The notes under the pieces were generated by a model, which worked only from the letters and a program-made list of their open reading frames with translations, had not been told where the DNA came from and ran no database searches. A DNA stretch of 57,003 nt, the filler included, from Sphacelaria rigidula (Eukaryota): the NCBI GenBank assembly GCA_964200075.2. It is 7 parts of 7 records of this genome, joined end to end, with 100 filler letters (N's around TTAATTAATTAA, not from the genome) between each part and the next. Parts side by side here need not be neighbours in the genome. Positions count along the whole stretch, not along the records: positions 40,792 to 48,847 come from CAXNAA020012469.1; 6 more parts are not named here. One strand, 5' to 3'. Below, one piece after another: positions 1-57,003 of the stretch (its first letter is position 1; the number at the start of each line of letters is the position of its first letter). A program made the position numbers and the translations under genes.

Positions 1-318
1 CCGTCTCGAAAGGGATGCGTGGTCAATGGTCACACGACTACGGCAAGTAACAAATGGGTACGCCTTCCCCCCCTCGAAACAAAAAAGTGCCTGGCTTGGG
101 GAGGCGAAATCTTCACGTACATCGAAATGGAAAAAGGCCGAGCACAACGAGCAGCTGGGAATTCCCACGCTTGGGATCATTTTCGCCAATGTCGCCCATA
201 TGAGGCACTTCATGCAGCCTAAACCCAAACATCAGGCGCTGTATGGCCAATTTTTCGTGACACTTTTGAGCTGGGTTTGCGGGGGGGGAGTATCGTAGAA
301 AGTGTCAGACTTCTGAGC

Positions 319-576
319 TGTGACGCCAGCCTGGAGAAGGACTGGTGGATCACTGCTGTTGAGGGACTCCCCAGTCTTGCTGGCCCCAGCTTCACTTGTC
401 AGCCTTTACAACATCTCATATTACAAGGAGTGCCGTTCCAAGGCACTCACCTGCCAGACCTGCAGATACCATTCCCGTGTCCCCGGTCATAATTCGGAAT
501 TCTCTGGAACCCCCGTGCCCCAGTCATTATCCATATGATCACTACCAACTCATCGTAACGGCGTATTTTCGTCACA
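319..576 (-). repeat. 3' LTR of the Gypsy element
   Basis: Aligns with 5610-5868, with about 28 differences counted by eye (~11%). TG...CA ends. A purine-rich GGGGGTG lies adjacent on the minus strand at ~578-584 (PPT-like). Confidence 0.93.
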
Positions 577-650
577 GCACCCCCGAAGCGCGTTGGACGA
601 AAATCGATCAACAAGCTTGCTACATAGAAAACGCCAAAACGATGAGTAAG

Positions 651-887
651 TCACAACTGAATACCAAACTCACTCGAAATTCGAGCAGCAACGGCACGAG
701 TCACGCGCAATTTACGCAACTCCTTCGTACGAAATTCCGGAGCGGCCTCAAAACTATCCTTGAAAGGCTCCCACGTACGCCCCTCAACTTCGAAACCAAC
801 CCAGTGGACCAACACTATCAACGAACGATCGTCTGCCTGCCACTCGGACAATACCAGCCATCTGAAATTGCCCCTGATTGAAAGCAT
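651..887 (-). pseudogene. Chromodomain at integrase C-terminus
   Basis: LVHWVGFEVEGRTWEP motif, just upstream of the 3' LTR on the minus strand. Confidence 0.8.
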
Positions 888-919
888 GCTGGAACACGTC
901 CTTCACGTCAGCCGTAACA

Positions 920-1700
920 TTAAGCTGCGAGTCTGCATAAAAGCGCAAACGAGCTACATGGGCGGTCTGACCACGACCCGAAACAAATGTTCTGAACCTC
1001 GAACACGTGCGGGTGGTGAGCACCAACCACTCTCCATGGACCAGTCCACGTCGCCATCAACTTGGACGTAACGCCCGGACGACGCATGCGTAGATAAAAG
1101 ACATAGCCGCCGCAAACTGGTGATCGACGGGCCAAGAGGGCATTCTTGAAATGCGTGGCGGTATCACTCACCCACACACGTGGCACCCCCAATGTTTTGC
1201 ACCAATTCAGCCAAGATGCAGCAGTCGATTCAGCAGTACCCACTGCTACTGGTTCCAGAGGCACGAAGATGCTGAAATCATCCATGATTACCAAAATGTA
1301 TCGAAACCCAGCATCTTCCGACAAAGCTTGGGAAGCTAGCGAGTCACTCTCGCCCACGTACAAGAAGTCAAAATGAACGACTTCAGTCGGCGTAGTCTCA
1401 TGGACCGTTACGCCGATGATCGCCCGCCCTCGAGTGAGCTTAGTGAAGACACTATCGGACAAACTCGCGCACATGAGTTTCTATCCCCTGCCAGGCACGA
1501 GAGTCTTGCAAGCGCACGAGCGTCGCAGCCACACCACGATGCCCGGTGTCGCGCATGTGCGCGCAAATCATCAGACTTACCTGCAACTGCTTGTCAGAAC
1601 TCGGAATCCACAAAACGTTTCGGCCACGCACAGGCACACGAAACAGACCTCCATTATCCAAGATAGCAGTACCAACGTCCGACTCGAAAGATTGCACATG
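920..1700 (-). pseudogene. Integrase (Zn-binding His pair and rve core), disrupted
   Basis: CAHMRDTGHRG; VVHFDFLYVG...YILVIMDDFS...VWVSDTATHFKN; WTGPWRV. Confidence 0.88.
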
Positions 1701-1849
1701 CGCATCTGCGGCCCCAAGGTATTTTTGTTGCGCTTGGCGGACAACAGATTTGGACGGCATCGAGTCATCAGGTTCACACGGACCATACACAGCCACAGAG
1801 CGCACAGGAAAAGCCGGAATATTCCCCCAACGCGGAAGCAAGTCACGGC

Positions 1850-2800
1850 GTGAGCTACTAGGTCCTTCGCTTCCGCCCAGGCCTACAACCTGCCCTCCGT
1901 CCACGATGCAGGCAGAATAGCGCGGTTTTGCAACACGTTTCGTCCGCCTCGCAGTACCCGCCGTGAATTCTTCGAGGAAAAAACGCAAGGGAGCTACGAT
2001 TTCTGCCATACGCGGCAACGAGGTACGCAGCCAATTCACGGCCTGCAGGAATTGCATGAGTTCTGCGGCCGGCTCTGGGCGCCGGATATCGGACGAGCCT
2101 TGCAATCTTACAGGATCATGAGATACGCGCCCGTGTGAGTACACTTTCCCACACCACACGAGTTCACTAGCGAAGAAAGGGCATTTGTGCACCGCCGCAA
2201 ACAAACCAACATTCTCTAAACGGGTCAAGAATGCATCAAGCGTGTCTAAAAGTTCGTCTTCCGTGTCCGCGAAAAAAACACATCATTCACCCATATCTTG
2301 CATTTCAAGCCGACAAGCAGTTCTGTCATGATGCCTTGAAAATATGCCGTGGCATTCAGCACGCCTTGCGGCACTCGCTTCGGGGTAAACAAGCCTAATG
2401 GGGGTCGTGATTGTGAAAATCTCCTGCGACTCCTTCGCCGACGGTATCTGCCAATAACCTTATACGAAGTCCAACTTGCCAAAAACAAGCACTCAACAGA
2501 TCGCGCATGTCCGACTCTTAATTGGGCATCACACCCGGCGACTTCTCAACCTGCTCATTTACGGCCTTGAAGTCGCTTACCAGACGAAACGAGTCCTTCC
2601 TCGGAACCACAATCGCCGGACTGGACCATACCGCCTGCAGGTTCCGGACTATCAACCCAAGCGCCAAAAGAGCCTCCATGCACGACACCAACCAGCTCAA
2701 CTTCACCGGGTCGTACCGCCGCGGCTTCGCCTTCACCGCGGACGCCCCAGGTTTCAGCTGAACACGCTTGGGCTCTACGTGCGTAGGGAGATCACCCCGC
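1850..2800 (-). pseudogene. Gypsy reverse transcriptase, frameshifted; RNase H appears deleted
   Basis: WSSPAIVVPRKDSFRLVSDFKAVN; RVPQGVLNATAYFQ; KIWVND (degenerate xxDD); LMQFLQAVNWLR. Confidence 0.88.
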
Positions 2801-3139
2801 AGCGCACGACGAAATTTGTTGACGCGGCGATGCAGGATGCCGCGCAGGCGTTCCGCTTTGGGGACGCTGAGGCCTTTCGCCACAGTATCCGTCACGCTCT
2901 CCTCCAGCGCGACCTTCCGAGCGAACTCCTCTTCCGCGGGGTCCATAAACATGTCCGATCCGCGCTCCACCAAGCGTTCCGCCGCCGTATCCCGCTCCTC
3001 GGTCACCTGCCCCCAGCCTTCTGAAAAGCATCCACCGACAAGCTCACGTGACGACTGCCCAAAAAGGCGGGCGTCTCCACGTGCGGACCAGGCGGAGACA
3101 TCCGTGATGGAGTCCTTCAAGCGCTCACACGGGTCGACT

Positions 3140-3480
3140 CCAAGATCCTGAAGCGTCGGCAACCCCAGAAGAATAACGCCATCCGGTCCCGGCATGATTG
3201 CGAACGAGATCAGCGGCAACGGCGCCAGCCCCCAGGCAGTCTTGAAAGCCAGCTGCAGCGGAACAATGCGCTCCGTGACATAAAATTTGGATTCGACGAA
3301 GTGACTGCCTGCCGCGCCCCGAGCGAGAACGTGATGTGCAGCGGCACACCCAGGAGAAGATGCTCCAGCATGTCTACGATCTGCACCGACAGAGTAGTGA
3401 AGTGGGCGCCAGAATCCAACACAGCCCGAAGCACACTGGCTCCATGCTGCCGTTGATTCGGAAGACACAACTCCGCAGGA
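3140..3480 (-). pseudogene. Retropepsin aspartic protease, frameshifted
   Basis: VLRAVLDSGAHFT and GVILLGLPTLQDLG motifs. Confidence 0.85.
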
Positions 3481-3599
3481 ACGTACTTGTCCACAAACTC
3501 CACTGGCACTTCGTCCGCCGACCAATGCGCCGCTGTTCCCACTTGACGCCACGGCTGCGCAGGCGAAGACGCCCCGGTAGGTTCATACGGCACCGCCTG

Positions 3600-4502
3600 C
3601 GGGTACGACCCCTAGCCACCAGACCAAGAATTTGGCGAACTTCCGACCAGCGCATCAGCAGGCGTCGTGCCTGGCGCAGCTGCCGGTGTCGCCAACGGCG
3701 CCACCACCGGCGCCACCACCGGCGCCGGCGCAGTGTTCGACACTGTAGAAGTCTGTCCCAACTGCACCGTCCGTTGCGGAACAGCAGCACGTATAGCGGC
3801 GCCGGACCCAGAACCAGACCCACGCTGAGGCCGCTGCCCCTGCTGCTGGTGCTGCTGCCGCTGCTGGTGCTGAGGACTCGACTGCGACCCTCCATCGCCG
3901 GGGGATCCGCCGCCGCCACCTCGATTACCTCGTCCTTTGCCCTTGTGCTGACGATGCTGATGGCGGTATGAGACTACCCAGACTTTCCACCTGAAGACGT
4001 TTGACAATCTCCCGCGTAATGGTCGACCTGGTCATAGCGGTGGCACTCGCGGCGCGGCCGGCCGATCTCGAGCCGTGGTTGCGCAAAGATTTCGGCAAGG
4101 AGGTATACGACTGACCGAACACCTCATTTTCCGCAATTCCTTGGCCTCGGCTACGACGGTGTCCATCACCAGGTAGGGGTCTGCCTTTCAATTACTTTTG
4201 TGCTGCAGCTTGACAAGCACGTTTTGCTTGAATTCTTCCTACGCCAACCCCTCCACCAAAACCTTAGTGATTACTGCAGCCGGGCCGGGGATGAACTCAC
4301 CATCAGCGGAACGATATACCACTTCAACGTTCGGATTTTCCGTGAAGTACTTCTCCAAATTTGACCGGATGGGCTCCACCCGCTCCAACATTGTCCTTCC
4401 CCTATAATCCATGGCGACAGCTTTCACCACGGCCGCGGACGCTTGGGTCATCTCCACCTCGGCGCCCGCCGCATGCCCTGTTAATCGTGTAATTTCACTC
4501 AT
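3600..4502 (-). pseudogene. Probable gag region, disrupted
   Basis: Lies between the 5' LTR and the protease; Q/P/A-rich low-complexity ORF fragments. No clear gag motif recognised. Confidence 0.5.
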
Positions 4503-5609
4503 GTTACATGTAAGATCCAGGATACTCTGACGAGACTATCGGAGGAAAATGTGGCGGATTAACCGATGGGAAACGGTACTGGTGATTTCCAGGAATGGTA
4601 CTGTGGAACGACGGTTCAGGTCGATTCTTGGAATGTTCTTGAAAGTGTTCGTTGTTCTCACTTTTGTTCTCGAATGATCCGGAAACGACGGGGAGTTATC
4701 TCGTGGTATACGGTACGTTTCTGCGGGATGAAACAGTTGATATTTGCCGTAGCTCGAGAAGGATTCTCGACGGAGATGCGCCTCCGCGTCTCTCGCCCCA
4801 CCGTGTTCGGTGATTGTGTGCATGTGTGTGTGCTTTCCTACCTATGAGCGGTTTGATTTGAATGAGACAACAAAAGACAACTATACACTTCTACTTCTGT
4901 GACTTCATCGACAGCGGACGCTGTGCGAGGTTGCCTTCTACGTTTGTGGTTGAGCATTGGGTGCTCAAGCCACATAACTCTAGACTCTACCGAACATGCC
5001 TAGCATGCTTTTTGATCGCCGCAACCAATTGCGGCGGGGATATTGTGCTCTCATATTGTTCCAAACGAACAAACACTCTCTGCAGATGAGTTGGCACTTG
5101 TTGAGCCATTGGCACCAGCCTATGCTGCACAGCACCCCCTGCGTTAGCGTGCTCCACACGCTGCTTGTACTCCAAATACTTCGTATAAAAAGTGCAAGAT
5201 GCACTCTCTGAGTACCTATGCCCGTATTGGGGAGGTCACAACTCTTCCCGCATGACCTGGGGCGTCACGCTGGACTTGCCACGCGAGCCGGTCGCCATAG
5301 CTGCAACCGGCTACCTGCGAACCTTTTGCAGGCCAGCGGACTTTCGCGAATTGCACACTTCCTTGCTTCGTCGCCGTACCACACAGTTGTAGGAGCCTCC
5401 GAACTCCCGCTGCACGCAGCATAAGCAAGTCTCCAGTCTGGATCAGTAACAGGCCAGCCGCCGTTCTGCAGCCGCCTCCGCTGGGACCCTCGCCACGCGT
5501 CCATGGTTTTCCAGATTTCCCACAGCTTCCAGACTCTTCCGCCGAAATCCTCCCAGCAGGTTTTGCTAGGTGCTATTTCTAACACTAACACTAGCACTAA
5601 TATCGATGT

Positions 5610-5868
5610 TGTGACGCCAGCCTGGAGAAGGACTGGTGGATCATTGCTGTTGAGGGACTCCCTAGTCTCACTGGCCTCAGTTTCAGTTGTCAGCCTTTAC
5701 AACATCTCATATTATCAGAAGTACCGTTCCAAGGCGCCCACCTTCTATACCTGCAGGTACCATCCCCGTGTCCCCGGTCATTATCCAGAATTTTCCAGAA
5801 TCCCCGTGCCCCCAGTCATTATCCATATGATCACTACCAACTCAGCGTAACGGCGTATTTTCGTTACA
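5610..5868 (-). repeat. 5' LTR of the Gypsy element
   Basis: Homologous to 319-576 and followed by TSD GAGC. Confidence 0.93.
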
Positions 5869-6289
5869 GAGCACATGGGCACCTTCCCCATGATCAGACG
5901 ATTAATACTGCATATGAAGATCATGGCCCAACTCGTCTGTGTCGATGAGATATTATTACGTTGAGAGCTTAAATCTTCGTCTAGTCCGGCCCAGCTCGTA
6001 TCTGCAGGATGATGAATGGTATTTCACTCGTGACCTTACACTGTACTACTGTTGTGCACCAAGTATGCACTGTTCTCGCAAATACCGACTGTACCATCGT
6101 GTATAAACACACGGCATTCTCGCGTACTGTGATCGTGAGGTGTACACCACACCACTGCGGAAAATGGCCCTCCGTCTGTGTGTGTGTTGTCCCATCTGTT
6201 CTGGACGCCGGTCATGGGCTTCTAGTAGAGACAGTTAAAACTTGAGTGACGAGCTAACATGGTTTAGATCGCTACCGTCAAAAGGACCC

Positions 6290-6520
6290 AAGGCGCACGA
6301 GACCCTCGGGCAAGGAGGGTGTATAGATCCTCCTAGGCAAAGTGTGCGTCGGCAGACTTCAAATCGTCAACAAAAACACGTTCTGGACGAGCTGGGTCCA
6401 CTGCTCACCTGCCCTAAACCATATTTGTTCTCAGAACTTTACTATGTCTAAAATCGAGTAGTCATCCCTGTCAACCATTGTGTACGAACATTTCTTTGGG
6501 TCTACTGCTCTAAGGGTTAA
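6290..6520 (+). repeat. Dispersed repeat, family also at ~51740-52035 (+) and ~48400-48535 (-)
   Basis: accctcgggcaagg...gcaaa(g/a)tgtgcg core in all copies (diverged in the 48.4-kb copy); aacacgttctggacgagctgggtc(c/t)actgctcacc shared with the 51.8-kb copy. Confidence 0.75.
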
Positions 6521-7569
6521 CAAGCCTCTTTTCATGCTACAAGCCAACGTGTCGTGTAACAGTTTGAAAGGTGCATGTGACCGTCGTTCGAATAAATTAG
6601 TCGCTCTCAATCATGCCTTCAACTCTAAATCTCACGAAAACATTGTTATACGGAGTGAAAAATTGGCCAAGTTAAAGCGAATGATAACTGCCATTGTCAA
6701 TCAGCGCTCTACTCTCACTATCACGAAAACATCGTTGGTAGTATATTCACCGTTACTCCCACCTTGATTGCGTGAGGTGGTAGAGGTGCATCAGTTTGTT
6801 TTTTGAAGAACATGACCCCCCAATGTTGAAAAAATCGAGAAAAAGACGATCCGGGGGTGGGTGGGGGGGCGGGGGGTTTGGGCGTCGAGCGGCAGGCTTG
6901 TGTCAATTACTTGAATGTAGTGTGGACACCAACTACTTCACTTTAGTATAGTTGTAGACTACTTGATCTTTGTATGGTTATCAACTCCTTGAAGTTAGTG
7001 AAGTAGTAGACTACTTGGTTTGTGTATAGCTTGATTAACATTTGATGATTCTATAGATGCTGGAGCAAGGCCAAATAAAATAGCACGTGCCTGTCTTGCC
7101 ACTTAGAAGCCAGCGCGGACGTGTAGGGCATGCGAAAAGGCGATTCCTCTGTGATTCTTGAAGGTCTCTGTAGTCTAAGTAGGTCGTGGTGCGGGTGGCG
7201 TTTCCTACATAGGGTCTCCAGAGTAGCTAGCTTACTTACGAACAACATTGTTTGGATATTGCTCGCAAAGTATTCTTTCCGCTTTTTCAATGAGCGTCTC
7301 CCTACGACTAACACAACTATGCAGCAGTTTACACCAAGCCTCGCAAGCTCCATGTAATTATCGGCTGCGATTACAATATCCGACAGTAACCGCGGGTCAG
7401 ACAACTTTCGCCCCGGTTGCAGCAACCGCAACCTTCACGGCGGTCAGCGCAAGAAGACTGCCATGCAAATGTCGAAAATCATGATCGCTGCTTGTGCCTT
7501 CAAACCTGAAGAAGAGCGCAAGATGGCTTGAAACTAAGTGGCACAAACCCCCAGCAAAAACAGAGTCGA

Positions 7570-7995
7570 CTACGTTGAGTGACCCGGGTCAGCGGGATAT
7601 TCCCCTTCCCCGGATATATAAGATATATGGCATCAGGATTGATGTTTGCGGATGATTTTGTGGGGATTCCAGGAACACCAGAAGGACTACAGACACAGAT
7701 AGGCAAGGCGCTAGAATACACCGGGAAATGGAGAGTGACAGCGATCGTCAACAAATGCGCGGTACTCGTCTGTTACGAAGATCAGAAGAATCCGGTAGAG
7801 TTCAAATGGAAATGGGGAGAAGAGGGACTGCCGATCGTAGACCAGTATACGAACCTTGGCGTAGAGATCTCAAGAAAATGTTCTTGGGATGCACACATAA
7901 ACAAAGTAAAAGAAAAGGGTAAGGTACAGATAGGCAGGTTGGGCGGGATCCTCAGAGACCCGCGCCTAGACGCTAGGATCAAGAGATGTATCCTG
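7570..7995 (+). mobile_element. Non-LTR retrotransposon (LINE) reverse transcriptase fragment
   Basis: GLMFADDFVG...GLQTQI...KWRVTAIVNKCAVL...VDQYTNLGV, typical of LINE RT domains 5-7 and thumb. Confidence 0.85.
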
Positions 7996-8059
7996 TGTTG
8001 GAATAATTCGTGGTCGTGGCACTGTCCTTGCGACAGACCAACTACTGTTCAGCGAACAG

Positions 8060-8159
8060 NNNNNNNNNNNNNNNNNNNNNNNNNNNNNNNNNNNNNNNNN
8101 NNNTTAATTAATTAANNNNNNNNNNNNNNNNNNNNNNNNNNNNNNNNNNNNNNNNNNNN
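8060..8159. other. Artificial contig-joining spacer; also at 16218-16317, 24376-24475, 32534-32633, 40692-40791, 48848-48947
   Basis: N44-TTAATTAATTAA-N44 (stops in all six frames), recurring every ~8158 bp. Confidence 0.97.
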
Positions 8160-8227
8160 GCATTTGTTGTGGGAAAAACCTCAGTTGTAAATCCTCAGTT
8201 TTCCATCAACGGTTCCAAAAGGGTTAA

Positions 8228-8329
8228 CCCTTAGACTGCGATGCGGGTAGTCCATCTGCATCACGCTTACGTTTTTCAAGTGAAGATTGATGCCGATTCT
8301 GCAGGTGACCTACCCTCGCGGTCCAAGGG
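8228..8329. mobile_element. piggyBac-like MITE (102 bp)
   Basis: TTAA|CCCTTAGACTGCGA...TCGCGGTCCAAGGG|TTAA; imperfect TIRs and TTAA duplication. Confidence 0.65.
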
Positions 8330-9225
8330 TTAACCCCTTCGGAACTCACAATGGAAAATTGATCATTTGCAATTGACGGTTTTTGAGCACAATATGGTTG
8401 ACGGTTTACAGCTCAGACGCAACAACATTCACCCAATACGTATTTCTCAGACGTGTGCGAGTGACAAGTGGAACAAAAGAAGGTTTCCTGTTTACCGATG
8501 TGCCATACTCGTACGAGACCCTGGAACGCATGTTTTTTTAAATTGAATGTTTCATATCCTCCTAGTGTTTTTGCTAATTATTGTCGATGGATACAATTGG
8601 ACACACTTCATCCGTTGCGTGATATGATTGGACAAACCTCACCCAACCTCTCCAGGGAGGACATTTTTTCATTTTTCCTGCACCCGCCGCGTGTGCTACT
8701 AGATTTTTCTTCAGTCTTCCATCATAAAATGGTTGCCGTCAGCCTTTTCTGCTTCCATCTTTTCCTCTTTGCCAGGGCTTCTCATAATGAGGCGTTTGGC
8801 CCAGGGACAGGAGGGTAGGTTTCAAAAAGGGTTCAGTTGAATTCACATATGAGTCATCGTATCTATTTGAGGTCACGAACGCCGAGCAGAACCTGACAGG
8901 CTCATGGCTTGGAATCCCTTTTTTCGATGACGTGTCATTTAACACGCTGAAAGAGTGGTAGGCGGACGCAGTAGCAGGTGTGCAGAGCAGCGGCCTGAAC
9001 CCATTTACGGGTTGATCGCAGGCAGTACGATTGTTGAAGGTTGCACAACCAGAATACTGTACTGCAGTTCTGTGAGGGTTTTGTGAGGATTCGCATCGCC
9101 TCCCTACCCGCCCACCCTGTGCTTACGAAGGGTGTCATTGAGTAGAGACATGCTGTCCGAGCAGACCACGTAATGCCTTTGAAAATATAAAATATGACCT
9201 TGCGAAAAGAGATCCATGATGCCAA

Positions 9226-10240
9226 ATCCATGAGAAAAAATATACTATACCTCAAGCAAGAGCAGAGATTTCTTACGCATCACCAACGAGAAGAAATATC
9301 TGATGCCTCAGGGGACTGTGCGGAGAAGGTTTTCGGACACGGAGCCCCTCCCCTCCCCCCTCCCGGATGACATTTTTTCGGAAATTGCCATGATTTTTTT
9401 TTATTTTGTCGCCAAAAATTGAACAATAAACACTGACAAAACCCGAAAATTTTGGTGAGCTTTCCGGCGTTTGTATATTTACTTCTGCTCCTTATTTCCC
9501 GCTCTGTCCCGATGACCTTAGATGCCGGTCACGCTCACTCACGTTTATGTACACGAGCGCACGGTAGCGACAGCCTGTAGCCAAAGTAGCAACATTATCT
9601 CACGCCTCGCCAAACTTGCCCAGACTACTGGTAAGTACTCGAGGCATACGACACGGAACATGATATCATAAAATGTAACCATGGTGAGTGATGTGCTTGG
9701 GGAGGGCGGCGTTTCCGCCATCTCAGCGGTCTCCATGCCAACGATCTCTCTCTGTACACGACAGCTGACCACATCCGCCCACGCTTCGGCAATAAACTAG
9801 GGAACGGAAGGCTAGGTGCCCCCCCCCACCCCCACTCTAAAACTCAAAATTCCGATCTTGGCGTCCTTGTGTCGAGAGACCTTCTCTGCGCAGCCCCCTG
9901 GATGCCTCATCAATGAGAGGAGATATCTGATGCCCCGTTCACGAGATGAGATATCTTATGTCTCAACCACGAGAAAAAATATCTGATGCCTCATCCACGA
10001 CAGGAGAGACATGAAATACCTCATCCATAGAAATGAATGTCTGATGCTTCATCCACGAGAAGAGATATTTGATGCCCCAAGCTCGAGAAGAGATGAAACG
10101 CCTCATGCATGAGCAGAAATATCTCATGCCATTTCCACGAAAAGAAATATATTGCTTCGGCCACGAGAAACGATATATAATAAATCAGCCACGAGAAGAT
10201 AGATATAATGTCTCCATGAGAAGAGAGATGAAATATTTCT
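9226..10240 (+). repeat. Degenerate ~28-bp minisatellite (consensus ~catccacgagaagagatatctgatgcct) interrupted by a MITE
   Basis: Units visible at ~9226-9308 and ~9901-10240. Confidence 0.75.
9309..9900. mobile_element. Non-autonomous TIR element (MITE), P- or hAT-like termini
   Basis: ~32-bp imperfect TIRs CAGGGGACTGTGCGGAGAAGGT.../...ACCTTCTCTGCGCAGCCCCCTG; flanking 7-bp duplication GATGCCT at 9302-9308 and 9901-9907. Confidence 0.8.
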
Positions 10241-12123
10241 TCAAAGATAAGTATTACGTACCCTTGCCAACGTTCACTGGACAACAGACAATTCAGTGCA
10301 TGCAACGCGGCATCGCGATAATTTATGTGGAAAAGGACCCTAAAATTGCAAACGATCCGGAAGAGTGAGCAATCGCACGATACCATTGTGATGCGGAGGA
10401 GTCATTTTAATATGAGGGGTTTCCTCAAGTCCTGAAACACGCATGAAAAACGAAAACAAGAACAAAAACGAAGTGAGGTACAGATGTCGTCAACGTCGTA
10501 TCGTATTGCCTGAACTGGATCGGAAACCTGCCCTCACGTATATCGGGAAACGTAGCAAATGTCCGAAAATTTTCGAGTTTTTTTCTGAAGAACAAGCCAA
10601 AATTTCCGTCCGAAAGCAGTCTCGCAGCGATCCTCTTCGCCCCTAGAACCTTCTTGACCATACTCTTTTGGGCCGCGACCCGTTGGGTTCCGTTGAGGTC
10701 TCTGCAGCTGTTTGAGAACAATAATATCTGAGAGACCGGCTTCATTGTTGCTGTACCGTGAGGTAGAGACCAGCTAGACACCTCGAGGGGTCTGGTTGGT
10801 GTGTGAGGGATTCCTCCAGGCCATAGAAAGGGGTGGTGGAGATGTTTTTGATCCTCCAATGTTCTGCCGTGGGGTGGCGTGTTATTTGACTTTGAGGGGT
10901 AACGAGTGGTCAACAGTGGGTATGTTTCGGACAAAATGGGGGTAGAAGAACGGAAAAGGGGGGGAGATAAAAGTAGTAAATGGCGGTGGGTCGTCCCATC
11001 CCGTTCTCGGCCAAAAGGGGGCCTCTTGCGCAGGCCCGTGGCTCTGTTTGGTTTATAGGCGCGCCCGAGAGTTCGTGAAAGTCGAATCCCGTGCTCTGCG
11101 TAGGCCGAGGTCGTCTTGCCTTCGCGTCAGGATTGGGTTTAGATCCATTTAGGAGGAGCACGAGCAGAGCCCGTGGCTGTGCTTTGCCACTATCCCCTTT
11201 TGGCTGAAAAATGGGAGAGTCGACGCAATGCTGTCTGTTTCCTAAAATGGTGCACGTTAGCAGGCATATTCGATGAGGATTTGCGATTGTGTCTTGAACT
11301 ACAGTAGAAAGAAAAGCCAATCGGTTGTGCTCTGGGATTGTGGGGCGATGACACTACCAATCAGACACCGAGGTACATGGCGAAGTATATATTTTTTTCG
11401 GGGCATAATTTCCAGTCAGCCTGGCTCGTGGCTCTGGCTCTGCCCCACACAGAAAGGTAAGTATTGCAAGAATCCGTTGAGTTCTAGTCGAGATCGAGTG
11501 TTGATTATGCGCCGTGTGTTGGATGGGGGGGTACACTTCGACTGCGTGCCCCCCCCCTCTTGACCGCCCCGCAAGTGAATGGGGTGGTGGGAGGGGGACG
11601 CGTTAGGCCAGGGGAGGGAGAGCACGTACACGTACAGTGCAGTAGAGAGTCGTTAGACGGCCCAAGATGTGAGGGTTACTCAGAGGCCCCACCCCAGTGT
11701 ATTTTTCGCGGTTCTGTGGCGTCCAGCGTGCGGTGACATAAGATTGGAGTAGCCCGGGGGGGGGGGAGGAGAGGTGATCGGGTATCTCGATAGCTATGTA
11801 GATTCAGGCGAACCGACGAGGCAGCGGGCGGTAAGATAGGATAGGAGGATCTGGGTTACAGGGTAGCCATAGTCGATTGTTTATCCTCCAAGGTGCTGTT
11901 GCTCTATTTTTCCTGTGGTGCTTCGCTCCTGCGAGGCGTGTTTATGATGTTGTACGATTTCGTACAAGTAACAGAGTGAAATCAAATGAAACTACTTCGT
12001 AAATGCGATCTCACACCTCATTCTCTTCTCCTATTCCTGTCGCTCTCCCGCCCCCCCCCCCCCACACTCTCTTTTTCTTTCTCTGACGTCTCCGCACCAA
12101 CCTGCCCGATCAATGGCAACCAG

Positions 12124-14685
12124 TCCTCCGAGCTCGAAACTACGGTGCCAAGAGGGATCGGGTGAAGTCCCTCAAGCTCAAGGCGGCCATGAAAAACCCG
12201 GACGAGTTCTACTTTGCCATGCACAGGGCCAAAACAACGGATGGGGTGCACACGCTCGACGGCACCGAGTCTTTGCCACACGACGTTGTTCAGGTACACA
12301 AAGCCGAGAAATCACGCGCGGGGGGCAATGATCAGAACATACCATGCGGCAGGGGATGGGGGGGGAGGGTGGGGGGAGAGGTGTCAAGTAGGATATGGCC
12401 TCGCCGACTACTGTACATCACGTTGTCGACACGTTAATATGAGTGGTTGACCGTTCTGGCTGTGATGAAGGGTATACGAGTACCGCTCCTTGAACCAAAA
12501 GAACAAACGTCCTTCTCCCCGTCGTCGTTTTGCCTTTGTGATGTCTGACAACCCCTCAAACCACAGATGTTGAAAACCCAGGATCTGGGATACGTACACA
12601 CACGGCGAGCTGCGGACGAGCGGAAAGCAGCTAAACTGCGAGAGTCATTACATATGCTGGAGGCCGGGCCTCGAAATAAGCATACTATTTTCTTCGACTC
12701 GGAGAAAGATGCCAAACGGTAAGTTGTTTCAATAGAAGAGGAGAGCGCACGATTGCGAACAAGAGTCGGAGTTCATGATATTGTAGCACACCATGACAAC
12801 GCGTCCCGTTCGTAGTCTTCAACCTTTGATCTCTCAGGGTGGGAGATGTGACGCGAACGCGGACTGCCTGTGTCGTCTTGGTTGAGGCAGTCAGTCACCC
12901 TGTTCTGCTGGCTACAGTGAATTGTAGATACACGCCGCGCTGTGGTTTTCATCTTGCCCACGTCTGCCAGAATGGGTCAACTCGTGGTGTATCGTTTGTG
13001 ACCTCGTCCGGCTGGGCCAGGTACGAGACCGGACACCGAAGCAAGCGCCTCCGTCATCAAGTAATCTTCGGGTCGCCCGGCAACACGCCCGCTCTCATCG
13101 TTCCCCGCGCTGCCCTCTGCCACCCCTCTCGGCAGATTTGACGTTGCCGAACACTTCGATACCGTACCTGAGCTTGCGGGAAGGGCGTTCAATCGGCCAC
13201 GAACCAACACCTTGGAAACTGCCCAGGTGGAATGACGTATAGTGGGCTCGACCAATGCTTCGCTCATCTTACATATATTATTTTCGATGGCAATTTTTGT
13301 TCCTTCAATGTTGCTGATCAAGATTGAATGGGGCCTGTTTCTTTCTGTTTTTGTTTTTCGCCTCTCTTTTTCGGCATGGACGGCCTCTGCAGTATGCTGG
13401 CGTTCGTTTACGTCAGGCTGTATTTTTGACCTTCAGCCTGACGTTTCGGATGAGAGGGTGCGATGGTATTAATTCATTAACGATGAAAAATCGTTGATGT
13501 TGGGTATTCATGTGTTTGTCCGCTGTGATTGAAATAGTCGTGCTTTGTTGACTATCGTTTTTACATACGTGGTGCACGGACCACAGACGTGTGATACATA
13601 GTAAGCTGTACACCTTAAGTTGAGTTTCGTTGTCGGGTATACGCCGTCTACGACGGGGTTACAGGTGGGCCCTGATACAGTGTGACTTCAGAGTGCAGGA
13701 CACGTACTCATTCGCTGCTCTGTGTTGTTACCGTGCATGGGTTGTTTGGGGTCGCACGCTCCTCATCCCTAGGTGACGGGAGCGGCCAACAGAAAACAGA
13801 TGCGACGGCTACTCAAAAGGAAGGACGCGTCGTACAGCGAGCTCGTGCAGCGACTAGAGAGGGTAAGTATTTATTTATAACATGAACGAACGTTTGCGTA
13901 TCTTGTCGTAACCGTCTGGCACGCGTTATTCATTCTTGTATTCTTTAATGCCCGGGCTATTCGGCGCTCTTTTGGTAGGATCTACATTCTTCCCTGCGCA
14001 AGTGATCTTCCACTGTTTCATTACCCTAATGTTGCTCGTCGGCATTGATGTTAATGGATGAGGCTGAGTACGGGTGATGCGTCTAGGTAGTTTGTGTTCA
14101 TCGCCCGGCGAGTGATGACGCCTCGTCCAGTGATTAAGCAAACACGAACGCCAACGAGGCGGGGGCTAAGAGAGACGGCTAGGCTGGCTTGTTCACCATT
14201 CCTTTGGGGATCTCCAAATTCGACGAGTAAACGACGTCCCTGATCCAGTTTCAGGGGCCTTGATGCATGTGAAGCGAATTTCTCAACCCAGCCCCAAACC
14301 TACCTTGTCGTTTACTGTCGCCTCGCGTTAATCTATTACTCGCTTCTGCCGTTTCATTGGTTCTTCATCGACGGTCCCGGTCGCTTTTCGTTTATGGCTT
14401 ATTAATCCGGGTTTTGTCAATCTCTTGTGGCCATGTCTTTTTTCACGGTCCATCACGGTCCATCAATCAAGTTCGCTTCATGGAGTTTTCTTTTGATACC
14501 GTTACGTGATTTCGTTCGTGCATTTTTTTCGCGTTCGTGTGTAGGCGGACAAGATGAAGAAGGCGGAGCAACACTTGGTAGCGCAGCGGACGCTCATGAA
14601 CTCTAAGGGCACGAAGCGAAAAGTAAAGGACGCCGAGCATGGGCGACCGGCAGTGTACAAGTGGAAGAAGGAGCGAGCGAGCTGA
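12124..14685 (+). CDS. UTP11: U3 snoRNA-associated protein 11 (SSU processome); exons 12124-12293, 12567-12718, 13136-13226, 13773-13862, 14545-14685; 5' exon(s) not found
   Basis: Phase-compatible GT-AG exons give ..[97 protein letters not shown]. Confidence 0.93.
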
Positions 14686-15114
14686 TTGACGGTTGATGTA
14701 ATCCGATGCGGCACACGCCATCAGGATGGAATCCGATCTCCTATCAGATCTTTGGGCTGGCCAGCAATGGTAGTTTCTCGACAGCGCTGTCACTTACCGA
14801 AAGCTGTTGTATGTTGGTGTCTAGTTTCGTGTTTCTCTCGTGCTCGGGTGTGTCTGTTGGATGGATGTCGCTGTCGTGTGTATCTTGTGGAGTACTCTAT
14901 ATCCCCGGAGGTCAGCGAGGGGTATTCGAGGGTCAGGGTCACGATAGGCGAGCGATGACCTGACATGACGTGACATGATGCTTTTTTTTCATGGTGGTTG
15001 AAAGAAATATTATGGCCACGAAAATAGTTTTTTTTTGTGGATATAGTACGAGTACTGCCACACAGAAGGGAAGAACTCCTACAGATGTTTGTCGAGGACA
15101 AGAGCCTGTTCACA

Positions 15115-15200
15115 TTGGCAAACCCATGGGATGACCTCCGCACGCTTCGTGAGCAGAACGTCCCAGGTTCGAATCCCGGCTCCCACCAACGCGAAGTAAG
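15115..15200 (+). repeat. tRNA-derived fragment or SINE head
   Basis: B-box GGTTCGAATCCC followed by CTCCCACCA; the 5' half does not form a clean cloverleaf. Confidence 0.5.
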
Positions 15201-16317
15201 GAATCCCTCAGAGCCAACGGAGCAACAAGAAGTCTTGTGAACTCCACGAAATTGTTGGCTTGGCAAGCTGACAAACACAAGAAGACATGCGAAGAAAGAT
15301 GTACAAATATCCCAAGCACCAACGGACTAAAGGGGGTACTTCTCCCAAGCTCTTCCCGTCAGATGTTGATACCGTGCACGACACAGACAAGGAAAAAAAA
15401 TTATCATTGTCGGGCGAGGAGAGGACCACCTTTGGGCAAAAATGATGTTAATACAGAACAGACATGCCGCGAGAAGTTACCGCGTGGCTTGTGCAGTCTT
15501 GCAAGTTAACTTCCGAGCATCATCCTATCGGTCGCTTATTTCACGTTTTGAAATTCTCGACCTCCTCTTGAGTAGTCCTCGTCATGCCAACCGCTTGTGG
15601 CGGATAACTTTGTGTGCAGTAAGCTTCATGTGATTGAAAGTCACGTCGATACTGGGGTTTGCGTACATGGTTCGGCCGACTGTCTTATTCATCAGTTGTG
15701 GCAAGAGTAATACTTCCTCTGTCCCACAAGATAAGTCCGTTTGGAGGTTTCGCCGCATTTCTCGTGCGTATTTTCGGCTTTTCCTGAGCGTTTATTTGTT
15801 GTTCTTGTGAAGTTTAGGAGCAGAATTCAAAACCGAGACTTTTGCCAAGCCCCTAATAAACAAGCAGCAACACTCACGGTGATCAGAGTGTGTCGGTCGT
15901 GCACGACCGGAATCTACCGGTTGACAACCTTCTTATCGACTTTTGGAGAAACGGTTTTCTTATAGTTCCCGAGGCGTTTCGGAAAACCGCCCGAAACCGC
16001 CATCTTTCAGTCTGCCACCACCACAACACTGTTTGAGCACGCAGCAGTCCGTACATACCGGATTCGGGGGTATACGCGCCAATCCCGGGGACAAAATCAT
16101 GTTGTCCCCGGGTCCGGAGGGTCTTCTTGTTCTCACACCTGTTCCCAACACCTCGAAACACACTACCGTGGGTCTGAGCATCGAAAAAAACGTTCTTCAT
16201 ACCCCCCGTATCGTACANNNNNNNNNNNNNNNNNNNNNNNNNNNNNNNNNNNNNNNNNNNNTTAATTAATTAANNNNNNNNNNNNNNNNNNNNNNNNNNN
16301 NNNNNNNNNNNNNNNNN

Positions 16318-16480
16318 CGGCGAGTCGCATAAACATGAGCTGCATCCTGCTAAGATTGTTCGGCCCGAAGCCTACTGATTATCTTGCATTTGGATGACAG
16401 CCTCCAACGAGTTGCTTTATTTTTTGGTGTCGCCACTTCGAAAAATAGCCACGGCTTATGCACTGCCTCATGGGTGCGTC
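16318..16480 (+). repeat. Dispersed repeat family A; copies also at ~21460-21760 (+), ~34440-34620 (-), ~34830-35140 (-), partial at ~39520-39605 and ~49100-49160
   Basis: This copy shares gcatc(c/t)tgctaagattgttcggcccgaagcc...tatcttgcatttggatgac with the 21.5-kb copy; the other copies share acctcgcatccctac(a/g)aagccgggacg or variants. Confidence 0.85.
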
Positions 16481-16494
16481 ACCAGAGGGGGGGG

Positions 16495-16570
16495 AGGGGG
16501 GGCGTACTGATATGTTGCTTGCCTCAGTCGTTTGACCATTGACCACGCATCTCTTTCGAGACGGAGCACC
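16495..16570 (+). repeat. Dispersed repeat family B; also ~40060-40140, ~51568-51645 and ~38485-38530 (-)
   Basis: G-run followed by gcgta(c/t)t...tgttgc(t/g)tgcct...gtcgtt...ttgac(c/t)acgcatc(c/t)ctttcga(g/a)acgg. Confidence 0.75.
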
Positions 16571-17182
16571 GTTTCTACTCCTGATAGAGACACCTCAAAC
16601 ACTTCGGTGCTCATTACGTTTTTTCCATACACTACAAAAACCTTTTACATAACTTATTCCCTTCCTGTTTCGCCGTCTGTGGCCACTATCTATATCCTCC
16701 TACGATAAGGGGGGGCGGGGGCGGGGGGGGGGTATATTGGACCATTTATCCCACGAAATTTCACTTCAAATCGCCGTTGATAGCAGCAACGATTGTTCAA
16801 ACACGCTCGTTGCCGATAAATAGCCCTTATTCATACTGCTCGACACCGTTTTACCCAAGCTACAGGCGCACCGCGAGTGTGTTGAGTTATCTGACACACC
16901 TATGAGCCCTTGTTTTTTCCTTGAAATCAAACACCTCCCCCCCTCCCTCCCCGCGCACGCGCCCCTATCGTACCATGATTCCCCAATTAAGTTCGAAGAT
17001 TAGGGGTTCGCGTCCCATTCGATGCAACATGGGTTTTCTCCTGACAAGGATCTGTTTTCCATTGTTGGAGTGAGGGTCGTGAGGACGTGGGTAGCAAATA
17101 ATGTTAGTGTAACGCGAGTCGACGGTGCGAGAGTGGTCATCATCCAATCCGCAATACCAAAATGTAATGCGTGTACAGTACC

Positions 17183-17525
17183 GGTCGCCCCGGTGGCTCA
17201 GTTGGTAACCTCGAGACCTTCTGACGCGTGGGTCGTGAGTTCGAATCTCGGAGCGATCTGGGATTTTTTCTCACACAACGCCCAACAGTGGAGAGCGACT
17301 ACTGTATGTCGTCGGTACACAAAACTCGACTTAATGGTCGACGAGGGAGAGGGACTGCTGAACCCCTCTCGCGATAGAAAATACAGGCAAGCACCGCAGA
17401 AGGAAGGTGGAGAACTAAAAACGAACAAAATTAAGAAAAAAAATGTGTCGGTGCTCCTCCTGTGTGACCCCGGCTGGTGCGCCCACACATACCGAAGGGT
17501 GTAGACCGGCGTCCAGAACAAATGG
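17183..17525 (+). mobile_element. tRNA-derived SINE (second copy at 52287-52620)
   Basis: A-box TGGCTCAGTTGG and B-box GTTCGAATC, then a ~260-bp body shared with the 52.3-kb copy. Confidence 0.85.
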
Positions 17526-17597
17526 GACGAAAACACAGGGTGAGAGATCGGGTCGGTTAAATGTGCATCGAAAAATATACATGCTTGGCGTTCTCAC

Positions 17598-19070
17598 CTT
17601 GCCTTTCATCCGCGAAGCACTGTCAGGATTCGCGAAGGGGTTGAACTTTGCCGCCTCCGATGCGGGCACCGCCCGACCTGCCGTCACCACCGTGGTACCA
17701 ATCGCAGTAGTCCCCTCTGAGATCTTGTGCTGCAACGCCGTATCGTACGAAACCTTACCCTCCGACGAAATGTCCTGCGCTATCGTATCTATTGATAATT
17801 TTGTGGGAGAAAGAGGAAGAACCGCATCGAGCAGTGGTTGCGCTAGTGCTGCTCGCGATACAGCACCTGAAACAGTAGCCGCTGGAGGAGCACTCCTTTG
17901 TTCGGACACATCGGAACTCGACTGACCAGCTGTGGCGTTTCTCGGCTTCTCCAAAGTATCCTGCTGTTGTTTGGTTGCTTCGCGTCTACACTCTGCTATC
18001 GGCAATATTGCCGGCGTCGGCAGCGACGGCAGCGCTGACGGCCAAGCATCACACGATGAAGGTGCGCATGGGCATGTTGCAGTAGCCGGTACCGGCGAAG
18101 ATGATTGTGGTGGTGACGAACCCAACATTCCTTCGGAGACGGGGTGTTGGGGCCCCTGGACGGGGGAAGTGGGCGGTGAAACGCCGGGAAACAGCTGCCG
18201 AAGTCTGGCTGAGTTGGTGGTGTCACCAAACGAGCTATTACTTGCACCGGCGGTTGATTGGAAAGTGTTGCCGGCAAGGGAATATGTGGACATTTGGAGC
18301 GAGTCCATCGTCCCTAGAAGAGACGAAGACCAGCTGTTGGTGCTGAAATTATGACTGCCCTCGAGCACAGTAGAAGACTCGGTGTGAGCACCGTCGGGCA
18401 ATGAAACTGTTACCTCCGGGGAAACCGTCCGCCCCTGCGACACAGTAAAAGCATTTCCGACACCGTCACCATCACCAACACCGCCACCGTCAACACCACC
18501 GCTGAGACCAGAGAATGAGAATTCCGCACGAGTCGTTGAGCACTGAGCTGGTGATGATGTCATCGTCATCGGTGTAAGGCATTTCAGATCCCAATCTTCC
18601 TCCGCACGTTGGCTACTCATTTTCCCGCAGCCTGCCATCCCCAGCTCGCCCAGACGTCCACTCCCCCCAATCTCACCCACGTACCCTGCTCTGCTGCAGT
18701 CTCCGCCAATTGTAGTAATAGCATGACTCGTGGGTGTATTCACCTCGTCGAAAGAATCGAACGGGTTGCTGCTATCCTTCGTCGGTTCTGGAGGCACCTG
18801 GATCTTGTTTTCCTCCCACACCAATGACGGTGCTCGAGGGCTTGAGTTGCTATTACTGCCAAACGGCACTGCGTCGATCCTGATTTCTTCCGAAGCGATC
18901 GCACCTGGTGTATTTTCCTCGACGCTCCCGCGATGGGCTTCACCGTGGTCTTCATCATCGTCGCTAGACGAATCGAAAGGGTTGCCTTCCCGTGCCCCAA
19001 ACGCCGCGGCCTGAGTAGTAGTCACGAGAGAGGAGAGAGACGTGGGGCCTGATAGGTCGGGATACATCAT
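17598..19070 (-). CDS. Large S/T/P-rich exon of an unknown multi-exon gene with NPF motifs
   Basis: ~490-codon open frame ending at donor AAG|GTGAGA (17598); three NPF motifs. The 5' boundary is uncertain. Confidence 0.65.
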
Positions 19071-19399
19071 TTTCGGGAGAAGTCACAACCGGCAATAACG
19101 TCGATCGCTCTTGGCATTTACTCCAATAGCTCCATCTCTTTCGCAATATGTGCCTGTATGAGGCACAATCAAACAACATGGGGGAAGAGTTCGGCAGACG
19201 GAATGTTCCAGGGGAAGGGCGACCGGAGTTCGTTTTGCCAACGTGAAGACGTGATGGAGCTAATATTGCCACCCCTTCTGCCGGAGACGGCGTAGTGCGA
19301 GAAACAAGATGAAGCGGGGTCTAACTCGCCGCGTGTAGCTACGGATATAACATCGCGGCATGTTGTGTTCACTGCGAGGTCAACGTTTTCGAGCAAAGT

Positions 19400-22300
19400 G
19401 AGATTTTGCGCCCCAGAATGCCCTTCCCTTTCCCCCTATTCTCGGACGACTCGCATGCGAACTCTGCGTTCCGGAGATTCCCGGGAGTAGGAGTCCGGTT
19501 GCGCCCCACGCTCCAACGTCTGTTTCAAGGTTCATGGATGCAGCCCGACCGATTTCGGGTGTTGGTGCTGCTTCGAGAGACTGGTTTGTTTCCGTCGTTG
19601 TTGTTGCCGGTGGCTTCAGTTGGTCTTGCGATAAGATACAGACGTCGTCGCCTGATGCTGAGCTCTTATCGTGCGGTGGTTCGGCAGGGGCGGGGGCGGG
19701 AGCGGCGACGGAAGTTCCTTTTCCCCCCACGAACGCCGGGAGCTCGAGGCGCAGATGCATGATGGACATGAATTTTTCCACCTGTCGAAGAAGTAGAAAA
19801 TAATTGCTTCAAGATTAAATGAACGCCAGATTACCTTTTGCACTGTTTATTTACTCTTAGACTTCGAGGTCGGGACACGTTCTTGAGGAAAATGGGCTTT
19901 TTGACCGCGAGAACGCGGTTCGCCGATGATGTCTCATTTGATGCCTAGGAAAATATCTTGCTCGGGCGCAGCGGCAACGACGGTTCGGTTTTGCACAGTG
20001 TATCCGCTACATGAACGAGATTAGGTTGGCGTGCGCGGGATGAGGTACCGCGGACCACCCGACGAACACACCGATGCTTTGTGCCGCTTCGATTCTAAAG
20101 TGGCGTATAACGACACTGTGCCGTCAACCCGCTGTTTCACGCTAACTCTATGTCATGTTGTGCGGTTGTACGTCCGACGTTCGGACAAAACAACGTTAGA
20201 CCCGCCCACCCCTCAAGCACACATTGTGTTAGATTGTCGGTGCCGCGTATCTGTGCGAATCACATCGCAGTAGGCTCTGCATGATTTCTCAGCATGGTCG
20301 CGCTTACTGTACATTTTAATGTTTTCCGTCGTTTGATCCGCCGCCCTCTCTCGAGTACGCAGTATGTTCGATTGTTGGTCTCCTGCATTTGTGCGAATCA
20401 CATGGCATTGGCTTCTGCATGATTCCAACAATGTATGGTCCCAACTATTATATAGTGCGATGGTAGAGTCGTTGTTCGACTTCAAGTTTATATATTATCT
20501 AGATTTTTTGCCGATATTTCATTGAATACCTTTTTTTTCTATGAATTAATCCCATTCGGATGCCGCCTGAAATTACAGCAACTGAATTGCCTCGCAACCT
20601 ACAGGTGCCGTCTATCCGGTTATACTGAGAGTTTGCCTCACCTAGTGGGAGCTGTTGGTGCTCACCTTTTCACTCGTCGAGATCGTCGTGCTGGTTTTCG
20701 CAGGCGAACACTTCTATCGAGAAGTAAATATTTCGTACGAAGGACAACACCGGCTCACAAAAGACGTGTCGGGGTGGGTTATCGTGAACACCGCTTGTCA
20801 CCCCACCCTCTCACCCACCCGCACCCCCTCCCCTCAGCATGGCAGCTGGTTGTCCGCACCTGGTGTTCGATTACCAAGGCCAGCTGCGCAGACTTTGGCG
20901 TCACCAGCAAAACGTTCTTTTTCACGACAATACAAAGCGTACGTCGGTTATCGCGGAGCGTAGGGAGGAAGGACGGAAGGGCTAGTAAGCAGAAATCAAA
21001 TGAACCCATTCAAAAACTATACATGCGCTGGTAGTTGCTAAGAACAGGCACGTGTGGCGGGCTGTCAACTCCATATCGTAGCAGAGCACGTAAAATCAAC
21101 ACGGGTGGAAAGTATTTCCCCATGGCTACCTTGAGCCCTTTCGGCACTGTTCTCTACAGTCTCCGCGTCAGGCACCCCATAATTCACAAACGTCATACAG
21201 CTGCGAAGAGAACGCAAAAAGCATCAACAACCATATGGCACGTGTATACCACGCAGGCAGCCCGCTGAAGTCGGGTCAGTTTCGTCGGATAGTAGCACGC
21301 TCGGAGTGAGCGTGTCCTATAGTATTGATGTGTACAATTTGTTCATTGTAGTACCTACATATCTTAAGTACAAACCGTCGATGTCAATGCTCTACACTCC
21401 CTGGTGCATCAAGTCATGTTTGTGTTATGACCGCTAGCACGGTTGAGTCATGCCGCAGTAGGGGTGTACTCATAATCATGCATGCCATAGTCGTATGGCC
21501 ATTGACCTCGCATCCCTACAAAGCCGGGACGAAGCAAGCCGGGTTTTCGCTGGACCAGGCTCGCACTCAATCACCAAGCGCGAAGTGCCATGGTGTGTTC
21601 GACGAGTCTCATGAAGGGTGAGTTGCATCTTGCTAAGATTGTTCGGCCCGAAGCCTGCTAATTATCTTGCATTTGGATGACTGCCTACAATGAGTTGCTT
21701 CGTTTTCTGGTATCGCCACTTCCAGAGGCAGCCACAGCTTATAGCCTCATGGGCGTCTCACCATCGCCACAATAGGGAGGGGGTGCACAAAACATTTCCC
21801 AGCTTTGAACCGTTCGGAGTCCCTCATATCACCCAAAAAACTACTCATGAATCATGTTTGTTACAGCACGCCACGATAACACTCCAATGGACTCGGCATG
21901 TTTCGAATGGATTTTGACACGAGAGTGTCTCGACTCATATTCTCGTTTAGCTCCTAGCTTCAGGAGCCCCTCAATTAGAAATATCTGGGCCCAAATTTGC
22001 AACCCTTGCCATGGCATGAATCGGCTGTTAGCTGCATCGTTCATTGTATCGTCCGTGCAGAGATGGAGGAGCCGTCTCCGGCACGTTTAGAAGAATCCAT
22101 CCGAAAAAGTAGGACGTACTCGCCTAACCGAAGTTCTATTAAATCCAGCTCACGAACAGCCGATCATGGAAATTGAGGACGGAGCTTTTCGGTGAGGATG
22201 CTGAACGCAAGTCTTCGAGATATGGTTCCATTCCTTCATCTGCTGGTAGCTATTGACAATTACTACACGCCGCAAACGTTTAGATTCCGATTACCAAAAT

Positions 22301-23790
22301 TCGGGGGTCCTAGGCGAAAAACAAATGTTGAGAATTTAAGTGATCCGGCCGGATCACCTAAATTCCCAAATTTTGTTTTTCATCTAGGACCCCCGAATTT
22401 CGATAATCGGAATCTATATTTGTATGGCGTGTTGTAGCTATCAATAGCTACCAGCAGAGGAAGGAATGGAACGATATCTCGAAGAATTGGCGTGGATGCG
22501 AAGGTTTGAATTTTCCGGTTGATCATCCTCAACGACACGCTCCCTCCTCAATTTCGATGATCGGCCATTTACGACTGCGACATATCGGAGGGTATTACAA
22601 GGTACCAGGGCACGACCACAAGCGTAGTGCAGTGCCACTTGTAGGTCGTGTTCACTGCTGCCACGTGGTGCCGATACCCATATCGGTCGATGCTGATGGC
22701 GGTGGGCGTACTCTTCGAGGAGGCTGCTGGGTGAGGATGCACCACTGGCTGTTTTGTGAATGTCTGAACTAATGTAAGTTGCACTGGGTGTGCATGTACA
22801 GGAGACAGGGAAGTGACCAACCATGCGTACCAATTTCAAACCTGCCTCGCATGCGTAAATCTGGAAATCCTGCATTTGGGAGATAGTATTGGATGATCCA
22901 TCGTTTTATTTGTATGGGTGGAAATATTGAATGAGAAATACTGTAGGGAAAAAAATCAACCATACCTGGAGAAGAGACGTCAGTCACAAATTGTCAATGC
23001 AAAAGTGCTCAGTACCGAATGGGTTACGTAGCTGTACTTTGCACGGGTGAAAAGCCAACGACTTGAAATACTGCGATCTGGAGGTTATGTACTGTATGCC
23101 AATCCCAACATCACACAAGACACAAGTTTGGGTACAGGTGATCAACATTGAATGCCAGGTGGACCCTCGACCGTGCGAGATTAGACAGACTTTTCGACCT
23201 GGCAAAATCAACAGAGTTCCTCCTTTCAGACGTGCATTCGATTTTCAATTGATGTTTGTCGTGAAAACAAGTCCTTATCAACGGTAACTGGGGTTCGATG
23301 GAATATATTTCTTGACGTCCACTATTTTCAATTATTTAGGTGCTCACAAGAATATATGAAAACGACACGCTTCCACTTCACAAATACGACATCAACACCG
23401 TACTTGAAACATCTCGAGAATGATGTGTCGCACACGTACGCATGCACACACAACACACTCATAATCGTTTACAGTACACCATACCTCTTTTTGTGTGAAG
23501 TTATCGTCAGCGAAGCACTGAATCGCAAGCCCAGTACTCCCTTCATGCAAATCCACCAGAGTCCACTTGAAGAAATCCGTATACCCCCAAAACCTCAGTC
23601 GAGCACCCGCATCACCGCAGGTCGCGGAGGCACTGCATCGCCCTCCCCAACTCTTCTTGCGTCCCACAGTACCTGCCGCCCCACACCCGCCACCAGATTT
23701 GGAACTAGGACTCGTAGCGGTTGAAGAATTTTCCACGCCTTCCAGTCGGAGTTCCAATCCCATGCTCCCGATGTGCACGGTGGCCAAGCT
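19400..23790 (-). CDS. Candidate upstream exons of the same unknown gene (~19400-19781, ~20666-20713, ~20859-20930, ~23490-23790); structure uncertain
   Basis: Acceptor CTTCGACAG|GTG at 19781; donors AAG|GTGAGC and CAG|GTGCGG; coding-like RLRFWGYTDFFKWTLVDLHEG. Confidence 0.4.
22212..22485. repeat. Foldback (palindromic) element, family shared with 28237-28693
   Basis: Near-continuous inverted repeat centred on GATCCGGCCGGATC (~22348). Confidence 0.88.
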
Positions 23791-24283
23791 ATCAGGTCCG
23801 TAGCTACCCCCGTTTTTAGACCAGCGTGCCTGAATTGATTGTTCAACCACGGGGAGATGGCGGGGTGAGGGTTGAGGGGTAATTCATGCCCGACTAAAGC
23901 TCTCGAAAATGATGCTCCATCATCATGGGTATTACTTGCAGAACGGCTTCGAGTGATAGGTTTAACCTCGCTGACAACATGATGCTTCATGAGGTACTTC
24001 CACGGCATGGACAACGAGTGAGGCAAACACAGCTCCGGAAGGATAAAAAATGTGTCGTTTTCATACCCCATGAGTCACAATTCGTAGTTTTAAAACGTTT
24101 TGGGTCCACCCCGGACCCCCCGAACCCTCAACCCCTCTCGTTGCTATACTACTGTCAGACACCGTCAGTAAAACAAAAATCGGCCATCGAATATCGGTAA
24201 TTGCTCTATCAGGATCATTACTTGATTCCCTTGATGAGGAGTCAATGGTGTTACGGCCATGACAATGTGGGATGAGGAAATGC

Positions 24284-24318
<35 letters not shown>

Positions 24319-24572
24319 CGGTCACCCCCCTACCTCTAATCCATTTTGACCTCACCCACACCCTCCCCCCGCCCCNNNNNNNNNNNNNNNNNNNNNNNNN
24401 NNNNNNNNNNNNNNNNNNNTTAATTAATTAANNNNNNNNNNNNNNNNNNNNNNNNNNNNNNNNNNNNNNNNNNNNCCTATCGTAGGATGACTCACATGCT
24501 CTCCAAAAAACGTCAACCTCAAGGGGCAGCGAATTCTCCGCTAATTGAGCATGAAAATGTCCCATCATCCAA

Positions 24573-25484
24573 TGTCACTTTTGCCCAAGATCATGGCTAC
24601 GTCCTGCAGTCACATCATATCACACTAGCCTCCAATGGGTAAAGCAATTGCAGGAGAACGCAGTGAAACGAGGTTGCTTTACCCACACATTCCATTTCCC
24701 CACACCACAGAAAAAATAAATAAATAAATAAGGTACCAAAATAAAAAGAAAGTGTGAGACACGTTAAGGGGGGAGTACTGTGACGGTGACTTAGAGGGCG
24801 ACACGATATATGGCAAAAAAAGAACAATCCGAAGGGTGTGAAAAACACAAGAATCGACAACCTTCGGAAGAGTAGCGCCAGAAGCTGCGAAATATCCGGG
24901 AATCTAGGACAAATCCACCATAAAAAACAACACTTAAGCAGCAAAAAAAACAAGCCGCTAGTCTATCCGCTACAAAATCTTGATATAAAGCTTGACTGCT
25001 ATCATGCGAAGGGGAAATCATGTCCCAATAGACGTTCAGTTCCGCTGTCAGAGTTTGTTAAGCAGCCCGCCAAGGCGTTTCACAGTACCGGGGAATCACG
25101 AACGATCGTACACTTCGTTCATCAGTAGAACGCGACGGTGTTGAATGCTCCAGCGGGAAAAAAAAATCGCTGAGCGAAAGACACCGGAAACCAAAATCAA
25201 CATGCAGCCGTGAGGCAACATGATGCACCAGCGTGACGATGAAGGGCGGCCCATCGAATTGAAAAGGTGCCCATATCGTCCCACAAAGTGTCAACGAATA
25301 ACACATAACCGTAGGAGATAAATCCAAGGCGGTTAATCCGATGCGTTCGTCGTGAACCACGGTAAGTATACAGAAAGAGGGGCCGATGCGGTCCGCTCTT
25401 AGATACATGCCCGTTCAGACGAGAAAATCTGTTGTCACTTTTGCCCAAGATCATGGCTACGTCCTGCAGTCACATCATATCACA
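24573..25484 (+). repeat. Identical 52-bp direct repeats (24573-24624, 25433-25484)
   Basis: tgtcacttttgcccaagatcatggctacgtcctgcagtcacatcatatcaca occurs twice. Confidence 0.85.
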
Positions 25485-25549
25485 TAAGTTCATTTGTATC
25501 TCGATTGATGGGTAATAATAGGGTGCTTATTATCATCTTAGTACATGTA

Positions 25550-26712
25550 GACTATACCTTCCTGCGAAGCTGTGTCTTCCAAATCAACGGGAGCGTGGAG
25601 CCATTGCGCTTCGAGCTATTTGGGGGATTCTGGCGCTCACTTGACGGGTCAACTGAGTCTATCGGTGCAGATTGTAGAGGTGTTGGAGCGGTTCCTCCTG
25701 GGTGTGCCGCTGCGCATTCCGTTTTCGCTCGGGGCTCGGCAGGCCGCCACCGCGTCGGGTCAGCTTTTTACGTCACAGAGCCGCTGCAGCTGACTTTTAC
25801 GACTCCCTCGGGGCCGGCGCCGTTGCCTCCGATCTCGTTTTCGATCATCCCGGGGTCGAATGGTGTCATTCTTCTGGGGTTGCCGACGCTTCAGGATCTT
25901 GGAGTCGACCCGTATGTGCGGTTGTGGGACTCCATGAAGACACGGATGTCTCCGCCTGGTCACACTTGGAGACGCCCGCTTTTTTGGGCAGTCGTCGCGT
26001 GAGCTTGTCGGTGGATGCTTTCCAGGAGGCTGGAGGGCAGGTGACCAAAGAGCGGGATGCGGCGGTGGCACGCTTGGTAGAGCGCGGCCCGGAGATGTTC
26101 ATGATTCCGACGGAAGAGGAGTCCGCTCGGAAGGTCGTGCTGGAGGAGAGCGTGACGAATGCTGTGGCGAAAGGCCTCAGCTTCTCAAAAGCGGAGCACC
26201 TGCGCGGCATATTGCATCGCGGCGTCAACGCGTTCGTCGTGCGCTGCGGGGTCCCCTGCGCGCGTGGAGCCCATGCGCGTTCAGCTCAAACCTGGGGCGT
26301 CCGCGGTGAAGATGAAGCCGCGGCGGCACGATCCAATGAAGTCGAGTTGGTTGGCGTTGTGTGCGGCGGCTCTTTTGGCTCTCAGGTTGGTGTTATGAAA
26401 CTTGCAGGCGGAGTGGTCTTGCCCAGATATGGCGTTTGCGAAAAAGGCTACATTGTGGACGGAGGACAGGCTGCAGGCGTGGGCGGCAGCGAAGGATCTG
26501 GTGGCTCATGCCGTGACGCTATTCCATCCTCGTCCTGATTGTCACGTGTTTATGTTTCCGGATGCATCTGAGTGCCATTGGGGTAGTTTGGACGTGCAGG
26601 TGCCTAAAGTTGCTATGCAAAGACGCTTGCCGGTTGAGGATATGACGCATGAACCGCTGGCTTTCCTCAGTGATAATTTCAAGAGTTCGCAGTTGCGTTG
26701 GACCACAATTGA
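25550..26712 (+). mobile_element. Gypsy pol fragment of the same family as 319-5868 (protease, RT N-terminus, RNase H start)
   Basis: DSGAH..., GVILLGLPTLQDLGVDP, RVQLKPGASAVK, VFMFPDASECHWG...HEPLAFLS. Confidence 0.9.
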
Positions 26713-28236
26713 CAGTTACAGTATAGGCAGTAGCAAAGAAAGCCGCAGCCCCAAGAAAGGGAGGTTGGCAAGCTAGCCCTGATGTTCAGCTCGTAATACA
26801 GGCTGGCGGCTCTCTGCCCAGTACAAAATTGCAGCTGCTGTTCGGGTAATCACAGCCCAAGCCTTCAGAAAATTACAATCGATCGATATGGTGGAGGAAG
26901 GGGGACTATGATAATACAAACACAGCCTCACAACTCACGTTGGTCGGCTGTGGACTTATAGACCCAGTAGAATTGCAGAGATCAGCGCGGTAGGTGATGT
27001 TTGGAGGCTCTTGTTGAATTAGTGTTTCTACTGTAACTCTATATCCAAAAGATGTCGGTTGTTCAGTCGGTGACATGTAAACAGCTGGGGGGGCGAGGGC
27101 CTCTGCAAGAACCTCCTTCGTGGCCACGCATACAGCTGTCATACGAGCTGGGCCAGCTTAAAAGCTGTTTCCCGAATGAACCCGATGTAAGCATATCACT
27201 GTGAAGTGTAGACCAACCTGGTGACACACGGCACCGCCGCTGAATGAAAAAAAAATGAAAAAATATACCGCATAATGCATGACCTTAACAACGGACGAAA
27301 CAAAAAAAGTATCTGTTGGGATTCGAACTTATGACCTCCATAATTGGAGTCTCCCATCACTTGACTTATAGGGGTGCAGCAGCGTCAGGGATAATGTTGA
27401 AAGCACGGCTCAATTCGACGACTCTTGAGCTGAAATTTCGGGAAGACCTTCTGCACTCAAGGAACTGGTACTTCACGTGTCCAGCTGCAGATTCTCATGT
27501 TTTCCCTGAACTTGAGACATTATCTTGTTTTTGCTGAAATTTCGAGTGTCTATTTTTTTGTTTTTCTTCGCTGCTCACTTGATCTTTTGCATTTCGATTA
27601 CAAACAGCTTCTATCAAAATCTCAGCTTCCAACCTCTAGCATCGCGCCGTGCGTCGCCTGAGCGAGATTCACATCTACTCTTGGCTGGCCTAGCTCGTAT
27701 ATAAAACCAGCCTGACGCGTCGTTTTTTTGGCCAACCAAGGCGCCAGCAGGAGCGTCCCTATTTGGCTAATCATGCACAGACCAAGCTTCAAATTCCGAA
27801 TGTACCGCTATATCCAATATCTATTTCACAAGCACGCATTTGACTGTACCCCTTTTCTCTTCCTCGTTATACGTTCTGACAACGATCGAGGTACCCCAAG
27901 TGCTAAGTTATTTCACGCACGCGGTGATATACCATTACATCAGCCAACCCTGGGTCGTGACAAGTGCGGTTCCTTTTCAGAAGAAACGAATTTGCATCGA
28001 GACACACCAATCCCACACCATAAAATACCGAGACTGATTTTAAAGGTCAAGCATTTTTCGGTACGGGGAACGATAAGGTACGACCGACACAAAAACAAAA
28101 AACAAAACAAAAAAACAGCGATCGAACTGATATGCAAAAAACGTAGTGTCCTTAAATACCGTGAGAATTCCAGGGGGAATCGTAGGAAACGTGAAAAAAC
28201 AAATGAAAAAGAAAGAAACACACAAGAACAATCAAA

Positions 28237-28693
28237 CCGATATAGACACGGGATCTTACAAATTGGGGGTGGATCTTTTATTAGGGATGAGAAACCCGGA
28301 AAATTAAAATCTTCGTATCTACACCAAATCTTCAAAATATGGCTTCATTTCTTCACCTACTGATAGATATTGACAACTGCTACACGCCATGGACATTTGG
28401 ATGTTGATCATCGAAATGTTGGGGTCCTAGGTGAAAAACCAATTTTGGGGAATTCTGGGTGTTCGAACGGACGCCAAAATGGTCCCGAAATTGTTTTTCA
28501 ACTAGGACCACATTTCGGTGATTGAAATCCAAATTTCTAAGGCGTGTAGCAGTTGTCAATAGCCATCAGTTGGTGAAGAAGTAGGAACATATTTCGAAGA
28601 TTTGGTGTAGATACGAAGATTTTAATTCTCCGGGTTTCTTATCCCGAATGAAAGATCCATCCCCAATATGTAAGATCCCGTGTTTATACTCGG
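28237..28693. repeat. Long foldback element (~455 bp)
   Basis: acacgggatcttaca...taaaatcttcgtatctacaccaaatcttc... is mirrored by ...gaagatttggtgtagatacgaagatttta...tgtaagatcccgtgt. Confidence 0.9.
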
Positions 28694-29126
28694 AATCAAA
28701 TCTCGAATTCGAACTGGAAAGACGGAGTTAGTAAAGGATGGTGCTGCACCTGCTGCGACAACCATGCGTTGGCCAGTTGCACGAAAATGATCATAACCAA
28801 CAGTATTTGTAGGCAATCCATTCCAAACTAAGTACGACGATTGAGGCTGCAAACTGCCCAGCACCGATGCGTGGGCTGTGGTCGTCAGCCCACCCACGCC
28901 TACCGCCGGCATTTTTCCCAGTGAAAGTGGTGTTTAGAGACCTCTATACCCGTTCCTGCCAAAAATATATACAACGTCTTCGATGGGATCGGTGAAACGT
29001 CCCATGGGGGGTTCATCGATAGGTTGGAGCTGGTGTGGGCAAGCGTGACAGGAAGTCGACGTTTGCATTTTGCTGGCCTGTGCGATATTTCAACTGGAAG
29101 TTGTAAGACGACAGGATTTCGAACCA

Positions 29127-31450
29127 TCATTGTACCCTAGCGTTGGGTTCCGCCGTTGTGGCGAGGCTTCCCCAAGACTTATGATCCGTATAAATCACAA
29201 ACGAAATGCCATACGAATACTGACGCAGACGTCGCACGCCCCAAACAACTACGCCGGTCTCTTGTTCCATGACAGACCAATCCTGTTCATTTCGAAAAGT
29301 GATTCGACTCAGATATACAATGGGATGAATAGTAGCATCGTTTTGCTCCTGTTCTAAAGTGCCGCCTAACCCAATTTTGGAAGAATCTGTGTGAAGACCG
29401 AAAGGGCGGGAACCATGCTCCGCGGCCGAACAGTCGGGGAAGACGAGAATCGGCGGGAGAGAAAGGGTGTCAAGAAGACGGCGGGCGATTTTTTCCATTT
29501 CCGATGTAAACACGAACTTTACCTTTTTTTTGAGGAGGGTGGTGAGGAGTTTGAGCATTTGGGTAAGGTGTGGCAAGTACTGTCTGTAGTAGCTTAAACC
29601 TCTCAACAAGGAATTCAGTTGAGAAATATCTCGTGACATGGGCATATCGGCGAGTGCGGCGATGTTGTTGAGGTTTGGGCTACGACCTCCGGGGGGTGAT
29701 GCATTGGCCCAGGAACTCAATCTTCGTGGCGTCAATGCGGAGTTTGGAGGGGGCGGGTTTCAATTTATGTTGTTCAAGTCGACCAAAGAAAGATGACAAT
29801 TTTTCTACGTGTTCGGCCGATGTGCAATCGTGGCACATCGCATCATCAAGGTACATATGGCATTTGGGCAAACCATCAGTAACACGGAACATCACACATG
29901 TTGAAACGCATCTGGGGCTCCGGCGGCACCTTGTGGTGTAACCAGCCACCCGTACAAACCTGATGGCGTGCGAAACGCCGTCAGTTCAATGGAATTCAGA
30001 CCCATCACGAGTTGATGGTAGCCAGACTGCCTGTCAAAGTTCGAAAATCTTATCCTTGTCAAGAGTGTCATTAATTTAATCAATCCATGGCAGAGGCAGC
30101 CGGACGATTTCGGTGACAGCGTTCAATCGTTTATAATTGACCGTCAGTCTGATTTTGCCATTCCACTTGCGGACGACTACTAGAGGCGAGGCCCACGGAG
30201 ACGTCGAGTGCCGAATTCAACCGGCGGATAAGTAACCATCGAGAATTACTTAGATCTTATCCGTTAAGAGAGGGTTCGTACGGTACGGACGCACAGCGAC
30301 AGGTGGAGTGCCATCAGGGATTTTGATTTTGAACAGTGTCGTGGTACATCGACCTAAATCCAAGGGTGCAGTAGAAATCGTCCAGCATATCTAATCGAGA
30401 TAGATCTCAGCCTATCGATTACAGTGGGTGTCTAACCATCGCCGGATAGATCGAAAAGAATATGCCGCAGATGAGGGGGGATGTCATCCGACAACTTTTG
30501 GTCATGGGCGCGTTGTTCTAGGTAAAATCTGACCAGTAATGCAGTTGGGGATTCAGGTTCAGGCGCATCTGGTGGATTTGTCACCACCATGGGGTCAGGC
30601 ATTTGTAGCGGAGGGTGGCCCGTGGGTTTCGGGGCGTCGGTTGAAAAGTTGATTCCCTCAGGGGGGCACACATCTGACGGGGCATTTCGTAGGAGAGGCT
30701 CTTGAGCATAACCCAACAACTGTCCGTTGAGTATATCGAAACATGCAGGGGACGTGAGGTAAATAGTCTGCCGGCCTTCATGAACAAATACTTCAGTTTT
30801 TTCGAACGGACCAACCTGTGATAAGTCAGGTTTGAGCAATTCGACCGAATAATGTCCTGTGAGAGCGGGTGATCCATTGCGTCTCACGAGGTTCACATGG
30901 TTTAGTTGGGGCTCCCGAGAAAGCACGACGATAGGTTCACCAACATAATACAGACAGAAAGCATTACCTGTTTATGTAGGGTTTTCTTTGAAGGCATGAA
31001 CCCTCGAATCAGTGTCGAAGTGACCCAGTGGCAGTTTGCCTGTGATTGGACGGTTCGGAACCGGTTTGTCCGACGTATATGTGTGTGGAAAAACGAGGCC
31101 AACTATCTCGACCCAACAAAACATCAAAAGACATGGAACCATCCGGCACAATTAGTGCCCATACGAATAACCGAGCTGTGGGAGTAGTGTCCTGGAAGAA
31201 TTTTACACTGAGTCTCACCGATTGATTAACCGTAAGGGATGTGGAGGAGCCAAACCCATCAAAACCACGAGGGTGCACGGTGGAAAGACGAGGCTTGTCC
31301 GCCGCGCCCGCGTTGGTCGTATGTTGTCAGTAGCCGACTGTAATGAACGCTTGAGACGAACCTGAATCTGGCAGTGCAAAAGCTATCAAATGACAGTTTG
31401 CACGCGCTCCACTGGGTAAACCTATCGTGGTCGTGGAAGAGGCACCATCC
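29127..31450 (-). mobile_element. Second, distinct decayed Ty3/Gypsy pol (protease, RT, RNase H)
   Basis: ALPDSGSSQAFI, FDVLLGRD; SGYHQL..TAFRTPSGLY..PQG; MYLDD; LHTDSSKIGLGGTLEQ..IVYLSR..IYTDHKS. Confidence 0.88.
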
Positions 31451-32849
31451 ATAGTTGCAGTACCACTGACGAGATCGGGCCCGAATCTGGGTAAGATATC
31501 TGACACATCTTGCTTTGCGCTTTGAACGTTGGTGCTAAAATACACTCGTTGAAGATCCTTTGGAACAAGATTTTGGCGAAAGGATGGTGCGTGCATGGAG
31601 TGTCAGTGTTCGTACCTGAAATATGTTTCTCATATGTCGAGGGTTGAATCTCATATGCTGCAACGGAGAGGCGGTGCCGGGGAAGGGCAGTTGTTGTTGT
31701 GATTGGACCCCACAACTGGTTTGTGCGTGATGTTTCACCCTTATTGGCCAAAAGACGGAGCGGATCGTCATTGTGCAAAGTGGTATTAATTATGTTATCC
31801 AGCTTGGTCAGAACGGGGGACGATTCATCGGGGCACGGTGTCGAATTCGATACGCCAACCAACTCAATACCGTCAAGGCTTAGGGCGAACTTGTGCGGTT
31901 TTGGAGACGATTCGTCAGGACGCGGGGTTGGTAGAGCTGTGCTGTTCAACCCGCCGTTTATTGTAGGGACCAACGTGGGCGAGTAAGGAGACGAGTCGTC
32001 TTGCGTAACACTTCGTCTGCCTGGTGACGAACACACGATTGAGGTGTCTTGATAACTAGGATGCCGACGTCCATGAGTCGGCGAAGTCTCTGTCCCTACA
32101 GACGGCGACGCTTAATCGGAAATGGGTTCTAACGGAGTGCACGAGGGGTGGTCAGGGAGCAGTAACGATATGTTCGAAACCTGGGGAGTACGGGCCTGTT
32201 CCACTCTAAGCTTTCGATCTGTTTGAGCCCACACGCAATCTCTTCCTTGGAGTTCACGTGCGCTTGCTACATCAGGGTTATCTACATGATCATCTAGAGG
32301 AACCCGCCTAGGGTGACGCGTATAGCGCACGAAAGGGTCGGCGGCTCCAGGAGCTATTGAAATGAGATCTCGGACAGTCGAACCTAGGTCACGCTCTTGG
32401 CGCACAATCTGAGTCGCTGTCACTCCGGATTCCATTCCAACCCGCTGAGCGACGGAAAGCATGGAACAACAAATTGTGCGAATTGAGGTTGAACTCCGAG
32501 ATAAGGTTCAAGCCTAAAACAGTGCTTTCCCCANNNNNNNNNNNNNNNNNNNNNNNNNNNNNNNNNNNNNNNNNNNNTTAATTAATTAANNNNNNNNNNN
32601 NNNNNNNNNNNNNNNNNNNNNNNNNNNNNNNNNTACACATCCTCTGTGCCGGACACCGCCTGCCTTCAGGTCGGCGGGGGGGGGGGGGGGGGGGGGGGGG
32701 CATTGTACGTGAAAACCCAACACGAAAATACCGAAATTACCTAAGCTAGAGCTCATCATTAATATGGTCCTCCAATTACTGCTACCGCTTTATCTCCTTT
32801 CAGAAAACCGACCGTTGTACGTATGAGTACACGGCACGTGGACACTTGC

Positions 32850-35800
32850 CTCCCAGCCAGCCACACCTCCGTCTCCGTGGGCATTCCAGGCGGCAGCCCT
32901 GTCGACGCCTTCGTTTTGATCCTTTGTGGTGGTGTCCCGCAGTCGCAAAACCCACTGTCCACTCACCGCCGTACCTCGAAACGCGGCCGTCAAGCTCTGT
33001 TCTGCTTGAATGGGATCCCACTCTGGTCGTGCCGGAACCGGGTTAGATCGGGATGATCTACGACGACAGCAAATTGCAACGGCGATAAGAGCAGCATACA
33101 AGAGACGAGAGGCGAGAGACGGGCGACGAGAGACAGCAAACAAAAGAATGCGTCGAACGAAAAAGGAAAGTGTGATGCTTTTTCGCTAAAAAGATATTTC
33201 CCGTTGCCGGTGTACATTTTTTCTGTCGTGTTCCTCTGTATGTTCTGATTGATCTTTTTACTTCTTCACAAGTGGGATATCATGGCTTTTCTACAACTTG
33301 AATGCGTCTTCAGAATAGCGCGTTTTCGAAATCAGGCAGTATCCAGATATCGAAGCTATCATGATGCTTTGCCACATCGTCTCGGCAGATGAATTTGAAA
33401 AAAATAAATGATAAGGTAATGCTCAAACATGGACGTCCATGTATTCGGCATGGCCTTAAATGGTACTTTAGGTGATCCAGTGCATCAGCGGCTCTCTGTA
33501 AGTGTCTTCTCGCACTATTTCGAGTGCATAACATCCCGTTCTGTCAGCCCTTGCGTGTTTCTTACTGTCGGGCTTACTTCACCTTCTCATAACAGAGGCA
33601 AACACACACAACGCACAGCAATAGAGCGCGCCGCTAATTGCTACACCTGAGTTGTTGATGATGTAACATTAACTCGCCTGCCGTGTATCCAGCCGAGGTC
33701 ATAGAATGACCGCACCCAAGGTGAACGAGGATAAACCATCCGCTGCAGGAATCTCGAGGACCGCAGACCCAAGCAGAGGAAGACAGGCTACTATAGTGAG
33801 GCGGTTCGTTACCTTTCAATCAAACATCAGTGAGTCATACGTCGTGTCGTATTGCCGGCCATCCACTTCCATGTTCGAAGCTTGCGGTAGCACCAGAACG
33901 CAGTATATGTGTCTAGAATCTAGAAAACAGCTGCCTTTCGGAGTGGCAGCTTCACAGTAAGCCTTTATTTTTTGTTTTTTACACGCATTTCATCATGAAG
34001 AGGTTGACTATTTGAAGCGAAACTTTCCTCCAGAAGAAGGATTCTTATGCTGAATCGTGCATGGGTCAAACATCCCTCCAATTTGTTTCTTGTTCTGATG
34101 GTACTGTATAAAAGACAACATTGCGTGCCGTGCGTATTGATATCCACTGCCGAACCATTTCCCGGTTGGTGCTAACGTGGTCTGCCGGTATTCTGCACCC
34201 CTTTCAAGTAGGTTCGTTGCTGTCATGAATTGTTGATACACGAGCATACTGTAAACGTGTACGCTAATAATTGTGTTCAAACCTCATATTTGGGCTGGTC
34301 GTTTGTACGTCAATACAATTTATTCTTTACACCATGTGCCCTGTTTAACTTCCCAATAGCGTATTTTCTGTCTACACTGAAGGCCCCTGGTTCATCTGGT
34401 GCGCCTTAACTGTGGTTTGCAAGCCCCGCACCCCCCTGCATTTTGCGGAACAATCTTAGCAGGATGCAGGTTACCCTTCTGCGGCTCGCCGGACACGTCA
34501 CGGTGCTTCGCGCCTGGTGATTGATCGCGAGCCTCGTCCGACGAAAACCCGACGTGCTCCGTTCCGGCGTTGTAGGGATGAGAGATCAATTGTCATATGG
34601 CTAAATGCAAGATCATGAGTACAACCTCTACCATTTTGAGGGTTGGGGTCGTTCGGCAGCGCCGCTGTAAACACACCACTCACTGGGTACGCTAGGCAAC
34701 CGGATTACCGTTTCCTTTTTCGCTTGCGCTGTTCTCTGTAACCATGATGGTGATCGAGCTAGATCATATTGTGCGGGGTGGAAAACCTGAACTCCGCGCA
34801 AAGAGGATGACCCTACTACGTAGTGTTTAAATGGTGAGACACCCACAAGGCAGTGTGGAACTCGTGGGTGTCTCTGGAAATAGCGATGCCACAAAATGAA
34901 GCAGCATGTTGTAGGCTGCCATCCATATGCAATATAACTAGTACGCTTCGAGCCGAAAAATCTTCGCAGAATGCAGCTCACTCTTCGTGAGACTTGCTTG
35001 ACATATCACGGCGCTTCGCGCTTGGTGATGGCGAGCCTGGTCCGGCGAAAACCCGGCGTGTCTCGTCTTGGCTTTGCAAGGATGCGAGATAAAAAAGGTT
35101 TGCAAGTACGGCATGCAAGATTATAAGCACCGCCCCCCCCGTTCTCCTCCTAAGCACCCACGGTTGATTAGTTAACAAAACGACGATCGGTAAAAATACT
35201 ATCGAGGAATACTGTATCATCACTCAATAACCGTGTGTCGGGTGGAGACTGGAGCGTGGAACTACTGTTCGTTGCTTTCAACCCAAGAATGACCGTCCAT
35301 TCGGTTTGACTGAAAAATGACATATTACGCCTGTTCCGGCAAAACGAAAAACGGTTTGCCGTGATGTGTGATCCAGTACTGTATATGGCTGAACAGCAGC
35401 CGAGTTCGGGGCGGAACGAGTCGCCTGACACGTGACGAATGTAAACGCGTCACGTGCGTTCCAGTGTGTGTGTGCATGCGTATCTGCGTGTATCCTTGAT
35501 TCTTCTCACTTGGAGAGTGGTAGAAAGGACAACTCGTACAGCTCCACCTCGCTGACGGATAGATAGCCAGATCCCTCCAGCTGAATGCGAACCACGCGAC
35601 TGCTCACCCCGCTGGGCACAGGAATGTTCACTTCGGGAGAATTGTCGGGAACATACGACGAGAATGTGGCGTTGGCCTTGCCTGCTTCCAGAGATGTCGA
35701 GCTGTTGAAGGGAGAAGGTTCAGAACGTGGTACAAATCGGAGATGTAGTTGTTGACAAAAGGGTCGAGGGATGGAGACGGGAGGGAGGGGCGACCTTAGA

Positions 35801-38800
35801 CCGCAAAGAAGTGTACTTACTCGTTCTGAGTCCACATGTGCCGATTAAAGTGAGTGCTTCCGTTTTGTTCACCGTGAGTACCTCTATCTTGTGACCCTGT
35901 AATAGTGGGATCCTATGGGTCGCCAGCTAATGTTGGACAATCGATTGCTCGAACAGCCAACTAATGCGAATGTTTTGGTGATCCCACTGCGATCGCATGA
36001 ATGGTCCTGCAGCATTGATATTCCGAGAGTTTTTGCAGTCAGCGAGTCAGTGATCCTATAGCAACCAATGAACATACAGCTACGAGGGAAGGTGGGTTCG
36101 TAGGCCCTTCGTACGTTTTGTTGGCGCAGGTCGAACCGGTTGCACGGGCGGATCGCGTATCGACCGAGCCGGAAACATTGGTACGGTGGTCACTGATCTG
36201 AAGGGAGACCGATTGGTATCTCACTCAACACTGAGAACAATTCGACGACCTTGAGCGCAACATGAGCGCAAGTGAAACCGGCCTTGACCGAAAAAAGGAT
36301 AAGAAGTAAACAAGAATAGTTTTATTTCCCAAGGAGAAACATGTTTAAATCGCTGACGAGTACAAACTGTCCGTTTTCTTACCAATCGTTGAGATCCATG
36401 CAAGCAGCGACGATGGGTCAAAATGAGCGCATGGACAACAGGTACCTAGGGCGATAAAACAATGATGGAAAAAATACAAACCCAGAAATGTAATCAAGTA
36501 AGTATTCAATTTTCTGGTCATCGTCAAAATGAAATTAGGTTTGGCTCATGAGCGGCCATTGCAGTAAAATGAAAGCAGCATATGCGAGGAAAAGTCAAAC
36601 GCCCAATCGGTGCAATTGGACGTTGGCCATCCTCAACACACGGCTATGAGCAGATTGGTTGCTAGTCTTTTTATATTCGATGATGCTTTCAGCACACAGC
36701 GGCCACGTCAATATACCGAACCACAACCCAGAACCCACCAGAGAGCAGGCCAGCCGACATACAAAACGCACTGCAAAGCCACGATAACGCGTAAGTCAGC
36801 GAGAACAGGGGCTAGGGAAACACGCGAGGACCGACTGAAAAAGCAATGACATCATGTAGTACACCGCTGGAGGTGATAGGGTACGCAAGCAGCGGCATGA
36901 TGGCCATCTACTGTTGTAACAGCTGCCAGCAAAGCACCCTGCGCAGAAGTGAGCATTCGTTTTTGCCGCTGGCCGTGCGACGGGCGCCCTATATTTGCCT
37001 TTACGATAATCAAGTGGCGAACTCCGTCATAGATATCCAATCATGAGAGCTGCGCGTTGACTACCCATGCGCACCATCCTGGCCCATGTAGCCAGTACAA
37101 ATCAGTAGCGATACACGATATGACTACGGATATAGTGTTTGCGGTGAGCTCGGTGTTCCCCACACATGCCGTTGCTGCACTGGGATCAATCCCGTGAGCC
37201 GCTCGTGGCTGTGAAGGGGGGTGCGCTACCAGCTTAAAATTTTGCTGCTGTTGCAGTACGGCACGTTCCGGTGCTTGTCAATTTTTTCTTCCAGCAGGTG
37301 ACGGGAATCCACTCCTGCAAAAGTACAGGTCGTACTGTGTGTAGCGCGACCTTGACAAGTGCATACTGAGTGTCACGCCGAGCATTGTCTTTCTTGGCGA
37401 CTCCTAGCGGTAGCGTTCATTTTTCACCAACAAATACTCTCGAACAGGCCTTTTGATTGTTGATGGGCCACGGTGGCGAGAAGGGTTGAGCTATTTCGGA
37501 AGCATACACGAAGTAGACCAGTTCTCCAAGTTATACCCTCAGACATCTGGCTTCGCCTATCCTCACGATAAAAACAAGAGAGTATTCATGTATTGAACCC
37601 AGGTTGACTTGCCCACTCCTCGTATCACCCCTTGAGTTCTTCATCGAGGAGAGTGGTATTTTGTTTTTCACCGAGTACGCAAGGGTGCCCCTTCCTTTTG
37701 TCAGCACCATCTACGAATTGCTTCAACTCGTGAAGACAAGCAACATGGCGCGTTCATGTAGGAAGGCGCTCCATGTGTATCTCGAATGCTTTGCCGCTGT
37801 GCGTGTGTCATGGGTTGCGGGTTGGACACATCTCCGTCTGTTATTTCTCTGTTTACTAAATGAGCGTGAAAAGTCACAGTACGGGTGAGAGCAAACACCG
37901 GTGATCTCTCGAACGATGGTTGATGTGACGGTTCACACATAGCGTACCGCTGCTCCCGCCCCGCCCCGCCGCTACTACGATTGCGTATTCTCACTGGCTT
38001 GAGAGATTCGCTTGCCTTTCAGCAGCCTCGACGGAATCGAACACCATCACCCAGCTCGGCCCATGTACGGCGTTGATCTTGTGACTGACGCCTTCCCAGT
38101 ACACTCTGCGGAGGGAGTGAAAGGAAGGCGGAAGACGGCAGAAGCACTCCAATATAGGAGTGCGCTCGAAGTGCACTCGAAAGGTTAGTTGCAACTCTGC
38201 TGGGCCACGTGCTCTCCAGTTTCCTCCTCTCCCCGCCCTACTCTCCTTCTCTTTTCGCTTCATTAAAACTGGCAACATTCCTTCCCGAGTGTGTGTTTGT
38301 CTGTTGGGGGAGGGGGGGGTAGGGGCGGGTGCTAACGCCCCCCCCCCACGCACGTCCACACACTCCGGAAGACCACCATACACGAACCCAAACCCCCACC
38401 CATCCACGAAGAGANNNNNNNNNTTTGTCGGGGGGGGGGGGGGGGGGTGGGGGGGGGTGCTAACCCCCCCCCCCCCGAAGATACAAACGACTAAGGCAAG
38501 CAACAATTAAGTACGCCCCCCCCCCCCCCGGAGGTATCGCAATTTGATAAAAAATCAACCCGCAAAACGAACAGGATTGAGTGTTTCTTTGCGAGGGGGG
38601 CATTATTGCTTCTCTTTTTGCCTGAATTTATGCGTTGATTTGTTTCATCATAAGACTAGTCATCACGAAAGGAAACGAAGAGTGTTCGGTAGTATGAAGC
38701 CCTCAGGTCTGTGAGTCCATCGGATGAGCTAGTACTCAACTAATTTTGCCGGAGAAACAGAATACTCGTGCTGTCGGCGGTTAAACGATCATTTAGCAGA

Positions 38801-40435
38801 CACTCTGCGGGAAACGTTTTGCACAGGGGTTTCCAGATAGTCGCCAGCTTGGGGTAACAAAGATCCATACAATTACACACTCTATGCTTGGATATGCTTG
38901 AAAAATTATGATTATTTTCGCCAAGATGGAAAAGCAGGTAGGACTTCTCAAGAGGAGAATAACTATCACATACTGTTTAGTCCCTACATTTAGTGGCAGG
39001 CATTAGTTTACTCAAGAACAAGCACAACCACACAAAAGTATGAGCATATTTGTATATATATATATTTAGCCCACAAGAATCAAGACCCGACCTACCAAAC
39101 GTTTCGGTAACATCCCGTAGTGTTGTTCTCCTTGCCTCGATCTACATGAACTTTGCGGCGCCTATTGGCCTGCTATCTTCAATTTGCGGACTGGGTCTAC
39201 GTAGTGAATCTACGGTTTCGCTCACCCTCCGGCAGCTGTCCCGTCCTGCGTGGTCGTGAATGTGAAAGTGTTCCCGTAACTCGTAAGGCCCTCGTCCGAA
39301 GCCAGCTGCATTTGTGGGATGTCGCCCGACGGAGACAAGAACGTGACCGTCCAGGTGCGCTGGTACAGGCTTTGTAGAGACGAACTCGATCGCGTCACCT
39401 GGATGTGTACGGTGACACAGCCACAAAGAGCAAGTACAGCAAGGTAGGTACGAAGCGGGTAGGGACGGCGAGTGTGCTTACGTGCGCGGAAGGGGTGGGA
39501 GGGGCGGGTGTACTCATGATCTTGCAGGGCGTAGTCACATGACCATTGACCTCGCATCCTTACAAAGCTGGGACGGAGCACGCCGGGTTTTTGCCGGACC
39601 AGACTGAGGGGGAGGGGGGAGGGACGGAAAGGGGGGCAAAAAGACGCTGAAACTCGGCGATGTCCGTCGTTTCCCTTCACTGCCCCATCCCAAGAGTACA
39701 GTCGTTTCGTGTGTTCCCGAAACACGACACGCGCATCGTATCGGCGATCTGTATCCTCGAGCCGTACTGGGTGACATAAAATATCATGGGCAGAGAGCGT
39801 TAAGAAATCATCACGGATAGTGGTTCGCAATCAGGTGACTGGCCTCCAAAGATACAGTAATACAGGTCGATCAATGTACTAATTAATGCAATAGCCACCG
39901 TGTGCGTTCGACCTTGATTCTGGAAAAACGTTTACGCGAGCCCGATGGTGCTTTCACGTACTCCAGTAATATGTATACGGCTATCCCACAGGTAAAATGC
40001 GCAGCGCCAAACGACGAGCTGACTCGCTCGCCCCAGCTCTCTCGGGACCAGTGTCCGGGGGGGGGGGCGTACTCATTTGTTGCTTGCCTTAGTCGTTTGG
40101 CCATTGACCACGCATCCCTTTCGAGACGGAGAGACCGGTGTCCGGGGGAGGAAAATGATAAAAAAAAGAGGGAACCTGTGCAAAATGCAAGGAATGCAAA
40201 ACCCACAAGGAGTGTGTTCCCATCCGGCACAACACATTTGCGACGCACCGCACATACCTTGACCGAGTCGATATTGGACAACTGCTCGAGTATGTACTCC
40301 ATCGACTCTCTCGACCCCGTTCCGGTAGAGTTTCCTGATTCGTCTTCGATCGCCCCCACAGCGTTGTAGAATATATCGCCTGCCCCCGAAAAATTAATCC
40401 GTATAGTCATAGCACACATAGCGGGTGATGAATAC
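32850..40435 (-). CDS. Partial multi-exon gene with F5/8-C/FTP-like and proprotein-convertase P-domain-like modules; exons ~40435-40258, 39398-39226, 38105-37995, 35701-35510, 33057-32850
   Basis: The five exons are phase-compatible. Motifs: RTWTVTF..GDIPQM; GPSWVMVFDS; SRVVRIQLEGSGYLSVSEVELYE; LTAAFRGTAVSGQWVLRLRD..GGVAGWE. Further exons may be missed. Confidence 0.6.
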
Positions 40436-42333
40436 CTGCAGGTTCATTCTGCTGGTGACATGGCCGATGATGGAGTGATGTGTTGGGTTGTCGCGCATCA
40501 AGTGCTATCCGACAAATCTCGTCGTGTTCACAGAAAGATGGGCGTGTCAAAAAGCAAGAGAACGTAAACACCCGCTAAAAATAAAAGTGAAGATATAAAG
40601 ACAGCAAGAGACAAAACAAACGCAAAAAACTTGACAATGATGGGAGATGAAACAGAAGCAGAATAACAAAAAGAGAGAAAAAAGGGGGGGGNNNNNNNNN
40701 NNNNNNNNNNNNNNNNNNNNNNNNNNNNNNNNNNNTTAATTAATTAANNNNNNNNNNNNNNNNNNNNNNNNNNNNNNNNNNNNNNNNNNNNCTACACGTG
40801 AAGGCTTCACTTTGTTTACTGTGTGTGTGTTACTGCTGTGTACTGCCTGCACTCCGGTACTATGCGTGAAGGCTTCACCTTGTTTGAAAACATCCGTGAC
40901 GGGCAGCTGATTAAAAAAATGTGCGTCCCCGTAGGTGGATATACGTTTCGCGCATCTATTCAAGTCTGGGAGTGGTCGGTGTTGAGGTGATTTTGTTCCT
41001 CCGGAAAGCTCGCTCCACATCAGTAGATGGACAATCTTGTTGCACTAGCGACTGTCCTCCCTTTGTCTGTACCAGTCAGAAAGCACAGGCTCCGAGCTGC
41101 TCTTGATCGTCGACGGTCCGCGTTTCGACCGTGCGACAACACCCCGGCACCTTACGAGTGATAGCCACCGTGCTGGACAGCGCTAAAACACACGAATCGG
41201 CACCGGGTGATTTAGACCCACCCCCAGCCGCGTACATCTACTGGCTGTAAAGATGCTGCTGATACTGCTGCTGTTGCTTCTTCTCGTGCGGAACGCGATT
41301 AGAACGGCGCGTGATTTCTCGTGATGCTGCAGAGCATGTGTGTTGTTTTCTGTTGAGTGTAGTACTCCGCCGTATCTCTCAACGTGCAGATCTGGGTTAC
41401 AAGTTTTTGCATTTGAATACAGTCCGTCACGAGCGACCAGAAAACACGGCATAACTGCCTTGTCCGGTGTTGAGAGTAGTATTCTGCAGTTCATACACCA
41501 CTGCAGAGTTGTCTGGTTTTGAGTGTACCACCCTGTAGTCAAGATAATGGGGTCATCTGTTGACCAGTTTTCCGGAAGGTTCTGCTGGGGTTTTTTCAAG
41601 TATTCCGAAACAAACGAGAGTGTTTTCTGTCACAGAAATCTATAGCCGAATCTAGAATAGCCTGAGACAACAACCAATTTAAAAATTGGAATGCTCATGG
41701 ACTGTGGTAGCTGGTGCAAGCGTAGTATTCTCCCGATACGAGTTGTGTATGTAGTCCTAAAATGTCGCTGTTCCTGCACGTACAGCCTGGAGTATCTCTG
41801 TAGCCCTGCTTCGGTATACCTCCACGGGGGCGACGAAATAGCTTTAGTGTCCGTACATAAATGTGAGACACAGCGTGCGCTGTGGTTTGGGATACACATG
41901 CAGGAGTGAAATGAACGAGTGTGACAAGCTGAAGGCCTCTCTCGGTCTCCCTGCCTTTATCGTGGTGCTCGAGACTTTTATCTCGAACATCATGCTGCAT
42001 CATCCAGAGAAAGCTGGACATAATTGCTGCATGAATCGTACGTTAACAGCGGTGTCACGGTTCATTCGGTGGCCGACTTCCACAGTGCATGTACCTTGGG
42101 GCAGCTCTTGACACATGGTGATCACACCCGTACAAATCAAGAGTCCAAGACACCCTGGGTGGAACATAGCATTGGGATATCAGGACCCCACAACCTTACG
42201 AGCTCCTCCGCATCGAGAGAGCAGACCAATCCGTACCAGCCCCTTTCCGTTCGAGAGGGCGGGTCGTGCAAACTGGCGGCCAGCATACTTCACGCGTAGT
42301 CTAAACAAGATCAGTACAAAACAGAATCATCCG

Positions 42334-45300
42334 TCATCTGTCCGATGCCTCCTCTAACTCCAACTTCACGCTTGAACCCTCAGACGCCTCCCCTGATTCC
42401 ACACCAACAAACCCGCCAACAGACCCACATACAACTGCCGGCGAAACATATAGAGGTCCCGCACTCACACCACAACTGCTGCTGCTGGAGCTACTTCGAC
42501 CACCTGCACCGCTCAAACCCCTCAAAGGGTCAGTATGCTTGCTGCACTCTCCCACTCCAGCGTCACTGTGTATAGGAGAAGGAGCTGCCGCCTCTACCTT
42601 CATTCCTGCTCCTACCCTCGGCACGGAAGACTCCTCACGATCAGCCCCTGAGGGTAGCTGGCCCGAAAGCAGCAGTGGTGTTACATCACTACGCCTGGCA
42701 ATAGGGTACACACTAGCTTCAACACCAACAATGTCGCTTGTACCAGAACTCCAGCATGGTGCACGCTTGCGTTTTGTTCCTCGCACGCCAGCAGCGCTTC
42801 CTCCACCGCCATCGGATATGCTACCGGTGGAGGTGGCCTTGCCAGTGCTGAGCTCTCCAGTGTCGTATACCGTAGCTGCGTCATGCGCAGCGGGATGCTG
42901 TCGGAACAACTTTGCCTTATCTAGGACGCCAATCTCGAGAGCATGCGATATTGAGCATTCCTCTCTGCTAGACTTGCATCTCAGCGGATCCACCACTCCC
43001 GCCATCGCAAGCTGAGGGCAGAACTCCGCCTTCTCGATTGCCGCAACACTATACGACGGTCTTTCAGAGCAGCTCTCATAGCCGCACTTCTCCTTCACCA
43101 GCCTCGCCATTCCTGCCCCGGCATGCCGAGAGAAAAACTCCGCCTTCTTGCTTCCCGCTACACCACTAGACAGCTGCCTGGAGCAGCCCTCGTCGCCGCA
43201 CGTCTTTTTTACCACATCCATCATTCCAGCTCTGGAATGCTGAGAGCAGAACTCCGCCTTCTTACTCCCCGCTACACCATACGACGGCTTCTTCCAGCAG
43301 CCCTGGTCGCCGCATCTCTTTGTGACCACATTCACCATTCCCACCCTGGCATGCTGAGAGCAGAACTCCGCCTTCTCGCCACCCGTTACACCATACGACG
43401 GCTTCTTGCAGCAGCCCTTGTCGCCGCACCTCTTTTTCAACACATTCACCATTCCAGCCCTGGAATGCTGAGGGCAGAACTCCGCCTTCTCGCTTCCCGC
43501 TACACCATACGACGGCATCTTGCAGCAACTCTTATCGTCGCACTTCTTGTACACCAGATTCACCATTTCCGCCCTAGCATGCCGAGAGCAAAACTCCGCC
43601 TTCTTGCTTCCCGCCACACCATATGACGGCCTTTTGGAGCAGCCCTCGTGGCCGCACGTCCTGTTCACCACATCCACCATTCCAGCCCTGGAATGCTGAG
43701 AGCAGAACTCCGCCTTCTTACTCCCCGCTACACCATACGACGGCTTCTTGCAGCAGCCCTGGTCGCCGCATTTCTTGCTCAACACGTTCACCATTGCCGC
43801 CCTGGCATGCTTCAAGCAGAACTCCGCCTTCTTGCTTCCCGCTACACCATACGACGGCATCTTGGAGCAGCCCTTATTGTCGCACTTCTTGTACACCAGA
43901 TCCACCATTCCAGCCCTAGCATGCCGAGAGCAAAACTCCGCCTTCTTGCTTCCCGCCACACCATACGACGGCCTTTTGGAGCAGCCCTCGTGGCCGCACG
44001 TCCTGTTCACCACATCCACCATTCCAGCCCTGGAATGCTGAGAGCAGAATTCCGCCTTCTTACTCCCCGCTACACCATACGACGGCTTCTTGCAGCAGCC
44101 CTGGTCGCCGCATCTCTTTTTTACCACATCCACCATTCCAGCCCTGGAATGCTGAGAGCAGAACTCCGCCTTCTTGCTTCCCGCTACACCATACGACGGC
44201 ATCTTGGAGCAGCCCTTGTCGCCGCACCTCTTCTTCAACACATTCACCATTCCAGCCCTGGCATGCTGGGAGCAGAACTCTGCCTTCTTGCTTCCCGCTA
44301 CACCATACGACGGCATCTTGCAGCAACTCTTATCGTCGCACTTCTTGTACACCAGATTCACCATTTCCGCTCTCGCATGCCGAGAGCAGAACTCCGCCTT
44401 CTTGCTTCCCGCCACACCATACGACGGCATCTTGGAGCAGCCCTTGTCGCCGCACTTCTTGCTCAACACGTTCACTATTCCAGCCCTGGCATGCTGAGAG
44501 CAGAACTCCACCTTCCTGCTTCCCGCTACACCATACGACGGCTTCTTCCAGCAGCCCTGGTCGCCGCATTTCTTGCTCAACACGTTCACCATTGCCGCCC
44601 TGGCATGCTTCAAGCAGAACTCCGCCTTCTTGCTTCCCGTTACACCATACAACGGTCTTTTGGAGCAGCCCCCGTCGCCGCATTTCTTGCCACACACATT
44701 CACCATTCCCGCCATGGCATGCTGAGAGCAAAACTCTACCTTCTTGCTTCCCGCTACACCGAACGATGGATGCTTGAGGCAGCCGTCGTCGCCGCATCTC
44801 TTCTTCGACACGTTCACCATTCCAGCCTTCGCATGCTGAGAGCAGAACTCTGCCTTCTTGCTCCCCGCTACACCATACGACTGCCGCGTGGAACAGCCCT
44901 CGTCGGCGCACGTCCTGTTCATCACACCCACCATTCCCGCCCTCGCATGCTGAGAGCAGAACTCCGCCTTCTTGCTCCCCGCTACACCATACGACCGCCG
45001 CCTGGAACAGCCCTCGTGGTAGCACCTCGTCTGCGACACAATCACCATTCCGGTCCTCGCATGCTGAGAGCAGTACTCTGCCTTCTTGCTTCCCGCTACA
45101 CCATACGATGGATGCTTGGAGCAGCCCTCGTCGCCGCATCTCTTCTTCGACACGTTCACCATTCCAGCCCTGGCATGCTGAGAGCAGAACTCCGCCTTCT
45201 TGCTTCCCGGCGCACCATGCGACGGCTGCGTGGAGCAGCCCTCGTCACCGCACTTCTTGCCCGACACATTCACCATTCCCGCCCTCGCATGCTGGGAGCA

Positions 45301-45378
45301 GAATTCCGCCTTGTAGCCCGGTAAAGCGTACGATGGCCATTTCGAGCAGTCCTCGTTGATGCACACATTTTTCCACAT
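42334..45378 (-). CDS. EsV-1-7 cysteine-rich repeat protein (~21 tandem 38-aa C-x4-C-x16-C-x2-H units), ~1014 aa
   Basis: Uninterrupted ORF; unit ~KKCGDEGCSKRPSYGVAGSKKAEFCSQHARAGMVNVxx matches the EsV-1-7 motif. ATG at 45378 lies downstream of a pyrimidine-rich acceptor CTTTTCCTCCTGCAG (~45473), so the true start may differ. Confidence 0.9.
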   Translation of the reverse strand: MWKNVCINEDCSKWPSYALPGYKAEFCSQHARAGMVNVSGKKCGDEGCSTQPSHGAPGSKKAEFCSQHARAGMVNVSKKRCGDEGCSKHPSYGVAGSKKAEYCSQHARTGMVIVSQTRCYHEGCSRRRSYGVAGSKKAEFCSQHARAGMVGVMNRTCADEGCSTRQSYGVAGSKKAEFCSQHAKAGMVNVSKKRCGDDGCLKHPSFGVAGSKKVEFCSQHAMAGMVNVCGKKCGDGGCSKRPLYGVTGSKKAEFCLKHARAAMVNVLSKKCGDQGCWKKPSYGVAGSRKVEFCSQHARAGIVNVLSKKCGDKGCSKMPSYGVAGSKKAEFCSRHARAEMVNLVYKKCDDKSCCKMPSYGVAGSKKAEFCSQHARAGMVNVLKKRCGDKGCSKMPSYGVAGSKKAEFCSQHSRAGMVDVVKKRCGDQGCCKKPSYGVAGSKKAEFCSQHSRAGMVDVVNRTCGHEGCSKRPSYGVAGSKKAEFCSRHARAGMVDLVYKKCDNKGCSKMPSYGVAGSKKAEFCLKHARAAMVNVLSKKCGDQGCCKKPSYGVAGSKKAEFCSQHSRAGMVDVVNRTCGHEGCSKRPSYGVAGSKKAEFCSRHARAEMVNLVYKKCDDKSCCKMPSYGVAGSEKAEFCPQHSRAGMVNVLKKRCGDKGCCKKPSYGVTGGEKAEFCSQHARVGMVNVVTKRCGDQGCWKKPSYGVAGSKKAEFCSQHSRAGMMDVVKKTCGDEGCSRQLSSGVAGSKKAEFFSRHAGAGMARLVKEKCGYESCSERPSYSVAAIEKAEFCPQLAMAGVVDPLRCKSSREECSISHALEIGVLDKAKLFRQHPAAHDAATVYDTGELSTGKATSTGSISDGGGGSAAGVRGTKRKRAPCWSSGTSDIVGVEASVYPIARRSDVTPLLLSGQLPSGADREESSVPRVGAGMKVEAAAPSPIHSDAGVGECSKHTDPLRGLSGAGGRSSSSSSSCGVSAGPLYVSPAVVCGSVGGFVGVESGEASEGSSVKLELEEASDR
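42979..45369 (-). repeat. Coding tandem array with a 114-bp unit
   Basis: gcagaactccgccttcttgcttcccgctacaccatacgacgg, or close variants, recurs with a 114-bp period. Confidence 0.95.
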
Positions 45379-47184
45379 TCTGGCGATCCGCTTTGTCGCG
45401 TGGTGTTTGTGATGAGAAGTAACTGTTCGCGGTAACACAATTGGCAAGACGCCGGGGGCTCCAAATGTCAGCTGCAGGAGGAAAAGCGATGAAAACGCAC
45501 TATCGTCGCACATCAACGGGAAGAACAGGAGCAACCTGCACCATTTAAATGACACTTGACATAAACTGATCGCAATGACTGCAGCCCTGGTATCCAAGGT
45601 AATTCAAGCGAATGGGACTTCCTCACCAGTACGGTAGTACGGATCTGAACTACATATAGCATCGATATGGTACAAGAGGCGAACGAAAGCGGACAACCTT
45701 AAAGGTATGATCCCAACTCGTGATTCACCGGGCATGATACATGCAGTGTTACATAATTCATGGCTTGTAAAACACCCGCCAACGTTTGGGAAGTTGCTCT
45801 ACACTGGCAGTATATCTGACAACGTTGTGGAAGATTAGTTATACCAACGAAGTCAGGAAAAAACCACATGAACTCGAAGATACCGGACAAGGTTCCAAAC
45901 TACTTTGATCCTGTTCTATTTTACTGCTAGAAATACGACTAGGATAGGGATGCCTTTTGGTCTCAACAGCGGTGCACGCGACCGTCGAAAGCAAACTATA
46001 TGGATTTTGATAACGAATTTGGTCTGTGAACACACGCGAAAAAGTGTACATATCTGTCGAATCGCAAAACACGCGCACGTGTGCTCTCATGATCTCTTTT
46101 GTCATATCGGATACCGTCGGAATCAAGTGTAATGTATTGTCCTAGTTGCCACTTCAACCACAAGTGAGTTTAGGTGTTGGGTTACCTGATCTTTGCTTTA
46201 GTCACTTAAACCTCAGAATTTCCGGCTCGTATCGCGTCTACATGGTGTGCATGGTAGTACATGCTTGTTGTCGCCAGGGTCAGAGTGTCATGTCAGGAAA
46301 GCGCTGAAAGTTGAGCGGGGCACAAAGCTGTTGCTAGCCACAACGAGGCTTCCTGTACAGTGCATTTCACATCTGTTGGATGAGTATGCCACGACTGTAC
46401 ACGATTGGTGTAGACATTCTAGATGACGCTGACATGGCCATAATCGTCGCCGTAGCGATATATCCCTTTACAGCCCTTCTGGAAACCGGCAGACGCCTAA
46501 TGAGGGCGAAATATTCGAAACGCACCGATATCTGATCAAATCTTGGGAAACGTCTTCTGGACTATCAGAATATCATCATTGTTGGACGCACCTCTTAGCC
46601 TGATGAGGTGTCGTCCCGCCAGTGTCGGACACACGTCCTACGGTAAATATGTACCATTTTAACTGCATCCAACACATGCATCCTAGAATGAACACGCATT
46701 TCACCTATACCACGCAAATACTGCTACACAAACGGGTATGCTACGGTAGTTCGGCACAAACATCTTGAAGGGAACAGGTATTGTACATATGTGCGGCACA
46801 TGCGCTTATGTTGTGTTTAGCCCAACGCGTGGTGTACTGCCGTGGTCGTGGTTCGAGGTTAACTGTAAATGCTTCGTGCAAGTTGGCGAAGAAAGTGCCT
46901 AACGGATGGAAAGGGCCTCCATTCATCTGCGGTTACTGTGACATCTGATTCCATGCCATTTTTCTGTGACATGTTGTCTTCTCCATAATCTCACGAGCTG
47001 GTCCAGCTGACAGTGATTTTTGAACGTATCCTGGCGATGCGGTCTTTCGAAGCGTTAGGCGCCGAAATTTTGACACAACCTTTCTAACGTCGGACGAGTC
47101 ACTACTCGTCGAAACGAGTGCACTAGTGGGTGTTTTCTGAAAACACAACGAGCATGACGTCCCCGAGTCATTACTTTCTTTCAT

Positions 47185-47272
47185 CACAACGAGCGATGAC
47201 TCGAGTGCTTGCCCCACTAAATATTTTTCCACGACGAGCAATGACTCGAGTGCTTGTCCTACTATATTTTCC
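47185..47272 (+). repeat. Short imperfect tandem duplication (~45 bp x2)
   Basis: ac(a/g)acgagc(g/a)atgactcgagtgcttg(c/t)cc(c/t)acta...tattttt?cc occurs twice. Confidence 0.7.
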
Positions 47273-48399
47273 CGTGTTCGCCCTATTAACCCTTTCGGGA
47301 CCGACCCCCTACTAACACGGCGTTGACCATGTGTTCGTGGAATAATGAAATAAAAGGGAGTGACCTGCCTAGTCACGGCGAGGCGAAATTTATCGACCAG
47401 ATCCGAACGACCAGCGCGGGGACGGTTGCCGAGTGTGATGTCAATGCAAAGATCGTGTGGGGGTCCTGTCCTTGGCCCAGATAAGCCTTCCCAGGTTTCT
47501 AAAACCAGGACGCTCGGAGCATGGCTCATCGTATTACTTGCATTCCCAATACTGTAGCGTTCCCGGGGTTTCCCAGGAGTTTCCTTCGGTCGCCAGCCTA
47601 TACTAACATGCAATAATTACAATAACACGGGGTGGAGTGGGAACATCGGGAAGGAGTGTACATGCCGCAATGTGGTCATTTTCACGAGGCACTGAACCTA
47701 GGTGGACTGTGGAAAGACAAAAGGAGCTACCGTCATGAATTCTGCTCATCTCTCTGCCGACGACTTGCAGAACCCTGTTAGCATATATGTAGTGGGCGGG
47801 CATAGACAAGCTGTATATAGGCAGCTGATCTCCGTCGCTGAGAACTGCCGAGAACAAGCAAGGAAGTATGCAGTGGCAGCTGCTGCTGCAGTCGGAGAGG
47901 CGTATTGCACCGTACTGTACTGTATGTATATGCGCCGCAACGCCCATACCCTTCGTGGACAATTCGTCGCATGCAACAAAGACGTGAATGGCGGCCCACC
48001 CCGACCACAAAGGGCTGTGTGGCAAGGTGATGGGAACAATGATATCATCCGAAGCCACAAGTAGTGGTCGGCCCGCCGGTCGCCGCATCCTGTTGAAAGC
48101 TATCTGCGGCGAAATATACTGCTTGCTAAATCAGATGTACACTACCTAATGCGCACCCTGCACTTGAAAATAGATTGGACGGAACTTTCGGACTTCCTCA
48201 TGACCCTGCGGTTACATACGCGGATTTTCAGCAACATGCCACTGTTTCGTGCAGACGTCAGACACACCATTCCCAACCAGGCACGTTGATCGTTCCGGAG
48301 GCCCGGTCCCGAAGGGGGTAATTTTTCCCACAACAGAATCGATTTCAAGTACGGCTGACAGTCCCATGTGCTCCTTGTTTGCGCAGTTTTCGTCGAAAT

Positions 48400-48535
48400 C
48401 GGCGCCACAGGAGCTGATTTGGGGTCTGCAAAGGCCGCACTTTGCCAAGGAAATGTTATGTGCCGCCCTTGTCCGAGAGTTTCGGTTCGCGATGGGTTGG
48501 GGTTAGAGTTTTGGGGGTAGGGGTAGGGGTAGCGA
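48400..48535 (-). repeat. Copy of the 6.3/51.8-kb repeat family with CCTA(A)CC-like head
   Basis: Minus strand reads ctacccctacccct...ctaacccc...actctcggacaagggcgg...ccttggcaaagtgcg. Confidence 0.55.
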
Positions 48536-50310
48536 TACTTGTGAAATGTGTCGACCATGAACATTTGTAGCCCCAACTCCGGTAAACTAGCCTACTACTA
48601 TGACACATCGTGGTAACCGGCAACTGCGTGCTCGTCTTCAAATCCACGTAGCACTCCGATCCGACAAGGGGTAATCAAACGAAATACCAAACGGTACAGT
48701 AGTCCTGCCTTTCTGTGCAGCGTTCAGTCATAATGCATATCCATTGCTTGAACCAACCATCGATGATGTGACCACCGCCCGTTCCTAACGAAACGAGCCG
48801 AATGTGTGGGCGCCATGGTTGGAGTTGGCGCGTAGACCCACTGGCACNNNNNNNNNNNNNNNNNNNNNNNNNNNNNNNNNNNNNNNNNNNNTTAATTAAT
48901 TAANNNNNNNNNNNNNNNNNNNNNNNNNNNNNNNNNNNNNNNNNNNNAATGAGTACGCCCCCCCCCTCTCCCTCCCCCCTCCCGATAGTCACCTTCTTTT
49001 TGGTATCGCACATTAGGATCAGTACCCCCACACCGCATCGACTGTCGTCCAGCAAACTCAGCCAAGCAGGCTCTAGCTGCACTCCATCTTCACAAGACGA
49101 TCGACCTCGCATCCCTACGAAGCCGGGACGGAAAACCGCGGGTTTTCGCTAGACCAGGATCGCAGTGAAGGGTAGGCGTATCGGGGAAAATATGTATGGT
49201 TTTATAGATACGTTGAGACCGCGGACTCGTCCCGAGGAAGGGGAGGGGTTGAAAGTGAGAAAATGAAAATAAGTCAGAGACAGCTTCACCACAGCGTTTG
49301 AATACGTTGTATCCACAGGAAAAAAACCTCGCCCCCATATCCGAATGCGTTTTTTGTGCAATGCACGCGCAAATCTCGCCACAGCGCCCGTATACAAGGT
49401 ACGATCATAGGCCAACAATATCACCATGACGTTCAAATACGTTGCACAGCATGGGCATGTGCCAAAAAGAAAAGATCCCACGAAGGTCGAAGCAAGTTGG
49501 CAGCGCATGAGCGAAAACAGTGTCAGAAGCGTCCAAAAATCGCCATAAAGGACGAATACGTTGTACGCGCATCGGCCTATAATCTTGCCGCAACGTCCAG
49601 AAACGGCTACACGGGAGTGAGCAAATTTTATCTCCACGTCCGAACACGCTGTGTGTGCGTATGAGTGAGACTGATCCCAACATACCACACACGTTGATTG
49701 ATTGATGGATCGTCGCATCTTCATCGATCCCTCAGGGATCCAGCCGTCGTCACACTAGTCACATGATGGACCTACCCGAGATGAAAAGCAATAACGGAAA
49801 GAATCGCCGACGAAAACAGGTGCTGACCGGAAAATCTCGCGACATCGTCCAAACACGTTGTATGCGCATGGGTCAGCCCTATATCCCTTCGAAAATTACG
49901 TAGTTTTAATCTTTCGTCAAATGAATACCGAAGTTTACCCTATCTGTAAGAAAGATTCCTTACTAGACGTGTCTCGAACTCGAGGTTCTCGCTGTATGTA
50001 ACAGTAATTTACGGTTGTAGAGTATATTTTCCCTCGTTTTGCATACGAGTACTCGTACATGCTTTTGATCTTTATCGAGAGAGGCAAACATGAAATGAAA
50101 AAAAAAAACTTTTTTCTCCGCCGTACGTACAGTTACCGTTTTCATTTCATTTTTTCTTTCGTGACGGCATGAGACGTCATCTCACTTGTGAAGTGGAACC
50201 CCTCTCCCCCCCCCCTCCCCCTTCTGCCGGTTATCTTACTATTGTACATGATGTCGCATTATAATTTTAACTACTGTACCCGTACATACGTGCTCGTTTT
50301 ACGTCGCCAG

Positions 50311-53300
50311 CGGAGATGGTGTACAGGTGGATGTTCGACGGGCCATATCCATGCCTGTCCGGCTTGAAAGAGGCGGCGGAACTCGTGGCCAATAGGGACG
50401 ACTGGCCGGCGCTGTACGACCTGCGCAAGCTGGAAGCATGCGAAGTTCCGTGTGCGGCTGTGGTATACTACGACGATATGTGAGTGAACCAACCGTGCAC
50501 GGCGTGTACAGCATTATTTATTTATTCTTACCGCAGCAGTCGATCATCGAGAAGCTCCTTGGTTAGCTAGCCCTTGGTAACCTTTTGACTGGAGAGCACT
50601 GCGGCCAGTTTTCAGTGAGTCAGTCCGTGAATGCTAATCCAAACGTCCACGCCTTCGTTTTGAGGTATGCTTTTTCAGTGAGTATTCTTCATCCTCTCCG
50701 CAGTTGTAAGGCTCCGTAACCTCTGAGGCTTATATATATATTTTTTTTTTTCTTCCTGAGTAGAGTAAGAAATCCGCCTCGAGAGATTGGGCCGAGTTCC
50801 TGAGTCCGTACGTACTAAACCCTCCTTTTTTGCCATTTGAGCTCTCAGCCATTCATTTGTGATGGAACTGTTTTTGTTTGTTGTCAGTCACTCAGAGGTC
50901 TGACAATTGTTCGAATCCCGAGAAAATCGCATTATATACGTCTTAGTCCACTCTGTTTTTTCCACCTTTTTCTGTTTTGCTCACTTTTCTTCACGAGTGT
51001 TTCCACTTCGTCTTGTCTCGGATACGTCTATCATGTGGAGAATGACCATGTCTGGATCATGACTCCTGGGAGATCAGTTGAAGTGCGACAGTCATTCATT
51101 CAATCAATCAATCAATCAATCGATCAGTTGATCAATCAATGGAGAAATAAAAATCTGTAATGAGGCAAGGAGAAGAAGTGAACGAGGTGGTACGGTAGTA
51201 CCGGCTACGTTCCACCAGGGTTCATGCGATGACCCCGTCGTTTCGGGCCCTTGTACCGGAGATTCTGTTTGCCTAGGTTGCCCAAGATCCAGTTTCGCAG
51301 GTTTGAACGTTTCGGATCCGCTCATGTGTGTCACTGGCGAACCTCGTTCCAGAGACTGTTTCTCCGGCTTACATGTGTATTTGGATGTTCATTACGCTCA
51401 TACATATGTGGTCTCCACAGTAATTTGTTTTTTTGTGTCGCTACTTCTCTGCAGCTATGTCATGTACCCTACTCTAAGCAGTGTCGAGGATGTACAGTAT
51501 GCTCCAGGTGCTGAAAGTCCTTGGTCCCTCGGGGTACGACATGTTTGTGGTCCGCATTTTTGTTCTGAGGGGGGGGGCGTATTCATTTGTTGCGTGCCTT
51601 CGTCGTTCAACCGTTGACTACGCATCCCTTTCGAAACGGTGCACCTTTGATCCTTCCCCTTCCTCGGGATGAGTTCGAAGACTCAAGGAGGCCACCTGAA
51701 GAAATGTCCATAAACAATGGTTGGTACTACGGAGATGCCGCGAACCCTAACGCTAACCCTAAGCCTAACCCCGACCGAGGCATACCGAGAACCCTCGGGC
51801 AAGGGGGGTGGAGAGTGTTTCCTGAGCAAAATGTGCGCTGCCCGAGCTCAAATCGATGCCCCAGGCGCCAATTTCGGACCAGAACACGTTCTGGACGAGC
51901 TGGGTCTACTGCTCACCGCTTCTCACCTGCTCCAAAGCATAATTTTTCTTAGAACTTTCTTCAGCCTGAAATCAAGTAAAACCGAGTACCAACCGTTATT
52001 TACGGACACTTCTCTAGGTCTACTGGTCTCAAGGAATCAATCCATCCCTCCCCGGTACGGTACACATTTTGTTTTTCCCCATCACTACTTGAACCCCACT
52101 CATTCCCTTCCTCAGGGGTGAGTCTATGGTCCCAAGAAATCAACTCATCTCTTCCCGATACATACCTTGTATTTTGGGTCTCTCACGGATTGGATCAGCG
52201 CTCCCGCACCGCGTCAAGTAATATCGTCGGAAATACTGAGGATACCCTGGACGACAATGTGGTCAATAATACTCGTAGTCGCAACCGGTCGTCCCGGTGG
52301 CTCAGTTGTTAACCTCGAATCCTTCTGACGGTTGGGCCGTGGGTTCGAATCTCGAAGCGATCTGGGATTTTTTCTCGTACATTGCCCAACAGAGGAGAGC
52401 GACTATGTCGTGGGTACACACAAAATTCGACTTCACGGTCGATGAGGAAAAGGGACTGCTGAACCCCTCTCGCGATAAATAGAAAAGCCAAGCACCGCAG
52501 AAGGAAGGTGGAGAACTAAAAACAAACAAAGAATGAAACAAATCCTGTGTTGACCTTCCTCCTTTGTGACCCCCGGCTGGTGCGCCCACATACACCGAAA
52601 GGTGTAGACCGGTGTCCAGAATAGGTGTGGCAGTGTAACATAGCATACACACACGGTCGGAATAGAACAAAAATGGTACTGCATGAAGTATAGATTTATT
52701 GCAACAACTGTTGTCGGTCCCGCAGTAGTTGCAATAGGATTGGAAACCCATTGTGATTTCACGCGTAGGTTCGTGTCCTACCGTCGACGCCAATATAAGA
52801 GGGGCCTGTGGACAGCGGGCCAGCCTTATCTGACCCAAGGACGGTGGGTGTATGTAGGTATAGTATCTTCTCACTCAGTGGACTTGTACGTGGGGAGCTT
52901 GCAGGGCATAGCTCGGGACGAGAGATGGACTGACCAGGGTGAGCGTGTGACTGACGCGCCCAGAGTGAGGAGTATGACGTTAGCCCAGACAGGGATTGGA
53001 GGATGACGGTCCCTGGGCCGACGGGCCCGGGGAGACGGTCCGGTTTGACATGCCCGGGTTATGAGTAAGCGGGTCGGGTCATATAGAGTGTCAATCACAT
53101 ATACTTTATATGCAGTACTTTTTTTGTTTTTCCCCGTTGCAACTAATAATATTCTTCACCACATTTTCGTCCGGGGTGTGAGAAGTTGTTCGTCAGACTT
53201 TTTTTTTTGTCGGCCCACGGATTGGGTCAATACTCCCGCGCCGCGTCGTCGATTACTCTCGTCAGCTAATTTTGCTCTCGCCGTTCATACGTTCACGTTT

Positions 53301-53984
53301 TCAAGGTCGGAGATCGGATACTTTTCAATGTTCGGAGGAATCATCGCTGCTCAAAGTCAATAAATCTACGGTATATTTATTTGACCAGAGTGCTTGCTGG
53401 AAAAAAAAGAAGGGAAGATTAACCCCGGGATCAAAACATGCTTTACGCGAAAGTTTGCACTATTTCACGTGCTTGGGGCGCGCGTACCTGGGGTGCATGG
53501 TTGGAAAGAAAGCGCAAAGGGTTGATTCGTACTGTACGAGCCAATCACACTGAAAGCAAGTGATATTGAGACGAATCGTTATTCGTACGACCTTTGATAG
53601 TATACTTTGTCAGCCAGGGGAAAACAAAGCGTCTATATGCCAGGAATCGAAATCGCACCCTTCCGACCTTATGGTGTCCGTTGCAACATTAATCTACCGG
53701 AGCGCGGAGGCTGCATCTCTCGGCCGGATGAAATCGTGATGTCGAAGGGTTGGAAAATATTTTTCTCGATGTATCACAGCATTGCACTTCACTGTATCAG
53801 CGCGCACTCAGTGAGTACTGTCGCACACCCTCGACTTTCATTGTCTTTTTTTTGTTATGGCACTCGACTAAAAATATGACATCAAGTGTCCATGTTGTCG
53901 GGCAAGGCAGAAAAATATGCGGAGATGTGTCCCAAAGCCTCGTGCCGAATCGGAGTTTTCTCAACAACATATTTCCAGTTTGAG

Positions 53985-54059
<75 letters not shown>

Positions 54060-54842
54060 ACACACACTCGGTGGAGTATACGACCCCCCGCCCTCTTTGT
54101 CAAAGAAAATCCTGCTATTCAAGATGTCCTCAATCACTATCAAAGAATCGAAATCGTCGACCCCTGAGAGTATACCTGCTGGCATTCGGACTTGAAATTC
54201 TCGTGTTTTCAGATTTCGACGGGGTTTGTCTGCTTGTCTCTCTTTCTTTTTGAGATCATGATTGTGTGTGAGTGCTGTAATCCTAGCCGTGACTTTTTTG
54301 CTCCCAAAATAGGTGCTGCAGAAGGGCGCCGATCTTGGTCTCTGCCCACGCGCACTCTGCCTAGCTAGCTATGACACCCTGTGGACCCCGTTTCCCGGGG
54401 ATTCTTGGTGTGCCTTAGGCCAGGTTTCGCGTTGAGACGTACGGGTTGTAAGTTTTTTTGCTAAAAAAAAAAGCATTTGTGTGCCGACCAAGCTTCTTGT
54501 CAATGCGTTAACGTAACCCCGCCTCCTGCCCCTCGCTCCCCGCTCCCCACGCCCGCCATCCTGCGTACACCGCTCCCGCGCTGTCGCGTATCCCCTCCCC
54601 CCCCCCCGCGCGGCCTCTCTTTCTTCTTGTCGAATACTGTCCCGCATTTTTGGGGGGTTGGAATCCACAATGTAAACAGCTACGTAGAGCGAGAGTTTTC
54701 CGAGGAGACATCGAAATTAATGCCGGACTGCAAGATATGGGTGACCAACCAGTATCAGCACTCCGGCCTGCGGGAAGATGGGGAGAAGATCTTGGAGAAT
54801 TTGCTGGGAATGACGCGCGGAGAGATCGATCTTCCGTCCTAG
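50311..54842 (+). CDS. Proline iminopeptidase (peptidase S33, alpha/beta hydrolase); last two exons 50311-50479 and 54680-54842
   Basis: Spliced product EMVYRWMFD..LKEAAELVA..DDWPALYDL..VPCAAVVYYDDIYVEREFSEET..KIWVTNQYQHSGLREDG..* contains the catalytic Asp and His regions; phase-2 GT-AG intron of 4200 bp. Confidence 0.88.
51740..52035 (+). repeat. Dispersed repeat with telomere-like (CCCTAA-like) head
   Basis: aaccctaacgctaaccctaagcctaacccc followed by the core shared with 6290-6520. Confidence 0.7.
52287..52620 (+). mobile_element. tRNA-derived SINE in the proline iminopeptidase intron
   Basis: Homologous to 17183-17525; A- and B-boxes present. Confidence 0.85.
53988..54067. repeat. (CA)n microsatellite
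   Basis: ~40 AC units with one interruption. Confidence 0.97.
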
Positions 54843-56100
54843 ATGGGTTGTTGCTTTTTTTTTCAGGAGTGGGAGATATGATATTTTCCCCGTCGTACAT
54901 CGCTCCCTGTTGCGGGGGAAATGTGGCATTTCGGTGGTTGGAGATTTTCCTGGGGACAACAGCGAGAGAGGGGGAGAAGGAGTCCTCCCACTCGCAGCTT
55001 TTTGTTGCATTTTTTCGAGTTGTATTTTCTTTCGAGAGGAGGAGGATATCACGCACAAAGATTTATTTAATATAATCCTCGAATAGTCTGCAAAACGTGT
55101 ACAACTGCTGCTCTGGTTCGATTTTTTAGCGGGGTGAGTTGATGTTCCCGGCGCAAGGAAGTGACACTGCAGGGGGACGGATGTTCCCATGTCGTCCATC
55201 GTTGGTTGTGGTCGGGAGGCAAGCGCGTGTCGTGGGAATAAATTGTGGTCTATCCTGATCTGGACACGTCCGCGGTCGTAGAGCCGAAGTCTCGTGGGCC
55301 CAAATCCGACATGAATCTAGAGACAAAAAACTGTTGCGACTGGAAAATTAGTGCAGAGGCCGTATCTGATGTGCCTTCCGCGATATCAATCCTGCCTTCA
55401 CTGGAAAACGATTGGTTTTTACATTCGAGTTTTACCAATTGGGGAAATTCAAAACATGCTATTTAGGAAGGCAACCCGGAAATCGCATCTGCGCTCTCGA
55501 ATCGATGGGGGTTGAAAAAGTTGCGGCAGGATCGGGCGGAGGTCGGCTTCGCAAACGCCAAATGAAGCTCAGGCGCCTGGACCGACGGGTCCTGACCAAT
55601 CCGCTTGGGTTTAGACCAACATGCGGGCTGATGTCGTCCCGCTTTTGTTTCGGCGGTTATGCTACGTTCAAGACCTCGTCAAGAGTCGGAAATTTCAGTG
55701 CATGGCACGTACGATATGAATAAAATATCTTCTAAGCAATACTTGTATTCAAGTCAAGTCTCATGCGGGAGTTGGGTTCATGGGCTTTCCTGGGGTTTTC
55801 GAGGGATGGGAAAATAACCGTCCCCGCGAGTGGTATCCGCCGTGTTCGCCTGTCGAAAACGAACGGTGGTGCCCCTGACTATCGCCCGGGTACATAGTAA
55901 GGGTGTCCATGTATTTATGATGATAGAGTAGTGATCATCAGGAATTTTCAGATTTCGTAGTTGTTGTAGTTTTTGAGTTTTTCTCGAGTACTATTCTTCA
56001 CTACTACTCGAAAGTGCTAGCGCCGGTAGATTTAGGGGGAAAGCGTAGGCCGCGCTCAAACTGCAGTGCCTAGGTTGGTGTTTGTGGAGCGATATGGACT

Positions 56101-56472
56101 AGATACTCCCTTTATCAGGAGGGTGTTATTGACCATTTTTGGTCCAATAAAAGGGCTTTTCCGGCTTCTCCGCAGCGAAACGGTAAATATTCATATGATT
56201 GAATGTGTAAACAAGTATTCACGATAACGATCGAGATCGTGTCTCCCTCCTATACTGCACAGACCTCAGTCTAGCATTTTCTGCGGATGGCCTCTTTTCG
56301 GGTTGCTTTCGCAAAACATTGTCCATGAGCACTCGAAAGTGCTGGCGTCGATGGTTTTGGCAAAATAAGCAGACCGTGCTCAAATCACAATCGCCCAAGT
56401 TGGTGTTGAGGGGGTGATGCGGAATACAGACCCCCTTTATCAGGAGGGTGTTATTGGCCGTAAATGGTCCAA
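56101..56472 (+). repeat. Imperfect ~47-bp direct repeat (~56101-56147, ~56428-56472)
   Basis: ccctttatcaggagggtgttattg...tggtccaa occurs twice. Confidence 0.7.
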
Positions 56473-57003
56473 GAAACATAGTTTTTCAGCTGTAGCGCCG
56501 TGAAAAGGTGGAATTTCAGAAAAGCAATCCTATCTTCACTTACATGATCGGGATCGAGTCGGTCCACCGAAAATACCCGAAAGCTAGAACCTGGGGTTGC
56601 ACTTCCGCAGGACCCCTGAAGATCGGTCGAGCCCGTAAGTCACTCAATATTGATCGCAAATATTCTTCCTCACTACATTTGTCAAGACGACTAAAATATC
56701 TCCAGATGCCCATGTTCGGCATCCAACCGTCACTGTGATGAGCGGTGGCAAGCGAAACGAATTTGGAAGTCTTCGAGAGAAAGTAAGAATTTACGAATTC
56801 TGCATACTTCTGACTCTGACTACTGTACCTCTCATCGTGCATTTAGAAGCATCGCGCAGCCCGCCCGCACTGGCGAATACGTCGAATACAATTTCCACCG
56901 GGTGAGGGTATTAGGGAAGGAGACATGCTTTAACAGCCGATCCTAATTTTTGGGGTTGAAACAAAAAATGAGTTTGAAGTCCCATTTCTCTGTTGCAGGG
57001 AAG

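Follow-up and report, generated by a model that had tools for sequence, protein, structure and literature searches.

The window, i.e. the whole stretch of DNA that was analysed (57,003 nucleotides, filler included, from Sphacelaria rigidula assembly GCA_964200075.2), contains on its minus strand an intact and apparently single-exon nuclear gene, from a brown alga or a near relative, which encodes a stand-alone EsV-1-7 (PF19114) protein. The gene body (42334..45375, minus strand) is an uninterrupted frame of 1013 codons plus stop, intact across 3 kb, with its ATG (MWKNVC...) positioned four codons ahead of the first cysteine of unit 1. The stop-to-stop frame runs from 42334 up to about 45597-45603 on the minus strand and leaves at most about 78 codons ahead of unit 1; the start codon is uncertain, and an alternative upstream in-frame ATG at 45513 would give the protein an extra hydrophobic N-terminal stretch. 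Plus-strand ORFs inside the array (e.g. 43648-45324, 558 aa) were dismissed, given that all 21 profile matches lie on the minus strand and that those frames are open solely because the repeat carries no stops in them. Retrotransposon fragments are present in the window, and no virus-type Pfam domains were detected in the neighbouring ORFs scanned. Two sequencing runs (X5 and X7) covered 24 of 30 bins each, nearly all within about 42094-45621, and two further runs covered 30 of 30; this coverage mainly over the gene is a weak hint of transcription, as no run with matches is recorded as RNA, the RNA status of X5 and X7 is a guess and contigs cannot give an expression level. Inside the array, the joints of sequencing runs rest on short sides of 20-26 letters, and the best reading of them is cross-matching between repeats or paralogues.

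Organisation of the repeat array

The array (42973..45363, minus strand) consists of 21 tandem EsV-1-7 units of 38 aa (114 nt), recovered by Pfam, Tandem Repeats Finder and a unit HMM. The Pfam model PF19114 (EsV_1_7_cys) scored 980.5 bits against the protein (cut-off 25, E=0) over 21 stretches, our own unit HMM searched across six frames gave 21 matches, all 21 in the frame of the gene, and Tandem Repeats Finder reported a period of 114 nt at 42991-45312 with 20.4 copies, 82% matches, 0% indels and a score of 2795. Both the family membership and the 21-unit array proposed in the initial annotation are thus confirmed, and all 21 residue triplets that follow the second cysteine are exactly as it gave them. 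The spacing C-x4-C-x16-C-x2-H is exact in 18 of the 21 units (unit 1 deviates, with x15) and the Cys-Cys-Cys-His set is intact in 19. The unit alignment places the degenerate units at the end of the array (42973..43200, minus strand), where the third cysteine of unit 20 is replaced by Phe and the histidine of unit 21 by Leu. What may be left of a 22nd unit (CKSSREEC...FRQH; 42895..42978, minus strand), overlapping the linker of unit 21, was matched by a loose regular expression only and was called neither by Pfam nor by our unit HMM.

Within the units, a conserved 23-residue core, PSYGVAGSKKAEFCSQHARAGMV, which has 0-3 mismatches in 16 of the 20 units from 2 to 21, alternates with a 15-residue block made up of the linker and the Cys1-Cys2 knuckle. 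Per-site entropy across units is highest at positions 2-4, 7-9, 33 and 35-38; the three variable regions described initially are one contiguous block, formed by positions 33-38 of one unit and 1-9 of the next, and 16 of 18 junction blocks are distinct. These entropy peaks bear out the claim of localised variation on a constant scaffold. The added claim that the scaffold is nearly invariant even at the DNA level went somewhat too far, because nucleotide identity is 75-90% for most unit pairs (mean of all pairs 82.2%); mean identity between units is 87.6% for the cores and 74.3% for the linker and knuckle blocks.

The array is Lys/Arg-rich, as had been noted, with 141 Lys+Arg versus 63 Asp+Glu in 796 residues and a net charge of about +78. 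The net charge per unit is +4.2, compared with +2.4 in the family, and the conserved basic positions of the units are Lys18, Lys19, Arg28 and Lys37. The array is followed by a C-terminal tail (42337..42972, minus strand) without a family match, which is rich in Ser, Gly and Ala (90 of 217 residues, counted from aa 871), has an acidic end and contains KRKR (42763..42774, minus strand; aa 942-945 of P0001), a motif like a nuclear localisation signal. Of the tails of 69 homologues, 35 contain the related pattern K[KR]x[KR], whereas shuffling leads one to expect 21.1.

Relatives in algae and viruses

Proteins of Sphacelaria, Scytosiphon, Ectocarpus and Nannochloropsis are among the 87 homologues of the array protein. 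A new member of the known EsV-1-7 family, it has 21 units, whereas the homologues have 8 at the median and 15 at most; in the 88 proteins compared no array is longer, although published lists of EsV-1-7 proteins may already include this gene or longer arrays. Its units are far more alike than those of other family members. No close orthologue was found (the best match was 51% identical over 41% of the query) and no related protein longer than 1773 aa was detected at E<=1e-10, the latter being weak evidence. Among the 87 homologues, 78 bear no other precomputed Pfam family; P0037 bears Helicase-associated (HA) domains, and in P0015 the Pfam model CoV_NSP13_ZBD scores 41 bits, summed.

According to the accessible parts of the published literature, no orthogroup is larger across brown-algal genomes than that of the EsV-1-7 genes, and the one characterised member of the family, IMM (Ectocarpus IMMEDIATE UPRIGHT), controls early development. 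CRISPR editing has been reported for brown algae (PMC12853178). The array protein shares with the family the motif, its spacing, the tandem layout, the lack of another Pfam domain and a low-complexity tail, but IMM has five EsV-1-7 repeats after a unique N-terminal domain, whereas here 21 repeats are preceded in the frame by at most about 78 codons, an upstream exon being possible. In the same literature zinc binding by the domain is presumed rather than established and its ligand, structure and mechanism are unreported, in agreement with the initial annotation, which knew of no established ligand.

A Foldseek search of the viral structure collection BFVD matched the EsV-1-7 protein of Ectocarpus siliculosus virus 1 itself (Q8QNQ2; E=4e-22, 49% identity over 189 columns), which is shorter (378 aa). 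In total, 29 viral proteins matched at E<=0.001, of which four are described as 'Endonuclease' and one as 'DNA primase', these being descriptions only. On viral contigs, a 5-unit pattern query from the array retrieved no relative, and queries with the homologues P0037, P0015 and P0008 retrieved 15 loci; stand-alone arrays of 4-12 units are encoded on these contigs. In all ten giant-virus ORFs scanned, PF19114 was the sole family above the cut-off; a nuclease domain was present in none of the ten, and none of seven viral proteins had a match in PHROGs.

Duplication history and divergence of the units

The duplication history, read from the unit identity matrix, the offsets and the pairing of junction blocks, shows that the array grew by unequal crossing-over, one event being a 7-unit block duplication. 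Units 7-12 (43999..44682, minus strand) are the first copy of this 7-unit-offset duplication and units 14-19 (43201..43884, minus strand) the second, the two sharing 91.8% nucleotide identity versus the 82.2% all-pair mean. Units 15-16 are near-copies of units 12-13 as well (99% and 96%), and the crossing-over breakpoints fall within the conserved 23-residue core. The repetition of post-Cys2 triplets along the array is attributable to descent from such duplications.

Purifying selection acts on the core (omega about 0.2-0.3, dN/dS 0.30, synonymous divergence 0.28); the M0 omega is 0.45, with about 70% of sites at omega 0.21. The variable block is near neutral, with omega about 0.7-1.3 and a pooled dN/dS of variable sites of 0.71-0.89, and positive selection at variable sites was not detected in tests of low power on this array (M2a vs M1a, LRT statistic 1.54, p=0.46; fast-class omega 1.32). 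In recent duplicates the variable blocks are 91-100% identical in nucleotides, no lower than the flanking cores. Divergence between orthologues was assessed in other members of the family, on 35 orthologous pairs of units; the variable positions differ in 95 of 385 comparisons and the non-array flanks in 770 of 3277 (p=0.61). In these members the variable positions differ at 0.25 between orthologues versus 0.85 between units, and at positions chosen post hoc the differences number 4 of 35 pairs at each of positions 4 and 9, 0 of 35 at position 33 and 6 of 35 at position 35. As far as can be tested, and with low power in all of these comparisons, the variable sites thus evolve neutrally, which speaks against the code-specific part of the initial annotation; the variable residues have the look of surface positions under weak constraint rather than of a demonstrated recognition code. 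The variable positions form a single block around the zinc knuckle and bear no detectable signature of diversifying selection, which narrows the question.

Predicted module and proposed function

AlphaFold2 confidently predicted, with a pLDDT of 83.8 for five units and 86.1 for a single unit, a module of a small knuckle and three strands, the same strands recurring in all units and neither model containing helices of four or more residues. As the models consist of strands, lack such helices and have a poorly defined inter-unit geometry (pTM 0.42), the array looks more like predicted beads on a string than a rigid TALE/PPR solenoid, and the models do not bear out the parallel drawn initially to TALE and PPR arrays. 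TALE, PPR and PUF proteins have a similar unit length (34-38 residues) and near-constant repeats with few variable residues, but they are all-helical solenoids without metal, whereas the modelled array has strands and four metal-ligand residues per unit, and the array protein has no Pfam match to these families. The C2H2 arrays (e.g. KRAB-ZFPs) resemble the array in outline: they consist of tandem small single-zinc modules with short basic linkers, are flexible without ligand, and expand by unequal crossing-over with variation at few positions per unit. However, their C-x2-4-C-x12-H-x3-5-H fingers differ from the CCCH spacing C-x4-C-x16-C-x2-H found here, their beta-beta-alpha fold contrasts with a model without a recognition helix, and positive selection at variable sites was not detected in our array, which has no zf-C2H2 match in Pfam either. 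Tandem CCCH RNA-binding fingers have the spacing C-x7-8-C-x5-C-x3-H, again unlike that of the array.

Searches of solved structures gave no match at E<=0.001 for either model (Foldseek against the PDB) and none at E<=10 for a 254-aa piece searched against the PDB by sequence. A profile of 67 units matched 1q2h only (E=0.47); this match explains a Pfam Phe_ZIP hit of the array protein, which we regard as spurious. The ESM Atlas, with PF19114 excluded, gave no usable match. Closest in shape among solved structures, with a small sheet after a zinc knuckle, were RING and B-box domains, the best VIA-align matches (Z 2.1-2.8, rmsd 2.5-3.2 Å, 38-40 residues), and the nidovirus nsp13 helicase zinc-binding domain (Foldseek E 0.7-9.8). 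None of these matches is significant (Z <=2.8, E >=0.7), and such domains hold two or three zinc ions through more ligands than the four conserved positions of an array unit. The predicted EsV-1-7 module has no counterpart among solved structures, which narrows the question further.

The explanation that we consider best, and hold to be probable, is that the gene encodes an intact EsV-1-7 array protein acting as a putative nuclear multivalent polyanion binder with single-zinc modules. Each module is predicted to fold by itself into the knuckle and three-strand unit, its four conserved ligand residues would fit one zinc site, and the modules would be strung flexibly along the array. The protein may bind DNA, RNA or chromatin in the nucleus, with an affinity arising from about 20 basic modules of roughly +4 net charge apiece, part of it located at the four conserved Lys and Arg positions, while the exposed knuckle and linker block would be the source of any sequence preference; the protein could then have a regulatory role such as has been proposed for IMM. 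We favour putative nucleic-acid or chromatin binding because of the net charge, the KRKR motif of the tail and the published case of a Tc1/mariner transposase whose N-terminus carries an EsV-1-7 domain (PMC12477816). The HA domains of P0037 and the 'Endonuclease' and 'DNA primase' descriptions of viral matches were also counted in favour, and against the explanation as a whole we counted the lack of a PDB match, the best VIA-align matches being RING and B-box, mostly protein binders, and the ten viral ORFs without a nuclease domain. Nucleic-acid binding as envisaged by the initial annotation therefore remains plausible; the unit-by-unit code that it added is unlikely, as the variable sites look neutral in tests of low power.

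Somewhat unlikely is a protein-protein scaffold, whose modules would recruit partner proteins like RING, B-box, LIM or PHD-type zinc modules. The sole structural neighbours, insignificant as they are, point this way, the nsp13 domain being matched as well, and so does the absence of other Pfam families from most homologues (78/87); yet the units have four ligands against eight in a cross-brace RING or B-box, the VIA-align Z scores lie far under the level that is meaningful for the tool, and a net charge of about +78 would be unusual for a pure protein adaptor.

We regard as unlikely a modular recognition code in which each unit reads one or few bases through its knuckle and linker, chiefly by positions 7 and 9 plus 2-4 and 35-36, so that 21 units spell a long target. 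It would fit the alternation of a constant core with one localised variable block beside the zinc knuckle, the 16 distinct junction blocks out of 18, the strongly basic array, the published transposase fusion and the unit-specific residues largely kept between orthologues of other members (0.25 vs 0.85 between units, with the post hoc choice of positions noted above). Against it stand the missing signal of positive selection, recent duplicates whose variable blocks are no more divergent than their cores, variable positions that change at the rate of the flanks between orthologues, triplet repeats accounted for by duplication descent, an inter-unit geometry that is not confidently predicted and the lack of a fold link to a known base-reading finger in Foldseek and VIA-align. 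It is likewise doubtful, to the same degree, that EsV-1-7 arrays join C2H2-ZF, TALE and PPR/PUF as a fourth class of modular nucleic-acid readers, each 38-residue zinc module contacting a short stretch of DNA or RNA via its 15-residue block, chiefly by positions 7 and 9 following Cys2, 2-4 of the knuckle and 33, 35 and 36 of the linker; if this were true, the 21-unit protein would read a long target and the huge EsV-1-7 expansions of brown algae and giant viruses would represent target diversification.

A functionless by-product, i.e. a recent runaway expansion of tandem units, located in a transposon-rich region and drifting towards a pseudogene, is very unlikely: the lost ligands of units 20 and 21, the possible 22nd-unit remnant, the retrotransposon fragments, the neutral look of variable sites and the lack of a close orthologue would suit it, but the 3-kb frame is intact, the core is clearly under purifying selection, ligands are retained in 19 of 21 units and, weakly, the guessed-RNA runs lie mainly over the gene. 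The gene is a convenient test object, as its 19 intact near-identical modules, which differ mainly in one short block, lend themselves naturally to serial experiments on zinc stoichiometry, binding and unit swaps.

The EsV-1-7 array gene and its relatives

A single long, intact open frame lies on the - strand of the window (42334-45597), and its product matched PF19114 (EsV-1-7 cysteine-rich motif) in Pfam with 21 stretches (E=0, 980.5 bits). Tandem Repeats Finder reported a period of 114 nt, 20.4 copies and 82% matches without indels at 42991-45312. Screening all six frames of the window with a unit HMM yielded 21 matches, all in the frame of the array and none elsewhere, and the number of units as well as the triplets following Cys2 agreed exactly with the initial annotation; the array of 21 EsV-1-7 units is confirmed far beyond chance. 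Open frames on the + strand within the array were rejected as repeat by-products, since the unit HMM matches only in the - strand frame. The second Pfam match of the product, Phe_ZIP, was also rejected, as no stretch passes alone; it arises because 'FC..HA' resembles chain 1q2h by chance.

The spacing C-x4-C-x16-C-x2-H is present in 18 units; unit 1 is shorter by one residue, Cys3 is replaced by Phe in unit 20 and His by Leu in unit 21, after which a remnant of a 22nd unit possibly follows. The ATG at 45375 precedes Cys1 of unit 1 by four codons, while an alternative in-frame ATG at 45513, with two short ORFs upstream of it as read from the sequence, would add a hydrophobic extension of 46 residues. 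In the Pfam scan, the C-terminal tail matched no family.

A search of 5.8 billion proteins yielded 87 homologues of 557-1773 aa, those named being from Sphacelaria, Scytosiphon, Ectocarpus, Discosporangium and Nannochloropsis; the best shares 51% identity over 41% of the query, and no close orthologue was found in this collection. By the unit HMM, the homologues contain 8 units in the median and at most 15, vs 21 here, and a search among longer proteins, itself weak evidence, found none. The locus is a new, unusually long member of a known family. The family, its brown-algal expansion, its link to viruses and the conjecture that it forms zinc fingers are already published, and the passages covered describe no ligand, structure or recognition code for EsV-1-7 or PF19114. 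No other precomputed Pfam family was found in 78 of the 87 homologues. Rescanning the nine exceptions revealed one with Helicase-associated (HA) domains, Tudor-like matches below threshold, and fusions with ELO, ETF, gag, RT or TPR that may be gene-model artefacts.

Among predicted viral structures (BFVD), 29 matched at E<=0.001, including EsV-1-7 of the phaeovirus EsV-1 (E=4e-22, 49% identity) and proteins of marseille-, pitho-, cedrat-, klosneu- and Tetraselmis viruses; four are labelled 'Endonuclease' and one 'DNA primase', in their descriptions only. Furthermore, ten giant-virus ORFs from IMG/VR contigs each encode an array of 4-12 units that stands alone. Giant viruses thus widely carry arrays resembling EsV-1-7.

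Variation, growth and selection within the array

The initial annotation described a constant scaffold with variation in three regions. Per-site entropy bore out the localised variation and merged the three regions into one: the maxima within the array (positions 2-4, 7-9, 33 and 35-38, with Cys1 = 1) are contiguous along the chain, comprising the linker of unit n (33-38) and the knuckle of unit n+1 (1-9), and between successive blocks lies a core of 23 residues (10-32). Mean nucleotide identity is 87.6% for cores vs 74.3% for the blocks, and 16 of the 20 cores in units 2-21 depart from the core consensus at no more than three residues. Linker and next knuckle are inherited jointly, e.g. VYKK-CD[DN]K, VNRT-CGHEGC and LSKK-CGDQGC. 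Across 323 distinct canonical homologue units most non-ligand positions vary; the entropy profiles of array and family correlate (Spearman 0.62, p=4e-5), although many positions variable across the family are fixed in the array (11, 14, 15, 17, 19, 21, 24, 28, 29).

The array grew by unequal crossing-over, as the close unit pairs, a peak at an offset of seven units and mosaic breakpoints fit the expected pattern. DNA identity is 75-90% for most unit pairs, the closest being 12/15 (99%), 13/16 (96%), 10/17 (95%), 9/16 (93%) and 7/14 (91%). Mean identity is maximal at the seven-unit offset, with 91.8% for units 7-12 vs 14-19 compared with 82.2% over all pairs, and the pairing of junction blocks is mosaic with breakpoints in cores. 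Edge units are the most diverged. Descent largely accounts for the recurring triplets SKM, CKK, SKR, CKM and WKK, and 16 of 18 junction blocks are distinct. Within 42973-45363, dS between units is 0.28 in cores, about half of that at linker and knuckle positions (0.57), a difference that fits either gene conversion or crossover preferring cores or constraint on the nucleotide sequence itself.

With units 2-20 pooled, the Nei-Gojobori method gave a dN/dS of 0.30 for the core, 0.71 for the variable set of the initial annotation, 0.80 for the post-Cys2 positions, 0.86 for the knuckle loop and 0.89 for the linker; the core is under purifying selection and the knuckle/linker block changes near-neutrally. 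Custom-written codon site models on an IQ-TREE topology, whose tree assumption is violated by gene conversion among units, gave omega 0.45 (M0), 0.21 for 70% of sites (M1a) and 1.32 for 27% of sites (M2a), the fast class comprising sites 2, 4, 7, 9, 12, 30, 33, 35 and 36. Positive selection was not detected (M2a vs M1a, likelihood-ratio statistic 1.54, p=0.46), in a comparison of little power (38 codons, 19 units). In recent duplicates, junction blocks are 91-100% identical, no lower than the flanking cores (90-99%). Moreover, in ten pairs of homologues that resemble orthologues, which provide 35 aligned pairs of canonical units, differences affect 95/385 variable positions, 144/805 core positions and 770/3277 aligned residues outside the arrays (variable vs outside p=0.61, variable vs core p=0.007). 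Since site models, recent duplicates and orthologue differences agree, the variable positions behave as weakly constrained residues, with neither acceleration nor special conservation. A post hoc choice of positions leaves one lead: orthologue change is lower at positions 4 and 9 (4/35 each), 33 (0/35) and 35 (6/35) and higher at 2, 3, 7, 8 and 38 (12-14/35), these nine positions differing in ~80-94% of between-unit comparisons.

Predicted structure and putative role

AlphaFold2 models were built from in-register alignments of five units (27 rows; pLDDT 83.8, pTM 0.42) and one unit (67 rows; pLDDT 86.1, pTM 0.59); both begin with M because the initial TTG was read as a start codon. Every modelled unit contains a strand Tyr12-Val14, a bridge at Phe22 and a strand Met31-Asn33, and nowhere is a helix of four residues reached. 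Since the final unit and the model of one unit alone also form the last strand, each unit is self-contained. A low pTM alongside a high pLDDT suggests that the units are flexible beads on a string, and the modules are predicted to be small and independent, with four conserved metal-ligand positions.

Foldseek against PDB found no solved structure at E<=0.001 for either model. The best matches were insignificant, namely the nsp13 zinc-binding domain for five units (E=0.7) and the nuclear-pore model 9sob_T for one unit (E=5.7), nsp13 being second and third for the latter (E=9.1-9.8, TM 0.61, rmsd 3.2 A, 41 columns). The Pfam rescan gave CoV_NSP13_ZBD a summed 41 bits on the EsV-1-7 repeats of one homologue, P0015. 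These two weak signals to the zinc-binding domain of the nidovirus helicase nsp13 (models m4d712232ae57 and m49adb83a5598; P0015) may reflect a distant fold relationship or a common zinc-knuckle shape. VIA-align against 48,161 chains likewise gave no match to a solved structure: Z peaked at 2.4 with the five-unit model and at 2.8 with the single unit, the top chains all being RING or B-box domains.

Because its net charge is about +78 over 796 residues (+4.2 per unit vs +2.4 for the family), its tail carries a KRKR motif (35 of 69 homologue tails contain K[KR]x[KR] vs 21.1 expected from shuffles), a published transposase has an EsV-1-7 domain at its N-terminus (PMC12477816), and Ectocarpus IMM is reported to act as a developmental regulator, the array protein would bind nucleic acid or chromatin multivalently in the nucleus. 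The main rival to such binding is a protein-scaffold role. The unit-by-unit recognition code, proposed in the initial annotation from the position-specific variable residues, is possible but found no positive support in the analysis, the variable sites being near-neutral.

Possible transcription and surrounding sequence

Nine sequencing runs from three studies contain parts of the stretch, none of the nine being recorded as RNA. Coverage is complete (30 of 30 bins) for runs X1 and X3, while X5 and X7, from one study and RNA only by guess, each cover 24 of 30, nearly all within ~42094-45621. Both across the stop codon and ahead of the ATG, the contigs of X5 and X7 stay collinear with the genome; together with the coverage, this hints weakly at an unspliced transcript. 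Word depth is very high inside the array, suggesting that many paralogues share its words.

GC content is 0.54-0.56 at 42001-46000, with a + strand GC skew of -0.22 to -0.26, and ~0.45-0.52 with skew near zero over most of the remaining window. Retrotransposon remnants lie in the surroundings of the gene: RT-RNaseH was a clear Pfam match (29130-29759, within 29127-29759, -; 80.6 bits), and integrase domains (rve, Integrase_H2C2) matched weakly, below Pfam cut-offs, at 923-2282 (within 920-3582, -). The ORF at 2518-3582 and a retrotransposon remnant at 25403-26538 (+) both contain the protease-like stretch GVILLGLPTLQDLGVDP, thus they are two copies of one element family. The nine other neighbour ORFs scanned matched no Pfam family. 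A Ser-, Pro-, Gly- and Thr-rich open frame of 555 codons (17415-19082, -), which has no Pfam family, may either be open by chance or represent one exon of a low-complexity protein. A lone 9-N run lies at 38415-38423, and 44-N runs occur in pairs at a spacing of about 8158 bases (8060-8159, 16218-16317, 24376-24475, 32534-32633, 40692-40791 and 48848-48947) and look like masking rather than an assembly gap.
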